Assembly: GCA_002293145.1 (NCBI GenBank)
Contig: DBCO01000010.1
Coordinates: 217,759-281,758, forward strand
Source of the DNA: Akkermansiaceae bacterium UBA956
GTDB lineage: Bacteria > Verrucomicrobiota > Verrucomicrobiia > Verrucomicrobiales > Akkermansiaceae
Direction of reading: 5' to 3'
DNA length: 64,000 bases
Below, piece by piece: positions 1 to 64,000 of the stretch; position 1 is the first letter of the stretch, and each line of letters opens with the position of its first letter. The translations under genes were made by a program, and so were the position numbers. A model generated the notes under the pieces. That model had not been told where the DNA came from and searched no databases. It worked only from the letters and a program-made list of their open reading frames with translations.

Positions 1-75
1 AAAATATTATACTGAACGATAGATACTCGGGGCCTAATAGACCTAATACAATAGGTAGGAGATGGGCAGGGGCGC

Positions 76-3000
76 TTACATCAAACTCTCAATTAAGCGC
101 TCGCGATCGACACGAATGCACCAGTTTTCGATGTTTTGAATCTGGCCCGATGCCTCATCGTAGGTGCGATGCACACGACATTGCACCACGGTCTCTGCAT
201 GTTGGATCATCGTCGGCAAGCGGTCTTCCGGAAATGCCATAATCAGTTGCAAACCAAAATTGCGCGCTAGCGCAAGGCAGTCATCGATGCGATCGCCCGA
301 TAATTTCGAGAAGGCCTCATCCATGATGACGATGCCGAGATTGCAGTTCTGATGCTTACGCCCGAGGTCGTAGACGCGTTGAAATGCCGCCAGCATCGCC
401 ACGAAAAACGGCGCTTGGTTTTCACCGCCCGATTGCTTTTTGGCATTCTTGTTGAGCGAGATCGCTGCCGCATCGGTCTTGCCCGCAGGGATCGCTTGGA
501 TGTCCCACTGGTGGTAATAGCGATAATCTAACGCTTTCTGATGGCGCGGATCTTCGGCATTTTCGATGGCTGTCATCAGTGCTTCCTTGGCTCGCTCGAT
601 TTCTTCTTTGCCACCTGCGGCAAAAAGTTCCAGACCCGCGCTCAGACCTTTTTCCACCAGCGTCCAGATGGCACTATGGGCGCGATCCATGCGCATCGAG
701 AGCTGATACTTCCAGCCGCCGATGTTGTGATCCATCGCCCGATTCAGCTCGCGTTTGGTGCGCTCTGCTTCTTCGAGTTTCTCTTTCAAAACATCGAGCA
801 CTTGATGCTGCAAACGCTCTTCCCACTCGCGGCGTGCATCTTCGGCTGCCGTCGTATAGCGCTCGAGTTCGTGCGTTTCGAGCTCAGTACAACGAGCTTG
901 ATAAGCCGCATTGCCTTCATCATTGACATCAAAACTATCAGCAATTTCGCGATGCGTTTCTGCTAGAGCGCGGCGCTCCATATCACGTTCACGGCGTGCT
1001 TTGTCGGCATCAGCCACGCAGCTGTGAATGATGGCCGATGCTCCCTCGATGCGCTGTGGCCAGCGAGGGTATTGCTTTATCGCCTGCACGATGCGCTCTT
1101 GAATCTCAGCATCGCGGATCTGCGGGGTTCTCTCTCGCGATAGATTTCTTTGCAATCGCGCCTCACTTTCTTCCTCCTGCAAACTGACAATCGCATCGAT
1201 CAATTCGCGTTCTTTTTGCGAAAAATCTTGGATCACAACCATCAACTTGCCTTTGCGTTCATTCAAGCCAAGCAAGGTTTTGTGAAGTTGATTCATCTGT
1301 GCAACAGCCGCTTCTCGTGCGGGGGTGGCAAGCAATTTGATCGTCTCATCAAGCTGCAACAATTGCTTACGTAAATCAGGTAAACGATGCAAGCGCGAGG
1401 TGCCTGAGGGGCGTTCACCCTGGGAAAGATTCCATTCATTTCCTCGATGCAGAAAATTTCTCCATTGATCCCGTCGATGTTTGATCGCGACGAGTTCTTG
1501 CTGCGTTTGCTCCAATTCTGATACTCGCAAATCTCGCAAACGCCGCATGCCTTCTTCGCCGATGCTTAGCTCGCGCGAGGGTGTAATCAATCGACGATGC
1601 GGCGGATCCTTGAGCCATCCATCTTGCGAAAACCCACGCGCATGTTTTTCCAGTGCCTGCACATCGGCCACGCAAATCATATCACCAAAGGCGTGCTGAA
1701 GGTATTGCTGCGCGAGTGGATGCTTGGTCTCAAACAAAGCCGCTACGCTGCCGGCCTTAACCGAGCTACTCGCATCAGAAATTTCCTTAGGATTCACCAG
1801 CCATTCATCGGGCAGGCGTTGTTGTCGCGCCTGCTCCCACGCTGCGGCGAAATCATCGACCAAAATCGCATGACGTTTGTTGCCTAACAGATTCTCGAGT
1901 AAGGGCCACCATGCCTCGGCTTCTTCTTTTACCTCGATCACGCGGGCTAATGCTTCTGCACGCTGGCCTCGTGATTTCAGATGATCGAGCAAAGGTGACG
2001 ACATCGTGCTTCCCTTGCGCTGAAGCTCTTCAATGTCACGATTCAATCGGGCTTGCTTGTTTTCCAGTTCACGGATTTTATCGTCTAAGGGCCGCAGTTC
2101 ATCATGGGCCTGTGATTTAAGCATTTCAAATACTGCAGGCATGCGTTCCACTGCATCCAAGCCTGCACCTTCGTCAGTGCCTTGCATCGCCTTGAGTCGG
2201 GTATCGGCAATGGTAGGAATATCTAACAAAAGCTCTTCCGCGTGGCGTAACCATTGCTTCCAGTGTGTGGTCTTGGTGTAGAGAAATTCTTTGGCGGACT
2301 TGGCTGCATCGCGTAATTGATCGACCTCTTTGCTGAGCTCGGTATGCTTGTGACGATTTTCATTGAGCATCGCCACCTGGCTATCCTTGCCAGCGACCAA
2401 GCAGACCGCCTGATACTGATAATCGGTCTCGGAAATTTCCCGCATCACCGACTCGTGCGCGGCGAGGTCTTCGGCATTTTGGATGCACAGGGATTCCAAG
2501 CGATCTTTGCGTTGCTGCAGTGCTTCTTCTTTTTCGATATGGATCAAGGCATCGCGCAGGTGACGGTAAATTTTCTCTTCCGTAGCCGCACGCTCATAGC
2601 ATGTATGCTGATCACAAATGCGCTTCAATCGCTCATACTGATCTTGCATTTTTCCGAGCCGATCTTGGGCGCGACGATGAGCATCCACGCTCATGCGCAC
2701 GGCTTTGACATCAGGCAATCCAGGCTCTAACAAATAATCGCGAATGAAGCGCTCGAACGACTCGACGGGCTGAAATGCCATCGAATTCGGCAGCGTTTTG
2801 TTCATCTGAATGCGATCAAATCCCAGATGCACGCGGCTGGCCATTTCATCGAGATACGAGGCTTGGCGATCAAACAACTCACCGCCGAGGTCGCGTTTGA
2901 CATGCACGCGAAATTCGTTTTCGGGCATGAACTCATCTTGATCATGCAGATTTTTCACGAAAAAATTCACCGGGTCGAGCCGTTGCGGCAAGGTGAACCA

Positions 3001-3396
3001 CAGCGTACGCGGCTTCGCTGTCGGGCTTTCGTATTCGATGCGCGCGCCCCATGTTTCACGGCGGATTGCTCCGTTTGCGTCAGCGGGCCAGGCAAATTCC
3101 AGCGCAGCGAAAGTAACGCTTGATTGGCGCAGATAACGCTCCTGACCATCGGCCGATTGCGTATTGGTATCGCAAAGGCAGTAACCGCGCAAGGAGCGAC
3201 CACTGCCAGCACCAGCGGCGGCTTTGTTGAATCGGCTGAGGTTTTCGCCAAGCATCACAAACTGAATTAAGTCTAACAAAACGCTCTTGCCCGAGCCATT
3301 CGCGCCGGTAATGAGCGTGAGGCCAGAGAGGTCGATCATTTTCTGATAGCCATACCAATTGATCGCAATGATGCGGCTGATGTGAACGCGTTTCAT
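76..3396 (-). CDS. jetC: SMC-like ATPase, JetC/MksB family (Wadjet or MksBEF-type condensin ATPase)
   Basis: 1106-aa ORF. N-terminal Walker A LITGANGSGKSVLLD, then an ~800-aa Glu/Arg/Leu/Gln-rich helical (coiled-coil-like) middle. C-terminal ABC signature QSGGENQ and Walker B GIVIMDEAFSKL. ATGA start/stop overlap with jetB at 3393-3396. Third gene of an A-B-C operon. Confidence 0.85.
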   Translation of the reverse strand: MKRVHISRIIAINWYGYQKMIDLSGLTLITGANGSGKSVLLDLIQFVMLGENLSRFNKAAAGAGSGRSLRGYCLCDTNTQSADGQERYLRQSSVTFAALEFAWPADANGAIRRETWGARIEYESPTAKPRTLWFTLPQRLDPVNFFVKNLHDQDEFMPENEFRVHVKRDLGGELFDRQASYLDEMASRVHLGFDRIQMNKTLPNSMAFQPVESFERFIRDYLLEPGLPDVKAVRMSVDAHRRAQDRLGKMQDQYERLKRICDQHTCYERAATEEKIYRHLRDALIHIEKEEALQQRKDRLESLCIQNAEDLAAHESVMREISETDYQYQAVCLVAGKDSQVAMLNENRHKHTELSKEVDQLRDAAKSAKEFLYTKTTHWKQWLRHAEELLLDIPTIADTRLKAMQGTDEGAGLDAVERMPAVFEMLKSQAHDELRPLDDKIRELENKQARLNRDIEELQRKGSTMSSPLLDHLKSRGQRAEALARVIEVKEEAEAWWPLLENLLGNKRHAILVDDFAAAWEQARQQRLPDEWLVNPKEISDASSSVKAGSVAALFETKHPLAQQYLQHAFGDMICVADVQALEKHARGFSQDGWLKDPPHRRLITPSRELSIGEEGMRRLRDLRVSELEQTQQELVAIKHRRDQWRNFLHRGNEWNLSQGERPSGTSRLHRLPDLRKQLLQLDETIKLLATPAREAAVAQMNQLHKTLLGLNERKGKLMVVIQDFSQKERELIDAIVSLQEEESEARLQRNLSRERTPQIRDAEIQERIVQAIKQYPRWPQRIEGASAIIHSCVADADKARRERDMERRALAETHREIADSFDVNDEGNAAYQARCTELETHELERYTTAAEDARREWEERLQHQVLDVLKEKLEEAERTKRELNRAMDHNIGGWKYQLSMRMDRAHSAIWTLVEKGLSAGLELFAAGGKEEIERAKEALMTAIENAEDPRHQKALDYRYYHQWDIQAIPAGKTDAAAISLNKNAKKQSGGENQAPFFVAMLAAFQRVYDLGRKHQNCNLGIVIMDEAFSKLSGDRIDDCLALARNFGLQLIMAFPEDRLPTMIQHAETVVQCRVHRTYDEASGQIQNIENWCIRVDRERLIESLM

Positions 3397-4022
3397 GAGT
3401 CTTGGAGAGAGGTAGGAGCTTGGTAAAGTGCGAGGCGATCGAGGTAGGCTTCGAGCGAATCAAAGGGAATCACGCGCGGCAGACTAGGGAGAATTTCGAT
3501 GATCATTTCGCCGAGTTGCGTCGCGCCCTCGGGCTTGCTGGTGCGCACCAATCGATGACGCTTGAATTTGCCTAGCATCGTTTCGAGATGGGTTTTTTCT
3601 GGTGGGTCGATTTTATCAAAAGTGTTGCGAAATTTTTGCCAAACTTCATCGACGGGAAGGATGACTGTCTGGTGAGCATGATTGCTGCGCTCGTCATCCC
3701 AAGCACGCCACAATACTAACAGAAGCAGCGTTTCATCCTTGCTAAACTGCGCCAACAACGCGCAATCTTCACTGCGAGGTTGTGCTTGCAGCAAACAAAA
3801 ATCATCATCGATGATCAAACTCATACCCAGCACCGAGAGGTAATCTTCGAGATGCTTTTGGTAATGATCGCGCACTAACAGAAATTGATCGCGGCCCGAT
3901 GCGGTATCGCCAAGGATCACTCCACGACCTAACAAATCCGCAAGCACCTCACGCAACGAGGCCCGGTCTTCCTCAGGAACCTCCGACCAAAACGACGGCC
4001 AATTTTTATGGGATTCAGACAT
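3393..4022 (-). CDS. jetB: JetB/MksE-like subunit (DUF4194-type)
   Basis: 209-aa acidic ORF between jetA and jetC. The segment LLGRGVILGD...DQFLLVRDHYQKHLEDYLSVLGMSLIIDDDF resembles DUF4194 proteins as I remember them. It is translationally coupled (ATGA) to jetC and lies 14 nt after the jetA stop. Confidence 0.75.
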   Translation of the reverse strand: MSESHKNWPSFWSEVPEEDRASLREVLADLLGRGVILGDTASGRDQFLLVRDHYQKHLEDYLSVLGMSLIIDDDFCLLQAQPRSEDCALLAQFSKDETLLLLVLWRAWDDERSNHAHQTVILPVDEVWQKFRNTFDKIDPPEKTHLETMLGKFKRHRLVRTSKPEGATQLGEMIIEILPSLPRVIPFDSLEAYLDRLALYQAPTSLQDS

Positions 4023-4036
4023 GATGGGGAAATGCT

Positions 4037-5518
4037 TTATTTCTTACGGGTAATGGTGAAACGATCGAGCATCCAGCCGGAGTGTGGATCGCGGAGGATG
4101 GCTTCGGGTTCGAGCCCGAGCGGGCGACTTGGGCTATCGACTTGCCAGGTGATGCTTTTGCCACTGATGCCCACCGCTGTTTCAAAGGCTGCGATGGCTA
4201 ATAGATCGAGCAATTCATCGTCATCACTGGCACGAAAGGCATCGGTGCTGAGTTCGCCTATGGCAGCTGGCAATAATTGCTGCAATAAGCGCGCGGCACG
4301 TTGTGGCGTGAGAGCTAGCCGTTGGCGCTCGCGCAGGCCAGCCATGGTGTCCTCGACGTTTTCCTCGCGATTGATGCCTTGGGAATCGAAGCTCAAGTCG
4401 GCACTGCCCTTGCTCTTGCGAACTCGCGCCAGCGAATCGGTGCCGTAGTAGCATTTCATCTCGGATACCAGTGGTGAAAAATCAGCGGCCTGATCACGAA
4501 GATGCGAGGTCTTTTGTTGTTCGTGCTGCTGATTGATGGCATCGCAGTAATTTTTGACGATCTCAGGCTTACGACCACGCAGTTCAGTTTGATAACGATA
4601 GCGTTGCAGGGAGAGATGATTGAACGAGGCCATGCGCGCATCGATGCTCTCAGCGATCAAGCGAATGCTCGCCAACTTGCGCTCGACATTGCGCAGCATT
4701 TTTTCACTATGATGATAGGCCTCGCTCGGATCGTAACTGTAATGAAGCTGGAGATCCTGGGCGAGTTGCTCACGGACCAGCGGATTATCGCGGTGGTCTG
4801 CCATTTGCAACCGCAGCGCCTGGATCCGCGGCAGCAGTCCACCACGACGCAAGGAATCATAGCAAACCATGTGCTGGCCCACGCCAAATTCCGCATACAG
4901 CAGACGCAAAGTCTCCGCTGGAGTATCGCTGAGACGTTGCTTGCGGTCAAAGATCGCGATGAGTTTTTCCACGCCATGCAACTGAACAATCGCATGCTCC
5001 AGACGCGCCGTGACATCGCTCAAGACAGAACGCATTTGCCCTTCTTGTCCTACTTCTAGCAGAAAAACATCGGTTTTTTCGAGCGTATTGCACACTCCTT
5101 TCAAGGTGTCCGCAAAAGTTTTAAGCTCGGCAATTTCATCCTCTGCGAGATCGCGCAACATCCGCAACAAAGGCCGCAATCCTGGTGAAATCAGCGCGTA
5201 ACGTTCATGCAGACCAAGCTGCTGATCCTCCATCCAACGCGCATCGCAGAGTCGATTGAACAACTGCCCCGCCCGCTGCCGCGCATCCCGCATGTTCGCG
5301 CCCTCATCGTCCTCCAACTTGATGTCAGGATGCGCCGAGATCACTTCGCGGATGATCGCGATCGCATCCGCATGCGGCAAACGCCCGGCCTCACCCGCTT
5401 CCTCCGCCAAACGCTCCGCGCAATCGACATAGATCGCCGAGGACGGACGCGATAGCGGCCGGAAAAACTCCTGCGACACATTCGCCAGCAATTTTCGACT
5501 CAAGGAAGCTTCACTCAT
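4037..5518 (-). CDS. jetA: JetA/MksF-like subunit (DUF3375-type, kleisin-like)
   Basis: The ORF extends to 5560, but the ATG at 5518 (MSEASLSRK...) is the likelier start, giving 493 aa. Size and position ahead of a ~200-aa gene and a ~1100-aa SMC-like gene match JetA/MksF. The assignment rests mostly on operon architecture. Confidence 0.7.
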   Translation of the reverse strand: MSEASLSRKLLANVSQEFFRPLSRPSSAIYVDCAERLAEEAGEAGRLPHADAIAIIREVISAHPDIKLEDDEGANMRDARQRAGQLFNRLCDARWMEDQQLGLHERYALISPGLRPLLRMLRDLAEDEIAELKTFADTLKGVCNTLEKTDVFLLEVGQEGQMRSVLSDVTARLEHAIVQLHGVEKLIAIFDRKQRLSDTPAETLRLLYAEFGVGQHMVCYDSLRRGGLLPRIQALRLQMADHRDNPLVREQLAQDLQLHYSYDPSEAYHHSEKMLRNVERKLASIRLIAESIDARMASFNHLSLQRYRYQTELRGRKPEIVKNYCDAINQQHEQQKTSHLRDQAADFSPLVSEMKCYYGTDSLARVRKSKGSADLSFDSQGINREENVEDTMAGLRERQRLALTPQRAARLLQQLLPAAIGELSTDAFRASDDDELLDLLAIAAFETAVGISGKSITWQVDSPSRPLGLEPEAILRDPHSGWMLDRFTITRKK

Positions 5519-5666
5519 ACTACGGACGCCCACGTTGCGCAGCGGCGGAAAAAATTGCAACCTCTAGTTTTCTTGCCGATTTTCTTTGACATACCAGCAA
5601 CTAGGGGTTGCGCATGACCCCGATTTCCCCTATTGCCGCACCTCACCACCACGAAATCTTCCAATT

Positions 5667-7100
5667 ATGAGCCTTCCAATCACAAGAAAAAGCGACTTCG
5701 GACTTATCGGACTGGCCGTCATGGGCCAAAATCTCGTTCTCAATGTAGAATCCCGCGGCTTCCAAGTCAGCGTTTTCAACCGCACCACCGCCACTACCGA
5801 TGAATTCGTTGCGGCTCATTCCGACAAAAAACTCGTCGGTGCCCACACGCTCGTAGATTTCGTGCAATCTCTCGCCACCCCGCGCAAGATCCAGATCATG
5901 GTCAAAGCCGGCGGCCCCGTGGATACCGTGATCGAGCAACTCATCCCCCTGCTCGACCAAGGTGACATTATCATCGATGGCGGAAATTCCCTCTACACCG
6001 ATACCGAGCGCCGCGATGCGTACCTTTCCGAAAAAGGCCTGCGCTTCATTGGTGCTGGCGTTTCTGGTGGTGAAGAAGGCGCCCGTAAAGGCCCATCGAT
6101 CATGCCCGGTGGGCCACTCTCGACCTGGGATGTAATGAAGCCAATTTTCGAATCCATTTCAGCCAAAGTTGACGGCGAACCTTGCGTGACCCACATCGGC
6201 CCTGGCGGTGCAGGTCATTACGTAAAAATGATCCACAACGGCATCGAGTACGGCGACATGCAGCTGATTTGCGAAGCCTACAACATCTTCAAATCCGCTG
6301 GATTCACCGCCGCAGAACTGGGCGAAGTTTTCTCCTCATGGAACAGTGGTGACCTCGAAAGCTACCTGATCCAAATCACTGCCGAGATTTTCAAACAAAT
6401 CGATCCCGAGACCGGAAAAGCACTCGTCGATCTCATCCTCGACACCGCAGGCCAAAAGGGCACTGGCAAGTGGACCATCATGAACGCCGTCGAAAACACC
6501 GTGGTCATCTCCACCATCAACGCCGCTGTCGAAGCCCGCATCCTTTCCTCGATGAAAGACAAACGTGTCGCCGCCAGCACCGAGTTGCAAGGTCCAACCG
6601 CCAGCATCACCGGAGAAAAAGCCGTATTGGTCAAAAAGGTCCACGATGCCCTTTTCGCCTCGAAAATCATTTCCTACGCCCAAGGCCTCGACCTCATCAA
6701 AACCATGGGTGCCGAGAAAAACTGGGGTCTCGACCTCGGAAAAATCGCAGCCATCTGGCGCGGCGGCTGCATCATCCGTGCTCGTTTCCTCAACGACATC
6801 ACCGATGCCTATCGCAGCAATCCTGAGCTCAGCAACCTGATGCTCGCCCCCTTCTTCACCAAGCTCCTCAACGAGTTCCAACAAAACTGGCGCGAAGTGG
6901 TATCCCTCGCCACCCTCAACGGCATCCCCGTTCCTGCGTTCAGCGCCTCGCTCGGCTACTACGACAGCTACCGCGCCGCGGTTCTTCCCGCCAACCTGCT
7001 GCAAGCTCAGCGCGACTTCTTCGGCGCACACACCTACGAGCGCACCGACAAACCACGCGGCCAATTCTTCCACACCAACTGGCCCGACGTGATTGGCTAA
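5667..7100 (+). CDS. gnd: 6-phosphogluconate dehydrogenase, decarboxylating
   Basis: DFGLIGLAVMGQNLVLNVESRGF NAD(P)-binding fold, plus IIDGGNS, GAGVSGGEEGARKGPSIMPGG, HYVKMIHNGIEYGDMQLI and RDFFGAHTYERTD. The ORF track starts at a TTG at 5586. The ATG at 5667 (MSLPITRKSDFGLIG) matches homologue N-termini. Confidence 0.95.
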   Translation: MSLPITRKSDFGLIGLAVMGQNLVLNVESRGFQVSVFNRTTATTDEFVAAHSDKKLVGAHTLVDFVQSLATPRKIQIMVKAGGPVDTVIEQLIPLLDQGDIIIDGGNSLYTDTERRDAYLSEKGLRFIGAGVSGGEEGARKGPSIMPGGPLSTWDVMKPIFESISAKVDGEPCVTHIGPGGAGHYVKMIHNGIEYGDMQLICEAYNIFKSAGFTAAELGEVFSSWNSGDLESYLIQITAEIFKQIDPETGKALVDLILDTAGQKGTGKWTIMNAVENTVVISTINAAVEARILSSMKDKRVAASTELQGPTASITGEKAVLVKKVHDALFASKIISYAQGLDLIKTMGAEKNWGLDLGKIAAIWRGGCIIRARFLNDITDAYRSNPELSNLMLAPFFTKLLNEFQQNWREVVSLATLNGIPVPAFSASLGYYDSYRAAVLPANLLQAQRDFFGAHTYERTDKPRGQFFHTNWPDVIG

Positions 7101-7438
7101 AAAATCCCCACACCTTGGACTGCGGAAGCCCTGCTGCCGCTTTCCCACAGGCAGCCTGCTGCCGTCGGCCCCGGTGCCCAAAAACCTCCCACTTCCCGTA
7201 TTTGACTGCCCACTCATTTCGAATAACGCTTTCTTCCTTGTGCCTCAAGCGCACCAACGGTGCACCGCCATTCCCAATTACGTGAGGCGAAGCCTTTTAC
7301 GCGACGAACGGAAGAAGAAAAAATGCATGCAATATCGACAAAAATCGTATCTTTCAGTAGCGTAATCCCACTTGATATTCCCCGGTGGAATCCTACTAAC
7401 AAGCACTGTTCGCCATTAAATTTCCAACTGAAACCGCT

Positions 7439-7723
7439 ATGGACAAAGACATACAAGAGTTAATCCCGGAAGCACATAGGGATTTAATTGAAGCTGTTCC
7501 AAAAGGGTTCTCACAATCCAGTGCTTTTGGAGGTATTCTGCTTGGAGGACTTCTTGGAGCAATCGCATGCATGCTTGTTGCGAATTGGATGATCCCGATA
7601 GTCTTCGGCGCGCTATTGATCGCCCAGCGGATTTGGGTCTGGAGGAGCGACAAGGGATTCGATAAGCGCGTTAAGGAATTAAAGGAGCGTGGTTTGGCTT
7701 GGAAGACCGGAGATGCCACATAA
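7439..7723 (+). CDS. hypothetical small membrane protein (2 predicted TM helices)
   Basis: 94-aa ORF with hydrophobic stretches FGGILLGGLLGAIACMLVANW and IPIVFGALLIAQRIWVW. No recognisable family. It stands alone in an ORF-poor 1.6-kb region. Confidence 0.4.
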   Translation: MDKDIQELIPEAHRDLIEAVPKGFSQSSAFGGILLGGLLGAIACMLVANWMIPIVFGALLIAQRIWVWRSDKGFDKRVKELKERGLAWKTGDAT

Positions 7724-8078
7724 GAATCAAAGAAGGCGAACAAGCCGTGCGTGGCAAACGGCGATAACGTCCCTCGTTGATTCGAAGCTTGATCCGCCGG
7801 TGCCTCCATATCTAACGTTCGCCGGGCTGCCAATCTACTATTCCAGGCTTACCGTTGCCGGCACTGGGAAACCCGCTACCCGCCCCGAAGTCTGAGGGGC
7901 GCGACAAACCTCAACCTGAATCGGATGGGCACTCCCTCCGATAAGGGTGCATGTGCTTTTACGTTAGTTAAAACACTCTATGCGATTTCCGAATTTTTTG
8001 ATATTTGCTTCATTGCTCTGATGCAAAGGTTCTCGATCGGTGCACCCAACAAATGAAACGCCAGCCCCAGAAAACGCT

Positions 8079-8510
8079 ATGAAAGATAAATATCCCGATG
8101 TGATGGATTTGAAAAAGGTCGGAACTTACCCGGCGTTGGCTGGGTCAGGAGGCGGATACGTTTGGGATGAGGTCCTTGAATATCGTGTCTGGTGCCACCC
8201 AGAAAACGGAGCAGTAGATGAATTTGAAGGCGATGACTACTACTATAGTTTTGAGACCTATGCCGACGCCGAGCAGTTTGCCCATGCCACGAATGGTGCC
8301 GAAAGCCCGCTGGCGCTGATTCTCCAGCGAGAATACATTGAAGAGGCCGAGCCAGGAGAATATCGCCACGTCAAGGAGGAGCGAATCACGGAATGGCCCG
8401 TTGAGTTTATCCAACGCCCTCGAAGAACCCCGACGACCATTCCGAATTTCTTAGCCCCCGATGACCCTGAAAACCGCATGGCGATTCTGCGAGGTAGTGC
8501 ATCTCCTTGA
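8079..8510 (+). CDS. hypothetical acidic protein
   Basis: 143 aa from the ATG at 8079 (the track starts at a GTG at 8040). Composition is compositionally normal (YVWDEVLEYRVWCHPENGAVDEFEGDDYYYSFETYADAEQFA). No family recognised. It is followed by a hairpin plus T-run. Confidence 0.5.
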   Translation: MKDKYPDVMDLKKVGTYPALAGSGGGYVWDEVLEYRVWCHPENGAVDEFEGDDYYYSFETYADAEQFAHATNGAESPLALILQREYIEEAEPGEYRHVKEERITEWPVEFIQRPRRTPTTIPNFLAPDDPENRMAILRGSASP

Positions 8511-8673
8511 ATGATATAACTACAAAGCATCGCTGGTCCTGTGAGGCATAAGGTGCTGGGCGGATGGAAGAGTTAGGGTGAACTTAGTGTTGTTAATCGG
8601 AAGGTGGCAATCATCTCGTGACGATGTCATAGGAAATGGTTGGGACTTTGGGTATCCTGCCGTCGGCAGTAGG

Positions 8674-8716
8674 CTTCCGCAGTCCATGGCCGCTAACTTC
8701 TGCGGAGGATTTTTTG
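8674..8716 (+). terminator. possible intrinsic terminator after the 143-aa gene
   Basis: CTTCCGCAG (8674-8682) pairs with CTGCGGAGG (8700-8708), including one G-U pair, across a 17-nt loop. ATTTTTTG follows at 8709-8716. Confidence 0.35.
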
Positions 8717-8766
8717 CGCCCAGTTTGAATTGCCTCCGATGTAGTCCATATTGCATAACGCGATGA

Positions 8767-11700
8767 TTGCTTTTTCCTCTATCCATTTCAACACAGATCC
8801 GCTACCCTGCTGGTGTGAGGATTTTGGATTCGAATGTGATGGTGCTTGCTTCGGCTGGTTCGGGGAAAACTTATCAGCTAGGCAATCGCATCATTGGCTT
8901 CATTGCCATGGGCATTGATCCTGCGACGATTGTGGCTCTCACCTTTACGCGTAAGGCGGCAGGGGAGTTTACCGATGCCGTACTTTCAAAAATCGCGGCT
9001 GCTGGTCTCGACGAGACCAAAGCAGATGCGATACGCGCGGATCTGGCGAAGAGTGGGCGCGCGCTGGGCGATGTCGATTTTATTGCAATCCTTGAGTCGT
9101 TTGTGCGTGCGTTGCCACACATGACCTTGGGCACCATGGATGGGTTTTTTACCAAAATAGTCAAAGCATTCCCTCACGAATTGGGCATTTCCTCGGGCAC
9201 CTTTCAATTGATCGAAGGGGCGCAGGCGGAGACCATGCAGCAACATTTACTGCAAAGTATTTTGCAAAACGAGCTGAGTACCGCAGAAGCACAATTGTTC
9301 TTCGAGGCCTTTCGCAAGTCCTTGATGGGGCGCGAAAGTTTCACGATTCAATCGCGATTGAGCGAATACGCGGCGCTGTGGCACAAGGAATGGCGCAGCG
9401 GTGCAGATGCGCTTGCTTGGGGGCCTGATGCACTCGCGGGAGGAGGATCGGTATCGGAGTGGAATCAGCAACGCCCGTTGTTTTACGAAAAGTTGTTAGG
9501 CATAGCTGATTTGATTATTTTTACTCACGGCAGTCAGAAAAAATCGTGGACTACGCTCTGCGAAAATCTGGGTAATCACAGTACGGGCAGTGGTGTGATC
9601 GGTAAGGGTGGAACGCTATTAGGAAAAGTCGTCGATTCGTTAGAGCAAGGCGCCAAGGATTCGATGACGGTGAAGCTCTACAAAGATTTCACCATTCCCT
9701 TCGAAGTGGTGCAGCTGCTTTCGGACTGCCTGCTTTGTGCTGCTAAAGCGGAAATGGCCAATGCTTGTGAGAGCACGCAAGCGGTGCGTGATGTGATCGC
9801 TCTTTACGACGATGTCTGCCAACGACGACTGCGGCAAAAGGGTCTCTTTCGCTTTGATGATGTCAAGGTGTTGATGGGATCATGGTCGCAGCAAGAAGAT
9901 CAGCGTCTCATGCGCGAGGCTTTGGATTTCCGCCTGCATTCGCAATACGGCCACTGGTTGCTCGATGAATTCCAAGACACCAGTCGCACCGATTGGGCGG
10001 GTCTTTTTCCCCTCATCGACGAGGCCGCAACTGACGACGAGGGTAGCTTGTTCATTGTCGGTGATAAAAAACAAGCGATCTATGGCTGGCGCGGTGGCGA
10101 TGTTCGTTTGTTCGATGAAATCCGCGACCGTTACCAAGATCGGTTCGCTATTGAGGAGATGCCTGAGTCTTATCGCTCCGCCTCGGAAGTGTTAGATTTG
10201 GTCAATCGCATCTGTGGCAACCAAAGCACTCTCGCACAGATGTATCCCGCGGCCGCGGCGCGCTGGGAATGGCAAGAGCATACTTCTGCGCGAGTGGATT
10301 TGCGTGGTCATGCTCGCGTTGAGACGGTCGATTGTGAGGAGGATGCCGATGCGCGCCTTGCTCGCATGGCAAGCATCATGCACGAGATCGGCATCGGCAC
10401 CAAAGCGTTGAGTTGTGGTGTACTGGTTCGCACCAATCAGGAAATGTTAGATGTTGCCGATTACTTGCGCGAGGAAGGATTTCACGTGATCGAAGACGGC
10501 ATTCGCAAGCCCGCTCAAGATAATCCGTTAGGTGTAGTCCTACATCAACTGCTACGTTGGCTCGCTGATCCCGCCGATTCTTTTGCCTCAGAAACTCTTG
10601 CGATGTCACCGCTGTGGCCGCAACTGATCGCTGCGAATGCTGATGACCCGTGGTCACACGCGCATCGCGTCGCTCACGAAGTTGGCTTCGCAGGTCTAGC
10701 AGAATTTTTGCTGAACTTCCATTGGGATCAACTTTCCGCCTTTGGCAAAAACCGAGCGCTTGATCTGATGCAAGCACTCCGCTGCATCGATCAAAGCCCT
10801 GGAGCTTCTGCAAAGAGTGCCGCCGAGTGTTTGGAAAAACTCACCGTGAGTCAAAGCCCGGGCTCAGCACACATCCAAGTGATGACCATTCACAAAGCAA
10901 AAGGCCTCGGATTCGATGTGGTGTTCTTGCCTCTGGTATCCCGATCAAACATTCCCGATGCCGGAAATTTTGACATCGCCCGCAGCGAGCACTGGATTAG
11001 CAAAACTCCGCCTCAATGGGTAAGGCAACTACTTCCGCCGCTGCGGCGTGCCGAGCAAGAGTGGACCGATCAGCAACAATACGAGGCTATGTGCTTGCTC
11101 TACGTCGCCCTCACCCGCGCCAAATCAGGACTTTATGTGTTGCTTGATCGCAAGCCCTTCAAAGATGAAAACAATTCCTTTAGCGCATGGATCATCGACT
11201 CCTGTCCAGCGGATGGCGAAGTGATTTTCGAATCTGGCAGCATGGAATGCTACGCCGCAGTTCCTGCCAATGAAGCGCCTGTCATCACCGCGCGGCCATC
11301 ACTCGGCCCGGCAATTCCTCGGCGGCTTACCGCCACGGCAAGCCACCGTGCTGCTGCATCGAGCAGTTCGCAACAAGCTCTCGACTACGGCATCGCAATC
11401 CATGCTTTATTTGAAAAAATTTCTTGGCTGGATGACGAATGTGTACCCGATATTTCGAGCTATCCGCATCCGCTGCAAAAAGCTCTGCAACAAGCAGAAG
11501 TCGCCGCGCTGCTCAGAAAAAACAACCGCTGCATCGAACTCATGCGCGAGGTTCCGATTGAAGGACGGGTTGCAGGTCAATGGCTACGCGGCGTAATTGA
11601 TCGCCTGCATCTGCATCGTGATGCCGACAATAAAATCATGCGCATCGACATCATTGACTACAAAACGGATCAAGATGACGCGCCTGAAACGCTGCGCATG

Positions 11701-11826
11701 CGGCATGCCAACCAGCTAAACGCTTACCGCACACTCTGCGCCAAAGCCTTTAACATTTCGCATGGCGCCATCCACTGTCATCTCATTGCCACCCATCGCG
11801 GTGTAGTGATCGAGATATCGGATTAA
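8767..11826 (+). CDS. UvrD/Rep-family helicase fused to a C-terminal PD-(D/E)XK (RecB-type) nuclease, AddA-like
   Basis: SF1 helicase motifs: I ASAGSGKTYQL, Ia LTFTRKAAGEF, II LLDEFQDTS, III FIVGDKKQAIYGWRGG, V VMTIHKAKGLGFDVVFLP, VI LLYVALTRAKSGLYVL. C-terminal nuclease motif GVIDRLHL...MRIDIIDYKTD...QLNAYR. TTG start at 8767 is uncertain; in-frame alternatives are GTG 8815 and ATG 8839. Confidence 0.85.
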   Translation: MLFPLSISTQIRYPAGVRILDSNVMVLASAGSGKTYQLGNRIIGFIAMGIDPATIVALTFTRKAAGEFTDAVLSKIAAAGLDETKADAIRADLAKSGRALGDVDFIAILESFVRALPHMTLGTMDGFFTKIVKAFPHELGISSGTFQLIEGAQAETMQQHLLQSILQNELSTAEAQLFFEAFRKSLMGRESFTIQSRLSEYAALWHKEWRSGADALAWGPDALAGGGSVSEWNQQRPLFYEKLLGIADLIIFTHGSQKKSWTTLCENLGNHSTGSGVIGKGGTLLGKVVDSLEQGAKDSMTVKLYKDFTIPFEVVQLLSDCLLCAAKAEMANACESTQAVRDVIALYDDVCQRRLRQKGLFRFDDVKVLMGSWSQQEDQRLMREALDFRLHSQYGHWLLDEFQDTSRTDWAGLFPLIDEAATDDEGSLFIVGDKKQAIYGWRGGDVRLFDEIRDRYQDRFAIEEMPESYRSASEVLDLVNRICGNQSTLAQMYPAAAARWEWQEHTSARVDLRGHARVETVDCEEDADARLARMASIMHEIGIGTKALSCGVLVRTNQEMLDVADYLREEGFHVIEDGIRKPAQDNPLGVVLHQLLRWLADPADSFASETLAMSPLWPQLIAANADDPWSHAHRVAHEVGFAGLAEFLLNFHWDQLSAFGKNRALDLMQALRCIDQSPGASAKSAAECLEKLTVSQSPGSAHIQVMTIHKAKGLGFDVVFLPLVSRSNIPDAGNFDIARSEHWISKTPPQWVRQLLPPLRRAEQEWTDQQQYEAMCLLYVALTRAKSGLYVLLDRKPFKDENNSFSAWIIDSCPADGEVIFESGSMECYAAVPANEAPVITARPSLGPAIPRRLTATASHRAAASSSSQQALDYGIAIHALFEKISWLDDECVPDISSYPHPLQKALQQAEVAALLRKNNRCIELMREVPIEGRVAGQWLRGVIDRLHLHRDADNKIMRIDIIDYKTDQDDAPETLRMRHANQLNAYRTLCAKAFNISHGAIHCHLIATHRGVVIEISD

Positions 11827-11839
11827 ATCAACCACCTTA

Positions 11840-14125
11840 TCACACGGCATCGGCTGAAGAAAAGTCTTCGGCCCGAGTACGGTAGCTTTCTACTGCGCGA
11901 CTCCAAGCAGAATGCATCTGCTCGAAGGGTAGCGACCACACGTTTCGATGCATCTGCAACATTCCTTGTGCGCTATACATTACCTCTGCCATTTCATTTT
12001 TTTGCAGAGAATCAGGTCCAGTGACTAGCCATTTCTCTAACAGCTCAGTGGGGATTTCATCGTTGTCGGGATCTAACAACGAAACGTGGACTCCGTTGAC
12101 ATAGGGGTCTACCACAGCTGCGATCGAGCCTTCACGATGGAGTGCATGGGCGGTCAAAGCGAGATCCACTGCGGCACTGGAACCATCGGCTAAGCGAATC
12201 ACTTCTGGTGTTAGAGTTTCTTCTGGTGTCGACAATATGCGCTGGCGTTGTAGGACCCTACCGTAGCGCGTGCGACTAGTCCACACCGAGACGTGTGCCG
12301 CAAAAACCAAACCTACCAAGATGGGCGACATCCACAGGAAAAACGATTTGCTAATGTACCATGCGAGCGCTGACCAAGCGATGCCTATTACAATTGCAGG
12401 ACCATGATAACGAATCGCTTCACTCCAAGTGGTGCCGTCCGTCTCACGCGTCTGGCTGCCCCAGTTCACCGATCGACCGCATACCATGCTGAGCACCATC
12501 ATGGTATGTGACACCATGATCGAAGGTGCTAATAATGCAGACAATAGTGCTTCTAATAGCACTCCGATCGTGAGCGAAAATACCGTGCCAAAGCCGCGGC
12601 GCACTCGTGGCTGAAACAACATGCCGATGAATGCCAGTAACTTAGGAGCAAACAGCATAATCAGCACAAAGCCCGCGAGATACCAGGCTTGCTCCGCGCC
12701 ATTCAACCCGAGATATTTTCCAACAAATCCATCATAGGGCAATTGGCTCAAATCACTGGTGCGAAAATCCCAAGCCACCCATGTGCTAATCAACAAAAAC
12801 AAAAACCATACTGGGCTGCCAAGGTAGGCCATGATACCCATGAAAAGATGCGCCCTGCTGGGGAAGGGGAATCTCTGAGCGAACACTAGCCACATGTGCT
12901 GCAAATTCCCCTGGCACCAGCGGCGGTCGCGTTTCAAGTGATCGATCAATGTTGGTGGCGCTTCTTCGTAGGTGCCCTCAATGTCCCATGCCAGCCAAAC
13001 TTCCCAACCAGCTTTCACCATCAAGGCGGCTTCGACGAAATCGTGACTGAGGATTTTCCCGCCGAAGGGCTCTTTCCCTGGCAAGGCGGGCAGTTCACAG
13101 AACTCCGAAAAAGGCTTCACGCGAATCAACGCATTGTGCCCCCAATAGCTGCCTTGCCCGAGTTGCCAGAAGTTCAATCCGCGAATGAAAAGTGGCCCAT
13201 AGAGCCGCATCGAAAACTGCTGCAAGCGAGTGAACACAGAGCTTCCACGGATCAACTTTGGCGGAGTTTGCAAAATTCCCAAGCGCGGATTCACATCCAT
13301 CACGCGGCACATCGCTACAATATCGCGGCCTTCCATCAAGCTATCAGCATCCAGCACGAGCATGCCCTCGTAGCGTCCGCCCCATGTCTTGACAAAGTCA
13401 CCGATGTTTCCCGCCTTGCGGTTCTCATTGATGCGGCGGCGGCGATAAAAGATCCGTCCAAAGGCATTGAGCTTACGGCTCATGTTCGTCCATGCGACTT
13501 CTTCCTCAACCCACAGATTCAACTGAGTTGTATCACTGAGAATGAAAAAATCGAACGAGGCCAATCGTCCCGTCGCCTCGATGGAGCGATAGATCGCCTC
13601 CACTCGTGCGCATACTTTCACGATGTCTTCGTTGTATACTGGCATCACCACTGCGTAGCGATGCGCAAGTGCTGTGTCACCACCACGGGTGTATTGCGTG
13701 ATTTTCACCGATCGCCACGAGAACAACCAATCCCAGACTCCTGCGAGCGCATGGAATGAACCTAACACCAGCAAGCTATTCAGCAGCGCAAAAATCCCTA
13801 ACAAAAGTATGTGCGATTTGTGAAAACCCTGGCGATTGAAAAGGTCTGCCATCCACAGCACCGCAAGCAAATTCACCAATAGCACACTGCCGAAAAAAAA
13901 CATCCGGCGCAGCTTCGCACGCAAGGGGCTGATCAAGGTCGGTGCGCACACAGGCGGAGAAATTTGCGGTAAATCCTGTAAGTTCTTCGCCGCCATTAGC
14001 GGAATTTTTTCGTCTGCTACCGGCGAGTCAGTTGTGGCTGAAGCTCCCGCTACCACATGAGCGAAATTTGCTTCCTCCAGACGGTCATTTTCATTTTCGT
14101 AATCGTTTTCTAACATGTCAGCCAC
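11840..14125 (-). CDS. opgH: glucans biosynthesis glucosyltransferase H (OPG synthase, GT2)
   Basis: VVMPVYNEDI, FFILSDTT, NRKAGNIGDF, LVLDADSLM, LQTPP, SHDFVEAALM and RRDRRWCQGNLQH, plus multiple TM segments. This is the typical MdoH/OpgH layout. Confidence 0.92.
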   Translation of the reverse strand: MADMLENDYENENDRLEEANFAHVVAGASATTDSPVADEKIPLMAAKNLQDLPQISPPVCAPTLISPLRAKLRRMFFFGSVLLVNLLAVLWMADLFNRQGFHKSHILLLGIFALLNSLLVLGSFHALAGVWDWLFSWRSVKITQYTRGGDTALAHRYAVVMPVYNEDIVKVCARVEAIYRSIEATGRLASFDFFILSDTTQLNLWVEEEVAWTNMSRKLNAFGRIFYRRRRINENRKAGNIGDFVKTWGGRYEGMLVLDADSLMEGRDIVAMCRVMDVNPRLGILQTPPKLIRGSSVFTRLQQFSMRLYGPLFIRGLNFWQLGQGSYWGHNALIRVKPFSEFCELPALPGKEPFGGKILSHDFVEAALMVKAGWEVWLAWDIEGTYEEAPPTLIDHLKRDRRWCQGNLQHMWLVFAQRFPFPSRAHLFMGIMAYLGSPVWFLFLLISTWVAWDFRTSDLSQLPYDGFVGKYLGLNGAEQAWYLAGFVLIMLFAPKLLAFIGMLFQPRVRRGFGTVFSLTIGVLLEALLSALLAPSIMVSHTMMVLSMVCGRSVNWGSQTRETDGTTWSEAIRYHGPAIVIGIAWSALAWYISKSFFLWMSPILVGLVFAAHVSVWTSRTRYGRVLQRQRILSTPEETLTPEVIRLADGSSAAVDLALTAHALHREGSIAAVVDPYVNGVHVSLLDPDNDEIPTELLEKWLVTGPDSLQKNEMAEVMYSAQGMLQMHRNVWSLPFEQMHSAWSRAVESYRTRAEDFSSADAV

Positions 14126-14135
14126 CCTGCTATTT

Positions 14136-14705
14136 TTATCCCTTCCACATTAACCAGACCATGGTCGCAATAGTTGCTAGAATTCCTGTGTAATACAATT
14201 TTTTCATCAATGGCCGTCGCTCCATCATTCCAAACCACTGCGCCGCTCCGCTGCCAAGAGCATTCAATTCCAAAGGTTGCGGCGTCATCGTCAGCGCTGC
14301 GAACTGTGGTCCTGCTGCGAGGTAGGATGAACGCATTTTTTGCACGAACGGTTCAGGCCAAGGAGATTGCGTCAAAAATACTGGCTGCCACTTGCCGGGC
14401 ATGTCCGCCAGCAAAAGTGCCAATCGTCCCCGCGCCGCGAGTCGATTGTTTTGCAGCTCCACATTAAGTACGTTTGAGGTCCAGTCGGCTACAGCCTTCA
14501 GCGTTTCCTCCATGGCCAGCACGCGCGGCGCCTTTTGCGGCTCATGCGCTTGGCGGTCGGAGGCGCGAAACAAAATCGCCCGCACCATGTCCGCCACTAG
14601 CAGACGATTCCGCAATTGTAGAGCGCGCAAATAGCACTCCACAGAAATGTATGCTTCCTCCCATTCCGCGAGCTCCATTTCGCTCAGCGGACGCAAGCTG
14701 GTCAT
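14136..14705 (-). CDS. hypothetical tail-anchored protein encoded between opgG and opgH
   Basis: 189 aa from the ATG at 14705 (MTSLRPLSEMELAEWEEAY...). That ATG overlaps the opgG stop (ATGA at 14702-14705). The stop lies 10 nt before the opgH start. There is a single C-terminal TM (YYTGILATIATMVWLMW). No family recognised. Confidence 0.6.
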   Translation of the reverse strand: MTSLRPLSEMELAEWEEAYISVECYLRALQLRNRLLVADMVRAILFRASDRQAHEPQKAPRVLAMEETLKAVADWTSNVLNVELQNNRLAARGRLALLLADMPGKWQPVFLTQSPWPEPFVQKMRSSYLAAGPQFAALTMTPQPLELNALGSGAAQWFGMMERRPLMKKLYYTGILATIATMVWLMWKG

Positions 14706-16264
14706 GGCTGAATTCGATATACCCATGTTTCTGTTAGGTGATCTTCTCCTTTTTTCAAGCTGCAACGCATTTCCGCAGGCCCCACTTCAGAGAGTTTGCC
14801 GCCTTCTTTATTTGGTGAAAGTAGGATTCCGACTCGCCAGCGATCACCCTCCATCTTCTGTACGTTGGCAAATTTCACTTTCATCTTCTCGCCTGCCTCG
14901 CCGCAAATTTCAATCTGCGGCGTCAATTCTGCAGCATTTTTTACCTCATTCAATTGGCCACCCGCAAACTCGACGATCACCGTGCGCTGATCCGGTTCCC
15001 ACTCATGCACGCCCGTGCGCGTCGCCACCACATGGCCGCCCGCATTCGCAAGGTCACCACGCAAGGTCCAGTGCTGCTTGTAGGAAAATTCATAACGCTG
15101 ACCCGGCTGCGGCGTTTCATCTGGCACCCACGTCGCCACGATGTTGTCATCCAGCTCGCGCACTGTAGGAATCTCCATCAACATCACCTTGCCCTTGCCC
15201 CAATCATTCGTCGGCTCGATCCATGCCGAGGGACGCAAATGATAAGCAGCTTCGCCATCTTCATAGGCTGAAAATCGACGATCCCGCTGCGCTAGCCCAA
15301 ATCCCTTCACGTGATCACCCGCAAAAAAACTAAAGTCCAGCCGACCCGTATCATTGGTGATCGGTCGCCACATTTTTTCACCCGATGCCATGTGAATCAC
15401 CAAACCATCAGAGTCATGCACCTCAGGGCGGAAGTCATCGAATCGACGCTTCGAGTTCTCGCCAAACCAATACATGCTTGAGAGTGGAGCCACGCCAAAA
15501 CGTTTCACTGCCTTGCGCGGGAAAAGCACCGCCTTCACTGAGAGCACCGTATCATCACCCGGCACCATCGAGAGCTCATACGCTCCTGCCACCGAGGGAC
15601 TATCGAGTAAAGCAAACAAACGCACCTGCTTTGATCCCTCCTGTGGCTTACCTAACCAAAATTCGGAAAAACGTGGAAACTCCTCCGGTCCGCCATTGAC
15701 ACCCGTATCGATCGCCAAACCACGGGCCGAGAGACCATATCTCGTTTCTCTCCCCAGCGCGCGCCAATAACTCGCCCCTTGAAAAACGGCGAACTCATCG
15801 ATGGGACCCTTGCCGGCAAAATCTGTTAGAAACTTAAATCCTGCCCAGCCTGCTTCCCCGCGCATTTCCGTATGATCACCTACCAGATCGCCATACTCGA
15901 AGTAATCCTGCGAAAAACGTATTTCTTGCTGATGCGTAGCTGTGAACTCGTGTAACAGCACCGGCTCGCGAAACAAATATCCTGGATGAAAAAACTGCGT
16001 GCTAAAGGGCAACTTGTCCGCTCCCCACAGCGAGCGCTCGGGCAGAAACCGGATGCAGCGGTATTGATCATAGCTCAATTCCTTCATCCAGACCGGCAAA
16101 GCATCTCTGTCCACGGCTTGGTAATCCTTCGCCGCCAAAGCATGCGCTTTTTTTTCGATGGAGGCAAAGGTTACTTCTCCACGCTCCCATGCACCCACGG
16201 ATAAAGGAAGCGCAAGGGGGAAGAGACAAACAACACTCGCAAGTGCAGAAGATGGATGCTTCAT
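14702..16264 (-). CDS. opgG: periplasmic glucans biosynthesis protein G
   Basis: MdoG-family features: YDQYRCIRFLPERSLW, FSTQFFHPGYLF, FQGASYWRALG and YGLSARGLAIDTG. Signal peptide begins at the ATG at 16264 (MKHPSSALASVVCLFPLALPLSVGA). The track over-extends to 16306. Confidence 0.9.
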   Translation of the reverse strand: MKHPSSALASVVCLFPLALPLSVGAWERGEVTFASIEKKAHALAAKDYQAVDRDALPVWMKELSYDQYRCIRFLPERSLWGADKLPFSTQFFHPGYLFREPVLLHEFTATHQQEIRFSQDYFEYGDLVGDHTEMRGEAGWAGFKFLTDFAGKGPIDEFAVFQGASYWRALGRETRYGLSARGLAIDTGVNGGPEEFPRFSEFWLGKPQEGSKQVRLFALLDSPSVAGAYELSMVPGDDTVLSVKAVLFPRKAVKRFGVAPLSSMYWFGENSKRRFDDFRPEVHDSDGLVIHMASGEKMWRPITNDTGRLDFSFFAGDHVKGFGLAQRDRRFSAYEDGEAAYHLRPSAWIEPTNDWGKGKVMLMEIPTVRELDDNIVATWVPDETPQPGQRYEFSYKQHWTLRGDLANAGGHVVATRTGVHEWEPDQRTVIVEFAGGQLNEVKNAAELTPQIEICGEAGEKMKVKFANVQKMEGDRWRVGILLSPNKEGGKLSEVGPAEMRCSLKKGEDHLTETWVYRIQP

Positions 16265-16351
16265 ATAGTTGAGAAAAAAATTGCCATGTATCGAGACTAA
16301 CGTCAAGACCTTGATTTGTCAGTGCCATGTGATCCGCTTCGCTCGCCCCAA

Positions 16352-16390
16352 CACAAGAAAAAATAAGCCGCTGCTTTTGTAGCAGCGGCT
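16352..16390 (-). terminator. intrinsic terminator downstream of glnB
   Basis: Perfect 10-bp stem AGCCGCTGCT / AGCAGCGGCT (16366-16375 / 16381-16390) with a 5-nt loop. On the minus strand it is followed by TTATTTTTTCTTGTG. Confidence 0.75.
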
Positions 16391-16423
16391 CATTACTTTA
16401 CAATACACTAACTCACACAAAAA

Positions 16424-16777
<354 letters not shown>

Positions 16778-16797
16778 TCAGGTTGTAAATAAGTTAT

Positions 16798-16813
16798 AGC
16801 ACACCGCGTGCCA
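16798..16813 (-). promoter_or_regulatory. candidate sigma-54 (-24/-12) promoter for glnB
   Basis: The minus strand reads TGGCACG-CGGT-GTGCT, against the consensus TGGCACG-N4-TTGCW. The GC of the -12 element lies 27 nt upstream of the glnB ATG. Confidence 0.45.
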
Positions 16814-17387
16814 AATGGCAAATTCTTGCAAAAATACGCTGAATGAGTCGTCCGCAGCCTCAATTTGATCGAAGATTCCCTTGATGGCATGATGAGAAAA
16901 TTCCAATGGACGAGACCGAGTTCAGACTCCGCCACTATTCAATCAGCCAGCAGGTCTTCTGGCAAGCCTTCATTGCGTCTGTCACACCATTTTAAGAATG
17001 CCGATTGCTGAATTGCGGCCTCAGACCAGCCTGGTGTGGCTGCTTCTGCAGTGGCTGCGAGGGGCTCTGGAGTCAGCCTCAGCCGATTCACCTGAGTGGA
17101 CTTTTTGGCCGATGAATCCTTCTTGGTTACCTGCTTTGGCTCGGTGCCTGGGCATGTGATGGAGACTTTATCGCCGCTTTGGTAGTTCTTGGGGCAACTT
17201 GTTTTTCGCGCCAGATGCCGTTGTGATTTTGCTAGTGTCAGCTGTTTTTGGGACTTGGCTTTTTCTTTGATGATTGCGTTGTTTGGTTCTCGATCAGGTT
17301 TTAGCAAATTCCGTATTAGCAGCCATTTTGCTCATTTTTTGCGGAACTGGTGATTGATCTTGCTTGATCCTCACGTATGATCCTGCC

Positions 17388-18710
17388 ATGGAAGCACATT
17401 TCGATTGGCAAAAAGCCTCTCCTCCGCAAGGGCGAGAGTCGTTTCTGCCGCCGCCTGACCGTGTCGGTTGGTGGCTCGTGGTGTCGCTGCTCACCGCTAT
17501 CATCCTGCACATCATCCTCTTCTTTGCCCTTGGCCATATCAAAATGGGTTTCGGCTGGACGAGTACGGAAGAAGTTTACACAGAGCCCGTGATCGTTCGC
17601 CCCGTTGAGGAAGAATTTCCGCTGCCGGAATCAGTCGTCGAACCAGATATCGAGCCTCCCAAGCCCCTGGCAGGCAAGCTCGTCGATGAACTCGATGTGC
17701 TGCCGATGATCGAAGATCCTGAGCTGGAAATGAGGCCTGACGTGAGCGAGGCTGCTTATGACATCGATATCAAGTTGGAGTCTCCCGCGCTTTCTGGTGA
17801 TCCTGCTGGAGATGTTGCAGATCTCGCCACCGCCGCCGAAATTTCCGCTGAGGATTTGGAGACGCTCGGCAAAACTGAGAGCTTCACGCCGACAGCGGCA
17901 GAAGGGCAAATGATCGTTGATCCAGGATCAGATCTCGCGAAAATCGACAATCTTGATAATTTCATGCGCGATCTGATTAAGAAAGGCAGCAACGGTATTG
18001 CCGACAATGGCAGGCTCGACGGCACATCCACACTCGATGAAATGGCAGGCCTTCCACTGAATGTCCTTGTCAACAGCAAAACTCTGTTGCCCGGTGATTT
18101 GCTATTTGAGTTCAACAACTCCAATTTACGCGATAGCTCTAAAGTGGGTATCCAAAAAATCGCTTACGTGATGGACATTAATCCCAACTTGCATTGCTGG
18201 ATCGATGGCCACACCGATCTCATCGGCGGCGATGCTCCCAACTACGAGCTTTCACTTCGCCGTGCTCAATCCGTGAAGTCCCATCTGGTGAATATGGGGC
18301 TTGATCCCAATAAAATCCACACCCGTGGCATCGGCAGAAATGAGCCCATCGTGCTTCAAGGTAATCAAGATGAGCAATCGATCAACCGCCGGGTCGAGAT
18401 CCGCATGCGTAAGTCACCGCCGCCACCTAGTCCAGCCTTCAAGCCCAGCTCATCCGCCATGGCTCCCCCGAAAGCGATGCCAGTATCAGACGAACCCAGT
18501 GCGGACCCCGCGCCTCGCAAGGCCATTCTCGTTAAGCCGCAGCGCGCTTTACCCGTGGAAGAAGAACTTCCACCAGTACCCGTAGCCCGTCCCGCGATGG
18601 AGGATCCGCCCGCACCGCGTGCGGGTGCCTTGCCGGAAGAAACGGACCCGCCCGCAGCCCGCATCGTCGAAGAAGTACCGCCTTTGCGTGCCGAAGCCGT
18701 AGAGGAATGA
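17388..18710 (+). CDS. OmpA-family peptidoglycan-binding protein with N-terminal TM anchor and Pro-rich C-terminal tail
   Basis: TM helix WWLVVSLLTAIILHIILFFAL. OmpA_C-like core IDGHTDLIGGDAPNYELSLRRAQSVKSHLVNMGL...RGIGRNEP...NRRVEIRM. A ~90-aa Pro/Ala-rich tail follows. ATG at 17388 is preferred to the TTG at 17364. Confidence 0.8.
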   Translation: MEAHFDWQKASPPQGRESFLPPPDRVGWWLVVSLLTAIILHIILFFALGHIKMGFGWTSTEEVYTEPVIVRPVEEEFPLPESVVEPDIEPPKPLAGKLVDELDVLPMIEDPELEMRPDVSEAAYDIDIKLESPALSGDPAGDVADLATAAEISAEDLETLGKTESFTPTAAEGQMIVDPGSDLAKIDNLDNFMRDLIKKGSNGIADNGRLDGTSTLDEMAGLPLNVLVNSKTLLPGDLLFEFNNSNLRDSSKVGIQKIAYVMDINPNLHCWIDGHTDLIGGDAPNYELSLRRAQSVKSHLVNMGLDPNKIHTRGIGRNEPIVLQGNQDEQSINRRVEIRMRKSPPPPSPAFKPSSSAMAPPKAMPVSDEPSADPAPRKAILVKPQRALPVEEELPPVPVARPAMEDPPAPRAGALPEETDPPAARIVEEVPPLRAEAVEE

Positions 18711-18804
18711 AAAAACGTCATTTCTCGTTGACATGATCGCTGCAGTTTTGTAGTATGGCTTCGTTCTCGAAGGAGAAATAACACACAAAGCAAAATACAT
18801 TACC

Positions 18805-19074
18805 ATGAAACTGATCACCATCATCGCCGCTGTAGCCCTTCCATTCATTGCCGTTTCCTGCAAAGAAACCAAAGATGCAGCCCCTACTGCTGCCGAACCA
18901 GCCAAAGAAGCTGCTGCCACCACAACAGAGGCCGTTGAAACAGCCGCTGCCGAGACTACCCCTGCTGTTGAGGCCGGTACTGATACAGACGCTGCTGCTG
19001 CAGAAGCGAAGGCTAAAGAAGCTGCCGCTGCCGGCGCAGTGCAAGAAGCAGTAACTCCACCAGTAGGTCAATAA
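18805..19074 (+). CDS. small Ala/Thr/Glu-rich lipoprotein
   Basis: Signal peptide with lipobox (MKLITIIAAVALPFIAVS|C), then low-complexity AAPTAAEPAKEAAATTTEAVETAAAE. A strong terminator follows. Confidence 0.6.
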   Translation: MKLITIIAAVALPFIAVSCKETKDAAPTAAEPAKEAAATTTEAVETAAAETTPAVEAGTDTDAAAAEAKAKEAAAAGAVQEAVTPPVGQ

Positions 19075-19135
19075 GTCTGCCGCTTGCGTAGCATCTCATG
19101 CCCTTGGTGCGACGATCGCTATACACTCTCTTTTC

Positions 19136-19175
19136 AGCCGCATTCATTAATTCATGAATGCGGCTTTCTCTTTCC
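19136..19175 (+). terminator. intrinsic terminator after the lipoprotein gene
   Basis: Perfect 12-bp stem AGCCGCATTCAT / ATGAATGCGGCT (19136-19147 / 19154-19165) with a 6-nt loop, then TTCTCTTTCC. Confidence 0.7.
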
Positions 19176-19205
19176 ACCTTGTTTTCAGCCTGTTCACCAT
19201 TTCTC

Positions 19206-19979
19206 ATGAATTCTTTCGCCAAAGCCCAGGCTCTCCGTGCGTCCAAAGGTCATCGCCGCATCAGCGCCTTAACGGCCTATGATTATCCGAGTGCACGCCT
19301 GCTCGATGAGGCAGGCATTGACCTGCTTCTCGTCGGCGACTCCTTGGGCATGGTCGTTCTCGGATTTCCCGATACCACCCATGTTACACTTGAGCATATG
19401 TTGCACCACACTGCCGCCGTTGCCCGCGCGCAACCCCGCGCCCTTGTGCTTGGTGATATGCCAATCCACACCTACAATACCCCTGCGCAAGCTATCGCCT
19501 CCGCGCAGGCTCTCATCAAGGCTGGGGCAGATGCCGTCAAGCTTGAGGGAGGCTCCGAGCATGCCGCCACCATCCGCGCGATCACCACCGCAGGCATACC
19601 TGTGATCGGCCACATTGGCATGCTCCCGCAGCATGTCATTGAAGAAGGCGGCTATCACAAAAAAGGCAAAACACCAGCTGCGCTCCAGCAATTGCTCATT
19701 GATGCCGAAGCACTCACCGAGGCCGGTGTCTGCGCGATCGTAATGGAATCGATCATCCCGAGTAGTGCCACGGCAATCACAAAATCCGTGCCAGTTCCGA
19801 CCATCGGCATCGGCTGTGGCGAAACAACTTGTGACGGTGAAGTTGCCGTCATCACGGACCTCCTCGGCTCCTACCCATGGTTCGTGCCGCCATTCGCTAA
19901 GCCAGAAGCACAGCTAGCCCCGCAAATCATTGCTGCAGCTCGCGCCTATCATCATCGCGTCATTACCACGAAAATGTAA
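19206..19979 (+). CDS. panB: 3-methyl-2-oxobutanoate hydroxymethyltransferase
   Basis: ALTAYDYPSARLLDEAGIDLLLVGDSLGMVVLG, ADAVKLEGG, GHIGMLPQ. The ATG at 19206 lies after the upstream terminator. The track start at 19158 lies inside the terminator hairpin. Confidence 0.93.
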   Translation: MNSFAKAQALRASKGHRRISALTAYDYPSARLLDEAGIDLLLVGDSLGMVVLGFPDTTHVTLEHMLHHTAAVARAQPRALVLGDMPIHTYNTPAQAIASAQALIKAGADAVKLEGGSEHAATIRAITTAGIPVIGHIGMLPQHVIEEGGYHKKGKTPAALQQLLIDAEALTEAGVCAIVMESIIPSSATAITKSVPVPTIGIGCGETTCDGEVAVITDLLGSYPWFVPPFAKPEAQLAPQIIAAARAYHHRVITTKM

Positions 19980-20000
19980 CAGCTGCGAACGCCAGTCCGC

Positions 20001-20846
20001 TCATTTTCTCGTAGCGAATGCCTCACCATGGAGCCATTTTTTCACCATCACCTCACTCGCTGTTAGATTGCCCAACACACGGTAGTTCGATCGCTCTAAC
20101 ACATGCGCTTCGGCGGTGGCTTCCTCTACGACACACCATGGACGCGAACCCGAAGAATGGATGAAGGTGTAGGATTGATCCTTCACCACTAAAAATCCCA
20201 CGTGTGTATCGAGGCCGACGATGTAGATACCTGTCTCACTGCGCTCCGTCTCAATCCGAAAAGTCTTGTAAGGCACACCCACTCGCAAACGCAATGCATC
20301 CTGCGGCAAAAAACTAAGTAGGATGTTTTGCGAAGCTTGTTGCGCAAGCTGCGCACGCTTGACGCGGAATCCCGCCGCCTCCATCACCGTTGTTACAAAG
20401 TATCCGCAAGCGATTTTCCCCTCGCCCGGCGTTTTTGCCGTGCCATTAAAATCCCAAGGAGTGCCTAGCCAGCAACGCATCAACTCCGGTAGCGAGTGCT
20501 CTAACAAACTCCGTGCCTCGACCAACACCCGCGCTTTATCTGCCTCAGATGTCGCAGCTCGATGCTCGCGTGCGTAGTGCAAACGCCAACGCTCCATGTC
20601 CTTGCGCAAAAGATCCCAACGCTCGATGTCTGGCACCACTGCCGATTGATCAGACGATTGCAGACCGTAGCGGTGCAAAAATAAAGCCCACTCACCACGC
20701 TGCGAGTATCCATAAATACCCAAGCCTATCAAAAATAGCGCAAGCACACTCCAAAGACCCCGACGCCAAGTCAAAAATATCATCCAAGTGCGCTCTGGCA
20801 CTTTACTTATCGGTTTCTGCTTCGCCGCCTGTGGGGTTTTTGCCAA
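20001..20846 (-). CDS. hypothetical membrane-anchored protein, possibly a papain-like (Cys/His) amidase or peptidase fold
   Basis: N-terminal TM helix LWSVLALFLIGLGIYGY. It has a Cys in a KIACGYFVTTVMEAAGF context and later a HVGFLVVKD...FIHSSG context, reminiscent of NlpC/P60- or DUF1460-type proteins. Only weakly supported. Confidence 0.4.
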   Translation of the reverse strand: MAKTPQAAKQKPISKVPERTWMIFLTWRRGLWSVLALFLIGLGIYGYSQRGEWALFLHRYGLQSSDQSAVVPDIERWDLLRKDMERWRLHYAREHRAATSEADKARVLVEARSLLEHSLPELMRCWLGTPWDFNGTAKTPGEGKIACGYFVTTVMEAAGFRVKRAQLAQQASQNILLSFLPQDALRLRVGVPYKTFRIETERSETGIYIVGLDTHVGFLVVKDQSYTFIHSSGSRPWCVVEEATAEAHVLERSNYRVLGNLTASEVMVKKWLHGEAFATRK

Positions 20847-20864
20847 AATAGTATACTTCTGCTA

Positions 20865-21209
20865 TCACAAGAGTTGATACTCGCCGTCTTCATCGATACC
20901 AATCCAACCAATGTGGTCAAACGCACGATAAATCGCTGGCAACACATCTTCAGAGTCATCTTCGCAATGCTCAATCGTTGCTGAGCTCGTGAGCCCGTGA
21001 GTTACCTCAATGCTGATCACCGTCTCACATCCATCCAGTCTAATCCAATCGCCCCAATTTTTATGATCATGCTTTATTTCAAGCTTCTGCGCGCGAAGTG
21101 CTGCGAGCACACTTCGCAATGTATTAGGGTTGGAAGAGTCAGATACAGAAACAGTAATATCCATCGCCGCCACTGTAAAAGAAAACCCACTCATCCGCCA
21201 AGCATACAA
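20865..21209 (-). CDS. hypothetical small acidic protein
   Basis: 114-aa ORF (possibly starting at the internal MDITV). It lies between the MATE gene and the 281-aa gene on the same strand. No family recognised. Confidence 0.4.
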   Translation of the reverse strand: MYAWRMSGFSFTVAAMDITVSVSDSSNPNTLRSVLAALRAQKLEIKHDHKNWGDWIRLDGCETVISIEVTHGLTSSATIEHCEDDSEDVLPAIYRAFDHIGWIGIDEDGEYQLL

Positions 21210-21221
21210 TCAAAAAAAATA

Positions 21222-22577
21222 CTAAAGGCCTGCATCCACTGCGATAGCCAGTTCTTGCTTGCGCAAGCGATGCAGCAAACGTGGTGCTAAGGTCACACAC
21301 GCAATGAATAAGCCCGTCGCTAGCCCCCACCAGACACCTCGTGCTGCCATCGGACCATGCCAACTCAGCCACGCTGCTACCGGCAAGCCGACTAGCCAAT
21401 AAGCCACAAAACCCATCAAGGCGGGCACTCTTGTGTCGTGCAGTCCTCGCAACATCGATGATGATGCCACTTGCAGGCTATCAAACATCTGAAATACGCC
21501 CACGATGCTTAAGAGCCCGGCGGTCGCCTGGATCACGGCGAGATCCGTTGTAAACTGCCGCGCCCAAAACACCCCGCCCACCAAAAAGAACAAGGCATTC
21601 AGCGCCCCAAACCCACCCGCTAATAGCCAGCCAGAATACACCACTCCGCGCAATCGAGCTGTTTCCCCTGATCCCGTCACGGCACCGGTCCGCACTGTTA
21701 GCGCCATCGATAAACCTAACGGAACCATGAATGCGGTGCCAGCACAAGTCATTGCGATTTGATGTGCTGCCATTGATACCTCACCAAACCTCCCCATCAT
21801 TAAGCCTGCCGCCGAGAATGCAGCCACCTCACACAACATCTGAAAACTCGCTGGCACACCGATGCGTGCATGCGCCAACAGCTCCCCACGCGTAGGTTTG
21901 CGGAACCAGGTAAAAGGAACCCAGTCTTGCAACTCGCGATCTTTTTCTAACCAAAATAAAATCGCCAAAAACATCAAAATACGCGACACCAAAGTCGCCC
22001 AAGCCGCACCCATCATTCCCATTTCTGGCGCCCCCCATTTGCCATAAATCAGCACCCAATTCAGCCACACATTGAACGCTACTCCGGCCAAGAAAATCCA
22101 AAAGGGCGGCCATGGGCGATCGAGCGCATCAGCATGATTTTTCAGCGCAATCGATGCCAAGCCTGGCACAATCGAACACATCAAGACCAGCAAATAGGGA
22201 CGCGACAAAGCCACCACCGCTGCAGGCTGGCCGAGTCGATCAAGGAAAGGCAATGAAACGAGACCGATTAGCAAAAAACATGCGGCTGTGCCTAACGAAA
22301 TGTATAAGCCATTGCGACAACTCCCGCGTGCTTGTTGGGCATCACCCGCGCCCCGTGCATTTGATGTCAGAACCGAGACACAGGTCAGCACGCCAATGCC
22401 AAACACAAACGGAATCCAAAAAATTGAATTCACAAAAGTCAGTGATGCCAACTCCGTTACACCCAATTTTCCGACCATCACCGAGTCAGCTACACCCAGC
22501 AGCATTTGACTGACCTGCCCGATGATCAAGGGCAGCGCGAGGCGCAAAGTCAGTTTGGATTCATGCAGTAGGGACAT
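21222..22577 (-). CDS. MATE-family multidrug/toxin efflux transporter
   Basis: 451 aa with ~12 TM segments. N-terminus LALPLIIGQVSQMLLGVADSVMVGKLG and the internal repeat (...PASFQMLCEVAAFSAAGLMMG...) are typical of NorM/MATE pumps. Confidence 0.88.
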   Translation of the reverse strand: MSLLHESKLTLRLALPLIIGQVSQMLLGVADSVMVGKLGVTELASLTFVNSIFWIPFVFGIGVLTCVSVLTSNARGAGDAQQARGSCRNGLYISLGTAACFLLIGLVSLPFLDRLGQPAAVVALSRPYLLVLMCSIVPGLASIALKNHADALDRPWPPFWIFLAGVAFNVWLNWVLIYGKWGAPEMGMMGAAWATLVSRILMFLAILFWLEKDRELQDWVPFTWFRKPTRGELLAHARIGVPASFQMLCEVAAFSAAGLMMGRFGEVSMAAHQIAMTCAGTAFMVPLGLSMALTVRTGAVTGSGETARLRGVVYSGWLLAGGFGALNALFFLVGGVFWARQFTTDLAVIQATAGLLSIVGVFQMFDSLQVASSSMLRGLHDTRVPALMGFVAYWLVGLPVAAWLSWHGPMAARGVWWGLATGLFIACVTLAPRLLHRLRKQELAIAVDAGL

Positions 22578-22724
22578 AAAATGGTCCGCAGCCTAGCCGT
22601 GGCAGCGCTGCTTTGTCAAACATTCCCTTCTTACTGAATCGCCCCATTTTCCTCGACACACTCCCTGCACCAGAAGCTACCATGTCATCATTCTTTCTTT
22701 CCGAATGAAAAATCACCACCATTC

Positions 22725-25310
22725 TTGCGTATGAAAACCATCGCTATGAACCCAAAGAAATCCATCGCTCTGTGCCTCGTCAGTTGCGCCACCATGCAAG
22801 CCGTGCCACCCGCCCTTGATTTCACCCCACAAAAACAAGTGCCCTACCTTTCGCCCGAGGAATTTCTCAAAACTGTAGAACTTCCTGAGGGCTATTCGCT
22901 TGAACTCGTTCTCAGCGAACCGCAAATCAAAGAGCCCGTCGCCATCGCCTTTGATCCGAATGGCGCGATGTATGTGGCCGAAATGCGTACCTACATGCAA
23001 GACATCGATGGCACCGATGAAATCACGCCGCGTAGTGTCGTCAGTAAGCATGTTAGCAGCAAAGGCGATGGCAATTTCGACATGCATACGGTCTATCTCG
23101 ACAATGTTTTGTTGCCGCGCATGATTCAACCGCTCGATGATCGAATTTTGTTAGGCATCACCAATACGCTCGATCTCACCATTCATCGCGATGCCAATAA
23201 CGACGGCAAAGCTGATGAAAGCAAACTTTGGTTCAAAGGTGGCCCCCGCGGTGGCAACATGGAGCATCAACCTAGCGGACTTGTTTGGGGCTTGGACAAC
23301 TGGATTTACACCACCTACAATTCCTTCCGCCTACGCTGGAATGGAGAAAATGGCACGCCTCTGCAAGAGCCCACGCCGGGCAATGGCGGCCAATGGGGAC
23401 TCGCCCAAGACGACTACGGTAAAATGTGGTGGAGCAATGCTGGTGGCGAAAAAGGCCTGTGGAATTTCCAGACGCCGATCATCTACGGCGCGATCAATGT
23501 GCCCTCGGGAAAAGAAAAGGACTTTGATGTGACTTCGCCGCTCGTAGGTGCGCGCGACTTCCAAGGCGGCCCGCCGAAGTCCCGTCCTGATGGCACGCTC
23601 AATCACTTCACTGGTTGCGCTGGACAAACCGTGTTCCGTGGCGATCGCTTGCCCGCAGAACTTATTGGCAATGTGTTTCTCCCCGAGCCCGTCGGTCGCT
23701 TGATCCGCCGCTCGGTTGTAAGTGATGTGGATGGCATCACCCAGCTCAGCAATCCACATCCGCAATCGGAATTCATCCGCTCGTCCGATCTCTGTTTTCG
23801 CCCACTCAACATGACTACTGGCCCCGATGGCTGCCTCTACATCGTCGATATGTATCGCGGCATCATCCAAGAAGGCAACTGGGTGCGCGAGGGCTCCTAC
23901 CTGCGCAAAGTGGTCGAGCAATACGGATTTCAAAACAACGTCGGTCGCGGTCGTGTCTGGCGTATAGTGCATAAGGATTTCAAGCCCGGTCCCCAGCCCA
24001 AAATGTTAGAAGAAACACCAGCGCAACTGGTCAAGTATCTTGAGCATCCGAACGGCTGGTGGCGTGATACCGCACAGCGATTGTTGATCATCAAAAATGA
24101 CAAAAGTGTCGCGCACGAACTTGTCAGCATGTTCCAATCGAACAAAAATCAACTCGCTCGCATTCATGCTCTGTGGACACTTGAAGGCATGGGCGCTCTT
24201 AGTGCCGATCTCGCTCGCCAAGGCATGAAAGATGCTGATCCACAAATCCGCGTGCAGTCGATTCGCGCCGCCGAGACATTGCTCAAGGCCGGCGATCAAT
24301 CTTTCATCGCCGACATACAAGCCGCCTCTGCTGATGAAAACGTCCACGTCAAACTGCAAAGCGTGCTCACCAGCAAGCTACATAAATTTCCGAATTGGAA
24401 AGAAAATGCCACGCAGATAATCATGCATTCTACCTCGAACGGTCTCAAAGAAATCGGCTCCGCGCTGCTTGCCACTGGCCCTACCATTTCCCAAAATTTC
24501 ACGCCCCAGCAACGCAAGCAATTGGGCGACGGCATGAAATACTACCAAGAGGTCTGCTTCGCTTGCCACGGTCCCGATGGTCAAGGCACTCCCATTCCAG
24601 GCAGCAAAGGGCGTACCCTGGCCCCACCGCTGGCAGGCTCGAAAACCGTGCGCCAAGGTGATGCCATGCTGCGCGTATTGATCAATGGTCTCGAAGGTCC
24701 GATCGAAGGGAAAACCTATGAGTCGCAAATGATTCCACAAAACACCAACAGCGACCAATGGCTCGCCGACATCACCAGCTACGTGCGCAATGCCTTTGGC
24801 AACAGCGGCGAAATCATCGATGCCAAGCAAGTGAAAGCCCTGCGTAAGGAAATCGGCAGTCGCACCAAACCATGGACCATCGAAGAACTCCGCGCGATGT
24901 CGCCGCAGCCTATCGCTGAGAACAAATCCTGGAAATTTACCAGCAGCCATAATCCCGAAAAACTGGCGCTCATGATCGATAACAATCCCGCCACGCGTTG
25001 GGACACCAAGATCCAACAAGCACCCGGCATGTGGTTGCAAATCGATCTCCCAGCTCCAACCGCTTTAGTCGGGATCGAACTCGAATGCGCAGCATCTGCG
25101 AACGACTCCCCAACTCACTTTGAAGCGCAATCCAGCAGCGATGGCAAAACTTGGAAATCCATTGCCAAAGGCCAAGGCACGCCCGGCTTTACCAGCATCA
25201 ATTTTCCTCCCGTCACCAGCCAACATTTGCGCATCCTCCAAAAAGGCACCAAGCCTGGTAAATACTGGAGCATTCACGAACTCAACTTACTCGCTCCTGC
25301 GAAGAAATAA
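22725..25310 (+). CDS. PVC-type membrane-bound dehydrogenase-like protein with HEAT repeats, c-type heme site and C-terminal discoidin (F5/8 type C) domain
   Basis: Signal peptide. Beta-propeller-like N-terminal half (EPVAIAFDPNGAMYVAEM, GPDGCLYIVDMYRGIIQ). HEAT-like segment (HPNGWWRDTAQRLL...ARIHALWTLEGMG...DPQIRVQSIRAAE). CFACHGPDGQG heme-binding motif. The C-terminus NPATRWDT...GMWLQIDL...YWSIHELNL is discoidin-like. Confidence 0.8.
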   Translation: MRMKTIAMNPKKSIALCLVSCATMQAVPPALDFTPQKQVPYLSPEEFLKTVELPEGYSLELVLSEPQIKEPVAIAFDPNGAMYVAEMRTYMQDIDGTDEITPRSVVSKHVSSKGDGNFDMHTVYLDNVLLPRMIQPLDDRILLGITNTLDLTIHRDANNDGKADESKLWFKGGPRGGNMEHQPSGLVWGLDNWIYTTYNSFRLRWNGENGTPLQEPTPGNGGQWGLAQDDYGKMWWSNAGGEKGLWNFQTPIIYGAINVPSGKEKDFDVTSPLVGARDFQGGPPKSRPDGTLNHFTGCAGQTVFRGDRLPAELIGNVFLPEPVGRLIRRSVVSDVDGITQLSNPHPQSEFIRSSDLCFRPLNMTTGPDGCLYIVDMYRGIIQEGNWVREGSYLRKVVEQYGFQNNVGRGRVWRIVHKDFKPGPQPKMLEETPAQLVKYLEHPNGWWRDTAQRLLIIKNDKSVAHELVSMFQSNKNQLARIHALWTLEGMGALSADLARQGMKDADPQIRVQSIRAAETLLKAGDQSFIADIQAASADENVHVKLQSVLTSKLHKFPNWKENATQIIMHSTSNGLKEIGSALLATGPTISQNFTPQQRKQLGDGMKYYQEVCFACHGPDGQGTPIPGSKGRTLAPPLAGSKTVRQGDAMLRVLINGLEGPIEGKTYESQMIPQNTNSDQWLADITSYVRNAFGNSGEIIDAKQVKALRKEIGSRTKPWTIEELRAMSPQPIAENKSWKFTSSHNPEKLALMIDNNPATRWDTKIQQAPGMWLQIDLPAPTALVGIELECAASANDSPTHFEAQSSSDGKTWKSIAKGQGTPGFTSINFPPVTSQHLRILQKGTKPGKYWSIHELNLLAPAKK

Positions 25311-25482
25311 GTCATGCAAAAAAAGTGCGCGGATTAACCCTAAACACAAGTTTTTACTTGCGGGCAAATCTTCTTAGATTTCTAGATTCTAATGACCCAA
25401 TTGCTACACATGATAACGAACGGTGATTCGATTGCACAAGCTCACGAAGAGCGGACTGAAGTCCGCGCTCCGTCAAAGCTTA

Positions 25483-26139
25483 TTACGGGGTAGGTTCGGG
25501 CTCGACGAATTCATCGACGGCGCGGAAGTCCACGGCTTTGCTCTGCGGGTTGACGAAGAAGAAAACATACGAGCGAATTTGTTTTTCGACGGGCCAGCGG
25601 CTGCTGCTCAGTGGGCGATCGCCGCCAGCTTCGCGGACACCGAAGCCGACTTCATAGTAACCTTCCGCTTTCGCGCCGGCAGGTCGTAGGGCTTTGCCTT
25701 GGCCGGGTGGCAAAATGAAGGTGGCTTTGCCGACGAAGCCGAGCACAGTTTTATCGCTGTGATTGTAAAAATACACATCGCCTGGGCGGAAGGAGGCATC
25801 TTTTGCGGGGATGACGGTGTGGATGTAGCCGCCTTTCGGGTTGGGCAACAGTAGGATCACAAAGTCGTTGCCATTTTCGGGCAGGATGATTTTGCAGAGT
25901 TCGAGATTTTTCTCAACGGTGTTTAAGGTGAGGGCGCGGGCCGCGACCTTGACCGGCGCGGAGAGGTTATTCGTGGGTAGGGCAAAGGGCGCGCTTTTGG
26001 TTTCTGCAGTGATGAGATTGACTTGACCGATGACGGCGGGTGCGCGCTCGGCTACGAATCGCAGCGAGATGTTTCCTTTTTCCTGGGCAGTGGCGGCGAT
26101 GGTGCCAAGGCAGAACAAGGTAAGTAGATAACGGAGCAT
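25483..26139 (-). CDS. secreted hypothetical protein, partner of giant pseudopilin-like protein (cassette A)
   Basis: 218 aa with Sec signal MLRYLLTLFCLGTIAATAQE. It starts 20 nt after the stop of the 1177-aa gene. It is a distant homologue of ORF 62912-63589, sharing blocks such as ISLRFV/VSFRVT, DFVILLLP/DLLLIFFP and SYVFFFVNP/KFLFAFVSP. Confidence 0.65.
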   Translation of the reverse strand: MLRYLLTLFCLGTIAATAQEKGNISLRFVAERAPAVIGQVNLITAETKSAPFALPTNNLSAPVKVAARALTLNTVEKNLELCKIILPENGNDFVILLLPNPKGGYIHTVIPAKDASFRPGDVYFYNHSDKTVLGFVGKATFILPPGQGKALRPAGAKAEGYYEVGFGVREAGGDRPLSSSRWPVEKQIRSYVFFFVNPQSKAVDFRAVDEFVEPEPTP

Positions 26140-26159
26140 GAGATGGAGTCGATTTTTAG

Positions 26160-29100
26160 TTAGATTTCATCTGCTTGCAACCAGCGCAATGAGACCAGTT
26201 GGCAGCTGCGACCGAAGGCCTTGTTGGTGTTTGTCAACGGGGCCAGCGTGCTGGCGTTGGTGATGACAACATCGGCGGCATTTGTCGAATCAATATAATT
26301 GGCACTGCGCTCGACGACGGCTTCGCACCAGGCGCGGGCGAGGACTTTTCCTGCGGCATCGACGGATTCACCATAGGCACGGATGATGAAGCTATCAGAG
26401 CGAGTGGTAAGGATGGGTGCGATGGGCGTGAGAATATCGGCCTGCTTGACGATGCCGGGAATGCCGTAGGAGATGGGGGCTTCCTCTGCCTCGGGGAAGG
26501 GGAAAACATTGGAGGCAGCCGATTTGCGGTTGTTGTATGCGCCATTGACTCCGAGTTGGGAGTCATCGAGGGCACTTTGGATGGCACCGCTACGAGCGAG
26601 CTTTTTGTCGCTGCCAGGGCGACGGTTGACGAAGTCGGCTAAGCTGAGAAATGGTCCGCGCTTGCGTACTTCGCGCACGATGCCTTGAGCGAGTCGGCCG
26701 ATTTCATCATCACTGAGGCGGCGTTGGCCGATCCATTGAATCGGGCTGCGTGAGTTAACGCCGGCGCCAGTTTCGGTCGCTGCATTGACGGGAGCGATCA
26801 GTCCTAGCACGGCTGTGGTGCCAGACTCGACGGCTGTGACGGACTCGCGGCCATTGGCATCGCGGGTCACGATAGTGCGTTCGCGCAGGGCAGCGAGCTG
26901 GGCTTTCCAGGCCTCGACGGAGGTGGAGTTGACATTGAACATGCCATCGACACGCATGTAGGCGGCGATGCTGTTGATGCCGATGGTGGTAGGCGAGGGT
27001 CTTGCATTGCTGCCGGAGATGAAGCGCCCGGCAAGAGTGGTGGGATCGGCGATGTTAGGCGCGGGCATGTAGCGGACACAGGGCAGTGATGACGTTTGTT
27101 TGAGGAATTCTTCACACATGGTTTTCATGCCTTTTTTCTCGCTGCTGCTGAAGTTATTGTTGGTGCTGTAATTGGCGAGTCCGGAGAGGAACCAGGTGTC
27201 CCAGAGTTCGCGATTGGCGAGGTAGGAGTGGTCGGCAATGGGGCGGCCCTCTGAGAGAGAGCCACTAATGGCTGCGGGTGCGAGGATCGGTGGGGCAAGC
27301 GAATTGCCAATGGCATGGCTGATCTGCGGCAGCAAGCAATCACGCGCATTGATGGTGGCGTAGCTGGGGGTGGGGCTGAGTTGGATGAAGCCATTGGCCA
27401 TGGAATGCTGGAATGCGGCGAGGGAGACAATGGGCTCGCGGGGGATGGAGTGGGTGCAGACAAAGTTGGAGCCGTCTGCCGCGGTCATGCCGCCACCGAA
27501 GTAACCTTGCCCGTTGGTGCTGGCCTCGATGCTACGATTTTTCCAACTGGACAGTGGCTCGACTTGGATCTCAAAGGGTAAGGTTTGACGCTCGCGCGCG
27601 GAAAGATCATAGAAGTCGTTTTGGAATGATTTCGGGTTGAAGCGGCTGAGGGCGCTGCTGCCCAATGTGCTGCTATTTTCGGTTTTAGCATTGAAGGCAA
27701 AAATCATGATGGGAGACTTGCTGCCGATGAGTTGGGAGCCACTGAGGGTGCGTCCGGAGATCACGGGAAAAACAGTGGGGAAGTTATTGGCATACAGGCG
27801 GTTGCCTTTTTTCTCGTCGCCTGCAGGGGCTTCCGTATCAGCACGGGTTCGCCCTATGACTAAGCGCTTGCGTCCGAAATCATAGTCGATCCCCATGTTT
27901 CCATAGCCTAAGCTGCCACCACTGCTGGTTCGGTCAAAGCCGCTGTAGATCTCGTGGTGAGTCATCGAGAAATGGCGGGTGTGTTCATCTACGCCCGTGA
28001 GTGAATTACCCGTGCCGTTGCGTTTGCCCGCTGTTAGGTTGTTGGGGCGGCACTCGAAGGTAATTGTCGATTGTGGTGTTACGACAAGGGTGGAGCCAGC
28101 AGCTCCGTCGGCAGTCCTTAGTGGAGTGCGGATGCCACCGCCGAAGTTGAAACCGACTTTTGCGTCGATGTCACGTGCGGTTCTCGCGACTGTGCCGTTG
28201 GTTTGCGAAAACTTGAGAACCTCACCCGGTTTCATGACAATTTGGGAGCCAGTATTGCCGATGCGCAGCGTGAAGTAGTTGCGGTCGCCACCACTTTCTA
28301 CAGATGCCACCATGGGATAGCGGACGTTATTGACCCAAAAGTCATAAGGGACTTGCCAGTATTTCACCGACATAAACGAGCTATTGGGAATGACCAGTGG
28401 CACATCGTAGGGATTCCACAAGGTGACTACGGGGTCGCAAACGAGGTGCAGGACGGTGGACTGGGCACCATTGACGGTGGCGGGGAATGCCTGAAGTGAG
28501 AAGATCATCTGGAAGCTGATGATGCTGGGTTGTTTGTAGTAGAACCATTGGTCTGAGCCCTCACTGGGACCAGGAGTGCGGAGGTGGGCTGTGCCGCTGG
28601 ACAATGAGCCCCCTGAGGTGAAGGTAGCGGAGCCACTGCGTGTGAGTTTTTCGCTCAGGGCATAGTAGGAGCCCAATTCACCAAGGTTGATGCCGTAGCT
28701 CTCGGTGCCTGTGCCTTTTCCGGCGACGGCGGTGCCACTGCTATTGATGGAATAAAGCGGGGAGGTGACAAAGTTCGCGGGGGTGGTGGCGGAGGCGTTG
28801 ACGAGCTGGAGTTGTTGCGAAAGGTCTTTGCGAAAACCGCCGGCGCGAACGTTGGTGAGGAGTCCGCTGGAGGAGGGGGTTATGTCGTGGAAGAGTTGGC
28901 GTGATTGATCAGAGTTTTTGCTGATGAGGTCGCTCTGGTTCCAGGAAATGAGCTTGGATATGGACTCGTCTCCATTTCGTAATGCTTCAAATGGCGTGGC
29001 TCCGCCCTCGATGGCTGCCAATTGCACAGCGGAGCGGGGAGCGGCTTGGGACTTTTGCCGCGTGGCACCGAGGGTGCTGCTTTCGGTGAATTTTGGGCTC

Positions 29101-29693
29101 ACCAATGTGGCTTTTACGCTTTGGTCGCCTACCCACCAAGCGAGTCGTGCGTCTTTACCATTGCTCTGGCGTAAGGTGGTGACGGGAGCATAGACAAAGT
29201 CTCTAGGATCATCGCCCACGGTGCCATTACCGACGAGTTCAATGCGCTGGTTTTCAGGGAGCGCATTGCTAGCGTAGTTGAGGTCATCGAGATCATCGGA
29301 GAGACCGGACGTCATCCAGCCCAAGAAATTGGGGGCGGGGCGATTGGTATCAGTGGAGAGCCATGAACGATAAACACCCATCCAGTTTTTCTGGCTGGAG
29401 GCCGCAGAGCTCTCTTCGCCGCTGGCTCCCTTAGTCAGTTGATCAGCCTCGGCGGTGATGCGCTGATCGGGGCCAAGGTTTTTCTGGATTTGACCAATGG
29501 CCATCATCAGTGCCATACGGGCATTGGCGCGAGCTTCCTGCTGGGCGAGGCCTTGGCTGGAAGAGCGCAGGGTGACGGATGAAAGGGATAGCACACCGAT
29601 CGCCACCATGGTCAAGAGGACCAATAATGAGATCGTAATGATTAGTGTGAATCCTTTCTTATGCGAAGAGGATTTTGGAAAATGGGTTGTCAT
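26160..29693 (-). CDS. giant (1177 aa) GspK/PilX-like pseudopilin-type protein, cassette A
   Basis: Prepilin-like N-terminus KKG|FTLIITISLLVLLTMVAIGVL without Glu at +5. PilX_N-like helix ARANARMALMMAIGQIQ. GspK-like C-terminus (FNVNSTS; RGPFLSLADFVNRR; RSDSFIIRAYGE...AVVER). A ~750-aa Gly/Ser/Thr/Asn-rich insertion lies between the two ends. Confidence 0.75.
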   Translation of the reverse strand: MTTHFPKSSSHKKGFTLIITISLLVLLTMVAIGVLSLSSVTLRSSSQGLAQQEARANARMALMMAIGQIQKNLGPDQRITAEADQLTKGASGEESSAASSQKNWMGVYRSWLSTDTNRPAPNFLGWMTSGLSDDLDDLNYASNALPENQRIELVGNGTVGDDPRDFVYAPVTTLRQSNGKDARLAWWVGDQSVKATLVSPKFTESSTLGATRQKSQAAPRSAVQLAAIEGGATPFEALRNGDESISKLISWNQSDLISKNSDQSRQLFHDITPSSSGLLTNVRAGGFRKDLSQQLQLVNASATTPANFVTSPLYSINSSGTAVAGKGTGTESYGINLGELGSYYALSEKLTRSGSATFTSGGSLSSGTAHLRTPGPSEGSDQWFYYKQPSIISFQMIFSLQAFPATVNGAQSTVLHLVCDPVVTLWNPYDVPLVIPNSSFMSVKYWQVPYDFWVNNVRYPMVASVESGGDRNYFTLRIGNTGSQIVMKPGEVLKFSQTNGTVARTARDIDAKVGFNFGGGIRTPLRTADGAAGSTLVVTPQSTITFECRPNNLTAGKRNGTGNSLTGVDEHTRHFSMTHHEIYSGFDRTSSGGSLGYGNMGIDYDFGRKRLVIGRTRADTEAPAGDEKKGNRLYANNFPTVFPVISGRTLSGSQLIGSKSPIMIFAFNAKTENSSTLGSSALSRFNPKSFQNDFYDLSARERQTLPFEIQVEPLSSWKNRSIEASTNGQGYFGGGMTAADGSNFVCTHSIPREPIVSLAAFQHSMANGFIQLSPTPSYATINARDCLLPQISHAIGNSLAPPILAPAAISGSLSEGRPIADHSYLANRELWDTWFLSGLANYSTNNNFSSSEKKGMKTMCEEFLKQTSSLPCVRYMPAPNIADPTTLAGRFISGSNARPSPTTIGINSIAAYMRVDGMFNVNSTSVEAWKAQLAALRERTIVTRDANGRESVTAVESGTTAVLGLIAPVNAATETGAGVNSRSPIQWIGQRRLSDDEIGRLAQGIVREVRKRGPFLSLADFVNRRPGSDKKLARSGAIQSALDDSQLGVNGAYNNRKSAASNVFPFPEAEEAPISYGIPGIVKQADILTPIAPILTTRSDSFIIRAYGESVDAAGKVLARAWCEAVVERSANYIDSTNAADVVITNASTLAPLTNTNKAFGRSCQLVSLRWLQADEI

Positions 29694-29729
29694 TAAGAAC
29701 TAGGCTGGGTTCGTGCTGTATAACTAATT

Positions 29730-29785
29730 CATTTACGTAGTGAACACAAGTAAAAAGTGTAACTTGCACATGAACTACGTAAATG
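29730..29785. promoter_or_regulatory. 12-bp perfect inverted repeat (CATTTACGTAGT ... ACTACGTAAATG) upstream of cassette A
   Basis: The arms lie at 29730-29741 and 29774-29785 with a 32-nt spacer. Each arm contains the palindrome TACGTA. The near arm lies 37 nt upstream of the ATG at 29693, inside a ~500-bp ORF-free divergent intergenic region. Confidence 0.5.
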
Positions 29786-30197
29786 CGCAGCTAGAGTGGC
29801 AGATTTTTTGCGGAAAAACGACTGCCTAAATGGGTGATGGGGAAATGATCTGTTGTGTCTGGCGTTAGGGCTTGGGCATTTGTCCCGCCGGACAGTGATT
29901 ATGACGTTTGTTTTTTTATTCGCAAACCCCGAAGATACTTATGTGACTATGAAGGATGGTAGCGAATTGATCGATCTGCTCCCTTAGCAAGGATTGCTCG
30001 ATGCTGCGATCTGAGCAAAGAGGTCAGTGAACATCTGAATCAACGGCTGCATCGAAACAACCTTCGTCCCATGAAAGCTCCCTGAAATGCTCAACCATTA
30101 AGCTGCGCGCCATGCGCTGTTGACGATTCAGCATCAATTCATTTCGTGAAAGCCGCCCTTGATCCTTTGCGTATCAGCAGCTGTGAAGTTGCATCAA

Positions 30198-32960
30198 ATG
30201 GCATGGGGATTGAGCTGGATGGTCATGGCCGTGCAGGCGGAGGATCATTGGGCGTATGTTCCACCGGTCATGCCGGCTTTGGGGGCGGAGGGGCATCCGG
30301 TGGATCAATGGCTTGCTGTGGCACATAAGGAACGCGGCATCGTGCCGGCGGATTTAGCGGCACCGCGTGATTGGGTGGAGCGCGCGGCTTATACTTTGTG
30401 TGGATTACCTGCTACGCCCGAGCAAATTCGCAAAATCGAGGCACAGCCCGACGATGCAACATGGCGCAGCATTATTGATGAAATGCTAGCCTCCCCTGCC
30501 TATGGCGAACGTTGGGCGCGGCATTGGATGGATGTCGCGCGCTATGCCGATACCAGCGGCTACGCCTTCGAGCAGGACAATCGTTTTCCCTTTGCCTACA
30601 CCTATCGCGATTGGTTGGTGCGGGCTTTCAATGAGGACATGCATTATCCCGATTTCATCCGTTGGCAGCTCGCCGGTGATCTAATTACTGATCGGCCCGA
30701 TCACCCGAACCTCGCCGCGCTTGGTTTCATTACCGTCGGTCCGCGCAGTGGTCCTGTCGAAACGATCGATGATCGTGTGGATGTGGTATCGCGTGGATTT
30801 CTTGCCACCACCGTCGCTTGCGCGCGATGCCACAAGCACAAGACCGATCCGATTGTGATGGAAGATTATTACTCGATGTATTCGATTTTCGAAAACCTCG
30901 AAGAGCCGCCCGAAAAACCCGTGATCGGCAAAGCCGCAGATCCCGCTGCTGAAGCAGCCTTTTTGGCCGAAGTCGTCAATTGGGAAAAGCAAGATGAAGC
31001 CGTGCGGCAAGAACTGGTCAACCACATTCGCGCGCCTGAACACCTCGCCGTTTACCTCGCTCTCGCATGGATCGCAAAAAAAGAGCAATGGGATCATCCT
31101 AAGGCCACCAGCGAAGTATTCAAACGTGGCCGCTACCGACCCGATGGCGTATTGCATTGGCGAGACTTTTTGCAAGGCAAAGCCTGGGACGCCAAGAGCT
31201 CACCGCGCCTGTCCGCATGGGCCGCCGCGATGGAGCAGTCCGACGAGGCAAAACGCAACGCACTGTGCCAAGAACTCTCTCAAGAATGGACAAGCGCCGC
31301 CGAGGGCAGCGAACTTGCTCAATTGAAAACCCAGGGCAACTGTCCGCTGAACTACGATGTTCATCGTATTTCCGCATTGTTCGACCGCGAGGATGATGTC
31401 AAGCGCCGCGAACGTCTCAGCGCTCTGAGCCGACTTCAAGCTGACCATGATGGTTCACCGCCGCGCGCCATGGTGATCAAGGACAAAGCACAATGGCAGA
31501 AGGCGCAAATTTTTCTGCGTGGCAATCCGGCGACGCGTGGTGACTTCATTGATCGGCAATGGCTGTCATTTCTGGGCGGCGAAAAATTTCCCGAGGGTAA
31601 AAGCCCACGCCTGTCTCTAGCAGAAAAAATCATCGATCCCGCTAATCCGCTCACAGATCGGGTGATTGTGAATCGCATTTGGGCCTGGCACTTCGGTCAA
31701 GCATTAGTGGAACCTAGCGACTTTGGCTACCAAACACCGCAGCCAGCCTTGCACGCATTGCTCGATGGTCTGGCAATACTTTTCCGCCAACGCGGATCCT
31801 CGATGAAGGAAATGCACCGTCTTCTTCTTAGCTCGCGCGCCTATCGCCTCAAAGCCGATGGTGCGGAGAAAAATCGCAGCATTGATGAAGCGAACGAACT
31901 TTTTTGGAAATGGAATCGTCGCCGTGCTGACTTTGAATCCATGCGTGATCGAGTCCTCGCTACCGCTGGCTCTTTGCAAGCGGACCAACGCGGTGGTCGT
32001 GCGCGCAAACTCGAAGACCCCGCGATGGATGCGCGACGCAGTCTTTATGCTTTCATTGATCGCTACGACATGCCTACGACATTGGTCTCCTTTGATCTAC
32101 CGCATCCCGATCATCACAGCGGCAAACGTGTGGAAACCATCGTGCCACAGCAGGCGCTGTATTTTCTCAACGGACCACTAGTGCAGCGTAAAGCGCAAGG
32201 TCTTTCGCAGAGTGCGGGCTTCCTCGCCTGTGCGGACGATGCCGCACGCGTCAACTGGATTTACCAACAACTATACCAACGCCAACCGAGCGAGTCAGAA
32301 GCGCAGCGCGTGCTGGCTTGGGTTCGTGAGGGCGATGCGGCCAGCTACCAAGCACCGCTCGGTGGGCATTGGGAAATCCGCCATGCTCCAGATCAAGCCG
32401 GCGTTCTCGGAGCAGAGCAGACATTTCCGATGTTCGAAGGCAATACATGGAAAACGGGCGCTGACCTTGCCCATGCACCGATTCCATGGCTCAGTGTCGG
32501 ACCAGGTTTCGGCCACCCCAGCCAAGGTCATGCTCTGATCATTCGTTGGCGTGCTAGCGGTGCGGGTCTGGTGCGCATGCAAGGAGAAATCAGCAAACCA
32601 CAAGATGGTGGCGATGTGCTCGCTTGGGAAGTTTACGCAAAGGATCAGCGCAAGCTCAGCGGCGGCATGCTCGCGCCGAAGCAACATCAAGCGATCAGCA
32701 CCGAGTGGATTCCCGTGCAAGCAGGTGAGGCGATTGATTTTGTGTATCGTGCGCCAAACGGTCAAAACAACGGCGGCACGCATTGGAAAATTCGCGTCAT
32801 CGGCAAAGAGCATGCTGAGGGAGATGAGCGGGAAATTGGCGACTTCGAGAAACAATTTCCCCACAGTTCTGAAGTGCCCGCTGCGCCAGCATCCGTCTCA
32901 CCGTGGGCTGACGTGATCCAAATGCTGTGGGCGGCGAATGAATTTCACTTCATTGATTGA
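30198..32960 (+). CDS. PSCyt2/PSD1 (DUF1549/DUF1553) domain protein with extra C-terminal beta-rich region
   Basis: Signal peptide from the ATG at 30198 (MAWGLSWMVMAVQA). DUF1549-type ERWARHWMDVARYADTSGY. CARCHKHKTDPI motif. DUF1553-type RGNPATRGDF...NRIWAWHFG and FDLPHPDHHSGKRVETIVPQQALYFLN. About 200 additional residues follow. Confidence 0.85.
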   Translation: MAWGLSWMVMAVQAEDHWAYVPPVMPALGAEGHPVDQWLAVAHKERGIVPADLAAPRDWVERAAYTLCGLPATPEQIRKIEAQPDDATWRSIIDEMLASPAYGERWARHWMDVARYADTSGYAFEQDNRFPFAYTYRDWLVRAFNEDMHYPDFIRWQLAGDLITDRPDHPNLAALGFITVGPRSGPVETIDDRVDVVSRGFLATTVACARCHKHKTDPIVMEDYYSMYSIFENLEEPPEKPVIGKAADPAAEAAFLAEVVNWEKQDEAVRQELVNHIRAPEHLAVYLALAWIAKKEQWDHPKATSEVFKRGRYRPDGVLHWRDFLQGKAWDAKSSPRLSAWAAAMEQSDEAKRNALCQELSQEWTSAAEGSELAQLKTQGNCPLNYDVHRISALFDREDDVKRRERLSALSRLQADHDGSPPRAMVIKDKAQWQKAQIFLRGNPATRGDFIDRQWLSFLGGEKFPEGKSPRLSLAEKIIDPANPLTDRVIVNRIWAWHFGQALVEPSDFGYQTPQPALHALLDGLAILFRQRGSSMKEMHRLLLSSRAYRLKADGAEKNRSIDEANELFWKWNRRRADFESMRDRVLATAGSLQADQRGGRARKLEDPAMDARRSLYAFIDRYDMPTTLVSFDLPHPDHHSGKRVETIVPQQALYFLNGPLVQRKAQGLSQSAGFLACADDAARVNWIYQQLYQRQPSESEAQRVLAWVREGDAASYQAPLGGHWEIRHAPDQAGVLGAEQTFPMFEGNTWKTGADLAHAPIPWLSVGPGFGHPSQGHALIIRWRASGAGLVRMQGEISKPQDGGDVLAWEVYAKDQRKLSGGMLAPKQHQAISTEWIPVQAGEAIDFVYRAPNGQNNGGTHWKIRVIGKEHAEGDEREIGDFEKQFPHSSEVPAAPASVSPWADVIQMLWAANEFHFID

Positions 32961-33016
32961 GAGCCAATACGTTAGATTGGCATATTCTGTTCGCGGGCCA
33001 AAAGTTGGAGTGGCTG

Positions 33017-34018
33017 TTACTTCGCGGGCTGTGATTTTTCTTTGTATTCGAATTTTTGAGCCAAGGGTTTCTCGGCGGTGGGAAAATTTTTTGGGATAGG
33101 GCGGGTGACTTTTCCGGTGGCAGCCCACTCGGTGCCGCGCAAGAAGGTCTCGATGAAGCCTACGCCCTCGAAGGCATCGGTATCGTGACCGAGTGTGGTG
33201 TGGAAGACGCGGCCTTTGCCGTATTGAATGACCATGAGGATTGGTTCGTGGCGTCCTACTTTTTGAAGCTCGGGTGTGTCACATGCGGTGGCGAGTACCG
33301 TAAGATTGTCGGCGGGGCCACGCAGATGCGAGTAGCATTCATCTTTCGAGTGCATCCAGAAATCGGGCAGGCCCTTGGTGATGGGGTGCTCTTCGTCACG
33401 GATGGTCACAACAAACTCGTTTTGCGGGCCATGCTTGCCGCAGGGGCCAGGCTGTGGATCGCGCACGACTTCGCCTTTGTCATTGATGTAGACGTAAGGG
33501 CCATCTTTGTCACTGCGATTGCCCCAGCCGCCGAGGCCGATCATTTTGTTAAATTCGGGCCACTCGGGCCAGCTGTTGTTTGCGGCGTGTACCACAACTA
33601 AGGCACCGCCATCGGCCATGTATTTTTCAAAATTCTTGCGTGTCGACTCGGGCCAACCGGCGGCATTCCAGCCGAAATTGCTTACCACGACGGCATACTT
33701 GGAGAAATCAGGACTAAAATCAGGGTCGGCTATAGGATCATTTTTTTCCTCGCCTCTACGCGCGCCAGCACGCGGCAACCATTCTTTTTCTCGGCCTGAA
33801 TTCCACAAAAAACGCACGCGCTCGACGATTACTTCATACTGACCGGTTTCTTCGAGGTATTGCTTCATCATCACCGTGGATTTTGGCCAGACTTGGTGAT
33901 TGTTTTGCCCATCAACGATGAGCGCTTTGATTTTTTCCGCAGCTTCAAGTTGGCCCACGCAGAGCAGCGAGACGGCGACGGGCAAGCAACGAACGATTCG
34001 GGAAATGCATGAGTTCAT
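33017..34018 (-). CDS. secreted ThuA-domain protein
   Basis: Signal peptide from the ATG at 34018 (MNSCISRIVRCLPVAVSLLCVGQLEA). ALIVDGQNNHQVWP, VVVHAANNSWPEWPEF and GRVFHTTLGHD are typical of ThuA-like class-I glutamine-amidotransferase-fold proteins. Confidence 0.85.
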   Translation of the reverse strand: MNSCISRIVRCLPVAVSLLCVGQLEAAEKIKALIVDGQNNHQVWPKSTVMMKQYLEETGQYEVIVERVRFLWNSGREKEWLPRAGARRGEEKNDPIADPDFSPDFSKYAVVVSNFGWNAAGWPESTRKNFEKYMADGGALVVVHAANNSWPEWPEFNKMIGLGGWGNRSDKDGPYVYINDKGEVVRDPQPGPCGKHGPQNEFVVTIRDEEHPITKGLPDFWMHSKDECYSHLRGPADNLTVLATACDTPELQKVGRHEPILMVIQYGKGRVFHTTLGHDTDAFEGVGFIETFLRGTEWAATGKVTRPIPKNFPTAEKPLAQKFEYKEKSQPAK

Positions 34019-34117
34019 AGGAACCACAAATACGTCAAAGCCCCCTAGCATTTATCAAAAAACCGCAGAGAGCGATTGGGGCGGTGGAGAGTATCGATAT
34101 CTTGCCATAAATGGCTC

Positions 34118-35053
34118 TCAGTAGCTGCCCGAGGCTTCGCTGAAATGGTAGGGCGCTTGGTAGTGGCCTGTGGCTTCTTTGGCAAGTTGGCGGACGAGGT
34201 CGTTGAGCAAGGCAGAGGCACCGAAGCGGTAGCGCGCGTTGTTGAGCCAGGCATCGCCGATTGTTTCTTTGACGGCGATGAGAAATTGGATCGCTTGCTT
34301 GGCCGTGCGGATGCCGCCTGCGGGTTTCATGGCAATCTCGACTCCAGTGGCGAGGAAGTGGTCGCGGATGGCTTCAAGCATCACTTGGTTGTTGCCAAGT
34401 GTGGCGTTGGCTGAGGTCTTGCCGGTGCTGGTTTTGATGAAGTCACCGGGGCGCAGCACGCGCATCGCGAGAAATGAGGCCGCGCGGATGTTGTCATAGG
34501 TTTCGAGCTCACTAGTTTCAAAGATGACCTTGAGGGTGGCGTCACCGCAGGCCTCGATGACGGCGGAAATTTCATCTTGCACCAGATCGAGTTCGCCACA
34601 GAGAAAGGCTCCACGATTGATGACCATGTCGATTTCATCGGCACCGTCGGCTACTGCGCTGCGCACTTCAGCGAGTCGTGTTTTCAAGGGAGCTTGCCCT
34701 GAAGGAAAGGCGGTGGCGACCGATGCGATCTTCAATGAGCTGCCTTGAAGTATGCGATGCGCGTGGCGCACCATGGCCGGATAGACGCAAATAGCCGCGG
34801 TCGAGGGCGCCTGGGCTTCATCGCAGGGATGAAGTGCTTTTTGGCAGAGTGAAGCAACTTTTCCCGGGGTATCTTTGCCTTCTAAGGTGGTGAGATCGAC
34901 CATCGTCACAGCGAGACGTAGCGCAAATTTCTTCGCGTTTTTCTTGATGCTGCGGGTGGTGTATTTGGCCACGCGTTCTTCAATGCCAATATGGTCCACG
35001 GGTCCGACTTCGTGAATCAAACGGCGCAGTGCAGGGACGACGGTGGTGGACAT
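34118..35053 (-). CDS. deoC: deoxyribose-phosphate aldolase (long, DERA-like form)
   Basis: MVDLTTLEGKDT, ICVYPAMV, VATAFPSGQ, ADEIDMVINRG, Schiff-base lysine context FIKTSTGK, and KPAGGIRT. The ATG at 35053 (MSTTVVPAL) gives 311 aa. The track over-extends to 35266. Confidence 0.9.
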   Translation of the reverse strand: MSTTVVPALRRLIHEVGPVDHIGIEERVAKYTTRSIKKNAKKFALRLAVTMVDLTTLEGKDTPGKVASLCQKALHPCDEAQAPSTAAICVYPAMVRHAHRILQGSSLKIASVATAFPSGQAPLKTRLAEVRSAVADGADEIDMVINRGAFLCGELDLVQDEISAVIEACGDATLKVIFETSELETYDNIRAASFLAMRVLRPGDFIKTSTGKTSANATLGNNQVMLEAIRDHFLATGVEIAMKPAGGIRTAKQAIQFLIAVKETIGDAWLNNARYRFGASALLNDLVRQLAKEATGHYQAPYHFSEASGSY

Positions 35054-35231
35054 GCAAGCACTATGATCTAGCAAAAGCGGCCTGCCAAGCGAGAAAAAGT
35101 TGATTTTTGATAGCGAAAATGTGGCAAACACGCAGATCGCGCTTGCACAATGGAGGAATGTCGCGGATGTTTTTTGTGCCTTGAAACATGAGCGCACGAT
35201 CCCCTCAAACGATTCTCGCATCCCGTGGTGG

Positions 35232-36074
35232 ATGTGGCCGAACGTATTGAGCTTGGATGCCCCCATAGTCGCAGTGACTTGGCTGTATATTTTTGCGCGT
35301 GAGTGGAACGTGAGCTATGTGGAACCGCTTCTGCCCTGGGTGCTGGCTTTGGTGGTTTGGGTGGTGTATGCGGTAGATCGATTGCTCGATTGCCAGATGA
35401 ATGGCAATGAAGCGGGAAGCTTACGCCATGAGTTCCATCACCAGCATAAGAAAAAGTTTATCATCGCGATCTGTGCTGCTGTTTTGATGATTGCGGTGTT
35501 GTCGCTTTTTGTGCTGCAAATGGCGATCATCATCAATGCGACCTTACCCTTGGCGGCAACTGCTGGTTTTTTCCTGTTGTCGGTTTTCAGCCCCTCGCAG
35601 CAACGCGTCTCGTATTCCAAAAATCTGTTAGCTGGCTATGCCTTCGCTTGGGGCGTGGGAGCTGGTCTGACGGGATTGCTAAACTTGCAACAGCCCTTTG
35701 CTCTCGCGCGGATGTTTTCTCCCGACATGTTAGCCTTCGGGTTGCTTTGTGTGATCAACATCACGGCGGTGGACTTGTGGGTGAAAGGCAGTAATGAATT
35801 GAGTGCGGAGGAAGATGAAATGGCATTGAATCTACCGCTGGTAGTGCTGGGCTTCTTTTGTTTGCTGTTCATGAAGTTCATTTCCGACAATCCCCTCGAT
35901 CCGTTTTTTCTCTGCATCCTCATTGCAACGGCCTTGATGTATGTGATCAATCGCATGCGCGCGCAGTTCTCCAAGAATTTTTTGCGTGTGAGTGTTGATG
36001 TGATTTTGTTGGTCACAGCCGCATTCTACTTCATTCTATCGCTGTTTGATAAAAGCGGGACGCCACATCCGTAA
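35232..36074 (+). CDS. polytopic membrane protein of unknown function
   Basis: About 8 hydrophobic segments. It has one Asp-rich YAVDRLLD motif that is vaguely UbiA-like, which is not enough for an assignment. ATG at 35232 is preferred to the TTG at 35100. Confidence 0.5.
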   Translation: MWPNVLSLDAPIVAVTWLYIFAREWNVSYVEPLLPWVLALVVWVVYAVDRLLDCQMNGNEAGSLRHEFHHQHKKKFIIAICAAVLMIAVLSLFVLQMAIIINATLPLAATAGFFLLSVFSPSQQRVSYSKNLLAGYAFAWGVGAGLTGLLNLQQPFALARMFSPDMLAFGLLCVINITAVDLWVKGSNELSAEEDEMALNLPLVVLGFFCLLFMKFISDNPLDPFFLCILIATALMYVINRMRAQFSKNFLRVSVDVILLVTAAFYFILSLFDKSGTPHP

Positions 36075-36088
36075 AAGTCAGCTTACTC

Positions 36089-37870
36089 ATGAAGAAGTTG
36101 CTAGGATGGTTTACGGTCTTGCTTTGCTGCGTAGCGCATGCGGAATCGCGCATTCTGTGGCAGTGTCTTCATGATTATCATACGATCGAAGAGCCCCAAG
36201 ACGCGGGGCGACAAGACCGCAGGCGAGTCAATCCTTTCCTTTCCTACACCAACATCGGCACAGACTTTGGATTTGTGGGGCCAGCCGAAAAAAAAATTGG
36301 TTGGCAGAGTGGTCAGATTGGCGTGACATTGGGAAATCACCCTGATGAATGGGCGGGGATGTGGCACTCGATGTCGCGCCTCGCGCGCATGCCCGAGTAT
36401 GTGATCAATTGCTCTGCTTTTTATCCAGCTCCCATTCAGGCTGCATTTCAGCCGAAGATGACAGGCATCCGCGTGCGCTTGCGTGGCACGGGGAAGTGGA
36501 AGATTGAATTGGTCTGCGCGAGAAATCAAGTTTTGTGGAGCGAGACGCGCGAGATTATGCAGCCGACCTTTCAGGATGAAATTTTCGAACTGCCATACGC
36601 CGAGTTGCAAGCAGTGAAGATGTGCAACTGGATCGCAGAACCTGGCGCGGACATTGATGTGGATCGGATCGATTTCAGAATTGTCACGCCAGACGTTACG
36701 CCAGAGACGTGGTTTTTTCTGGCATCGTATGCGAAGGCGCTGATCTGTTGGTCGCCCAGCACAGGCTTGGTGCGGGATCGTGCGCACATAGATGACGCAA
36801 ACTTTGATTCGGTATCGGCCACGGGGCTGTTTTGTCTTGCTACGGCTGCGGCCGCTGATGAGGGCATCGTGACCAAAGATTTCGCGCTCGCGATAGTGCG
36901 CAAGGCTCATGAGGTGATGAGGCCATTGCGCGGACCGTATCAACTGCTACCACATTTTGTGCGCCGCAATGAAGCTGGAGTCTTAGCGCGCCACCAAGGC
37001 ACGGAGTTTTCCACCATTGATACGAGTTTGTTTTACCTGAGTCTGATCATTGCTGCGGAGATGTTAGGCGATGATGTATTGGGCCAGAGCCTGATGCGTG
37101 ATGTGAAGGAGATTCCCGTTCGCGCACTGATCGATGATGAGGGCTTCTTATCTCATGGGGTGATGGCTGACGAAAAAACCATCATTCCCTTTGTGTGGAA
37201 AGATTGGGGTGGTGAAAGCGCTCTCGCTTTGATCTTGATGAAAGTTTCCGCACCTGATCTGCTAGGAAAAATGTTGCCGACCGCTCGTCCTCATCAAGGC
37301 ACGGGTTTCATTGCGGAAATTCAATCGTTGTTGTTTCCGCAATTTGATTCGATGCAGCCTGATGCAATCTCAGGCGCGAACTGGAATGAGGTGCGCAGGA
37401 AGTTATTGATCGATCAGAAAAACTATCTTCCCGATCATCATCCTGATCATCCCTTCAGCGCATTGCAGTTCTTCGGCTTCTCTGCCGGTGAGCAATACCA
37501 TGGCAAAGGCTATGCAGTAGGGGGGGTTGATCTTCCTGATCAGATGTTGTTGCATCCGCATTACATCTTGATGTCAGCTCCACTAGCAGATGATCCGCAA
37601 GCCTTCATCGCGCTGATGAAACGCCTAGAGCAACAGCAAGTATTCACGCCATTGGGTATGGTAGAAAACGTAGCACTGAAAGATCAGAGCACCTTGTCGA
37701 TGATTGGTTCGCTCAATGCATGCTTTGAGGCGCTGGGTGCCTATCACTTTTTGATTCGTTGCACGAAAAAAGACAATGTGATCTACGATGCAGCTCGCGC
37801 GGTGCCTGAGTTGAATGTTGCGTTAGAAAAATTCTATCCAACATCGCCATCGTCATCGCCTATCAAATAA
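36089..37870 (+). CDS. secreted hypothetical protein, possibly an (alpha/alpha)6 glycoside-hydrolase-like fold
   Basis: Signal peptide MKKLLGWFTVLLCCVAHA. The C-terminal half has helix-rich segments (SATGLFCLATAAAADEG, FSTIDTSLFYLSLIIAAEML, WGGESALALILM) that remind me of DUF3131/GH144-type glycoamylase-like domains. This is unverified. Confidence 0.45.
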   Translation: MKKLLGWFTVLLCCVAHAESRILWQCLHDYHTIEEPQDAGRQDRRRVNPFLSYTNIGTDFGFVGPAEKKIGWQSGQIGVTLGNHPDEWAGMWHSMSRLARMPEYVINCSAFYPAPIQAAFQPKMTGIRVRLRGTGKWKIELVCARNQVLWSETREIMQPTFQDEIFELPYAELQAVKMCNWIAEPGADIDVDRIDFRIVTPDVTPETWFFLASYAKALICWSPSTGLVRDRAHIDDANFDSVSATGLFCLATAAAADEGIVTKDFALAIVRKAHEVMRPLRGPYQLLPHFVRRNEAGVLARHQGTEFSTIDTSLFYLSLIIAAEMLGDDVLGQSLMRDVKEIPVRALIDDEGFLSHGVMADEKTIIPFVWKDWGGESALALILMKVSAPDLLGKMLPTARPHQGTGFIAEIQSLLFPQFDSMQPDAISGANWNEVRRKLLIDQKNYLPDHHPDHPFSALQFFGFSAGEQYHGKGYAVGGVDLPDQMLLHPHYILMSAPLADDPQAFIALMKRLEQQQVFTPLGMVENVALKDQSTLSMIGSLNACFEALGAYHFLIRCTKKDNVIYDAARAVPELNVALEKFYPTSPSSSPIK

Positions 37871-38147
37871 ATTTCTGTTAGAAAAAATATTTTTCTCAAT
37901 TCCTAGAATTCTAGTACTTTGATGTTGACATGATCGAGTAATTTGATTAATTGTGATTCATTGCTGGCACGCAATTTGATTATGCAACTGGTTCTGAGCC
38001 TGATAAATCAATCACTCTGCAAGTTTTTTGTTAGAAAAAACATTGCAGCTGCGACGCCGCGTGATTCGATTTTTTTCATGCTGAATGATTCGCCGCGTGC
38101 TGATGACAATCTTATCGAATCCCGTGCATGGGTTCATTCTTTTTATT

Positions 38148-38176
38148 TTGATGCAACGTTCCTCACGTTGCGTCAA
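38148..38176 (+). promoter_or_regulatory. 12-bp stem hairpin in the long AT-rich region upstream of the H1-like gene
   Basis: TTGATGCAACGT (38148-38159) pairs with ACGTTGCGTCAA (38165-38176), including one G-U pair, across the 5-nt loop TCCTC. It lies 125 nt upstream of the ATG at 38301. Confidence 0.3.
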
Positions 38177-38300
38177 ATGTTTGTTCCTTTCATGTCAGGC
38201 ATCACTTACCGTGTTGCTCCTCTAGCATGGCAAAGCTTTCCACTGTCAATTGGTTGTCAGATGGAAAAACCAACAACATAAACCACAACACAATACACAT

Positions 38301-38582
38301 ATGGCCGCAAAAAAAGCCGCAAAGAAAGCCGCAGTGAAAAAAGCTGCACCAGCCAAAAAAGCACCAGCCAAAAAAGCCGCTGCTAAGAAAGCTGCACCAG
38401 TGAAGAAAGCTGTTGCCAAGAAGGCACCAGCGAAAAAAGCAGCACCTGCTAAGAAGGCAGCACCAGCGAAAAAAGCTGCACCTGCTAAGAAAGCTGCACC
38501 TGCTAAGAAAGCAGCACCAGCCAAAAAAGCAGCACCAGCGAAAAAAGCTGCACCTGCTAAGAAGACAGCTAAGAAAAACTAA
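38301..38582 (+). CDS. histone H1-like Lys/Ala-repeat DNA-binding protein (Hc1/Hc2- or AlgP-tail-like)
   Basis: 93 aa from the ATG at 38301. The sequence MAAKKAAKKAAVKKAAPAKKAPAKK... contains about 8 consecutive AAPAKK units and ends TAKKN. The antisense ORFs are Phe/Cys/Ala-rich artefacts. Confidence 0.75.
   Translation: MAAKKAAKKAAVKKAAPAKKAPAKKAAAKKAAPVKKAVAKKAPAKKAAPAKKAAPAKKAAPAKKAAPAKKAAPAKKAAPAKKAAPAKKTAKKN
38305..38575 (+). repeat. coding tandem repeat, 18-nt period (AAPAKK units)
   Basis: Alternating gcagcaccagcgaaaaaa and gctgcacctgctaagaaa units. All are in frame within the H1-like CDS. Confidence 0.85.
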
Positions 38583-38731
38583 CACATGTGGTGAATTTCT
38601 CTGCTGCTTGGTCTCAGCATCGGTGTATGTCGATCACGGATCACAGCAGGGAAATGCCACTTCACAAGCGAGAGTCGCTCGAGGATGTTTTCTTGCCGAA
38701 GGCATACGCACTCAGGCGTCTCTCGCTTTTT

Positions 38732-39589
38732 TTAAAGAATCGCTGCGAGATTGCGAAGTAAGAGTGGCCGCAGGCGTCCCATGATCTCGTCGGCACTTAC
38801 TCCCGCGGCGCGCATGCTACGCAACGATAGAGCATCGTGCCTTTTCGCCAGACGTTTGCCTTGATGATCGCAGACTAACTCGTGATGAAGATACAGTGGC
38901 CGCACTAAGCCTAACAAATGTTGCAGCAGGCAATGCACATGAGTGGATGACAAGAGATCTTCGCCACGCGTGACGTGGGTGACGTTCTGCACGGCATCAT
39001 CGATCACGACGGCAAGGTGATAGGCGACACCAATGTCCTTGCGTGCGAGGACCACATCACCAAGTAAGTTGGCATCGATGCGTGTGCTGCCATATCGAAG
39101 ATCATCAAAGCTGGCATCGCCGATCATAGCGGCGGCTTTGTGGGCATGGAGTCGCCACGCAAAGCCGGGGCGGATGAGCATATTTTTCTCGCGTTCGGCA
39201 GCACTGAGCTCTCGGCAGGTTCCTGGATAGAGTAATGCTTCGGTTTCGTCACCTTGTTGCGGCGCGGATGTCATTGCCTGAATTTCCTTGCGGGTACAAA
39301 AGCAGGGATAGATGAGATCGATTTCTTGGAGCTGGTTGAGTGCTTCTTGGTAGGCTGCCATACGATCTAGCTGACGCCATGGGGTGCCCTGCCACGTAAT
39401 GCCTAACCAATGCAAGTCTTCTTCGATGGCACCATAGTATTCCTCGCGCACGCGACTTGTATCAATATCCTCCATGCGCAGCAGCATGTGGCCACCAATG
39501 GCGCGCGCGGTCTCATGCGCTGCTGCTGCAGCTAATGCATGACCGAGGTGCAGATGGCCGGTGGGACTCGGCGCGAAGCGAGTGATCAT
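38732..39589 (-). CDS. gluQ: glutamyl-Q tRNA(Asp) synthetase
   Basis: ITRFAPSPTGHLHLGHA (HIGH), LLRMEDIDTSR, YPCFCTRKEI...YPGTCR (Zn cluster), VAYHLAVVIDDAVQNVTHVTRGEDL. It is a truncated GluRS-like protein of 285 aa. Confidence 0.9.
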   Translation of the reverse strand: MITRFAPSPTGHLHLGHALAAAAAHETARAIGGHMLLRMEDIDTSRVREEYYGAIEEDLHWLGITWQGTPWRQLDRMAAYQEALNQLQEIDLIYPCFCTRKEIQAMTSAPQQGDETEALLYPGTCRELSAAEREKNMLIRPGFAWRLHAHKAAAMIGDASFDDLRYGSTRIDANLLGDVVLARKDIGVAYHLAVVIDDAVQNVTHVTRGEDLLSSTHVHCLLQHLLGLVRPLYLHHELVCDHQGKRLAKRHDALSLRSMRAAGVSADEIMGRLRPLLLRNLAAIL

Positions 39590-39603
39590 AATCGGGGGAT
39601 TTT

Positions 39604-40632
39604 CTAACCGATGAGCTTGCGTGCCGCGTCGTGGAATGCTGCGGAGGCCTTGCTGGTAGCGGGAGAAAGCAATGCGACGGGTGAGCCGCTGTCGCCGCCT
39701 TGGCTAATGGGAACTTGGATGGGGATTTGTGCGAGCAAGGGAACGCGAATGCGCTCGGCTTCACGCACGCCGCCATTTTCACCGAAGAGGTAGTATTTTT
39801 GGCCAGCATCACACTCGAACCACGACATGTTTTCAATGAGACCGAGGATGGGCACATTTACCTTGGCAAACATGCTCACGGCCTTGCGAGCATCGATCAG
39901 TGCGACTTCTTGTGGCGTGGTAACGATGACGGCACCGTGGAGAGATACCGTTTGCACGATGGTCAGCTGGATATCCCCGGTACCAGGCGGGAGATCGAGG
40001 ATCAAATAATCGAGTTCACCCCACGCGACTTGGCGCAAGAATTGCTGGGTGTAGCGGGTGGCTAGCGGACCACGGACGATGACGGGCGAGCGTTCTTCTA
40101 ACAAAAGGCCCATCGACATGATAAGAATGCCGTTGGTCTCAATGGGGATGATTTCATCCCTTTCATTGGCCATGGGTTTTTCGTGACAACCAAACATCAT
40201 CGCGATTGATGGTCCGTAGAGATCACAATCGCAGAGTCCGACTTTTGCTCCCGTAGCAGCGAGGGCTAGTGCGAGATTGGATGCGACTGTAGATTTGCCA
40301 ACGCCGCCTTTGCCAGAAGCTACGGCGATGACTTTCTTGATACCAGGAATGGATGAACTGCCTGCTTGGGTGGCCGGAGTCTGAGTGCTGGGATCTTTGA
40401 CATCGATTTCGACCTTTACTTGGATGAATCCAGGGAGCTGATCGAGTACCTCGTGACAGTTTTTGAAAATTTGTTGAGGGATTTCTGCCTCGCGGGTTTG
40501 GATCTCGATGCGGACGTGGAGAACTTTGTTCTCGATGGAGATATCCTTGACGAGGCCGAAGGAAACAATGTCGCGGGAAAAGCCGGGGTAACGAACCGTG
40601 CGCAAGGCATCGCGGATGAGGTCAACTGTCAT
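39604..40632 (-). CDS. apbC: Mrp/NBP35-family iron-sulfur cluster carrier ATPase
   Basis: N-terminal DUF59-like region, deviant Walker A IAVASGKGGVGKSTVASNLA, DCDLYGPS, and LILDLPPGTGD. Confidence 0.9.
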   Translation of the reverse strand: MTVDLIRDALRTVRYPGFSRDIVSFGLVKDISIENKVLHVRIEIQTREAEIPQQIFKNCHEVLDQLPGFIQVKVEIDVKDPSTQTPATQAGSSSIPGIKKVIAVASGKGGVGKSTVASNLALALAATGAKVGLCDCDLYGPSIAMMFGCHEKPMANERDEIIPIETNGILIMSMGLLLEERSPVIVRGPLATRYTQQFLRQVAWGELDYLILDLPPGTGDIQLTIVQTVSLHGAVIVTTPQEVALIDARKAVSMFAKVNVPILGLIENMSWFECDAGQKYYLFGENGGVREAERIRVPLLAQIPIQVPISQGGDSGSPVALLSPATSKASAAFHDAARKLIG

Positions 40633-40713
40633 AAATTAAAGTGCTACCCCAATAAAGCCGCGATTGCCGTGTGTGGCAACGGGAATTTTTCCTGATAGTT
40701 CTAGAAGAAATGA

Positions 40714-41280
40714 TTAAGGTTTTTCTTCAGCCTTCACCTCAGGTTTTTTTTCGCCTTTTGGAACGTAGATGAGGGTGACGCCGTTGATGCAATAGCGTTG
40801 GTCTTTGGGTGTGTCGAAGGCTTCACCGTAGAACAAGTGACCGAGGTGGCCCTTGCATTTGGTGCATACGACCTCGGTGCGGATCATGCCGTGGCTGAGA
40901 TCTTGCTTGAGGGTGACATTTTTGTTGTTGCTAGCATCGTAGAACGATGGCCAACCGCAGTGTGAATCAAATTTATGATCGGAGGAGAACAATTCAGCAC
41001 CGCAGCCAGCGCAGTAGTAGGTACCTTCTTTTTGTTCTTTGAATTGCTTGTAGGTGGCGGAGTTTGCGGGCTCGGTACCGGCTTGGCGCAGCACGCGGTA
41101 TTGCTCGGGGGTGAGAACTTTTTTCCACTCCTCTTCGGTTTTTGTGACCTCCTCCTTGGGCGCTCCAGGTGCTTTTTCTAGTGTTTTCATAACTTCTTTT
41201 TTGCCTTGTTCTTGGGCGATGCCGGTTGCGACCAAAAGACCAATGGCTATGATGATGGTGCTTAACATGGTAACTTTCAT
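40714..41280 (-). CDS. msrB: peptide-methionine (R)-S-oxide reductase, exported or membrane-anchored
   Basis: N-terminal hydrophobic signal. YYCAGCGAELFSSDHKFDSHCGWPSF and RTEVVCTKCKGHLGHLF (two CxxC pairs plus the catalytic region). Confidence 0.92.
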   Translation of the reverse strand: MKVTMLSTIIIAIGLLVATGIAQEQGKKEVMKTLEKAPGAPKEEVTKTEEEWKKVLTPEQYRVLRQAGTEPANSATYKQFKEQKEGTYYCAGCGAELFSSDHKFDSHCGWPSFYDASNNKNVTLKQDLSHGMIRTEVVCTKCKGHLGHLFYGEAFDTPKDQRYCINGVTLIYVPKGEKKPEVKAEEKP

Positions 41281-41310
41281 AAATGCAATATGGTGGGAAT
41301 TGTGAAGAAA

Positions 41311-42177
41311 TCAAATGAGACGTTCAAGAATTTTGCCAAGATCGGCGATTTTTTGCGATGGCCATAGCATGCGAGGTGTCATGATGGCGCCATCGAGCGA
41401 GCGATGCTCGGGCCAATCGGGTATCAGAGGAATGGCGGGAACAGCTGTGGCTATGATGCTTTTCGCAGCACTGACGTTGGCGTGGAGGTGGCCCATCACG
41501 GCCTCGGCACTAACGGGCTCTTCTTCTTTTTTCCAGCAATCATAATCAGTAATCATAGCGAGGGTAGCGAGAGCGATCTCGGCCTCGCGTGCGAGCTTTG
41601 CTTCGGGTAGATTGGTCATGCCGATAACATCGAATCCTAGTTGTCGATTCACTTCACTCTCGGCGCGAGTGGAAAAGGCGGGGCCATCCATGTTGACATA
41701 GGTTCCGCCATCGTGAACGTGAAGTTGGTGTTGGCGTGCGGCATCGTGTAAGATGTGGCGAAGTCCGTAGCTAACAGGATCGGCGAAGCTGACATGGCCG
41801 ACGATGCCTCTACCGAAGAATGTGTGGTGTTCGCGGCGGCTAGTGCGGTCAAAAAATTGATCGGGCAAAACGACGTGGCGAGGGGCGTATTCCTCGCGCA
41901 AACTTCCGACGGCGGTCACGCAAATAAGATAGCGGACGCCGACACTGCGCAGTGCCCAGATGTTGGCGCGATGATTGATTTCTGTAGGTAGCAGGCGATG
42001 TCCGCGCCCATGGCGAGGCAGGAACCACACTGGGCGGCCTGACATTTCACCGCCGACGAGCGCGTCGCTAGGCATGCCGAATGGGGTCTCGATCACGCAT
42101 TCTTCGGTTTGCGTGAAGCCATCCATTTCATACAGACCACTGCCGCCTATGACGCCGATTGCTGCTGTGTCGCTCAT
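41311..42177 (-). CDS. mtnP: S-methyl-5'-thioadenosine phosphorylase
   Basis: IGVIGGSGLYEM, FLPRHGRGHRLLPTEINHRANIWALRSVGV, and YVNMDGPAFSTRAES...IGMTNLPEAKLAREAE...TDYDCW. The ATG at 42177 (MSDTAAIGVIGG) gives 288 aa. The track over-extends to 42387. Confidence 0.9.
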   Translation of the reverse strand: MSDTAAIGVIGGSGLYEMDGFTQTEECVIETPFGMPSDALVGGEMSGRPVWFLPRHGRGHRLLPTEINHRANIWALRSVGVRYLICVTAVGSLREEYAPRHVVLPDQFFDRTSRREHHTFFGRGIVGHVSFADPVSYGLRHILHDAARQHQLHVHDGGTYVNMDGPAFSTRAESEVNRQLGFDVIGMTNLPEAKLAREAEIALATLAMITDYDCWKKEEEPVSAEAVMGHLHANVSAAKSIIATAVPAIPLIPDWPEHRSLDGAIMTPRMLWPSQKIADLGKILERLI

Positions 42178-42217
42178 GGAGTGGTTATGGCAAAATGTAG
42201 CGGCTTTGGCAAGGCTG

Positions 42218-43609
42218 TCATTTTTTGTTAGATGAGCGACGCTTCCATTGGGCACTGAGAGAGAGGGGATTGGTGTCGTTTTCGGGACGAGGAAATAGGA
42301 TGAAGTCATCACCGAGGATCGGCATGTAGCGAGAATCGGAGACAAGTTCGAATTCCTCGGGGTTGATCCTTTCGGGCAAAAAGGCAACGAATGGTCGTCC
42401 GCCGCGCTGGGAGCCGTTGATGTCGATGGTGAGGTAGCTGCTTTCCTGGTTGAGAGGGGTAATTTCTAACAAAATGTTGTCGGCGCTTTGAGTGAGTTTT
42501 TGCGAAAACCACAAAGAATGTGGTTGTGCGGCCATGCTGGCTGACCAAGCGGGATCGCCGTAGAATGCGACCATATCACGATCGAAGAGTAGGCCTTTGC
42601 GATCCATCTCGCTGAGATTTTTTTGCGCTGCGAGGCGATGAATCAGGGCGTGTTGGTTGGCGACAAATGCTTCCACAAACGTGAAGCGTGTAGGTTGTTC
42701 ATAGAAATAATCCAACAAGCCCCAGCCCATGTAGCCATACCATGTGGGTTCTAGATAGCCTGCCATTTGTCGCACTCCTGCGCTATGCATCCATGCGAGC
42801 GCCATGGCATCAGGGCCATCGATTTGTCCCATCAGGCAGTTGCCACAGGGGAGGTAGATTTTCGGTGTATCGCTGCGCACGGGGTGTTCTTTTTTGGTGA
42901 GTTCCAGTCCGTAAAGCACACCATCGCGACTGTGAAATGTGCCATTTTTGTAGCTATAGCCGGGTTGCCAATCGCGGGTAGTGGCATGGCCTGAGGTGAC
43001 GATGAATTGGGTGCGCGGATCTGCAAATGCTTGAGCCAATGCAGCGATGCTATCATCGGCCCGCAAGGGGATTTCTTGATTATCACCACCGTCTATTTTA
43101 AGACTATGTCGCCGCGCGGTAAGTTCATCGAAACATTCCACTTCTTTGCCGAAGCTTGTGGGAATTCGGGTGGCGGAAACGGTGCGCTCGATGATGAGTG
43201 GCTTTTTCTCTTGCACGATGCGCATGGCGTCAGCTGCCGTACGTCCGGTAATCACTCCCCAGCGCACATCGAGATAAGGATCGGCATCGATTTGGCGCAG
43301 CATCGGTTGCAATTTTTGGAGCACCTTGCTGCCTACTTGTGAGGGTTGACCGACGATGGCCACAAAGCGTGGTTGTTGTTTTTGCAAGGCGGGAAGAGCT
43401 TCGTTGAGCGAGTTCTCGCACACTATCAACTGGGCCTGGTGCTTTACCTTAAGGGCATCGATGACTTCTTTCCATTCCTTAGTCGAAACCGTATTTTTCC
43501 AAGTGATGATGCTGTATTGCTTCTGTGCAGTTATTTCCTCTTGCGCAAAAGCAGTGGAAAGTAGCGCAGTTGTTAGCTGCAACAGGCGCGTAGCGATGAG
43601 TATTTTCAT
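42218..43609 (-). CDS. secreted hypothetical protein, possible caspase/gingipain-like His-Cys fold
   Basis: Signal peptide MKILIATRLLQLTTALLSTAFAQ. His context FIVTSGHATTRDW and Cys context IYLPCGNCLMGQIDG are spaced as in clan-CD peptidases. This is speculative. Confidence 0.45.
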   Translation of the reverse strand: MKILIATRLLQLTTALLSTAFAQEEITAQKQYSIITWKNTVSTKEWKEVIDALKVKHQAQLIVCENSLNEALPALQKQQPRFVAIVGQPSQVGSKVLQKLQPMLRQIDADPYLDVRWGVITGRTAADAMRIVQEKKPLIIERTVSATRIPTSFGKEVECFDELTARRHSLKIDGGDNQEIPLRADDSIAALAQAFADPRTQFIVTSGHATTRDWQPGYSYKNGTFHSRDGVLYGLELTKKEHPVRSDTPKIYLPCGNCLMGQIDGPDAMALAWMHSAGVRQMAGYLEPTWYGYMGWGLLDYFYEQPTRFTFVEAFVANQHALIHRLAAQKNLSEMDRKGLLFDRDMVAFYGDPAWSASMAAQPHSLWFSQKLTQSADNILLEITPLNQESSYLTIDINGSQRGGRPFVAFLPERINPEEFELVSDSRYMPILGDDFILFPRPENDTNPLSLSAQWKRRSSNKK

Positions 43610-43619
43610 AAATGGGGTA

Positions 43620-43638
43620 AATGGGGTCAGTCCTTGGA
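43620..43638 (-). repeat. 19-bp repeat copy 1 (reverse orientation): TCCAAGGACTGACCCCATT
   Basis: Read directly from the sequence. It overlaps the last codons and stop (ISKD*) of the Y1/HUH gene. Confidence 0.9.
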
Positions 43639-44640
43639 TATTAGTATTTTTTCATAGTGCCTGATCAATTTGATTCCTTCTTTACTCTCTTGATAGAATT
43701 TTGCGATTTTGCTCATACCCGCAGGATGACCCATTGCTAGGCGCTTGGCAATCCATTCGTTGCTCACTGCACAGTGTTTTTTTACCATCGCTGCGAGTAG
43801 GGCTTTCTGCCAAACTCCTTTGCGCTGCTGCGCTAGAAATTCTCGATCCACATTGTATGCCATTTCTACTCCTAACAATTGAATCACATGCTCAGCATCA
43901 GCCTCTTTGTGTGCTTTGACTACTGGTCCTGACACAGAACCTTTTTTGATCAACTTTCCTGCCACGTCATTGATCTGATTCACTAATTGATCGCGAAATC
44001 CATCACTCCCCAAATACCAACCCTTTCTCAACTCGCGCATCGCCTCATCACTCAAATCACCGCCATTTTCTTCGGCTCGGCGTTGGAGATAAGCGACATA
44101 GGCCTTGCGTCCCCGATGCCGGAGATCGAGATGAAATGCGTCGAGCACGCGCTCCGTATGTAGCCATTTCGGTCCTTTTCCACTCTCATACGCTGGCAAA
44201 CTACTCCATGCGTAGGATGTCAATGGTTCACCTGTGAGCAATTTCGCGCGGGCCGGATTGAGGTGAATGTAGTCTGCCGTCACGCGAAAGTAACTACCAT
44301 CGGCTGCACGTTCGCCCGAGACGGGAATGGATTTATAGCGCCCTTGGAACACGTGACCACGACGTTGATGCCGTGCATTCCACCCTTGGCTGAACGTTCC
44401 CATCAAATAACGCATTCCATCCACAAGATTGGGTTCAGGAGTTTCCAAGAGCAGGTGAAAATGATTCGACATCAGGACATAGGCATGCACTTTCCAGCCA
44501 CAGCGCTCACAAACTTCCGCAAGTCGGAAGAAAAAGCCCTTGGCATCTTCTTCCTCGAGAAATATTCGTTTCCCACCATCTCCACGTGCCATCACATGAT
44601 ACGTAGCACCAGCATATTCAAAGCGTAACGGTCGAGCCAT
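43627..44640 (-). CDS. IS200-like / REP-associated (RAYT-like) Y1 HUH transposase-family protein with C-terminal HTH region
   Basis: HUH motif in VLMSNHFHLLLETP. Catalytic Tyr context TADYIHLNPARAKL. N-terminus RFEYAGATYHVMARG. The ~150-aa C-terminal extension (..KALLAAMVKKHCAVSNEWIAKRLAMGHPAGMSKI..) looks like a DnaA-C-type HTH. Confidence 0.8.
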   Translation of the reverse strand: MARPLRFEYAGATYHVMARGDGGKRIFLEEEDAKGFFFRLAEVCERCGWKVHAYVLMSNHFHLLLETPEPNLVDGMRYLMGTFSQGWNARHQRRGHVFQGRYKSIPVSGERAADGSYFRVTADYIHLNPARAKLLTGEPLTSYAWSSLPAYESGKGPKWLHTERVLDAFHLDLRHRGRKAYVAYLQRRAEENGGDLSDEAMRELRKGWYLGSDGFRDQLVNQINDVAGKLIKKGSVSGPVVKAHKEADAEHVIQLLGVEMAYNVDREFLAQQRKGVWQKALLAAMVKKHCAVSNEWIAKRLAMGHPAGMSKIAKFYQESKEGIKLIRHYEKILISKD

Positions 44641-44690
44641 GGCCTTAATTTAAATGCAATCTGTAAAAACTCAATAAAAAAATGCGCATT

Positions 44691-44709
44691 TCCAAGGACT
44701 GACCCCATT
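44691..44709 (+). repeat. 19-bp repeat copy 2: TCCAAGGACTGACCCCATT
   Basis: Read directly from the sequence. It is preceded by the palindrome AAATGCGCATTT (44680-44691) and followed by a second CCCCATT. Confidence 0.9.
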
Positions 44710-44721
44710 CCCCATTCGTGC

Positions 44722-45153
44722 TTACTTCTCATCGATCGATAGACCATTCCACTGGGCTTGTGGATGGGAGGCTTGGGCGGTTAGGCTGATGCCGCCGCGT
44801 GGGGAAAAATCTCCGCGGACGACGGCCTCGCGCGGGTTGACTGCGCTGACGATGTCTCTGAGGATGCGATTGACGATTTCTTCGTTGAAGGCTTGGTGGT
44901 TGCGGAAGGAGGTGAGGTAAAATTTGAGCGATTTGGTCTCGATGCAGTTTTCGCTGGGGATGTAGCGGATTTGAATGCGCGCGGTATCGGGCTGGCCGGT
45001 TACAGGACAGAGCGAGGAGAATTCAGGAAAATCGAGATGGACCCAGTAGTGGGCTTGCGGACTGCGGTTGGGAAATGTCTCAAGTTTGGCCTGCTCGGGA
45101 GATTGCGGCCAGGAGGTCTGAGAGTTGCCCAAGAGGGTGAGTGTATCGCTCAT
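44722..45153 (-). CDS. queF: NADPH-dependent 7-cyano-7-deazaguanine (preQ0) reductase, type I
   Basis: Catalytic Cys context FSSLCPVTGQPD and QueF motif IETKSLKFYLTSFRN. 143 aa. Confidence 0.92.
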   Translation of the reverse strand: MSDTLTLLGNSQTSWPQSPEQAKLETFPNRSPQAHYWVHLDFPEFSSLCPVTGQPDTARIQIRYIPSENCIETKSLKFYLTSFRNHQAFNEEIVNRILRDIVSAVNPREAVVRGDFSPRGGISLTAQASHPQAQWNGLSIDEK

Positions 45154-45260
45154 GGAGATAGGGTAGCATGATGGCAGAGAGATTTCAATGCGAAATGGTG
45201 GGATAAACGCTCTACCACTGTGCCTTGTTTGCTTTTATGCACGGCTATGTTTTCATTTTA

Positions 45261-45308
45261 CCGAAAAAAACAGAAAAAGCGCAAAATTTGGATTTCGATA
45301 ATTTTGCG
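45261..45308 (-). terminator. intrinsic terminator downstream of htrA (possibly bidirectional)
   Basis: 9-bp stem CGCAAAATT / AATTTTGCG (45280-45288 / 45300-45308) with an 11-nt loop. On the minus strand it is followed by CTTTTTCTGTTTTTTTCGG. On the plus strand it is followed by ATTTTTG. Confidence 0.55.
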
Positions 45309-45362
45309 ATTTTTGCGGCCAGAAATTCAAAAGGAGCATCGTTATGCGATCCTAACAGATTG

Positions 45363-46865
45363 TTATTTCTCCACTGTCTCGGGTGGGAGGCTTTGGAGGG
45401 TGAGGGTCATGGTTTGGCGATTGCGGATGAGGGTGACTTGGGTGGCCTGAACCGCGATGGAGGCGACGAATTGCTGATAGAAATCCTGGGCGTGGCGCAC
45501 GGGATTTTGGTTGATGGCAATGATGATGTCGTTGGGGTGAATCATCGAGGAGCCGAAGCCGTTCGGGTCGACTTCCGTGACCAGTGCACCAGTGTAGCCA
45601 CGGCTGGACTCGATGGAGGAAAAGGAACGAACGAGGATGCCATATTTGCGGATGATTTCCATCGGCTCACGGGCCTTGGTGATGTCCCCACTGCTACTTT
45701 GCAGTTGGTTGGGAATGTTTTCGGTGATGGTGGTCTTGAGTTCGAGGATTTCGCCCGCGCGCCAGACTTTGATGGGGATTTCTTGGCCGGCTGGGGTGCG
45801 CTGCACCAAGCTGATCAATTGATTGGGTGTTTGGATTTTGCGGCCGTTGTATTCCATGATCACATCGCGAGCTTGCAGTCCGGTGGATTCGGCGGGCGAG
45901 CCTTTGACGGTATCGATGACGAGGCTGCCATGATCTTCGGTGTAACCGTAGGCTTGGCGAATCCGCGCATCGAGCGGATGCATGTGGACGCCGAGGAAGC
46001 CATGCACGGGACGGCCTTTTTCGAGGATTTGCTTGAGCGTTTCACCGACATCGTTGGAGGGGATGGAGAAGCCGACACCCTGGAAACCGGGATTTTCTTT
46101 GTCGGGAGAAAAAATGGCTACGTTAATGCCGACGATTTCACCTTGGAGGTTGACCAAGGGTCCTCCCGAGTTGCCCGGATTGATGGCAGCATCGGTTTGG
46201 AAAAGATCGCGCTGTTGGTCGGAAATGGAGCGTTCTTTGGCGGAGATGATGCCTTGGGTCACCGTCTCGCTCAGTCCGAAGGGATTGCCTACGGCGAAGA
46301 CGATTTGTCCGACTTTGACCTGCGAGGAATCGCCGAGCTTGAGCGGTGTGAAGGGTCCGGGAGCTTCAATTTTCAGTACGGCGAGATCGAGCATGCTGTC
46401 CTCGCCAATGAGGACGGCGGGGTAGGATTTGCCATCGTGCAAGGTGACTTGGATTTGAGTTTGGCCGGAGATCACGTGTTGATTGGTGACGACGTGGCCT
46501 TCGTTGGTGACGATCACGCCGGAGCCTTGACCTTGGGTCATTTCTCGGCGGACGCGCGCGCGGCCCCAGGGATCGCGCAGGAGTTGCTCGCGCACGCCAG
46601 CGGTATCGATGCTGACAACCGATGGAACCACCGCTTGGGTGAGTTTTGCGTATTCGTCATTGAGTCGGGATAAAAGATCCATGTCGCCCAGTTCCAGCGG
46701 TGGCTTTTCGGGGAGCGTGTATTTTTCGGGGCGATGGGGGTCTTGAGGAAAAAACACCTGCCACGGGGAGCTGCCCTTTTGGTACATGCGTAATGCGGAT
46801 ACGGCAAGAAACGCCACAGCGGCGACGAGGAGCAGAGATAGAAAGCTACGAAGTGACGATTTCAT
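45363..46865 (-). CDS. htrA: HtrA/DegP-family periplasmic serine protease with two PDZ domains
   Basis: Catalytic triad contexts TNQHVI (His), DLAVLKI (Asp) and GNSGGPLVN (Ser). Two PDZ-like regions are present. The signal anchor starts at the ATG at 46865 (MKSSLRSFLSLLLVAAVAFLAV). Confidence 0.92.
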   Translation of the reverse strand: MKSSLRSFLSLLLVAAVAFLAVSALRMYQKGSSPWQVFFPQDPHRPEKYTLPEKPPLELGDMDLLSRLNDEYAKLTQAVVPSVVSIDTAGVREQLLRDPWGRARVRREMTQGQGSGVIVTNEGHVVTNQHVISGQTQIQVTLHDGKSYPAVLIGEDSMLDLAVLKIEAPGPFTPLKLGDSSQVKVGQIVFAVGNPFGLSETVTQGIISAKERSISDQQRDLFQTDAAINPGNSGGPLVNLQGEIVGINVAIFSPDKENPGFQGVGFSIPSNDVGETLKQILEKGRPVHGFLGVHMHPLDARIRQAYGYTEDHGSLVIDTVKGSPAESTGLQARDVIMEYNGRKIQTPNQLISLVQRTPAGQEIPIKVWRAGEILELKTTITENIPNQLQSSSGDITKAREPMEIIRKYGILVRSFSSIESSRGYTGALVTEVDPNGFGSSMIHPNDIIIAINQNPVRHAQDFYQQFVASIAVQATQVTLIRNRQTMTLTLQSLPPETVEK

Positions 46866-47045
46866 GGGTGTGAAATGAAGAGCCTTGAATACAATAGTCA
46901 ATTTCTCCGATTTGCAAGGGCAAACGCCAGCGGTGGCAGAGGCTATGAGTGAATGCTATGAATGGGAAACCACGAAAAACACCAAATACACGAAAGCAAA
47001 GACAGCTTGGATGGGGTGCTTTGCTTTTTTGATCGATCACTCATT

Positions 47046-47444
47046 TCACGACTTTGGCATGAGATCGATGCCGAATTTGCGCAGCACGATGACAGTGATC
47101 CAGAATAGTGCGATGGTCATGGCGCAGTTGGCGAGCAGGGCGGGCCAAAAGGTCCAGCCTTGGCGGAGTAGCCAGGGAAAGACGAGAAACATCGGTAGGG
47201 TTGGGAGGACGAACCAGAAGGTGCCTTCGGCGTGATTGGCAATGCGGGTGCTGCTTTGTTTTTCTTGGTGCATCCACACCATGGCGATCAGAGAAGTGAA
47301 AGGCAGCGCGATAAGCAAGGCGGATAAGCGCTCGTGAAACAACTGCACTTTGGTGACGATGACGATTAAGAGGGCTGTAACGAGTAGCTTGACCACATCC
47401 ATGGCGGAAAATTGAAAAAGTTGTGACCAAGGGTTAGGCGTCAT
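47046..47444 (-). CDS. small integral membrane protein (4 TM, DUF3147-like)
   Basis: 132 aa with four hydrophobic segments. The stop lies close to the upstream oxidoreductase gene. Confidence 0.55.
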   Translation of the reverse strand: MTPNPWSQLFQFSAMDVVKLLVTALLIVIVTKVQLFHERLSALLIALPFTSLIAMVWMHQEKQSSTRIANHAEGTFWFVLPTLPMFLVFPWLLRQGWTFWPALLANCAMTIALFWITVIVLRKFGIDLMPKS

Positions 47445-47465
47445 GGTGGAATAATCGTTAGTTTG

Positions 47466-48542
47466 TTAGAGGTCTACGGTGCGGCCGGTGCGGAAGCTTT
47501 TATCGGCCGCGGCAACGATGCGCATGGATTGGATGGCGTCGTTCATGTGGTCACTGAGGTCGAGATCTTCGCGGATGGCGCGGAGGAAATACTCTTGTTC
47601 GCGGAGGCATAAGCCATCGTGATCGGGTTCGTCATCGAGGCGGATCATTTCGTCGGCATGGATAAATTTTCCATCGGCATCGAGTGGTGAGTGGTGGAGC
47701 TTGAGGGCTTGGGTCTGGGTGTGGGCGTTAACGTCAGCGCTTTTGCCCTCGGCGGCGGCTTTTTCGGCAACGATGCTGACGCAACCTTTTGGGCCTACGA
47801 CATCTTTGACGAAAAATGCGACTTCGCTCATCATCGGGCCCCATCCTGCTTCATACCAGCCGACCGAGCCATCATCGAAGGTGACTTGGAGGTGGCCGTA
47901 GTTGATTTTTCCTTCAGGTAGTTCATCGGAGAGGCGTGCCCCAAGCCCCGATACGCGGATCGGCTTGGATTTGGTCATCTGGCACATCACATCGACGTAG
48001 TGAACGCCGCAATCGATGATCGGCGAAATCGATGACATCAGGTTTTTGTGCGTGTTCCAGTTTGCGCCGGAAGATTGCTGATTGAGGTTCATGCGCATGA
48101 CCAATGGCTTGCCGAGAGTCTGAGCGACCTCGATAAATTTGATCCAACTGGGATGGTGGCGGAGGATGTAGCCGATGGTGAGCTTGCGCTTGCACTCGAT
48201 GGCCTTGGCGACGATGCGCTCGGCAGCTTCCACTGTTTCAGCGAGTGGTTTTTCAATGAATACATGGCATCCTGCCTCCAGTGCGGCGAGTGCATAGTCG
48301 GCGTGTGTATCGGGAAATGTCGAGATCGAGACGGCATCGGGCTTGGTCTCGGCGAGGGCTTGGTAGTAGTCGCCAAAGAGTGCGTAGTTGCCGCCGAGTT
48401 CGGCATTTAGTTGTTCCCGTGACGAGGCAGAGCGCGTGACGAGACCACAGATCGAAAAACCATCGAGCTGGTGATAGGCGAGAGCATGAGAGCGGCCCAT
48501 GTGACCGGCGCCGACGCAGAGGATACGAACAGGATTGTGCAT
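47466..48542 (-). CDS. Gfo/Idh/MocA-family NAD(P)-dependent oxidoreductase
   Basis: N-terminal Rossmann fold VRILCVGAGHMGRSHALAY, plus HVFIEKPLA and a C-terminal alpha/beta domain. Confidence 0.88.
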   Translation of the reverse strand: MHNPVRILCVGAGHMGRSHALAYHQLDGFSICGLVTRSASSREQLNAELGGNYALFGDYYQALAETKPDAVSISTFPDTHADYALAALEAGCHVFIEKPLAETVEAAERIVAKAIECKRKLTIGYILRHHPSWIKFIEVAQTLGKPLVMRMNLNQQSSGANWNTHKNLMSSISPIIDCGVHYVDVMCQMTKSKPIRVSGLGARLSDELPEGKINYGHLQVTFDDGSVGWYEAGWGPMMSEVAFFVKDVVGPKGCVSIVAEKAAAEGKSADVNAHTQTQALKLHHSPLDADGKFIHADEMIRLDDEPDHDGLCLREQEYFLRAIREDLDLSDHMNDAIQSMRIVAAADKSFRTGRTVDL

Positions 48543-48685
48543 GGAAAAATGCTACAGAGAATGGCCAGCGCTGTCGAGTGAGAATGAAGAGGAAGTTTGC
48601 AAAGATGGGAACATAGTCGCGCGGGGAAAGAGTCTGGCATTTTGGGATTGCGGTGTAAGCTAGATGCACGTAAATCTCGATCGAC

Positions 48686-49609
48686 ATGAATGTAGTAGCA
48701 TTATTCTCCGGACAAGGGGCTCAGAAAGTGGGCATGGGCAAGGATTTCTATGAATCATCGGCGACGGCGCGGGCGATGATGGATGAAGCGGACGAGGTCT
48801 TGGGATTTTCTCTCACTAAGTTAATGTTTGAGGGTCCTGAAGAGGAATTGACGCGCACTTCACGTTGTCAGCCTGCTCTTTATTTGCATGGATTAGTTGC
48901 GCTAGCCATGTTGAAGGAGCGTATGGATGGACTCAAGGTGGAGGCTGCGGCGGGGCTATCGCTAGGTGAATTTACGGCACATGCTGCGGCATCGACTTTT
49001 TCCTTTACCGATGGCTTGCGCTTGGTAGCGAAGCGTGGCGAGTTGATGGAGCAAGCTTGCCAGAATACGGAGGGCTCCATGGCGGCCTTGATTGGTGGTG
49101 AAGAAGCGCAGATCCGTGAGCTGGCCGCGGCATGCAATGTAGACGTTGCAAATCTCAATGCACCAGGCCAGATTGTGTTGTCTGGCTCGGTGGCGGGCAT
49201 TGATGCAGTGGTCGAAAAAGCGAAAGATTTCGGCATCCGCCGCGCGATTAAGCTGAACGTGGCGGGCGCGTATCATTCGAGTCTGATGCAAAGCGCGCAA
49301 GATGCGCTTGCGTTGGAGATGCAAGGCGTGGCGATGCAATCACCGCAAGTCCCTGTGGTTTGCAACTTCGGTGCCTGCGAGGTTTCTGATACCGCAGTCA
49401 TTCGTGAAATGTTAGAGAAGCAAGTGACGGGATCCGTTCGCTGGATAGAGTCGATTGAGGCGCTGCGAGCGAAAGGATTTACGCACTTTATCGAGTTCGG
49501 GCCAGGCAAAGTGATTGCAGGATTGGTCGGAAAGATCGATAAAGATGCGCAAATCATTAGCGTCGAGGACCTTGCAAGCCTTGAAGCAGCGATAGAAAGT
49601 GGGGTTTGA
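48686..49609 (+). CDS. fabD: malonyl-CoA:ACP transacylase
   Basis: ALFSGQGAQKVGMG, active-site GLSLGEFTA, NAPGQIVLSG and AYHSSLM. Confidence 0.95.
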   Translation: MNVVALFSGQGAQKVGMGKDFYESSATARAMMDEADEVLGFSLTKLMFEGPEEELTRTSRCQPALYLHGLVALAMLKERMDGLKVEAAAGLSLGEFTAHAAASTFSFTDGLRLVAKRGELMEQACQNTEGSMAALIGGEEAQIRELAAACNVDVANLNAPGQIVLSGSVAGIDAVVEKAKDFGIRRAIKLNVAGAYHSSLMQSAQDALALEMQGVAMQSPQVPVVCNFGACEVSDTAVIREMLEKQVTGSVRWIESIEALRAKGFTHFIEFGPGKVIAGLVGKIDKDAQIISVEDLASLEAAIESGV

Positions 49610-49641
49610 AGAAAGAATTTTTATTTTTTTGTATTTTCTTA

Positions 49642-49670
49642 TTGCCAAATTGTGTGGATCTCACTAGTTT
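49642..49670 (+). promoter_or_regulatory. candidate sigma-70-type promoter for tRNA-Asp
   Basis: TTGCCA (49642-49647), a 17-nt spacer, then TAGTTT (49665-49670). An AT-rich UP-like tract lies upstream. The tRNA begins 21 nt after the -10 element. Confidence 0.3.
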
Positions 49671-49690
49671 CCCGCCGCCCGAGTGAACGG

Positions 49691-49767
49691 GGAGCGGTAG
49701 CTCAGTTGGTTAGAGCGCCAGCCTGTCACGTTGGAGGCCGCGGGTTCAAGTCCCGTCCGCTCCGCCA
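49691..49767 (+). tRNA. tRNA-Asp (anticodon GTC)
   Basis: GGAGCGGTAGCTCAGTTGGTTAGAGCGCCAGCCTGTCACGTTGGAGGCCGCGGGTTCAAGTCCCGTCCGCTCCGCCA. The acceptor stem GGAGCGG/CCGCTCC, the anticodon loop CT-GTC-AC, the T-arm GGTTCAAGTCC and an encoded CCA are all present. It closely parallels E. coli tRNA-Asp. Confidence 0.95.
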
Positions 49768-49819
49768 CTCACTCAGGTTTTTCAGATTATTTGTTTTTGT
49801 TTTTCAATGTTTTTGCAAG

Positions 49820-49848
49820 CGGCTTCTTGGTAACAAGAAGCCGTTTTG
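49820..49848 (+). terminator. intrinsic terminator after tRNA-Asp
   Basis: Perfect 10-bp stem CGGCTTCTTG / CAAGAAGCCG with loop GTAA, followed by TTTTG. Confidence 0.8.
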
Positions 49849-49949
49849 TATGTGGAGGGATTCGCGTCTTGCGATGACTAAACAATGAGCCGAGCGGGAA
49901 ATGCGTCCAGCATTTTTCTGTTGCGCTTTTGTTTCAGAGAAGTTGCCGA

Positions 49950-49972
49950 GAAAAACTTTCCCTTTCCGCTTG
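49950..49972 (+). repeat. 23-bp perfect direct repeat, copy 1 (GAAAAACTTTCCCTTTCCGCTTG)
   Basis: Identical to 53030-53052. It lies 183 nt downstream of the tRNA-Asp 3' end. Confidence 0.9.
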
Positions 49973-50285
49973 TTTCACGTTCCTCAGAAGGCAAAGAGGC
50001 AAAATTCGGGATCATGCTCAAAAACTCAAACTGTTTTTAGGAAAAAGCAGTCATTTTGATTTGTTGTATCTAGCGTAAGTCTCTTACTATTAATAATTTG
50101 TTAGAGAAATGAAATTTAGTAAACGCAATCTGTTTTTGTCATTCAAAAAAACGATAAAGAAATCAACTGGAAAACGCAAATCAAAGCTTGCGGAATCGGA
50201 TCTGATGAAGTATTTAAGTGGCGTGGACAGTAATTTGGTGAAAATAACCTCAAGTAATGCACTTTCTCATCAAGAAATGCTCATT

Positions 50286-50304
50286 TCCAAGGACTGACCC
50301 CATT
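50286..50304 (+). repeat. 19-bp repeat copy 3 (solo): TCCAAGGACTGACCCCATT
   Basis: The match to copy 2 extends to AAATGC(T/G)CATTTCCAAGGACTGACCCCATT, 30 nt with 1 mismatch. It sits inside the AT-rich islet, just before the 227-aa gene. Confidence 0.9.
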
Positions 50305-50339
50305 TATGTTCATACTATACCTTTAGGAGAGACGCCGCC

Positions 50340-51023
50340 ATGCGAATAATACAAGCAAAAGAATTGGTATTGTTTTTTTTGAATATATTTTGCTGTTGCG
50401 TTTTTTCGCAAAATATTAATTCTCACGAAAATCATGAGAATCAAAGTGTTTTCGAATTAATTGACAAAAAACTGGTTTTATTAAATCAGTCGCATAACTT
50501 GAAAAAAGAAGAAATACTTTTTATTTTTAATAAATACACATCAATGGAAAAGTCAACAGATATCGATGGTGTGATTTCTATGTTTTCAACCAATGATCCT
50601 TATTTGGATTTCCTAAAACCGGAAGATGCTAAAAAAAGATGGATTGAAATTGCGTCGCGCGTAAAATCCTACGAAGTATTAGGTTTCTTAGTAAATTTAG
50701 ATAGCGATACGCCCACTGATGTTGTATATCTGACAGAAATGGATAAAACAGGGCGTTTTGTAAGTATATTGAGCGTAAGACAGGAAGATGGGCAACTGAA
50801 AATTATCAGCAACAACTCAACTCCTGATTCCCCTATTTACAAGATAATTAATTGGTGGTCAGCAAACTATCCACATGTACCACAAGTTGTTACAACTCAA
50901 TCTAGCAGAAAATATCTTGCTGTTAATTCCGCCGACACTAATAATAAATACACGACAATACTTGTATGTATTGCTAGCTTATTGATCATAGGTCTCATTT
51001 TATGGAAAGTCAGAAAAAAATAA
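50340..51023 (+). CDS. hypothetical exported protein with C-terminal TM anchor (AT-rich islet)
   Basis: 227 aa. N-terminal hydrophobic signal LVLFFLNIFCCCVFSQ and C-terminal TM ILVCIASLLIIGLILW followed by KVRKK. Codon usage is strongly AT-biased relative to the neighbours. Confidence 0.6.
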   Translation: MRIIQAKELVLFFLNIFCCCVFSQNINSHENHENQSVFELIDKKLVLLNQSHNLKKEEILFIFNKYTSMEKSTDIDGVISMFSTNDPYLDFLKPEDAKKRWIEIASRVKSYEVLGFLVNLDSDTPTDVVYLTEMDKTGRFVSILSVRQEDGQLKIISNNSTPDSPIYKIINWWSANYPHVPQVVTTQSSRKYLAVNSADTNNKYTTILVCIASLLIIGLILWKVRKK

Positions 51024-51032
51024 TAGGTTGTT

Positions 51033-51410
51033 TTGTCAATCATTATGGTAGTTGCTATTAATGATGTCCCTGATTTGTCAATATATTTTCCGTTTAGCGT
51101 AGTACTAATTGGGCTTCTTTTGAGCCTTCTGTTTATCTACGCTACGTTTAAATTTAGAAACAAGTCTATCACAATTATCAGAGCAAATGGTGTGAATTTT
51201 TTATGTGGTGTTTGTGAAGGTGACTTGGAGATAAAAAATCTAGAAAGTTTTAAAGTTGATGAAGTTAAACAACGTGTAACTAACGGAATAAAAATGTTGT
51301 ACTATTTTAAATACGATAAATATAATATATTTCACTCATTTAATTATAACGAGGTAAAGCAATATGAAAAAGATGTCATTAGCTCATTATCAAAAAAATA
51401 TCACGAATAA
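51033..51410 (+). CDS. hypothetical small membrane protein (AT-rich islet)
   Basis: 125 aa with one TM (FPFSVVLIGLLLSLLFIYATF). It begins 9 nt after the previous gene and is AT-rich. Confidence 0.5.
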   Translation: MSIIMVVAINDVPDLSIYFPFSVVLIGLLLSLLFIYATFKFRNKSITIIRANGVNFLCGVCEGDLEIKNLESFKVDEVKQRVTNGIKMLYYFKYDKYNIFHSFNYNEVKQYEKDVISSLSKKYHE

Positions 51411-51470
51411 TGGAGTGCTAAACGGCTAATCTTTTCAGGTCTTAATGCAACGATTTTCTCGAAGTGACAT

Positions 51471-51908
51471 ATGTTCAGAACCTCATTTAGTGGTTTCTTT
51501 TTAGTGTTTTTTTTATTTCTGATAAGCTGTAATAAAACGGGCTCTAAAGAAATTTACTTAGTAGTCGAGATGGAGGCGCAACAAGTTGATTTTCTGACTG
51601 ATGAGAAAACTTTACTAGTTGATAGCAGGTCTGTAGAAGCGTTCAATTCGTCTCATTATCCAACTTCTGTAAACATTACCAGCAACATGATTAAGAATTC
51701 TCCAACAGAAGTGATGAAAGTATTAAATAGTCGTAAATATAATCGCATTGTTGTTTATTGTTATGGAAATTCCTGTGACACATCTAGTCTTGTAGCGCGA
51801 CATTTGGTCTACACTGGAAAAGATGTATGTGTCTATAAAGCGGGGTGGGAAAACATTAAGTATCTATGTCCGAAATCTCAGGAGTCCTCGCACGGTAACA
51901 ACTTTTAG
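51471..51908 (+). CDS. rhodanese-domain lipoprotein (AT-rich islet)
   Basis: Lipobox FLFLIS|C. Rhodanese-like VDSRSVEAFNSSHYPTSVNI and active-site loop context IVVYCYGNSCDTSS, then VYKAGWENI. Confidence 0.65.
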   Translation: MFRTSFSGFFLVFFLFLISCNKTGSKEIYLVVEMEAQQVDFLTDEKTLLVDSRSVEAFNSSHYPTSVNITSNMIKNSPTEVMKVLNSRKYNRIVVYCYGNSCDTSSLVARHLVYTGKDVCVYKAGWENIKYLCPKSQESSHGNNF

Positions 51909-52016
51909 TTATTCTAAAGCTCCGGTTAAGATATAACATGTTGATTTTGCTTTGTTTTTTTATAATGGAACTGTCTTTGAAAACCTCAGTCGCTCACCTC
52001 ACAATAACCTGCTACG

Positions 52017-52928
52017 ATGAAGAATAAAAACATTTATGTGATCGCGCTACTTCTTCTCACGGCGGGATTATTTGTTTGGTGGGGGTTGCGTGGAGAGGAA
52101 AAACGCACGCGCGAGGATGTCAGTCGAAATGTTTCCTCCACGCATGAACCGCGTCCCGGTAAGGCTTCTTCTCGATCTGGGCAGGAGTTTTCAGATGGTG
52201 AAGTAGGTCTGGGTGAAGAGAGTGAAGCAAGAATCGGCAAAGCGTTGTCGATTCCGCCTGCGAATGTGAAGGCGTTGCCTGTGGATGATGCTGGTGCTTT
52301 GCCAGCGCGGGCGATTTCATCTGATGATGCGATTTTAGCAGCGGGGGGCTTGGGGGAAGTGAAGGCGAAAGCACCAGAAGTCTCGGAAGAATTGCGCAAG
52401 AAGCGGCTGAAGTCGATTGTGGCGAAGGATTGGGGTGAGAGTGCAAATCTCTTGGTGAATGAACTGCGGGCGGGCAGGGGATTTGAAGTGCCGTTGGAGA
52501 ATGTGGAAGCATTTCTGAGAGGCAAAGACTTATTTGGTTGGCCGGAAGGGCAGCGGAATTGGATCGGCGATGAGATGATGACGATGTTACGCCAAGAAGT
52601 GCCGCAGAAGGCGTATGAACTGTTTTCTAACATCCAAGCCGATGGCACAGCTCCCGAAGCGATGCGGGATTACAGCATTCAGCACATTTCGCATTTGATC
52701 GCGGATGGGCAGGCGGGGCAAGAGGGGGCTGATTTGATCCGTGCTGCGTATGAATCAGGGAGCACTGTGCTGGCAAGTACCGCATTGATTTCCTTGCATC
52801 GTTTGAGCGAAAAATCACCCGAGTTGGTGAAAGCCGATGATGTCAAACGCTACGCGCAGGATTCTGTGAACAGCACGGATGAACGGTTGAAGGCTACAGC
52901 TCAGGCGATTTTGAAAGAGGGCGAGTGA
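52017..52928 (+). CDS. hypothetical membrane-anchored protein with helical-repeat (HEAT-like) C-terminal half
   Basis: 303 aa with N-terminal TM IYVIALLLLTAGLFVWW. GC content is normal, unlike the three genes upstream. No family recognised. Confidence 0.55.
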   Translation: MKNKNIYVIALLLLTAGLFVWWGLRGEEKRTREDVSRNVSSTHEPRPGKASSRSGQEFSDGEVGLGEESEARIGKALSIPPANVKALPVDDAGALPARAISSDDAILAAGGLGEVKAKAPEVSEELRKKRLKSIVAKDWGESANLLVNELRAGRGFEVPLENVEAFLRGKDLFGWPEGQRNWIGDEMMTMLRQEVPQKAYELFSNIQADGTAPEAMRDYSIQHISHLIADGQAGQEGADLIRAAYESGSTVLASTALISLHRLSEKSPELVKADDVKRYAQDSVNSTDERLKATAQAILKEGE

Positions 52929-52960
52929 AGAAAACAGGCGCTACGCACGTTTGCTTTGAC

Positions 52961-53000
52961 CGCCGCCTTGCAGGACAGGCCGCCGCCTTGCAGGACAGGC
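52961..53000 (+). repeat. perfect 20-bp tandem duplication (CGCCGCCTTGCAGGACAGGC x2)
   Basis: Read directly from the sequence. It lies 33 nt after the stop of the 303-aa gene and 30 nt before direct-repeat copy 2. Confidence 0.9.
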
Positions 53001-53029
53001 CTACAAGATGTCTATTTTCCTTTTATCGT

Positions 53030-53052
53030 GAAAAACTTTCCCTTTCCGCTTG
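53030..53052 (+). repeat. 23-bp perfect direct repeat, copy 2 (GAAAAACTTTCCCTTTCCGCTTG)
   Basis: Identical to 49950-49972 and 3080 bp away from it. It lies 43 nt upstream of the kinase ATG at 53095. Confidence 0.9.
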
Positions 53053-53094
53053 GCAATTCCGTTGTTTTCTAGGAAGAATCCCCGCCAAGTTCTT

Positions 53095-54054
53095 ATGCCA
53101 ACCGACGCCATTCTCGCTTGCACGCGCCTTTATCTCGATGTCGATCCAACGGTTTCGATCACGATGACTCCTATCAAAAAGGGAGCGTCAGGTCGCACAA
53201 TCGTGCGCGTGGTGCGCGCCGGTCAAATGCCATTCATCGGAGTGCATTGGAAGCCGGAACGGCCAGATAACGAAAAATTTGTGCCAGTCGCTCGATTTCT
53301 CAAAAAGTGTAAGGTGAATGTGCCGGAGATCTTTTATGAGAATCGTAACAAGCGAGTGGCCTTGGTTGAGGATCTCGGAGATGTGGATTTGCTCTCATTG
53401 CGTGATCGATCATTTGCGGAGCGAGCTCCGTTCTATCGATCAGCGTTGGAGCAGATTGACAAATTGTTTTACGCGCGCACGCCGAAGGATCTTGAATTGA
53501 TGCCGTCATTTGACGAGGGTATGTATCGCTGGGAGCAAGAATATTTTATGGATCATCTGGCGGTGGATTTTCTTGGCATGGATGCCGGACCGCTACGCCG
53601 CAGTGAAGAGCTGCTCGCCTTGGCCAAACGCATGGGTGCCTCGGCGAAGCATTTGGTGCATCGCGACTTCCAATCGCAAAACATCCTCGTGCATGATGAG
53701 CAGTGCTTTTTGATCGACTTTCAGGGCTTGCGGAGGGGGCGGCAAGAATATGATTTAGCATCGCTGCTGTATGACCCCTATATGAATCACAATGCGGAGG
53801 AAAGGGAGCTGATTCTCGACATTTGGGAGCAGATATCCGAAGACCGCCCTGCGGAAAGGGTGCTGCGTGATTGTGCAACACAACGCTTGATGCAGGCACT
53901 GGGTGCCTATGGTAACCTCCTAGAAAACAAAGGTGACGACTGGTACGCACCGTACATTCCTGTGGCAGCGGCTTTGTTGTTGGAAGTAGTTGCCAATACA
54001 GCACTGGAAGATGTGCTGGCACCGTATCTGAAGCAAGCGCTGAAGGCTCGTTGA
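53095..54054 (+). CDS. aminoglycoside-phosphotransferase-fold kinase, AmgK-like (anomeric MurNAc/GlcNAc kinase family)
   Basis: Catalytic loop LVHRDFQSQNILV, followed by FLIDFQGLRRGRQEYDLASLLYDPY. About 320 aa from the ATG at 53095. Confidence 0.7.
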   Translation: MPTDAILACTRLYLDVDPTVSITMTPIKKGASGRTIVRVVRAGQMPFIGVHWKPERPDNEKFVPVARFLKKCKVNVPEIFYENRNKRVALVEDLGDVDLLSLRDRSFAERAPFYRSALEQIDKLFYARTPKDLELMPSFDEGMYRWEQEYFMDHLAVDFLGMDAGPLRRSEELLALAKRMGASAKHLVHRDFQSQNILVHDEQCFLIDFQGLRRGRQEYDLASLLYDPYMNHNAEERELILDIWEQISEDRPAERVLRDCATQRLMQALGAYGNLLENKGDDWYAPYIPVAAALLLEVVANTALEDVLAPYLKQALKAR

Positions 54055-54118
54055 TTTTGCAATCTGTTAGGTGCGGACTCGGCACATAGTATGTAGTCTG
54101 GTTGAATACCAAACGCCG

Positions 54119-55426
54119 ATGGCAATGAAACTTAATGATGTCCTGAATGCAGGCAAGCCTCTGTGGCAACGCGTAGCTCTGGCTTTTGTGGGCGCGCTGG
54201 TGATGTGGTTTTTGTTAGCCTATGCACCAGTGGTCCGGCAAGTGGAGCGGGGATGCAGTCGGGTGATTGCGTGGGTGTTATTTCCAAGACATGATTTGCA
54301 CGAAGGTGAAGGTACTCGAGCGGATCCTTTTCGGATCGAAACACTACAAGCGCCCGCCCCTGTTGTGCCGCCATTTGTCATCGGTATCAAGGAGTCAGAG
54401 CAAAGCGTATTTGATGTCTATCCGCTTTCAGCAAGTGACTATGCTGTGTTGTTGCAGGAGTTGCATCTGAATGAAGTGCCTCGCGTGATGCTTGGTGGTA
54501 ACTTGGCTTGGACTGATGCAGATCCATTTGCGCTGGATGCGCTCGAGCAGCTCTCAGGAAAATTTGAGCGATGCATTACTAGTGCTGCGGTGATGCGCGC
54601 AGCGACTGATGCGGCGGTGCCCGCTGCGTTTTTGCGAGCCTCAGTGGCCGTTGCTGATGTGAAAGGTGATGTGCTCTCGCTGCCTCGCGTGAGTCAACTC
54701 GCGCTGCCCCAGACATTTTTGGGGCAAGAAAAAACGTGGGCAGGATTCTCTCGGATTGAGACATTGGAAACCAATCCAGCTACTACGTATATCGTAGCTC
54801 GATGGGGCGATCGATTGATTTTTTCATCGACGTTTCTCGCGCTACTGGCTCAGGAACAAGTTGAGCTGGAGGAATTGAAAATCCGTGTGGGGCACTCGAT
54901 TCAGCTACCGCGCTCGGGTAAGCGCATCGGGCTTGATGTATACGGCCGCGCTTCTTTAGATCCGATCACTTTGCCGGCGGTGGATTTGCAAGCGGAAATG
55001 TTGATCCGTCCCGAGCCTGCAACGCTGGCTTTAATCAATGATAAGAATCGCATTGTGCATTTGTTAGATCAAGCAGATGGCTCGCCGAGCGAGGAACAGC
55101 AGCGCTGTCTCTGGACGATGGCTCAGGCTCCGTTATTGCGGCAGAGCGTGCTGCTGGTTCGTCTGCCGGGCTGGGCTGAGATTTTATTATGCGCGGCTTT
55201 TTGTTTGCAGTTGATCACCATGGGGTCGATGCAGGCATGGACTCGCTTCATTGCTGTGGCATTGCTTTTGGTATTGTGGTTGTTGGCGGTCCGCTTTGCT
55301 CATACCTGGATTCCTTTGAGTCCTTTGGGCACTGCCGTGGTTATCGTGATGATGGGTGGGCGAGCTCGTAATGGGGGGGCTTTTGGGCGGAAAAAAATCG
55401 GTCGGATTGAGCAACCCGCAAACTAG
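54119..55426 (+). CDS. CHASE2-like membrane protein without an output domain
   Basis: N-terminal TM (VALAFVGALVMWFLLAY), a ~300-aa extracytoplasmic region with FVIGIKESEQSVFDVYPLSASDYAVLLQEL...VMLGGNLAW (CHASE2-like pattern), then three C-terminal TM segments and the end of the protein. Confidence 0.5.
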   Translation: MAMKLNDVLNAGKPLWQRVALAFVGALVMWFLLAYAPVVRQVERGCSRVIAWVLFPRHDLHEGEGTRADPFRIETLQAPAPVVPPFVIGIKESEQSVFDVYPLSASDYAVLLQELHLNEVPRVMLGGNLAWTDADPFALDALEQLSGKFERCITSAAVMRAATDAAVPAAFLRASVAVADVKGDVLSLPRVSQLALPQTFLGQEKTWAGFSRIETLETNPATTYIVARWGDRLIFSSTFLALLAQEQVELEELKIRVGHSIQLPRSGKRIGLDVYGRASLDPITLPAVDLQAEMLIRPEPATLALINDKNRIVHLLDQADGSPSEEQQRCLWTMAQAPLLRQSVLLVRLPGWAEILLCAAFCLQLITMGSMQAWTRFIAVALLLVLWLLAVRFAHTWIPLSPLGTAVVIVMMGGRARNGGAFGRKKIGRIEQPAN

Positions 55427-55615
55427 CTCATTGAAAATTGAGCCCCTGCCACCGCGTGTGACGAGCAAGAAAATGATCGCGCCACATGAAGAGACAGCCG
55501 CGCCTGTGATCGCGAAAAAGGTAGCGCGGCAAGCGGGGTAGAAGACCGCGAAGAAATCTAGATGCAAGGGAAAGAAAGACTGAACGAGTTTTTTTGAAGC
55601 GTAGGCTTGCGATGA

Positions 55616-58600
55616 TTGCGCGGATCTGACAGCCTTGTCTGCGTGCCTGATGGTGAACTGAGATCGGAGGAAGAGCCCCTATGGAAACGGCGAACATTTG
55701 CGTTTTTGCGGATGATTCCCGGCGTCGGGCGTCTGCGTTTTTTGCGTCCGGGCACTGATGCCTTGTTAGGTCCTCTGATTGATGTTTTCGCGGCTTTTGC
55801 CATTGCCGACCAAAGCGTGGATGATGATGAAGCTGACCTCATTCTTGATCTGTTGCGAGCGGCATTTCCTGAGGTGGACCACGGTTGGTTGGCCAGGCGC
55901 TTGCAGCGTTCCGTGCGCTCGCCGCGATCCTTGGAAGCGCTAGCAGCGGAACTGCACGAGCGGTTGGACGATGTCGGAAAGTTGGCATTGGCCTTCCAGC
56001 TTTGGGCATTGGTGGATGCGGCGGGCCGATCAGCGCCTCTGCGCGAAACTTTTGACGGCTTCATGCGTCGCCTCGGTCGCCCTGATTACGGTCAGGAAAT
56101 TCTGCGAGAAATGGCAGAGGATGATGAAATGGTGCTTACTGGGAATTTTGAGCGCGTGACATTTGGCGATAGCAAAGCGGATGTCATTTTGCCGCCGCAA
56201 GCTGCGGAACACCGCTTCCGCGTCTATCGCGTCGGTGATTTGATGATGCTGCGCAACACCGGTGTGATGCCTGTATGGGTGCGTGGGCGCTCGTTAGAAA
56301 GCGGGAGTTTTTTGCGGATGCGCGAGGGGCAAGCTCTGGTCGTGCCGGGCTGGACCTTACTGCACGAGGATTTGGTGCATTTCCTCAATGTAAAAAAAAC
56401 CGGGCTGATGCCGCGGATGCACATCGCAGCGAGCGACAAGGGCATCACTGTGGAGCGCGCGCGCACGCGCCAAAGTCTGGCAGTGTTGCGATTCGGCCTT
56501 CAGGTGGAGGTGGAGGCTTACCGCGCTTGTGATTTGCAAGTTGGCCAGGCGCAAGGACTGGATGTGGGGCAGGTGGTGAAATGCAATCACCACACGCGCT
56601 TGATCGATCCCGATGGGGCCACCGTCGATCTTGAAGCTCTGCGCAAGCAAGCCATTAAGGCTGGCGGGAGATTTCGCATTGACAACAAGCGTAAGCGCTT
56701 TCGCGTGTCGAATGATCCTTCAGCACTTGGAAAAGGCGATTTGTTGATTTCGGCAGGCTTGGCGCCGCGTGTGGTATTAGAAATGCGCTATGTGCCTGAG
56801 GAGTCTGCGGGCTATGTGGAAGTTATCGCTGCTGATGGTCCTGTGACTGTGGGCGAGCATGCGCTGCGTGGTGTGACGCGCCTTGATGAAGGGGCGCTCA
56901 TTCGGATTTCTCCTCGTCAAGCTCTGCGTTGTCGATTTTCTGAAAGCTTGATTGATGAAGAGCGACAGGTGATCGAGTCGTTAAAAATCGAGGATCTAAT
57001 CCACGACTTTACGCCGCAGGTGCGTGCTCTCGACAACTTGAGCTTCATGGTGAAGCGTGGCGAAATGATGTGTATTATTGGCCCGAGTGGTTCGGGTAAA
57101 TCGACCTTACTCGCGGCGCTCTCGGGGCAGCTCGAACCAACGCGTGGTCATGTTCGTCTTAATGGCACCTCGCTCTATCGAAATCGTGCGGAGCTCGTGC
57201 GCTTGATTGCGCGGATGGCACAAGAGGAGGCATTGTTTCCTTTGTTAACCGTACGTGAGCATCTGCGTCATGCGGCATCGATCCGCCGACCAGTTCAATC
57301 TGCGGCGGACCGTGAGCGGCGCATCGACCTAGTGCTCGCCGATTTGGGTCTGCAAGGTTTATCGCACCGCCTCGTGGGTGCTGCGGGAGAGAAAGCCTTG
57401 TCGGGCGGGGAAAGATCGCGTTTGAACTTGGGCTTGGATTTGCTCAGTGCGGCAGAAGTTTTTTTGTTTGATGAGCCGATCTCTGGTTTATCATCGAAGG
57501 ATTCAGAGCATGTAGCAGAAACGCTGCGGGCCATGTCACGGGATAAAATTGTGATCTGTTCGCTGCATCGGCCTGGGGCTCAGGTGCTGCGCTTGTTCGA
57601 TAAAGTTTTGTTGTTAGACTCGGGCGGACGCATGGCTTACTATGGATCGCCGCACGAGATGATGGAGTATTTTCGTGTCGCTTGCGTCGAGCTCAGCATC
57701 GCGCATCCATCATTGGTTGGTCGCTCGCCATTGGGCGCGGATTTTGTTTTCGATATATTAGAAACGCCGCTCAATACCATTGGTGGTGGGCAAAATCCTT
57801 TGGCAGCACGACGTTTCCCTCCGACCTTTTGGCAAGAGCGCTTTGAGAGTGAGACCTTGATCGAGTCGCTGCAACGAGTGGGCGATGTGCCATCGCGGTT
57901 GAGTGGTGGTGAGAAATCTGCATTGGATGGACCGTTTCCCAGGCGGCGGCGGCGGCGCGTGCGTGAGATTTTTTCGGTGTTTACAACGCATTTTCAGCGC
58001 TCGTTGCTTTCGAAAGTGCGGGCGCGTGGCACGCTGTATTCAACTCTGCTGGAGGCTCCCATTCTTGCGGCCTTGATTGCCTTCACACTGCGCTCATCAC
58101 CTGCGGGTAAGTATGAATTCGACACGGCTTTGCACATGCCTGCATATCTCTTCCTCAGCGTCACGGTGGCGATGTTTTTGGGGCTAACAAATTCTGCGAC
58201 CGAGATTTTGCGCGATCGTGCGGTGATTCGGCGCGAGCGCAATTGCTATCCAGGTGGCGACTTGTATGTGGCGGCAAAATGGCTGGCCTTAGCTCTGGTG
58301 GCGATGTTGCAGTGCGGCGCGTATCTTGCCGTGGCGCATCCGTTATTAGAAATCCGCGGCATGTTTTTGGAGCATTGGTTGTGGATGACCTTGACGGCAT
58401 GGACGGGGACATCTCTGGCCTTATTGGTCTCGGCCTTGGTCAAAACGGAACGCGCGGCCTTGACCTCGGTGCCACTTTTGTTAGTGCCGCAGATGCTTCT
58501 TGCTGGCGCGTTGGTGCCGTTTAAGGAGATGAATCGCGCGATGTTTGACGATGGTTCAATCAATCGCGAGCGTGGCGGCACTCCTGTTCCCGCTCAAATC

Positions 58601-59227
58601 ATGCCGCTGCGTTATGCATATGAGGCTATGGTGGTGGCGCAGGCGACGCGCAATCCTTTTGAAAAGGAACGCATGCGTATTCAGCGGAGGATTGATGATC
58701 TCGCGGCAACGCGTGAGCTGACCAAAGAAAGTGCCGAGAGATTGGAGATATTGAAGTTATCCTTGACCAAGTTGTTAGGCGCGGGGGCGAGTCATGCATC
58801 TGATGGACAGATCATTGCGGAGGAAATATCTTATCTTGCCCGCAATGGTACGCGTGAGCAATGTGAAGCACTAGAAGTCTGGCCCGAGGGAGAAGATCCG
58901 CGCAAGGTAAAATCGATTGCTGATTTTTTTGTGAATTCAAGGATTGATTTGATGACACGCGAGGCGGAAACACTGCGTACGGATTATCGCAATCAAAAAG
59001 CGCGGTCGATTTTCCTCGCCTTGCGACAGCCGATGTTTTGGGCGGACAATAATGAGCCAGTGGAAGTCGAGAAAAGCGGCCCCGGTGTGGTCGAGGCCGT
59101 GCCCGAGCGCAAGCAAGAGTGGATGGAAACAGACCGGCGCAATGGCTTTGCGCTGGGTCTGTTGATCTTCCTCTGCCCCGGCCTAACGGGATGGATCTTG
59201 CGACGTCAAAATCGCAATGTGAAGTGA
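55616..59227 (+). CDS. TerB-like + two FHA-like domains + ABC ATPase + ABC-2 (ABCG-type) permease fusion protein
   Basis: TerB-like FAIADQSVDDDEADLILDLLRAAF. FHA-like VTFGDSKADVILPP..HRFRVYRVGDLMMLRNTG..VWVRGR and a second at RFRVSNDPS...VTVGEHAL. NBD motifs: Walker A GPSGSGKST, signature LSGGERSRL, Walker B FLFDEPISGLS, and SLHRP. Six or more TM segments follow, then a ~230-aa tail with a final TM. The start is uncertain (TTG 55616 or ATG 55712). Confidence 0.85.
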   Translation: MRGSDSLVCVPDGELRSEEEPLWKRRTFAFLRMIPGVGRLRFLRPGTDALLGPLIDVFAAFAIADQSVDDDEADLILDLLRAAFPEVDHGWLARRLQRSVRSPRSLEALAAELHERLDDVGKLALAFQLWALVDAAGRSAPLRETFDGFMRRLGRPDYGQEILREMAEDDEMVLTGNFERVTFGDSKADVILPPQAAEHRFRVYRVGDLMMLRNTGVMPVWVRGRSLESGSFLRMREGQALVVPGWTLLHEDLVHFLNVKKTGLMPRMHIAASDKGITVERARTRQSLAVLRFGLQVEVEAYRACDLQVGQAQGLDVGQVVKCNHHTRLIDPDGATVDLEALRKQAIKAGGRFRIDNKRKRFRVSNDPSALGKGDLLISAGLAPRVVLEMRYVPEESAGYVEVIAADGPVTVGEHALRGVTRLDEGALIRISPRQALRCRFSESLIDEERQVIESLKIEDLIHDFTPQVRALDNLSFMVKRGEMMCIIGPSGSGKSTLLAALSGQLEPTRGHVRLNGTSLYRNRAELVRLIARMAQEEALFPLLTVREHLRHAASIRRPVQSAADRERRIDLVLADLGLQGLSHRLVGAAGEKALSGGERSRLNLGLDLLSAAEVFLFDEPISGLSSKDSEHVAETLRAMSRDKIVICSLHRPGAQVLRLFDKVLLLDSGGRMAYYGSPHEMMEYFRVACVELSIAHPSLVGRSPLGADFVFDILETPLNTIGGGQNPLAARRFPPTFWQERFESETLIESLQRVGDVPSRLSGGEKSALDGPFPRRRRRRVREIFSVFTTHFQRSLLSKVRARGTLYSTLLEAPILAALIAFTLRSSPAGKYEFDTALHMPAYLFLSVTVAMFLGLTNSATEILRDRAVIRRERNCYPGGDLYVAAKWLALALVAMLQCGAYLAVAHPLLEIRGMFLEHWLWMTLTAWTGTSLALLVSALVKTERAALTSVPLLLVPQMLLAGALVPFKEMNRAMFDDGSINRERGGTPVPAQIMPLRYAYEAMVVAQATRNPFEKERMRIQRRIDDLAATRELTKESAERLEILKLSLTKLLGAGASHASDGQIIAEEISYLARNGTREQCEALEVWPEGEDPRKVKSIADFFVNSRIDLMTREAETLRTDYRNQKARSIFLALRQPMFWADNNEPVEVEKSGPGVVEAVPERKQEWMETDRRNGFALGLLIFLCPGLTGWILRRQNRNVK

Positions 59228-59360
59228 AGACGCGCTTCCCATTCGTCCGCATTTTGCATGATGGCAAACTTTTAGATTGAAGCGCAATACATTGCGATTA
59301 CATTGAGTGTGTCTGATGTCGCAAAGGTCAGAGTAAACTCTGTGCTAATCCCCAAATGCA

Positions 59361-62300
59361 ATGAACCCTACTTTTGTTAACTTCCTCGGCGATAACCCAG
59401 GAGCCCGTGGTCGATTTCCTCGTGATTTTACGCAGGCTCGTGGCTTTACTCTGATTGTCACGATCTCGTTGTTGGTGCTGCTAACTTTGATCGTGGTAGG
59501 CCTTCTTTCTTTGTCTGCCGTGAGTTTGCGCGCCAGTTCTCATGGGGCTTCTATCTCGATAGCACGAGCGAATGCGCGGCTCTCCGTGATGATGGCATTG
59601 GGTGAGTTGCAAAACACAATGGGTTCAGATCGCAACATCACTGCGCCCGCGAGCATTCTCGATAAAAATCCAGAAACAGTGCAAGCAGATGGAGTAAAAC
59701 ACCCGCGTTACTCGGGAGTATGGCAAGCTCGTGCTGAAACCATCGATGCGATGCCAGATTATTCTCGTGAGCCATTTTTTCGTGAATGGTTGGTGTCTCA
59801 TCGGGATCAATCAGCGCTTCAGAAACTCGATTTTGCGGAAAATGGCACGCTGCCTGATCCAGTAACCATTTACGAAATTAAAACCTCGGCAAACGATACG
59901 GAGCAAGTTCAGGCGGGGAAAGTTCCCACTGACAATGGAGCTCTGGCATGGTATGTGATCGACGAAAATTGCAAAGCTTCGATCAATCGGCGAGATGAGC
60001 GTGAGCGCGCAGGGGATGAAAACATTGCCGATCTCCTCGCAGGTTATGCAACACCTGGAACTCAAGGTATTACAGCATTGGATGAGTTTGAAGAATTTCC
60101 TGCAAATACCACCACAAGTGATAAATTCTACTCCATCAATTCTCTATCGCTCGCAGAAAAAGGAGAAAAGTATTTTCAATCACACGCGCACCTCACGCCT
60201 TATGCAGAAAGCGTTTTAGCCAATGTCACGACGGGCTCATTGCGTAAGGATTTGAGTTTGTATCTTGAGCGGACGGATTTGAGTTGGCAAGCTGGCTGGG
60301 GTTTGGCTGGGGGGCAATCGGGACTGCCGCGGAGTCCGCTTGGTCCTAACAAGTTGATTTCACTCAGCGCTCCGAACCAATACGACGTTCTATCGTGGAA
60401 AAATCTCTACCATTGGTCTCAAATGCATCGCCAGCAACTGCGCTCGGGGGCTTTGCAGTTTGCGGCCATGGATAATCAAGCTGCAGTTCATCAGCTCACA
60501 AATCCATCATGGAACAGCTCCGTCACCCGCATTGCCCCCGTAATGATGCGTATGCAGATGGTTCTCTCCTATAGCATGCGGAGAACGGATGCGAGTGCTC
60601 CACCTGATGCGAATGGCGAATCCGAATATGAGCTATTGATGCATGCGTATCCAGTCGTCACGCTGTGGAATCCTTTCAATGTTTCAATGTTTGTAAGAGA
60701 GTGGAGTTGTTTTCTTCACACACTACCCTTGGAGCATACGATATTCAAAAATGATGCGAAAGTTACGATGACGGAAGAAGGTTCTAAAAATGGAACATTC
60801 AATTGGGGTTGGCCTCGGGGTAACATGACGATGCGCGTGGGAGGAAGTACTGGTCCATCGGTCACGTTAGCTCCTGGTGAATCAAAATTGCTCACCTATA
60901 AAACCGCGCAAGCGGGTGGGTTCAATGCTCACGATATGACTGAGCAATTCAATGCATGGTTGCCTAGTGCCGCAGGGGAGCCGCGTATCGCTGGGAAAAT
61001 TCGGGCAAAATCGAGTGATTCCATTTCTGTGCGCACGGAGATGTCGCGATGGGAGACAAGTGGCACTTCGTATTCAGGGGCTGACTTTCAGACAACTTTT
61101 GATTTCCGTTGTGAGCCGCGTGCCGTGCATGCAGGACATGATCAAAACTTTCTCAAATTTATGTTTTGTGGCCAAGTGGGATGGCGGCATGAGGCAGGAA
61201 ATCCCAGCCCCATCACAGTCTCCGAAAGAAATTATCCCAAGAAAACTGTCGCTGCATTGTTGAACACGGCGTCACCCTTTATCAACCTGGATGTCCGATA
61301 CAAGACACTCGATGAGCAACAGTTGCCTAACAAAAGCTGGCTGCATAATATTCCCATGCATCCATATGCTGCGGCAACTTCCACGAGTAAGCATGCCAGT
61401 AAAGGTGTCGATGCCAAAACCCCGTTCTTTTCGCATCCCTATGCCATTAACTTCGAGCAGATCAATGGCATTGCAGGTGTCGTGCAAAATCGTCCGTTCA
61501 TTGGTTTGAGCAATCGCCCCGGTGGCGAGCCACGCATCGCCGCGGTTTCCGTTCCGCTTGCGCCTCTTACGTCGTTGGCACAGTTGCAAAATTTACCACT
61601 TTTGCCCATTGAAGCGCTGAATTGGAGTGGACATTATTTGCAAAATCAAGCGATCGGTAACTCATACGCGATGCCGGGGCTAGCACCAACTGCCATCAAA
61701 CAGACATCGTTTCCCTTTTACTTGGGGCAATATTTTGCGTGGCAAGGTGGCGATATTGCAGGGAATACGTACCAAGCAAAAAATGCATTCAATAACGCGG
61801 ACTATACCATCAGTGCGGCGCCTGCATCACTCGTAGATCGGAGCTATGTGGCGAATCATTTGCTCTTCGATGAATACTTTTTCTCCTCGATGTCTGCGCA
61901 AACGGGGCCGATCTTTAAAAAATACGGGAAGGAGAGAACTTTGAAGGTTGTGGTCGAAGATTTCTACAATAACAACAGGCGTCTTCCCATTGCGGCGTAT
62001 CGCCCCTATCTCAGCGGTAAAGAAGTTACCCCTGAACGTCTCGTGCCACTATTGACTTCGAGAGCGGGGTCAACGGCTACCGCCCACCTCATTGCTGCCA
62101 GCCGCATGATGGTAGAAGGAGGCTTTAACATCAATTCCACATCTGAGCCTGCCTGGCGCGCCATGCTTGCTGCGGCGCATTTAAAACGTCCTGTAACGAT
62201 GAACGGTAATACTCTGAAGGCGGAAAAGGCTTCAAAATTTCTCGTCAATCGACACTCCGCACCATTAGCTGGCGCTGCGGGCAATGGCTCGGGTACCGCA

Positions 62301-62897
62301 GAAGAATCCAATCGTTGGTTAGGATATCGCGAACTTACGGAAGAAGAAATGGAACAACTCGCCGAAGCCATCGTTCGCCAAGTCAAACTCCGCGGCCCAT
62401 TCCGCTCGCTCGGCGAGTTCGTCAATCGACGTCGTTCTTCCGATACAGAGATGGCGCGCTACGGAGCTCTTCAAGCTGCTCTCGAAGACCCCAAGGTGGA
62501 TATTAATAAAAATTATCGTGGCTCTGGGAATGAAATTTCTTCGGCAAATATTGCCGGCACCAACTACAAGTTTCCTGCTGCTGCGCTGGGCTCAAAGTTT
62601 CAAGGCACCCCAGCCTACATTTCTCAAGCGGACATTTTGACTCCCATGGCTCCCATCATCCAAGCCCGTTCTGATACCTTTGTCATTCGCGGCTATGGTG
62701 AGGCAAAAGCGAAGAATGGAGCCATCATTGCGCGCGCCAGTTGCGAGGCCGTGGTTCAGCGAGTCCCCGATTTTGTTGACTCGCTAGATGCTGCTGATGT
62801 TGCAGAAAATCTTCTCAAATCACCGATCAATCGAGTATTCGGCCGACGTTTTGTTGTAAAATCTTTCCGCTGGCTTGCCGATAGCAGCGAAATCTAA
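59361..62897 (+). CDS. giant (1178 aa) GspK/PilX-like pseudopilin-type protein, cassette B
   Basis: ARG|FTLIVTISLLVLLTLIVVGLL, ARANARLSVMMALGELQ, central PVVTLWNPFNV, and the C-terminal motifs FNINSTSEPAW, RGPFRSLGEFVNRRR and RSDTFVIRGYGE...AVVQR. It is collinear with ORF 26160-29693 along its whole length. Confidence 0.75.
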   Translation: MNPTFVNFLGDNPGARGRFPRDFTQARGFTLIVTISLLVLLTLIVVGLLSLSAVSLRASSHGASISIARANARLSVMMALGELQNTMGSDRNITAPASILDKNPETVQADGVKHPRYSGVWQARAETIDAMPDYSREPFFREWLVSHRDQSALQKLDFAENGTLPDPVTIYEIKTSANDTEQVQAGKVPTDNGALAWYVIDENCKASINRRDERERAGDENIADLLAGYATPGTQGITALDEFEEFPANTTTSDKFYSINSLSLAEKGEKYFQSHAHLTPYAESVLANVTTGSLRKDLSLYLERTDLSWQAGWGLAGGQSGLPRSPLGPNKLISLSAPNQYDVLSWKNLYHWSQMHRQQLRSGALQFAAMDNQAAVHQLTNPSWNSSVTRIAPVMMRMQMVLSYSMRRTDASAPPDANGESEYELLMHAYPVVTLWNPFNVSMFVREWSCFLHTLPLEHTIFKNDAKVTMTEEGSKNGTFNWGWPRGNMTMRVGGSTGPSVTLAPGESKLLTYKTAQAGGFNAHDMTEQFNAWLPSAAGEPRIAGKIRAKSSDSISVRTEMSRWETSGTSYSGADFQTTFDFRCEPRAVHAGHDQNFLKFMFCGQVGWRHEAGNPSPITVSERNYPKKTVAALLNTASPFINLDVRYKTLDEQQLPNKSWLHNIPMHPYAAATSTSKHASKGVDAKTPFFSHPYAINFEQINGIAGVVQNRPFIGLSNRPGGEPRIAAVSVPLAPLTSLAQLQNLPLLPIEALNWSGHYLQNQAIGNSYAMPGLAPTAIKQTSFPFYLGQYFAWQGGDIAGNTYQAKNAFNNADYTISAAPASLVDRSYVANHLLFDEYFFSSMSAQTGPIFKKYGKERTLKVVVEDFYNNNRRLPIAAYRPYLSGKEVTPERLVPLLTSRAGSTATAHLIAASRMMVEGGFNINSTSEPAWRAMLAAAHLKRPVTMNGNTLKAEKASKFLVNRHSAPLAGAAGNGSGTAEESNRWLGYRELTEEEMEQLAEAIVRQVKLRGPFRSLGEFVNRRRSSDTEMARYGALQAALEDPKVDINKNYRGSGNEISSANIAGTNYKFPAAALGSKFQGTPAYISQADILTPMAPIIQARSDTFVIRGYGEAKAKNGAIIARASCEAVVQRVPDFVDSLDAADVAENLLKSPINRVFGRRFVVKSFRWLADSSEI

Positions 62898-62911
62898 TCT
62901 CATCATTTTCT

Positions 62912-63589
62912 ATGTTAAAAATGCTACCACTTTACCAACTCATCGCGTCGCTGTGCATTGCTATGGTGACACCAGCCCTGTCACAAGCCGATGCCGCGAA
63001 ATCGCCGAAAGTTTCGTTCCGCGTCACTCGCTTCGATCCTGGTGATGGCACCTCACCCAAGTTCCGCGTGGGTACGGAGCAAAAAGAATGCGAGGTGCCT
63101 TTGACCTCCATCGAAGGACCATTCTCGGCAACCTTGCGCGATGGCACGTACTTGGATTTTTGGGGGGCTGCTGCGGACAATCCTGAAATCTCGGTGGCGA
63201 TCGCGGCAAACGAACGCAAAGATCTGTTGTTGATTTTTTTTCCCGATGGGAAAACGTTTCGTTTGATGAAAGTGGTGACATCTGCTGATCGCATGCAAGG
63301 CGGGTACCAGATGATCATCAATACCACACCTGATGAGATCGGAGTGAAACTCGGGACGGCGGAGCCAGTGATCATTTCCTCGGGGAAGAGTGGAACTCTC
63401 AAGACTCCAACAGCGGCCAAAAATGCATCGATACCCGTAGTGGTCAACGTGAAAAAAGCGGGGAAGTGGACACTGGTGAGCACCGAAGATTGGCCCCATG
63501 AGCCAACCGTGCGAAAGTTCTTATTTGCGTTTGTTTCACCGCGCACCAAGCATTTGATGTTTCATACGGTCTCGGAGATGGTGGAATAG
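62912..63589 (+). CDS. secreted hypothetical protein, partner of giant pseudopilin-like protein (cassette B)
   Basis: 225 aa with signal peptide LIASLCIAMVTPALSQA. It begins 14 nt after the giant gene and is a distant homologue of ORF 25483-26139. Confidence 0.65.
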   Translation: MLKMLPLYQLIASLCIAMVTPALSQADAAKSPKVSFRVTRFDPGDGTSPKFRVGTEQKECEVPLTSIEGPFSATLRDGTYLDFWGAAADNPEISVAIAANERKDLLLIFFPDGKTFRLMKVVTSADRMQGGYQMIINTTPDEIGVKLGTAEPVIISSGKSGTLKTPTAAKNASIPVVVNVKKAGKWTLVSTEDWPHEPTVRKFLFAFVSPRTKHLMFHTVSEMVE

Positions 63590-63629
63590 TTGCAGAGCTC
63601 CGATTTCCCGTGACTGGCTCGCTTTTTTC

Positions 63630-63657
63630 TTGACGACATGAATACAGTGTCTAATTT
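63630..63657 (+). promoter_or_regulatory. candidate sigma-70-type promoter for the downstream LamG-like gene
   Basis: TTGACG (63630-63635), a 16-nt spacer, then TAATTT (63652-63657). A T-run (GCTTTTTTCTT) lies immediately upstream. Confidence 0.3.
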
Positions 63658-63727
63658 CGATAAACCAACTGTTGCAAATTGCTGTTGGTGAAACCCTAGT
63701 GAAAAAATCCCAAACCTCGATACGATT

Positions 63728-64000
63728 ATGTTAAAGTCATCATTGTACTTAAAATCATTGACCCTTGCCGCGTTCTTGCTTGGCGCGGGATCATCCGCAA
63801 AAGCGACTCTCGTGGGCCATTGGCTCAACGGCGATACCAATCTAACAGATGCCTCTGGTTTTACTACTGCTGGCACTCACGATGGGGTCGCAGTCGGGCC
63901 GAATGCTGGTTTGTTAGCTTACAGTTCCGATGTTCCCACGGGCTTCACGGGGCAATCACTCAGCCTCGTTGGCAATGTAGCTGTGAGTATTGCAAACAGC
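63728..64000 (+). CDS. partial CDS (5' end only): secreted protein with LamG/concanavalin-like N-terminal pattern
   Basis: My own translation from the ATG at 63728 gives MLKSSLYLKSLTLAAFLLGAGSSAKATLVGHWLNGDTNLTDASGFTTAGTHDGVAVG..., open to the window end (91 codons). The HW-x-(L/F)-x-G-D...D-x-SG pattern is common at the start of LamG-type domains of large PVC surface proteins. Confidence 0.45.
   Translation, partial: MLKSSLYLKSLTLAAFLLGAGSSAKATLVGHWLNGDTNLTDASGFTTAGTHDGVAVGPNAGLLAYSSDVPTGFTGQSLSLVGNVAVSIANS

What the first reader, a model, noticed from the sequence alone, without database searches (positions are those of the whole stretch)
25483..29693. Cassette A: a 1177-aa GspK/PilX-like 'giant pseudopilin' plus a 218-aa secreted partner, with no other pilus or T2SS genes nearby
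Seen in sequence: ORF 26160-29693(-) begins with a basic n-region and then KKG|FTLIITISLLVLLTMVAIGVL. This is a class-III (prepilin-like) G-F-T-L signal with no Glu at +5, as in GspK. A PilX_N-like helix follows (QQEARANARMALMMAIGQIQ). The last ~330 aa carry motifs I recognise from the T2SS minor pseudopilin GspK. These are GMFNVNSTSVEAW (compare the N-[VI]-N-T-A motif), LSDDEIGRLAQGIVREVRKRGPFLSLADFVNRR (HhH/SAM-like segment), and the terminal ILTPIAPILTTRSDSFIIRAYGE...ARAWCEAVVER. Between the two ends lie ~750 aa of Gly/Ser/Thr/Asn-rich sequence in which I recognise nothing. Canonical GspK is ~300-350 aa, so this is a 3-4x expanded version. A 218-aa Sec-signal protein starts 20 nt downstream. 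Nothing else in the 64 kb resembles GspG/H/I/J, a prepilin peptidase, a secretin or a pilus ATPase. Inference: a tip-type minor pseudopilin that displays a large passenger module (adhesin or enzyme) together with a dedicated partner. It may belong to the barely characterised family I recall as TIGRFAM 'Verru_Chthon cassette protein A'. If so, its usual small prepilin-type neighbours (B, C, D) are missing here.
Basis: partly seen in the sequence, partly recalled or inferred. Interest (0 to 1): 0.8.

Follow-up and report, generated by a model that had tools for sequence, protein, structure and literature searches.

The report
Giant pilus-tip-like protein with partner
A 1177-residue protein with the start of a pilus-tip subunit, always encoded next to a small secreted two-domain partner, belongs to a very large unnamed Verrucomicrobiota family that is probably a plug-in tip for a pilus machine encoded elsewhere, but this is not proven.

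Summary
Both ORFs, all quoted motifs, the 20-nt spacing and the absence of pilus or T2SS genes in the 64 kb were verified.

The N-terminus is a GspK/PilK-type prepilin signal: basic leader, G|F-[AT]-L, never Glu at +5, and a 59-residue helix. It is homologous to the GspK helix (hhalign 92%, E 6e-7).

The claimed GspK-like C-terminal motifs are not statistically supported (P about 0.01-0.02; Foldseek 3CI0_K E 0.39). The protein is not a TIGR02600 member (31 bits against a cutoff of 332).

Covariation shows that the extreme C-terminal strand contacts the end of the N-terminal helix. About 1000 residues are therefore inserted in a domain built from both termini, as in CpaL/ComZ-type apical pilins.

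The body has no match in Pfam, NCBIfam, PDB or BFVD despite a confident model (pTM 0.86). The partner is a tandem Ig-like beta-sandwich protein and lies directly downstream in about 88% or more of 89 relatives. A second, diverged module lies at 59361-63589. The family has over 5000 clusters at 50% identity.

Best reading: an orphan, interchangeable tip module for a type IV filament. This is a new variant of a known kind.

The parts
26160..29693 (-). Giant gene, 1177 aa (mature protein about 125 kDa): a candidate apical (GspK/PilK-class) pilin-like protein with an insertion of about 1000 residues
   Evidence: ORF. More than 460 full-length homologues. AF2 model with pLDDT 84.4 and pTM 0.86. No Pfam family and only N-terminal NCBIfam matches.
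29652..29693 (-). Class-III (prepilin-type) leader, residues 1-14 (MTTHFPKSSSHKKG), with predicted cleavage after G14
   Evidence: Basic n-region. Family-wide, G(-1), F+1 and L+3 are at least 90% conserved and +5 is never Glu.
29475..29651 (-). Alpha-1 helix, residues 15-73; the only segment with significant homology to GspK and to the N-terminus of TIGR02600
   Evidence: AF2 helix H15-73. hhalign against a GspK profile: probability 92%, E 6e-7, 65 columns. TIGR02600 positions 1-59 match at E 6e-8.
27054..29306 (-). Beta-rich body, residues about 130-880. It has no detectable relative outside the family and is the least conserved part (residues 300-330 and 540-630), but it carries invariant motifs (NVRAGGFRKDLS, WNP, PGE, AIGNS, DHSYLAN..LWD).
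26163..26996 (-). Conserved C-terminal module, residues 900-1177, containing FNVNSTS, the HhH-like segment 993-1045 and three terminal strands (1101-1111, 1117-1133, 1162-1172)
   Evidence: Highest information content in the family at residues 991-1140. Resemblance to the GspK body is only marginal.
26178..26210 (-). Extreme C-terminal beta-strand, residues 1162-1172 (RSCQLVSLRWL), which covaries with the end of alpha-1 and the first strand
   Evidence: Mean-field DCA: pair 73-1164 ranks 2nd, 80-1164 ranks 11th and 61-1106 ranks 18th among all pairs scored.
26140..26159 (-). 20-nt intergenic spacer between the giant and small genes (co-transcription inferred)
   Evidence: Gaps in relatives are mostly -25 to +45 nt.
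25483..26139 (-). Partner gene, 218 aa: Sec-exported protein made of two beta-sandwich (Ig-like) domains
   Evidence: AF2 pLDDT 90.7. Best Foldseek matches are the PepT1/PepT2 extracellular tandem Ig-like domains (E 2e-7, TM about 0.5). No Pfam or NCBIfam hit. Conserved neighbour.
25451..25466 (-). GC-rich hairpin (GCGGAC-ttca-GTCCGC) 17 nt after the partner's stop codon; a possible operon terminator, weak because no T-run follows
   Evidence: Read from the sequence. Not reported by the consensus scan.
29694..30158 (.). 465-nt divergent intergenic region upstream of the giant gene (presumed promoter region)
   Evidence: One sigma-70-like match at 29925-29898(-), not above the shuffle expectation.
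59361..62897 (+). Paralogous giant gene, 1178 aa; 27-34% identical to the first, with leader ...ARG|FTLIVTISLL
   Evidence: BLASTP E 1e-61 and 1e-30. Only the N-terminus matches TIGR02600, at 22 bits. No Pfam hit.
62912..63589 (+). Paralogous partner gene, 225 aa, starting 14 nt after the second giant gene
   Evidence: BLASTP to the 218-aa protein: 25% identity, E 5e-10. It aligns along its whole length in A2.

Best explanation
The pair is an 'orphan tip module' for a type IV filament (a type IV pilus or a T2SS-like pseudopilus) whose machine, major pilin and I/J-type minor pilins are encoded elsewhere in the genome.

Shown here:
- The giant protein starts with a prepilin-type leader and a 59-residue alpha-1 helix homologous to that of GspK.
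- It lacks Glu+5, the hallmark of the apical subunit.
- Its two termini are the most conserved parts, and they covary with each other.
- It is nearly always followed by a co-diverging, Sec-exported tandem Ig-like protein.

Inferred:
1. A prepilin peptidase cleaves after G14 and leaves the protein anchored in the inner membrane by alpha-1, with the ~120-kDa body in the periplasm.
2. The extreme C-terminal strand completes the small pilin-like domain formed by the N-terminal strands. This is the cis beta-strand addition described for GspK, CpaL and ComZ.
3. The Ig-like partner binds the body, either as a chaperone or as a co-adhesin.
4. The complex nucleates filament assembly and rides at the tip, exposing the large body as a binding head.
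5. Several diverged modules per genome (two in this window, up to four in tandem in relatives) supply alternative tips.
For: N-terminus: motif and logo. G14, F15 and L17 are at least 90% conserved in a family with 27% mean column identity. hhalign to a GspK profile gives probability 92-95% and E 6e-7 to 5e-8. NCBIfam matches the TIGR02600 N-terminus at E 6e-8 and the GspK N-terminus at E 0.1, and at 3e-4 in relatives. AF2 predicts helix 15-73.

Domain built from both ends: residues 1-90 and 991-1140 are the most conserved. DCA couplings 73-1164, 80-1164 and 61-1106 rank 2nd, 11th and 18th. N-C pairs are the most enriched inter-segment class (1.57x against 0.17-1.0x).

Pairing: the partner lies directly downstream in 78-79 of 89-90 relatives, and in more by eye. 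Divergence of the two proteins is correlated (Spearman 0.80 over 80 pairs), and paralogue types match. No third conserved gene exists.

Multiplicity: a second module lies in the window. Tandem arrays occur in L044, L048 and L063. Many assemblies appear twice among the 80 best loci.

Lineage: relatives' flanks hold genuine prepilin substrates (TIGR02532 plus H-X9-DG) and PilT-type ATPases (L027).

Precedents: PilK-class pilins lack Glu+5 and can carry large insertions before a C-terminal donor strand (CpaL of about 600 aa, ComZ) (PMC13533445). Interchangeable tips encoded at separate loci are described in Myxococcus (PMC12075869).
Against: - No pilus or T2SS gene lies near the module, in the window or in 83 related loci, so no genomic link to any machine was shown.
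- The body shows no significant sequence or fold similarity to GspK or any other pilin.
- TIGR02532 and Pfam N_methyl do not match.
- I could not inspect the model's coordinates, so the pilin-like topology of the N+C domain rests on covariation and secondary structure only.
- Whether a ~125-kDa head plus partner can pass a secretin is unknown. From my own knowledge, PilY1 is of similar size.
- About 10% of family members lack a detectable partner.
Confidence: 0.5

Rival explanations
1. The giant protein is an inner-membrane-anchored envelope protein. The pilin-like N-terminus serves only as a bitopic anchor, cleaved or not. The ~120-kDa body and its Ig-like partner work in the periplasm, for example in envelope or polysaccharide handling, and are never incorporated into a filament.
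For: No machine or other pilin genes are linked. Neighbouring genes are housekeeping genes that differ between genomes. The body has no pilin or adhesin signature. The partner is an ordinary Sec-exported periplasm-type protein.
Against: A plain anchor would not conserve G(-1), F+1 and L+3 at 90% or more, nor a GspK-like alpha-1 of pilin length. The systematic absence of Glu+5 and the N-C covariation fit an apical pilin.
Confidence: 0.2
2. The giant protein is a cargo with a class-III signal. It is processed by the prepilin peptidase and then displayed on, or released from, the surface by a T2SS-like system without forming a filament tip. This would be comparable to archaeal bindosome proteins or to the expanded prepilin-type H-X9-DG proteins of PVC bacteria (comparison from my own knowledge).
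For: PVC genomes hold many prepilin-type proteins that lie outside pilus operons. Examples with TIGR02532 plus H-X9-DG occur in the flanks of related loci. The modules are scattered and multi-copy.
Against: Those proteins keep Glu+5 (GFTLVELLV), whereas this family never has it. The alpha-1 helix is specifically GspK-like and TIGR02600-A-like.
Confidence: 0.15
3. It is a true Verru_Chthon cassette protein A (TIGR02600) whose B, C and D neighbours were lost or moved elsewhere.
For: The best NCBIfam match is TIGR02600 (E 6e-8). The sizes are similar (model of 1296 positions) and the phylum is the same.
Against: Only model positions 1-59 align, at 31 bits against the curated cutoff of 332.3. The paralogue and 6 of 7 distant relatives match the same way at 16-27 bits, and the seventh has no match. 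No B/C/D-type gene is adjacent in the window or in 83 loci. Instead, the conserved neighbour is a non-pilin Ig-like protein.
Confidence: 0.05

Closest known systems
GspK / XcpX, the T2SS apical minor pseudopilin (NF037980; Pfam PF21687 + PF03934; PDB 3CI0)
   Same: Prepilin-type leader, no Glu+5, and a homologous alpha-1 helix (hhalign 92%). A domain is inserted in the pilin fold, and terminal beta-strands follow an S..F.[IV]R-like motif. There are weak, collinear resemblances at FNVNSTS / INvNTA and at the HhH-like segment.
   Different: It is 3.5 times larger. It scores 12 bits against a cutoff of 130. The alpha-domain is not detected by Pfam and Foldseek gives E 0.39. The gene is not in a gsp operon and has no gspI/J neighbours. 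It has a dedicated non-pilin partner.
CpaL/TadG (Tad pili) and ComZ (Thermus competence pilus): PilK-class pilin-like proteins with large insertions (PMC13533445; PMC6561018)
   Same: A pilin-like N-terminal domain, a large insertion, and an extreme C-terminal strand that folds back on the N-terminal sheet. Here that fold-back is supported by covariation. The presumed role is tip and adhesin.
   Different: The insertion is about 1000 residues, against about 470 in CpaL. No sequence similarity was detected, and neither a vWA domain nor a beta-solenoid was recognised. The gene lies outside any pilus locus and has an Ig-like partner.
PilY1 / PilC / MshQ tip adhesins
   Same: Similar size (about 1100-1200 aa) and the same presumed position at the filament tip.
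   Different: Those proteins are Sec-exported non-pilins that donate a strand in trans to PilK and are encoded next to pilVWX. Here the pilin-like helix and the head are one polypeptide. No beta-propeller or Neisseria_PilC domain was found.
Verru_Chthon cassette protein A (TIGR02600)
   Same: Same phylum, similar length, and a related N-terminal 59 residues.
   Different: The rest of the model does not align. The cassette partners B, C and D are absent.
Interchangeable minor-pilin 'Tips' of the Myxococcus Kil/Tad pilus (PMC12075869)
   Same: Several alternative tip sets per genome that expose variable domains and are encoded away from the machine.
   Different: Those are complexes of several small minor pilins and have experimental support. 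Here each module is one giant pilin-like protein plus one non-pilin partner, without experimental data.

Membership tests
T2SS minor pseudopilin GspK (NF037980 / PF21687+PF03934) | Prepilin-type leader with G(-1), a hydrophobic alpha-1 and no Glu at +5 | tested here: met
   Sequence KKG|FTLIITISLL. In the family logo, +5 is V/A/I. G14, F15 and L17 are at least 90% conserved.
T2SS minor pseudopilin GspK (NF037980 / PF21687+PF03934) | Alpha-1 region homologous to GspK | tested here: met
   hhalign A3 against A4: probability 92%, E 6e-7, 65 columns; 94-95% with the N-terminal sub-alignment.
T2SS minor pseudopilin GspK (NF037980 / PF21687+PF03934) | Whole-protein score above the curated cutoff (130 bits) | tested here: not met
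   12.1 bits, E 0.1, residues 13-78 only.
T2SS minor pseudopilin GspK (NF037980 / PF21687+PF03934) | Alpha-domain with two SAM/HhH-like subdomains (PF21687, PF03934) | tested here: inconclusive
No Pfam hit at E<=1. T2SSK hit in 1 of 37 members at E 0.06, and HHH_6 in 2 of 37. One of 60 shuffles reached the score. Foldseek 3CI0_K: E 0.39, probability 0.14.
T2SS minor pseudopilin GspK (NF037980 / PF21687+PF03934) | Encoded in a gsp operon next to gspI/J | tested here: not met
   No Gsp homologue in the window. Neighbours are DUF7133/cytochrome c and PSCyt2/PSD1 genes.
Verru_Chthon cassette protein A (TIGR02600) | Score of at least 332.3 bits over the 1296-position model | tested here: not met
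   31 bits, positions 1-59 only. The paralogue scores 22 bits. Of 7 distant family members, 6 score 16-27 bits and one has no match.
Verru_Chthon cassette protein A (TIGR02600) | Adjacent cassette genes B, C and D (small prepilin-type proteins) | tested here: not met
   No other prepilin-type N-terminus in the window. Only 4 canonical prepilin ORFs occur in about 1.3 Mb of flanks, and none is adjacent.
Type IV pilin-like proteins (TIGR02532 IV_pilin_GFxxxE / Pfam N_methyl) | Match to the prepilin cleavage/methylation domain model | tested here: not met
   No hit at E<=1. This is expected because the model includes Glu+5. Control proteins from relatives' flanks do match, at 26-28 bits against a cutoff of 16.3.
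PilK-class apical pilins with a cis C-terminal donor strand (GspK, CpaL, ComZ; PMC13533445) | The extreme C-terminal strand packs onto the N-terminal pilin domain | tested here: met
   DCA pairs 73-1164 (rank 2), 80-1164 (rank 11) and 61-1106 (rank 18), with N-C enrichment. AF2 predicts terminal strands 1101-1111, 1117-1133 and 1162-1172.
PilK-class apical pilins with a cis C-terminal donor strand (GspK, CpaL, ComZ; PMC13533445) | Works with PilI/PilJ-type minor pilins and a type IV filament machine | not testable with these tools
Nothing is linked in cis.
PapD-like periplasmic chaperones (considered for the 218-aa partner) | Two Ig-like domains with the PapD fold | tested here: not met
   Two beta-sandwich domains are predicted, but no PapD/FimC-type chain appears among the 50 Foldseek PDB matches listed. 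The best matches are the PepT1/2 extracellular domains.

The most novel reading that the evidence does not exclude
Verrucomicrobiota carry a phylum-wide, multi-copy system of swappable giant pilus tips. Each tip is a ~125-kDa single-chain fusion of an apical pilin with a head of unknown fold, and each is paired with its own Ig-like cofactor and encoded away from the pilus machine. These would be the largest pilin-like proteins described, and a new way to diversify what a type IV filament binds (for example particles or polysaccharides).
Probability: 0.35. Interest if true: 0.7.

Novelty: new variant of a known kind. Interest (0 to 1): 0.55.

Why it matters
Type IV filament tips decide what a pilus binds and whether it assembles at all. 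Recent work shows that the apical PilK/GspK-class subunit licenses assembly through its C-terminal strand and can carry inserted adhesin domains (PMC13533445).

This family would extend that principle in four ways:
- an insertion of about 1000 residues with no recognisable fold;
- an obligate non-pilin partner;
- a scattered, multi-copy gene organisation;
- a phylum, Verrucomicrobiota (important polysaccharide degraders in water, soil and gut), where pili are almost unstudied.

The family comprises more than 5000 clusters at 50% identity and has no Pfam or NCBIfam model. Naming it would therefore annotate thousands of large 'hypothetical proteins'.

Tried and rejected
1. A profile of the giant family against all PDB sequences gave no hit at E<=10. 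The partner profile gave only a chance hit.
2. Foldseek of the whole giant model against PDB and BFVD gave nothing below E 0.08. The top hits were porins with probability 0.03 or less.
3. I ran hhalign of 'stitched' N+C sub-alignments against GspK, to see whether removing the insertion extends the alignment past alpha-1. The scores were no better than with control segments (56 against 59).
4. I tested whether longer, more distant family members (1295-1373 aa) are TIGR02600 members. None is.
5. The upstream ABC transporter of the second module (55616-59227) is not conserved with the module in other loci.
6. I searched for a third conserved gene by clustering all flank ORFs. None was found; the recurrent clusters are shadow ORFs inside the giant gene.
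7. Two PilT-like ATPases lie 3.3 kb downstream in L027. This is a single case and was treated as coincidence.
8. Literature search for 'Verru_Chthon cassette' returned 0 papers. One search was rejected for syntax.
9. I considered that the partner might donate a strand in trans. This was set aside because its conserved C-terminal strands are integral to a confidently folded sandwich.

Full report
**1. What is in the sequence**

The two ORFs are exactly as described. ORF 26160-29693(-) encodes 1177 aa and ORF 25483-26139(-) encodes 218 aa. Their coding sequences are 20 nt apart. All quoted peptide motifs are present at residues 12, 51, 917, 993, 1087 and 1119.

The pair stands alone. Upstream lies a divergent PSCyt2/PSD1 gene (30159-32960). 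Downstream lies a convergent DUF7133/cytochrome c/F5-F8 gene (22725-25310). A GC-rich hairpin follows the small gene. It is a weak terminator candidate, and the consensus scan did not report it.

The window has no type IV filament genes:
- phmmer with the twelve E. coli Gsp proteins found nothing in any stop-to-stop ORF.
- A strict motif scan found no further prepilin N-terminus.
- Pfam scans of the large ORFs gave only housekeeping and PVC-typical genes.

**2. A second module and a very large family**

The window holds a diverged second copy. ORF 59361-62897(+) encodes 1178 aa and is followed 14 nt later by ORF 62912-63589(+), 225 aa. The large proteins are 27-34% identical (E 1e-61) and the small ones 25% identical (E 5e-10).

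A word-indexed search gave more than 460 full-length homologues of 1100-1220 aa. Nearly all are unnamed or labelled 'hypothetical'. A few are labelled PilX or PulG by JGI, and none has a Pfam domain. The named sources are Luteolibacter, Haloferula, Akkermansiaceae and other Verrucomicrobiota.

An exhaustive profile search of 1.84 billion cluster representatives found 5333 clusters at E<=1e-3, of which 3168 are at E<=1e-30. A scan of GTDB species genomes found at least 585 relatives. The best 80 are all from Verrucomicrobiota, and many assemblies appear twice. The closest relatives (94-96% identity) are freshwater Akkermansiaceae and Verrucomicrobiae MAGs.

**3. The partner is a conserved neighbour**

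In three complete genomes a 220-223-aa gene follows the giant gene after 12-14 nt, while the wider neighbourhood differs. These small proteins are 49-56% identical to the window's 218-aa protein.

Across the fetched loci, I counted giant genes that have enough downstream sequence to hold a partner:
- 79 of 90 have a BLAST-detectable partner directly downstream.
- 78 of 89 have one by HMM.
- Several of the 'missing' cases do have one on inspection (L023, L055, L063). A few truly differ (L030, L046, L052).

Divergence of the giant protein and its partner is correlated (Spearman 0.80 over 80 pairs). The one locus with an orthologue of the second module (L071) pairs a C-type giant protein with a C-type partner. 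No third gene is conserved. Modules occur in tandem arrays: four giant genes with three detected partners in L044, and three giant genes in L048 and L063.

**4. The N-terminus is a GspK/PilK-type prepilin signal**

The family logo is a basic leader, then G, then F-[A/T]-L-[V/I]-[V/A/I]-T-L-S-L-M-V-L-L. Glu never occurs at +5. G14, F15 and L17 are at least 90% conserved in an alignment with 27% mean column identity.

AlphaFold2 gives a confident model (mean pLDDT 84.4, pTM 0.86) with one continuous helix over residues 15-73, which is pilin alpha-1 length.

Profile-profile comparison with a 40-sequence GspK alignment matches 65 columns over this helix (probability 92%, E 6e-7). The N-terminal sub-alignment gives 94-95%.

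NCBIfam matches cover only this segment:
- TIGR02600 positions 1-59: 31 bits, E 6e-8.
- GspK: 12 bits, E 0.1.
- ComGE: E 0.3.

According to PMC13533445, PilK/GspK homologues invariably lack Glu+5 and are the most apical subunits.

**5. The rest is not demonstrably GspK**

- Pfam finds nothing at E<=1 in either protein.
- Among 37 diverse members, PilX_N appears in 10 (best E 0.0014), T2SSK in 1 (E 0.06) and HHH_6 in 2.
- hhalign of the C-terminal 300-480 residues against the GspK body gives only short local matches. Their P values are 0.01-0.02 and their probabilities 2-4%.
- One of 60 column shuffles reached the observed score (z about 3.3).
- Stitching the N- and C-terminal segments did not extend the alignment.
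- Foldseek of the whole model against PDB has no hit below E 0.08. GspK (3CI0_K) is rank 4 with E 0.39 and probability 0.14.
- BFVD gives nothing. A family profile against PDB sequences gives nothing.

The GspK-like C-terminus therefore remains a lead and is not an established result.

**6. Not a TIGR02600 member**

The score is 31 bits against the curated cutoff of 332.3. The paralogue scores 22 bits. Of seven distant relatives of 1295-1373 aa, six score 16-27 bits and one has no match. Only the first ~60 model positions ever align. No B/C/D-type prepilin genes are adjacent in the window or in 83 loci.

**7. The two termini fold together**

Conservation is highest at residues 1-90 and 991-1140, and lowest at 300-330 and 540-630.

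I ran mean-field DCA on 337 family sequences (Neff 260), restricted to five segments. Inter-terminal pairs rank very high among about 107,000 pairs: 73-1164 is 2nd, 80-1164 is 11th and 61-1106 is 18th. N-C is the most enriched inter-segment class (1.57x, against 0.17-0.24x for N or C with the 400-495 control).

The end of alpha-1 and the first strand therefore contact the last strands (1101-1111, 1117-1133, 1162-1172). This makes the ~1000 residues in between an insertion in a domain built from both ends. PMC13533445 describes the same layout for PilK-class pilins with a cis C-terminal donor strand and a large insertion (CpaL, ComZ). I could not inspect coordinates, so the sheet topology itself is inferred.

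**8. The body and the partner**

The body is confidently folded, mostly beta between residues 390 and 720. It carries family-invariant motifs but matches no known family or fold.

The partner model is also confident (pLDDT 90.7): a signal helix followed by two beta-sandwich domains. Its best structural matches are the tandem Ig-like extracellular domains of PepT1/PepT2 (E 2e-7, TM about 0.5). These are generic matches that do not indicate a function, and no PapD-type chaperone appears among the listed matches.

**9. Mechanism**

The best-supported reading (confidence 0.5) is an orphan tip module. After prepilin peptidase cleavage, the giant protein would act as the apical subunit of a type IV filament, with its body as the exposed head. 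The Ig-like partner would bind it as a chaperone or co-adhesin. Multiple diverged modules would provide alternative tips, as shown experimentally for the Myxococcus Kil pilus (PMC12075869).

What is shown: the homologous N-terminal helix, the absence of Glu+5, the covariation between the two termini, the conserved gene order, the co-divergence and the multiple copies per genome. What is inferred: cleavage, incorporation into a filament, tip location and the partner's role.

The lineage does encode prepilin substrates and PilT-type ATPases, but no link to a machine was shown.

Rivals:
- a membrane-anchored periplasmic protein (0.2);
- a class-III-signal cargo or surface-display protein (0.15);
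- a degenerate Verru_Chthon A cassette (0.05).

**10. Verdict**

This is a real and very widespread family that has never been modelled. It is a new variant of the known apical-pilin-with-insertion theme.

Noticed in passing
window 76-5560 (-): A Wadjet/Mks-type condensin-like defence operon. JetC is an SMC-like ATPase at 76-3396. JetB (DUF4194/MksE) is at 3393-4022. JetA (PF18982) is at 4037-5560. JetD would lie beyond the left end of the window.
   Followed up: partly
window 49691-52000: tRNA-Asp at 49691-49767(+) is followed by a ~2.2-kb islet of 33% GC, against about 52% elsewhere. The islet holds small ORFs: 50340-51023 (no Pfam hit; its sequence ends in a hydrophobic stretch), 51033-51410, and 51471-51908 (rhodanese domain). 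It looks like a small acquired insertion next to a tRNA.
   Followed up: partly
window 43627-44640 (-): A 337-aa ORF with an IS200-like Y1 transposase domain in its first ~110 residues. It is longer than a typical IS200 TnpA.
   Followed up: no
window 55616-59227 (+): A 1203-aa fused ABC transporter (ABC_tran + ABC2_membrane) with an uncharacterised ~460-aa N-terminal extension, directly upstream of the second giant module. The linkage is not conserved in other loci.
   Followed up: partly
L044, L048, L063 (related loci): Tandem arrays of giant+small modules on one strand: four giant genes with three detected partners in L044, and three giant genes in L048 and L063. L075 and L080 have two partner-like genes in tandem after one giant gene.
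   Followed up: partly
L027 16853-19006: Two adjacent PilT-like T2SSE ATPase genes lie 3.3 kb downstream of a giant+small module in one Akkermansiaceae MAG. It is a single case, probably coincidental.
   Followed up: partly
L010 17549-18403, L076 5363-6103, L011, L045: Canonical prepilin-type proteins (GFTLVELLV, with Glu+5) lie 1-7 kb from the modules in relatives. The two that were scanned (L010, L076) carry TIGR02532 plus an H-X9-DG C-terminal domain. The link is not systematic, but they show that the lineage has prepilin peptidase substrates.
   Followed up: partly
window 26160-29693, residues 1123 and 1164: The window protein has Cys at 1123 (invariant among close homologues, in AWCEAVV) and at 1164 (not conserved; this is the residue with the strongest covariation to position 73). 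A C-terminal disulfide like that of many pilins is conceivable but was not examined.
   Followed up: no

Follow-up and report, generated by a model that had tools for sequence, protein, structure and literature searches.

Anciently diverged two-gene cassettes of Verrucomicrobiota encode giant proteins with a prepilin-type N-terminus, candidate tip subunits of type IV filaments

The 64-kb stretch of DNA analysed here (the window) contains two cassettes, A and B, each encoding a giant protein followed by a secreted partner of about 220 residues. We found that the N-terminus of the giants is a prepilin-type signal that lacks Glu5 and continues into a long α1 helix, and that giants and partners co-diverge. 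The cassettes may well encode alternative giant tip subunits of the GspK/PilK class, each with a dedicated two-domain Ig-like partner. The two-gene module is not special to the window; it is an uncharacterised module that is common in Verrucomicrobia.

Cassette B lies on the plus strand. Giant B (1178 aa; 59361..62897) begins with a prepilin-like N-terminus, continues as a large globular body and closes with a C-terminal module that is conserved. The N-terminus combines a prepilin-type (class III) signal junction, R-G/F-T-L-I-V (the slash marks the junction), with a continuous α1 helix (residues 28–87; 59442..59621). The body (residues 88–1000; 59622..62360) is mostly β, clade-specific and without a known domain, and is followed by the C-terminal module (residues 1001–1178; 62361..62897). 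Fourteen nucleotides (62898–62911) separate giant B from partner B (225 aa; 62912..63589), an ORF with homology to partner A that has a Sec-type signal peptide and two predicted Ig-like β-sandwich domains. Cassette A lies on the minus strand and contains giant A (1177 aa; 26160..29693), a paralogue of giant B from a different deep clade, and, 20 nt downstream, partner A (218 aa; 25483..26139), which also has a signal peptide. Both giant ORFs are intact and retain 32 of 32 family-invariant residues. Giant B is identical to the MAG protein B9S37_00245 of Verrucomicrobiia bacterium Tous-C3TDCM.

The prepilin-like character of the giants is most evident at the junction. Every homologue scanned carries the motif [KR]-G-F-[AT]-L-[IV]-[VI]-T followed by ~20 hydrophobic residues, and Gly28 is invariant among the giants; the junction reads FTQARG/FTLIVTISLLVLLTLIVVGLL in giant B and SSHKKG/FTLIITISLLVLLTMVAIGVL in giant A. 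Pilins other than those of the GspK/PilK class have a Glu at mature position +5, and in all giants listed this position is Val, Ile or Thr, never Glu. The AF2 model of giant B (pLDDT 91.2, pTM 0.90) has a single unbroken helix of 59 residues (29–87) that leads into β structure. The soluble half of this α1 helix (ARANARLAL...GELQ) ranks with the best conserved parts of the protein across clades.

Profile comparisons give a similar picture for this segment and little beyond it. By hhalign, the giant family matches a 36-sequence GspK profile with a probability of 91.9% and an E of 7e-7, but over the N-terminal 65 residues only, a hydrophobic helix in which similar composition raises scores. The NCBIfam GspK model NF037980 finds 13 of 20 family members below its threshold (best E 1.3e-5); in the scan of the window giants its score is 12 bits, the cut-off being 130, and giant A shows a faint match to the GspK model. 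A Pfam-wide scan of both window giants gave zero matches, T2SSK models (PF03934, PF21687) included, and among the 20 family members Pfam gave one T2SSK match (E 0.036) and seven PilX_N matches (E 0.056 or higher). No Pfam, NCBIfam or PDB family was matched by the giants at threshold.

The body and the termini of the giants have diverged differently. Residues 88–1000 are 48–58% identical among orthologues versus 18–30% to other clades, and the central stretch of residues 301–600 is 48% identical among orthologues and 18% between clades. The α1 helix and the C-terminal strands show equal conservation across paralogue clades and inside the orthologue clade (ratios 1.08 and 0.87, respectively). 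The body lacks this even conservation, a pattern that answers a comparison suggested by the earlier note on this DNA and is consistent with its proposal that the two copies are functionally specialised through different displayed modules. The C-terminal module is the most conserved part across clades and also between giants A and B (50–54% identity). In the AF2 model it comprises a helical RGPFRSLGEFVNRR region and then three long β strands (1106–1116, 1122–1138 and 1162–1172). Motifs of the module show weak collinear matches to GspK (GPFRSLxEF with SELRxV, and RSDTFxIR with SxyFxL), a further weak match in the giants pairs DENxKAxIN with DxQxxFNLN, and the C-terminal region alone aligns to GspK with an hhalign probability below 3%.

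A Foldseek search with the giant B model against 350,542 PDB chains returned nothing significant (best E 0.19). The GspK chain 3ci0_K ranked third among all these chains at a non-significant E of 0.47. The weak leading matches also include β-sandwich domains of GH2 and GH3 enzymes. Because such a confident model is without a PDB neighbour, the giant family represents a sizeable piece of structural dark matter.

The giants might instead have nothing to do with type IV filaments and be signal-anchored (type II) inner-membrane proteins whose large body lies in the periplasm. The N-terminal likeness to GspK and to Verru_Chthon cassette protein A would then come down to a basic leader and a hydrophobic helix, and the partner would act in the periplasm as the binding subunit of a complex in the envelope. 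We consider this somewhat unlikely, while giving it real weight. The confinement of the significant profile matches to the hydrophobic N-terminus, the non-significant C-terminal similarity and the Foldseek result all agree with a plain membrane anchor. So does the gene neighbourhood: no further prepilin-like ORF was found within ~6 kb at 80 related loci or in the window, and no pilus or secretion machinery gene was found among the window ORFs read by eye and the ten that were scanned with Pfam. Against a simple anchor stand an invariant Gly-Phe junction at the exact prepilin spacing, a predicted unbroken helix of pilin-α1 length in place of a TM helix and a linker, and the high conservation of the soluble half of that helix across clades. 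The collinear order of the weak GspK motifs and the Foldseek rank of GspK also speak against it.

Pairing with the partner is a conserved feature of the family. Relatives of the giants occur at no fewer than 585 loci in species-representative genomes of Verrucomicrobiales and Opitutales, and, of the 81 loci that were fetched, 74 have a partner gene directly after the giant. Stop and start codons of the two genes often overlap or are closely spaced, and the pairs are sometimes found in tandem arrays. The partner family forms 527 clusters at 50% identity, and every member is a stand-alone protein of ~220 aa. In the MAG CAMCYK01, separate contigs encode a B-type, an A-type and a third type. For each window giant, one and the same set of six loci supplies the six closest giants and the six closest partners (partner A has its nearest relatives at the loci of giant A's), and giant identities and partner identities are closely correlated (Pearson 0.92). 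The AF2 model of partner B (pLDDT 89.7) finds its best PDB match in the extracellular two-Ig domain of PepT1/PepT2 (E 5e-7, TM ~0.55–0.62); the predicted fold, two Ig-like sandwiches of a generic kind, offers no functional clue.

The genes around the cassettes raise a different explanation, namely that the module is a secreted or surface pair for processing or binding carbohydrate, tied to polysaccharide-utilisation genes, with an N-terminus that serves export only. Sulfatase genes lie within ~6 kb at 21 of ~78 related loci, one locus (L001) is ringed by glycoside hydrolases, and a gene for a LamG/PA14 protein follows cassette B; the GH2 and GH3 domains among the leading Foldseek matches point the same way. 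We think this explanation improbable. The sulfatase enrichment is modest, since sulfatases are very abundant in these genomes, and the Foldseek matches have E values of 0.19 or higher and TM scores below 0.05 relative to the query. The Pfam and NCBIfam scans revealed no catalytic family. Moreover, both window cassettes sit among unrelated genes, the Pfam-scanned flanking genes encoding an ABC transporter, an APH kinase, DUF1553, DUF7133 and others. No universal third gene was found among the clustered neighbours of at least 150 aa at the related loci.

The Verru_Chthon A/B/C/D cassette, an uncharacterised system from Verrucomicrobium and Chthoniobacter, provides another candidate identity, in which the giants would be ordinary cassette protein A (TIGR02600), the large subunit of a four-gene pseudopilin cassette. 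TIGR02600 is the top NCBIfam match for both window giants and matches the N-terminal 60 residues of 18 of the 20 family members (best E 6.1e-8); a homologue cluster (P0096, Luteolibacter arcticus) carries the name in UniRef, and size and phylum are similar. However, the matches to giant B (E 3e-5, 22 bits) and giant A (E 6e-8, 31 bits) are restricted to model positions 1–61 of 1296 and fall far below the curated cut-off of 332.3 bits. By definition, the TIGR02600 protein has cassette proteins B, C and D as its neighbours, each with a prepilin-type N-terminus. No such B, C or D gene adjoins the giants at the 80 loci or in the window, and the conserved neighbour is instead the 220-aa Ig-like partner. 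Strict membership of TIGR02600 is thereby refuted, and we regard ordinary cassette protein A as a very unlikely identity for the giants.

We examined the relationship between the two cassettes by direct comparison. BLASTP aligns giants A and B in a single collinear, full-length alignment at 28% identity (E 6e-93; 25% in the family alignment), and the partners at 26% identity over 137 aa (E 1e-11). The earlier note had described the 1178-aa ORF at 59361–62897(+) as collinear with the cassette A giant, followed after a 14-nt gap by a ~220-aa signal-peptide protein. Both descriptions are correct, partner B having a signal-peptide-like N-terminal segment, and all six motif pairs quoted there are present in the two translations; the similarity is real, and only the figure of around one third identity was slightly too high. 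The A–B similarity extends outside TM and low-complexity segments and is far beyond chance, and neither giant is a pseudogene. At the DNA level, megablast gave zero matches between the cassettes and blastn only two short ones, at 67–68% identity, in the most conserved C-terminal part, so the statement that the cassettes share no nucleotide repeats and are not a recent duplication holds. The pilin-like nature of the giants had gone unrecognised at that stage.

Giants of types A and B fall into different deep clades, each with orthologues at 45–61% identity in other genera, and their paralogy is therefore ancient. The data support the view that cassettes A and B are long-diverged, paralogous copies of a two-gene unit that has been maintained; the old unit postulated earlier is borne out by the number of loci, the frequency of the partner, the deep clades with orthologues, the co-divergence, the three types in MAG CAMCYK01 and the uneven divergence along the giants. 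The cassettes are divergently oriented, ~29.7 kb apart, and do bracket 29.7–59.4 kb as described, but nothing suggests that the bracketing matters, since the interval holds housekeeping genes and other genomes carry the cassettes unlinked. The idea that cassette B arose by recent duplication, has decayed to a pseudogene or is carried by a mobile element is hardly credible and is refuted: its giant has a GC3 of 0.48, below the 0.55–0.66 of giant A and the neighbouring genes, but against this stand strong protein-level homology with scant DNA similarity, intact ORFs with every family-invariant residue, B-type orthologues (48–61% identity) with matching partners in other genera, and the presence of the same protein on 23 contigs read, with the same neighbouring genes at the three places displayed.

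We return to the reading of the giants as GspK/PilK-class tip subunits. The giant would insert into the inner membrane via its prepilin-type signal, be cleaved by prepilin peptidase after the invariant Gly, and be incorporated at the tip of a type IV filament, either a type IV pilus or a T2SS-like pseudopilus, whose machinery would be encoded elsewhere in the genome. The α1 helix and the C-terminal β strands would together form a pilin-like docking module shared by the giants, and the clade-specific body of ~1,000 residues would be presented as the functional part, serving adhesion or the binding of ligands. The partner is probably exported by Sec and most likely binds its own giant, perhaps as a periplasmic chaperone, an adaptor or a co-subunit of the tip. 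Different cassettes of one genome would then provide alternative tips. More tentatively, Verrucomicrobiota may possess an undescribed, multi-copy set of interchangeable giant filament tips, each a GspK/PilK-like cap with a ~1,000-residue body of novel fold and a co-evolving Ig-like partner, encoded away from the machinery, such that one pilus or pseudopilus apparatus could be re-tipped with many functional heads.

Should the giants prove to be cap pilins, no known subunit of the GspK/PilK class would come near them in size, and they would be a natural example of tip adhesin and cap pilin in one chain. This would bear on a model in which the C-terminal strand licenses assembly of the tip complex (PMC13533445). 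Neither Pfam nor NCBIfam has a family for these giants, yet they are abundant in an environmentally important phylum, and defining the family would improve the annotation of many Verrucomicrobiota genomes that now read "hypothetical protein".

Among known systems, the giants most resemble GspK/XcpX/PilK(PilX) (PF03934, PF21687, NF037980; PDB 3CI0 chain K). Both have a prepilin leader ending in Gly, a hydrophobic α1N without Glu5 that runs into a long α1 helix, and β strands at the extreme C-terminus. Motif matches between them (DExxKxxIN, GPFxSLxEF, SDTFxIR) are collinear but weak. GspK is the largest subunit and carries additional material within the pilin fold, as the giants would too. They differ in scale, the giant having ~1,180 aa against ~330 aa for GspK and a body of ~1,000 residues against an α-domain of ~100–150. 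Unlike GspK, the giants leave the curated models unmatched, lack adjacent GspI/J/H-like (PilV/W-like) pilins or machinery genes, are paired with the Ig-like secreted protein and have many paralogues within a genome. Verru_Chthon cassette protein A is of the same phylum, similarly large and similar over the N-terminal 60 residues, but the alignment ends there and the partner gene differs.

In large tip subunits of the GspK and CpaL type, the C-terminal strand of the subunit itself completes the pilin sheet, and there is room for large inserted middle regions (PMC13533445). With TadG/CpaL, MshQ and PilY1/PilC the giants would share the concept of a large tip protein with a functional middle region and a C-terminal strand that completes a pilin-like sheet (PMC13533445). 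The Pfam-wide scan (E up to 1) found no vWA, PilY1 propeller, TadE or TadG domain in the giants. We therefore rejected a PilY1/PilC-type tip adhesin, as the giants lack the C-terminal β-propeller and have a prepilin-like rather than a Sec-type N-terminus, and likewise a TadG/CpaL-type protein, as they lack the TadE/TadG N-terminal domain and the vWA region; the latter likeness is an architectural analogy only. In CpaL, a middle region of ~470 residues comes after the pilin-like N-terminal domain, while PilY1 and MshQ have Sec signals and donate their strand in trans to a separate PilK (PMC13533445). Unlike PilY1 and MshQ, the giant combines a pilin-like start and a large body in one chain.

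Each of the two cassettes consists of a giant protein of ~1,180 residues with a prepilin-like N-terminus and a partner of ~220 residues with a signal peptide. In cassette B, giant B (59361–62897, + strand; 1178 aa) is followed 14 nt 3′ by partner B (62912–63589, + strand; 225 aa), and in cassette A, giant A (26160–29693, − strand; 1177 aa) is followed 20 nt 3′ by partner A (25483–26139, − strand; 218 aa). In BLASTP the giants gave one collinear alignment covering residues 19–1172 at 28% identity (E 6e-93), and the C-terminal 137 residues of the two partners aligned at 26% identity (E 1e-11). The cassettes gave no megablast match to each other at the DNA level, and blastn returned two short matches only (67–68% identity), which are collinear and both in the conserved C-terminal part. 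All the motif pairs quoted in an earlier note were found in the translations. On the protein alignments, the motif pairs and the DNA-level result, we confirm that cassette B is a collinear second copy of the two-gene module, and that the similarity of the giants extends beyond low-complexity and transmembrane segments.

At 35% identity, the giants of related loci fetched from other genomes separate into four or more deep clades, and at 45% into 22 groups. Giant B groups with those of loci L001, L002, L004, L007, L045 and L047 (48–61% identity), and giant A with those of L008, L037b, L052, L056, L065a and L075 (45–50% identity). For both cassettes, the six loci listed for the giant are precisely those that supply the six nearest partners, and pairwise identities among giants and among partners are correlated (Pearson 0.92, Spearman 0.48). 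A single MAG, CAMCYK01, has three types of the module, A, B and a third, each on a different contig. From the clades, the matched loci, the co-divergence and CAMCYK01 we therefore conclude that the duplication is older than the split of these genera, and that the two genes have been together since. We searched every ORF at the fetched loci with profile HMMs built from giants and partners, and at 74 of the 81 loci a partner stands directly 3′ of the giant; among the seven loci with no recognised partner, two have a divergent signal-peptide ORF of ~235 aa in that place and one runs into a contig edge. The separate clades, the partner count and the correlation uphold the view in the earlier note that the cassettes are ancient paralogues and a maintained two-gene unit. 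A recent duplication is ruled out by the 28% protein identity, the near-absence of DNA similarity and the separate clades with orthologues elsewhere, and a pseudogene or mobile-element cargo by the giant alignment, the DNA comparison and the clade structure. GC3 is 0.48 in giant B and 0.55–0.67 in giant A, partner A and five more window genes sampled, which may reflect a different codon-usage history of cassette B.

Giant B has the same sequence as B9S37_00245, a hypothetical protein from the MAG "Verrucomicrobiia bacterium Tous-C3TDCM", assembly GCA_002290545.1, where it is encoded on the 340-kb contig NEUM01000003.1. A pattern scan with tblastn confirmation, taking one genome per species, found relatives of the giant at no fewer than 585 loci. 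Nearly all of the best 80 of these belong to Verrucomicrobiales (Akkermansiaceae, Luteolibacter, Haloferula, Roseibacillus, Rubritalea and Prosthecobacter) or Opitutales (Coraliomargarita, Thalassobacterium and Opitutaceae). Strains in culture that carry the module include Roseibacillus persicicus KCTC 12988 (L011), Rubritalea tangerina KCTC 12907 (L041), Haloferula sp. BvORR071 (L052) and Luteolibacter algae KCTC 22040 (L064). Many MAGs contributed two or three module loci each, and arrays of the module, tandem or convergent, are present at L010, L037, L041, L047, L057, L061 and L065, those at L037, L065, L057, L041 and L010 being tandem. With the partner profile as query, HMMER matched 527 clusters at E ≤1e-3 in a complete search of 1.84 billion representative proteins. 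The best 150 of the 527 are all at most ~310 aa, mostly 200–280 aa with some fragments, and none of these 150 has the partner fused to another domain.

No Pfam, NCBIfam or PADLOC family reached its threshold with either giant or either partner, and neither single proteins nor a 79-sequence profile found a relative among PDB sequences. Below threshold, TIGR02600 (Verru_Chthon cassette protein A) matched residues 28–88 of giant B (E 3e-5, 22 bits) and residues 14–72 of giant A (E 6e-8, 31 bits); with a cut-off of 332 bits, these scores place both giants outside the family in the strict sense, and strict membership in the T2SSK families was likewise tested and rejected. The NCBIfam GspK model also matched the window giants faintly. 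Among 20 diverse members of the giant family, TIGR02600 was matched by 18 and the GspK model by 13 (best E 1.3e-5), and in these sequence comparisons the sole recurrent family signal of the giants lies at the N-terminus. Literature searches on Verru_Chthon, and on minor pilins or GspK in Verrucomicrobia, yielded no paper that treats the family of the module.

The N-terminal junction of the giants consists of a basic leader, an invariant Gly, the motif F-[AT]-L-[IV]-[VI]-T and then ~20 hydrophobic residues, and residue +5 is never Glu. Among type IV filament subunits, the absence of Glu5 sets the GspK, PilK and PilX cap subunits apart from other pilins. Against an alignment of E. coli K-12 GspK and 35 relatives, hhalign matched the giant family with a probability of 91.9% (E 7e-7), limited to the 65 N-terminal residues; the E. 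coli GspK sequence on its own gave a weak match (E 0.0015), also confined to the N-terminus, and neither the C-terminal 200–280 residues nor residues 88–300 matched the GspK profile significantly. When the N- and C-terminal parts were joined, the alignment spanned the entire GspK profile, with GPFRSLxEFVNRR opposite the SELRxV region of GspK and RSDTFxIR opposite its SxyFxL strand; these two matches are collinear, and each by itself is weak. A separate comparison placed DENxKAxIN opposite the GspK motif DxQxxFNLN, a match that is collinear and weak.

The AlphaFold2 model of giant B, built with the 79-sequence alignment, is very confident and compact (mean pLDDT 91.2, pTM 0.90). It has a single continuous helix (residues 29–87) followed by a mostly beta body, and in its C-terminal part helices over residues 979–1041 and long strands at 1106–1116, 1122–1138 and 1162–1172. 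Foldseek found no significant match to the full model in the PDB (best E 0.19). Chain K of the GspK-I-J complex (3ci0_K, GspK) ranked third of 350,542 PDB chains (E 0.47), which is suggestive, given the prior GspK hypothesis, and not proof. The partner is modelled as two Ig-like sandwiches (pLDDT 89.7); its best match, the PepT1/PepT2 extracellular domain (E 5e-7, TM 0.55–0.62), is a generic fold match.

We measured regional identities to giant B in 52 sequences of its orthologue clade and 14 from other clades. The N-terminal helix alpha1 (residues 28–87) is 56% identical within the clade and 60% across clades, and the terminal strands (1101–1178) are 57% and 50% identical. The body falls from 48% to 18% at residues 301–600 and from 58% to 26% at 601–900, and the C-terminal part at 1001–1100 from 74% to 44%. 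The comparison of giant A with giant B, taken singly, gives the same pattern. A constraint common to all paralogues acts on the helix and terminal strands, and the body is conserved within a clade only, as expected of a common docking module bearing clade-specific heads. The earlier suggestion that the two copies carry different displayed modules is supported by this regional divergence.

The 30 kb separating the cassettes hold ordinary genes, which by eye we take to resemble DeoC, Mrp/ApbC, MsrB, MTA phosphorylase, a GluQ-tRNA synthetase-like protein, QueF and HtrA, together with a FabD supported by the Acyl_transf_1 domain that the precomputed gene table lists for it. The flanking ORFs scanned (DUF1549/DUF1553, ThuA, DUF7133, MatE, APH kinase and ABC transporter) are unrelated to the module. 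The two cassettes bracket 29.7–59.4 kb, as the earlier note describes, and this geometry looks incidental. Directly upstream of cassette B is a 1203-aa fusion protein (55616–59227, + strand) whose ~450 N-terminal residues match no Pfam family and precede an ABC ATPase and an ABC-2 permease domain. Downstream, 139 nt 3′ of partner B, starts a 1554-aa signal-peptide protein (63728–64000, + strand, continuing past the window end; 14368–19032 of the extended sequence L084) with Laminin_G_3, faint PA14 and DUF5018-like matches and visible internal repeats; it is probably outside the unit because it is not kept beside the module in cassette A or L001. A scan of 59000–64000 for promoters and terminators found sites no more numerous than in shuffled sequence. 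No universal third gene was found around the module among 78 loci. Sulfatase genes lie within ~6 kb in 21 of ~78 loci, and a 671-aa ORF upstream of the module in seven loci and a response-regulator-like ORF in six (both in L029) presumably form a histidine-kinase/response-regulator pair.

Elsewhere in the window, JetA (4037–5560, E 6e-10), JetB (3393–4022, E 7e-16) and JetC (76–3396, E 4e-134) are consecutive on the − strand (76–5560) and match the Wadjet anti-plasmid system, of which JetD would be encoded outside the window, past its start. A low-GC island at ~49700–52000 (32–33% GC versus ~52% for the window) has three small ORFs, one with a Rhodanese domain match in the precomputed gene table, and could be a foreign insertion. 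A 110-aa ORF (38250–38582, + strand) consists almost entirely of (A/P)AKKAA repeats, like histone H1-like/HC2-like basic proteins, and has a mirror-image repetitive ORF opposite it on the other strand. The N-terminal part of a 337-aa ORF (43627–44640, − strand) looks by eye like REP-associated/IS200-like Y1 transposases.

The module belongs to a large, unnamed family specific to Verrucomicrobiota; among described proteins, its closest relatives are the minor pilins of the GspK class and Verru_Chthon cassette protein A, itself uncharacterised. In the reading with the best support, each cassette supplies a giant tip subunit of the GspK/PilK class together with its dedicated partner. The giant would be anchored through its prepilin signal, processed by a prepilin peptidase and positioned at the tip of a type IV filament, the machinery of which would be specified by genes elsewhere. 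The partner, which co-evolves with the giant, would be an Ig-like protein that is periplasmic or secreted. Two points count against a tip subunit: no other pilin or pilus genes were found near any of the 80 loci, and the likeness to GspK is significant for the hydrophobic helix only. The main rival is a signal-anchored periplasmic protein with no relation to pili. The tip-subunit reading has a counterpart in known systems. In GspK, and in CpaL, a Tad protein of 600 residues, the pilin sheet is completed by the protein's own C-terminal strand, and the large middle region of CpaL is not needed for assembly (PMC13533445). We propose this architecture for the giant too, at twice the size of CpaL.
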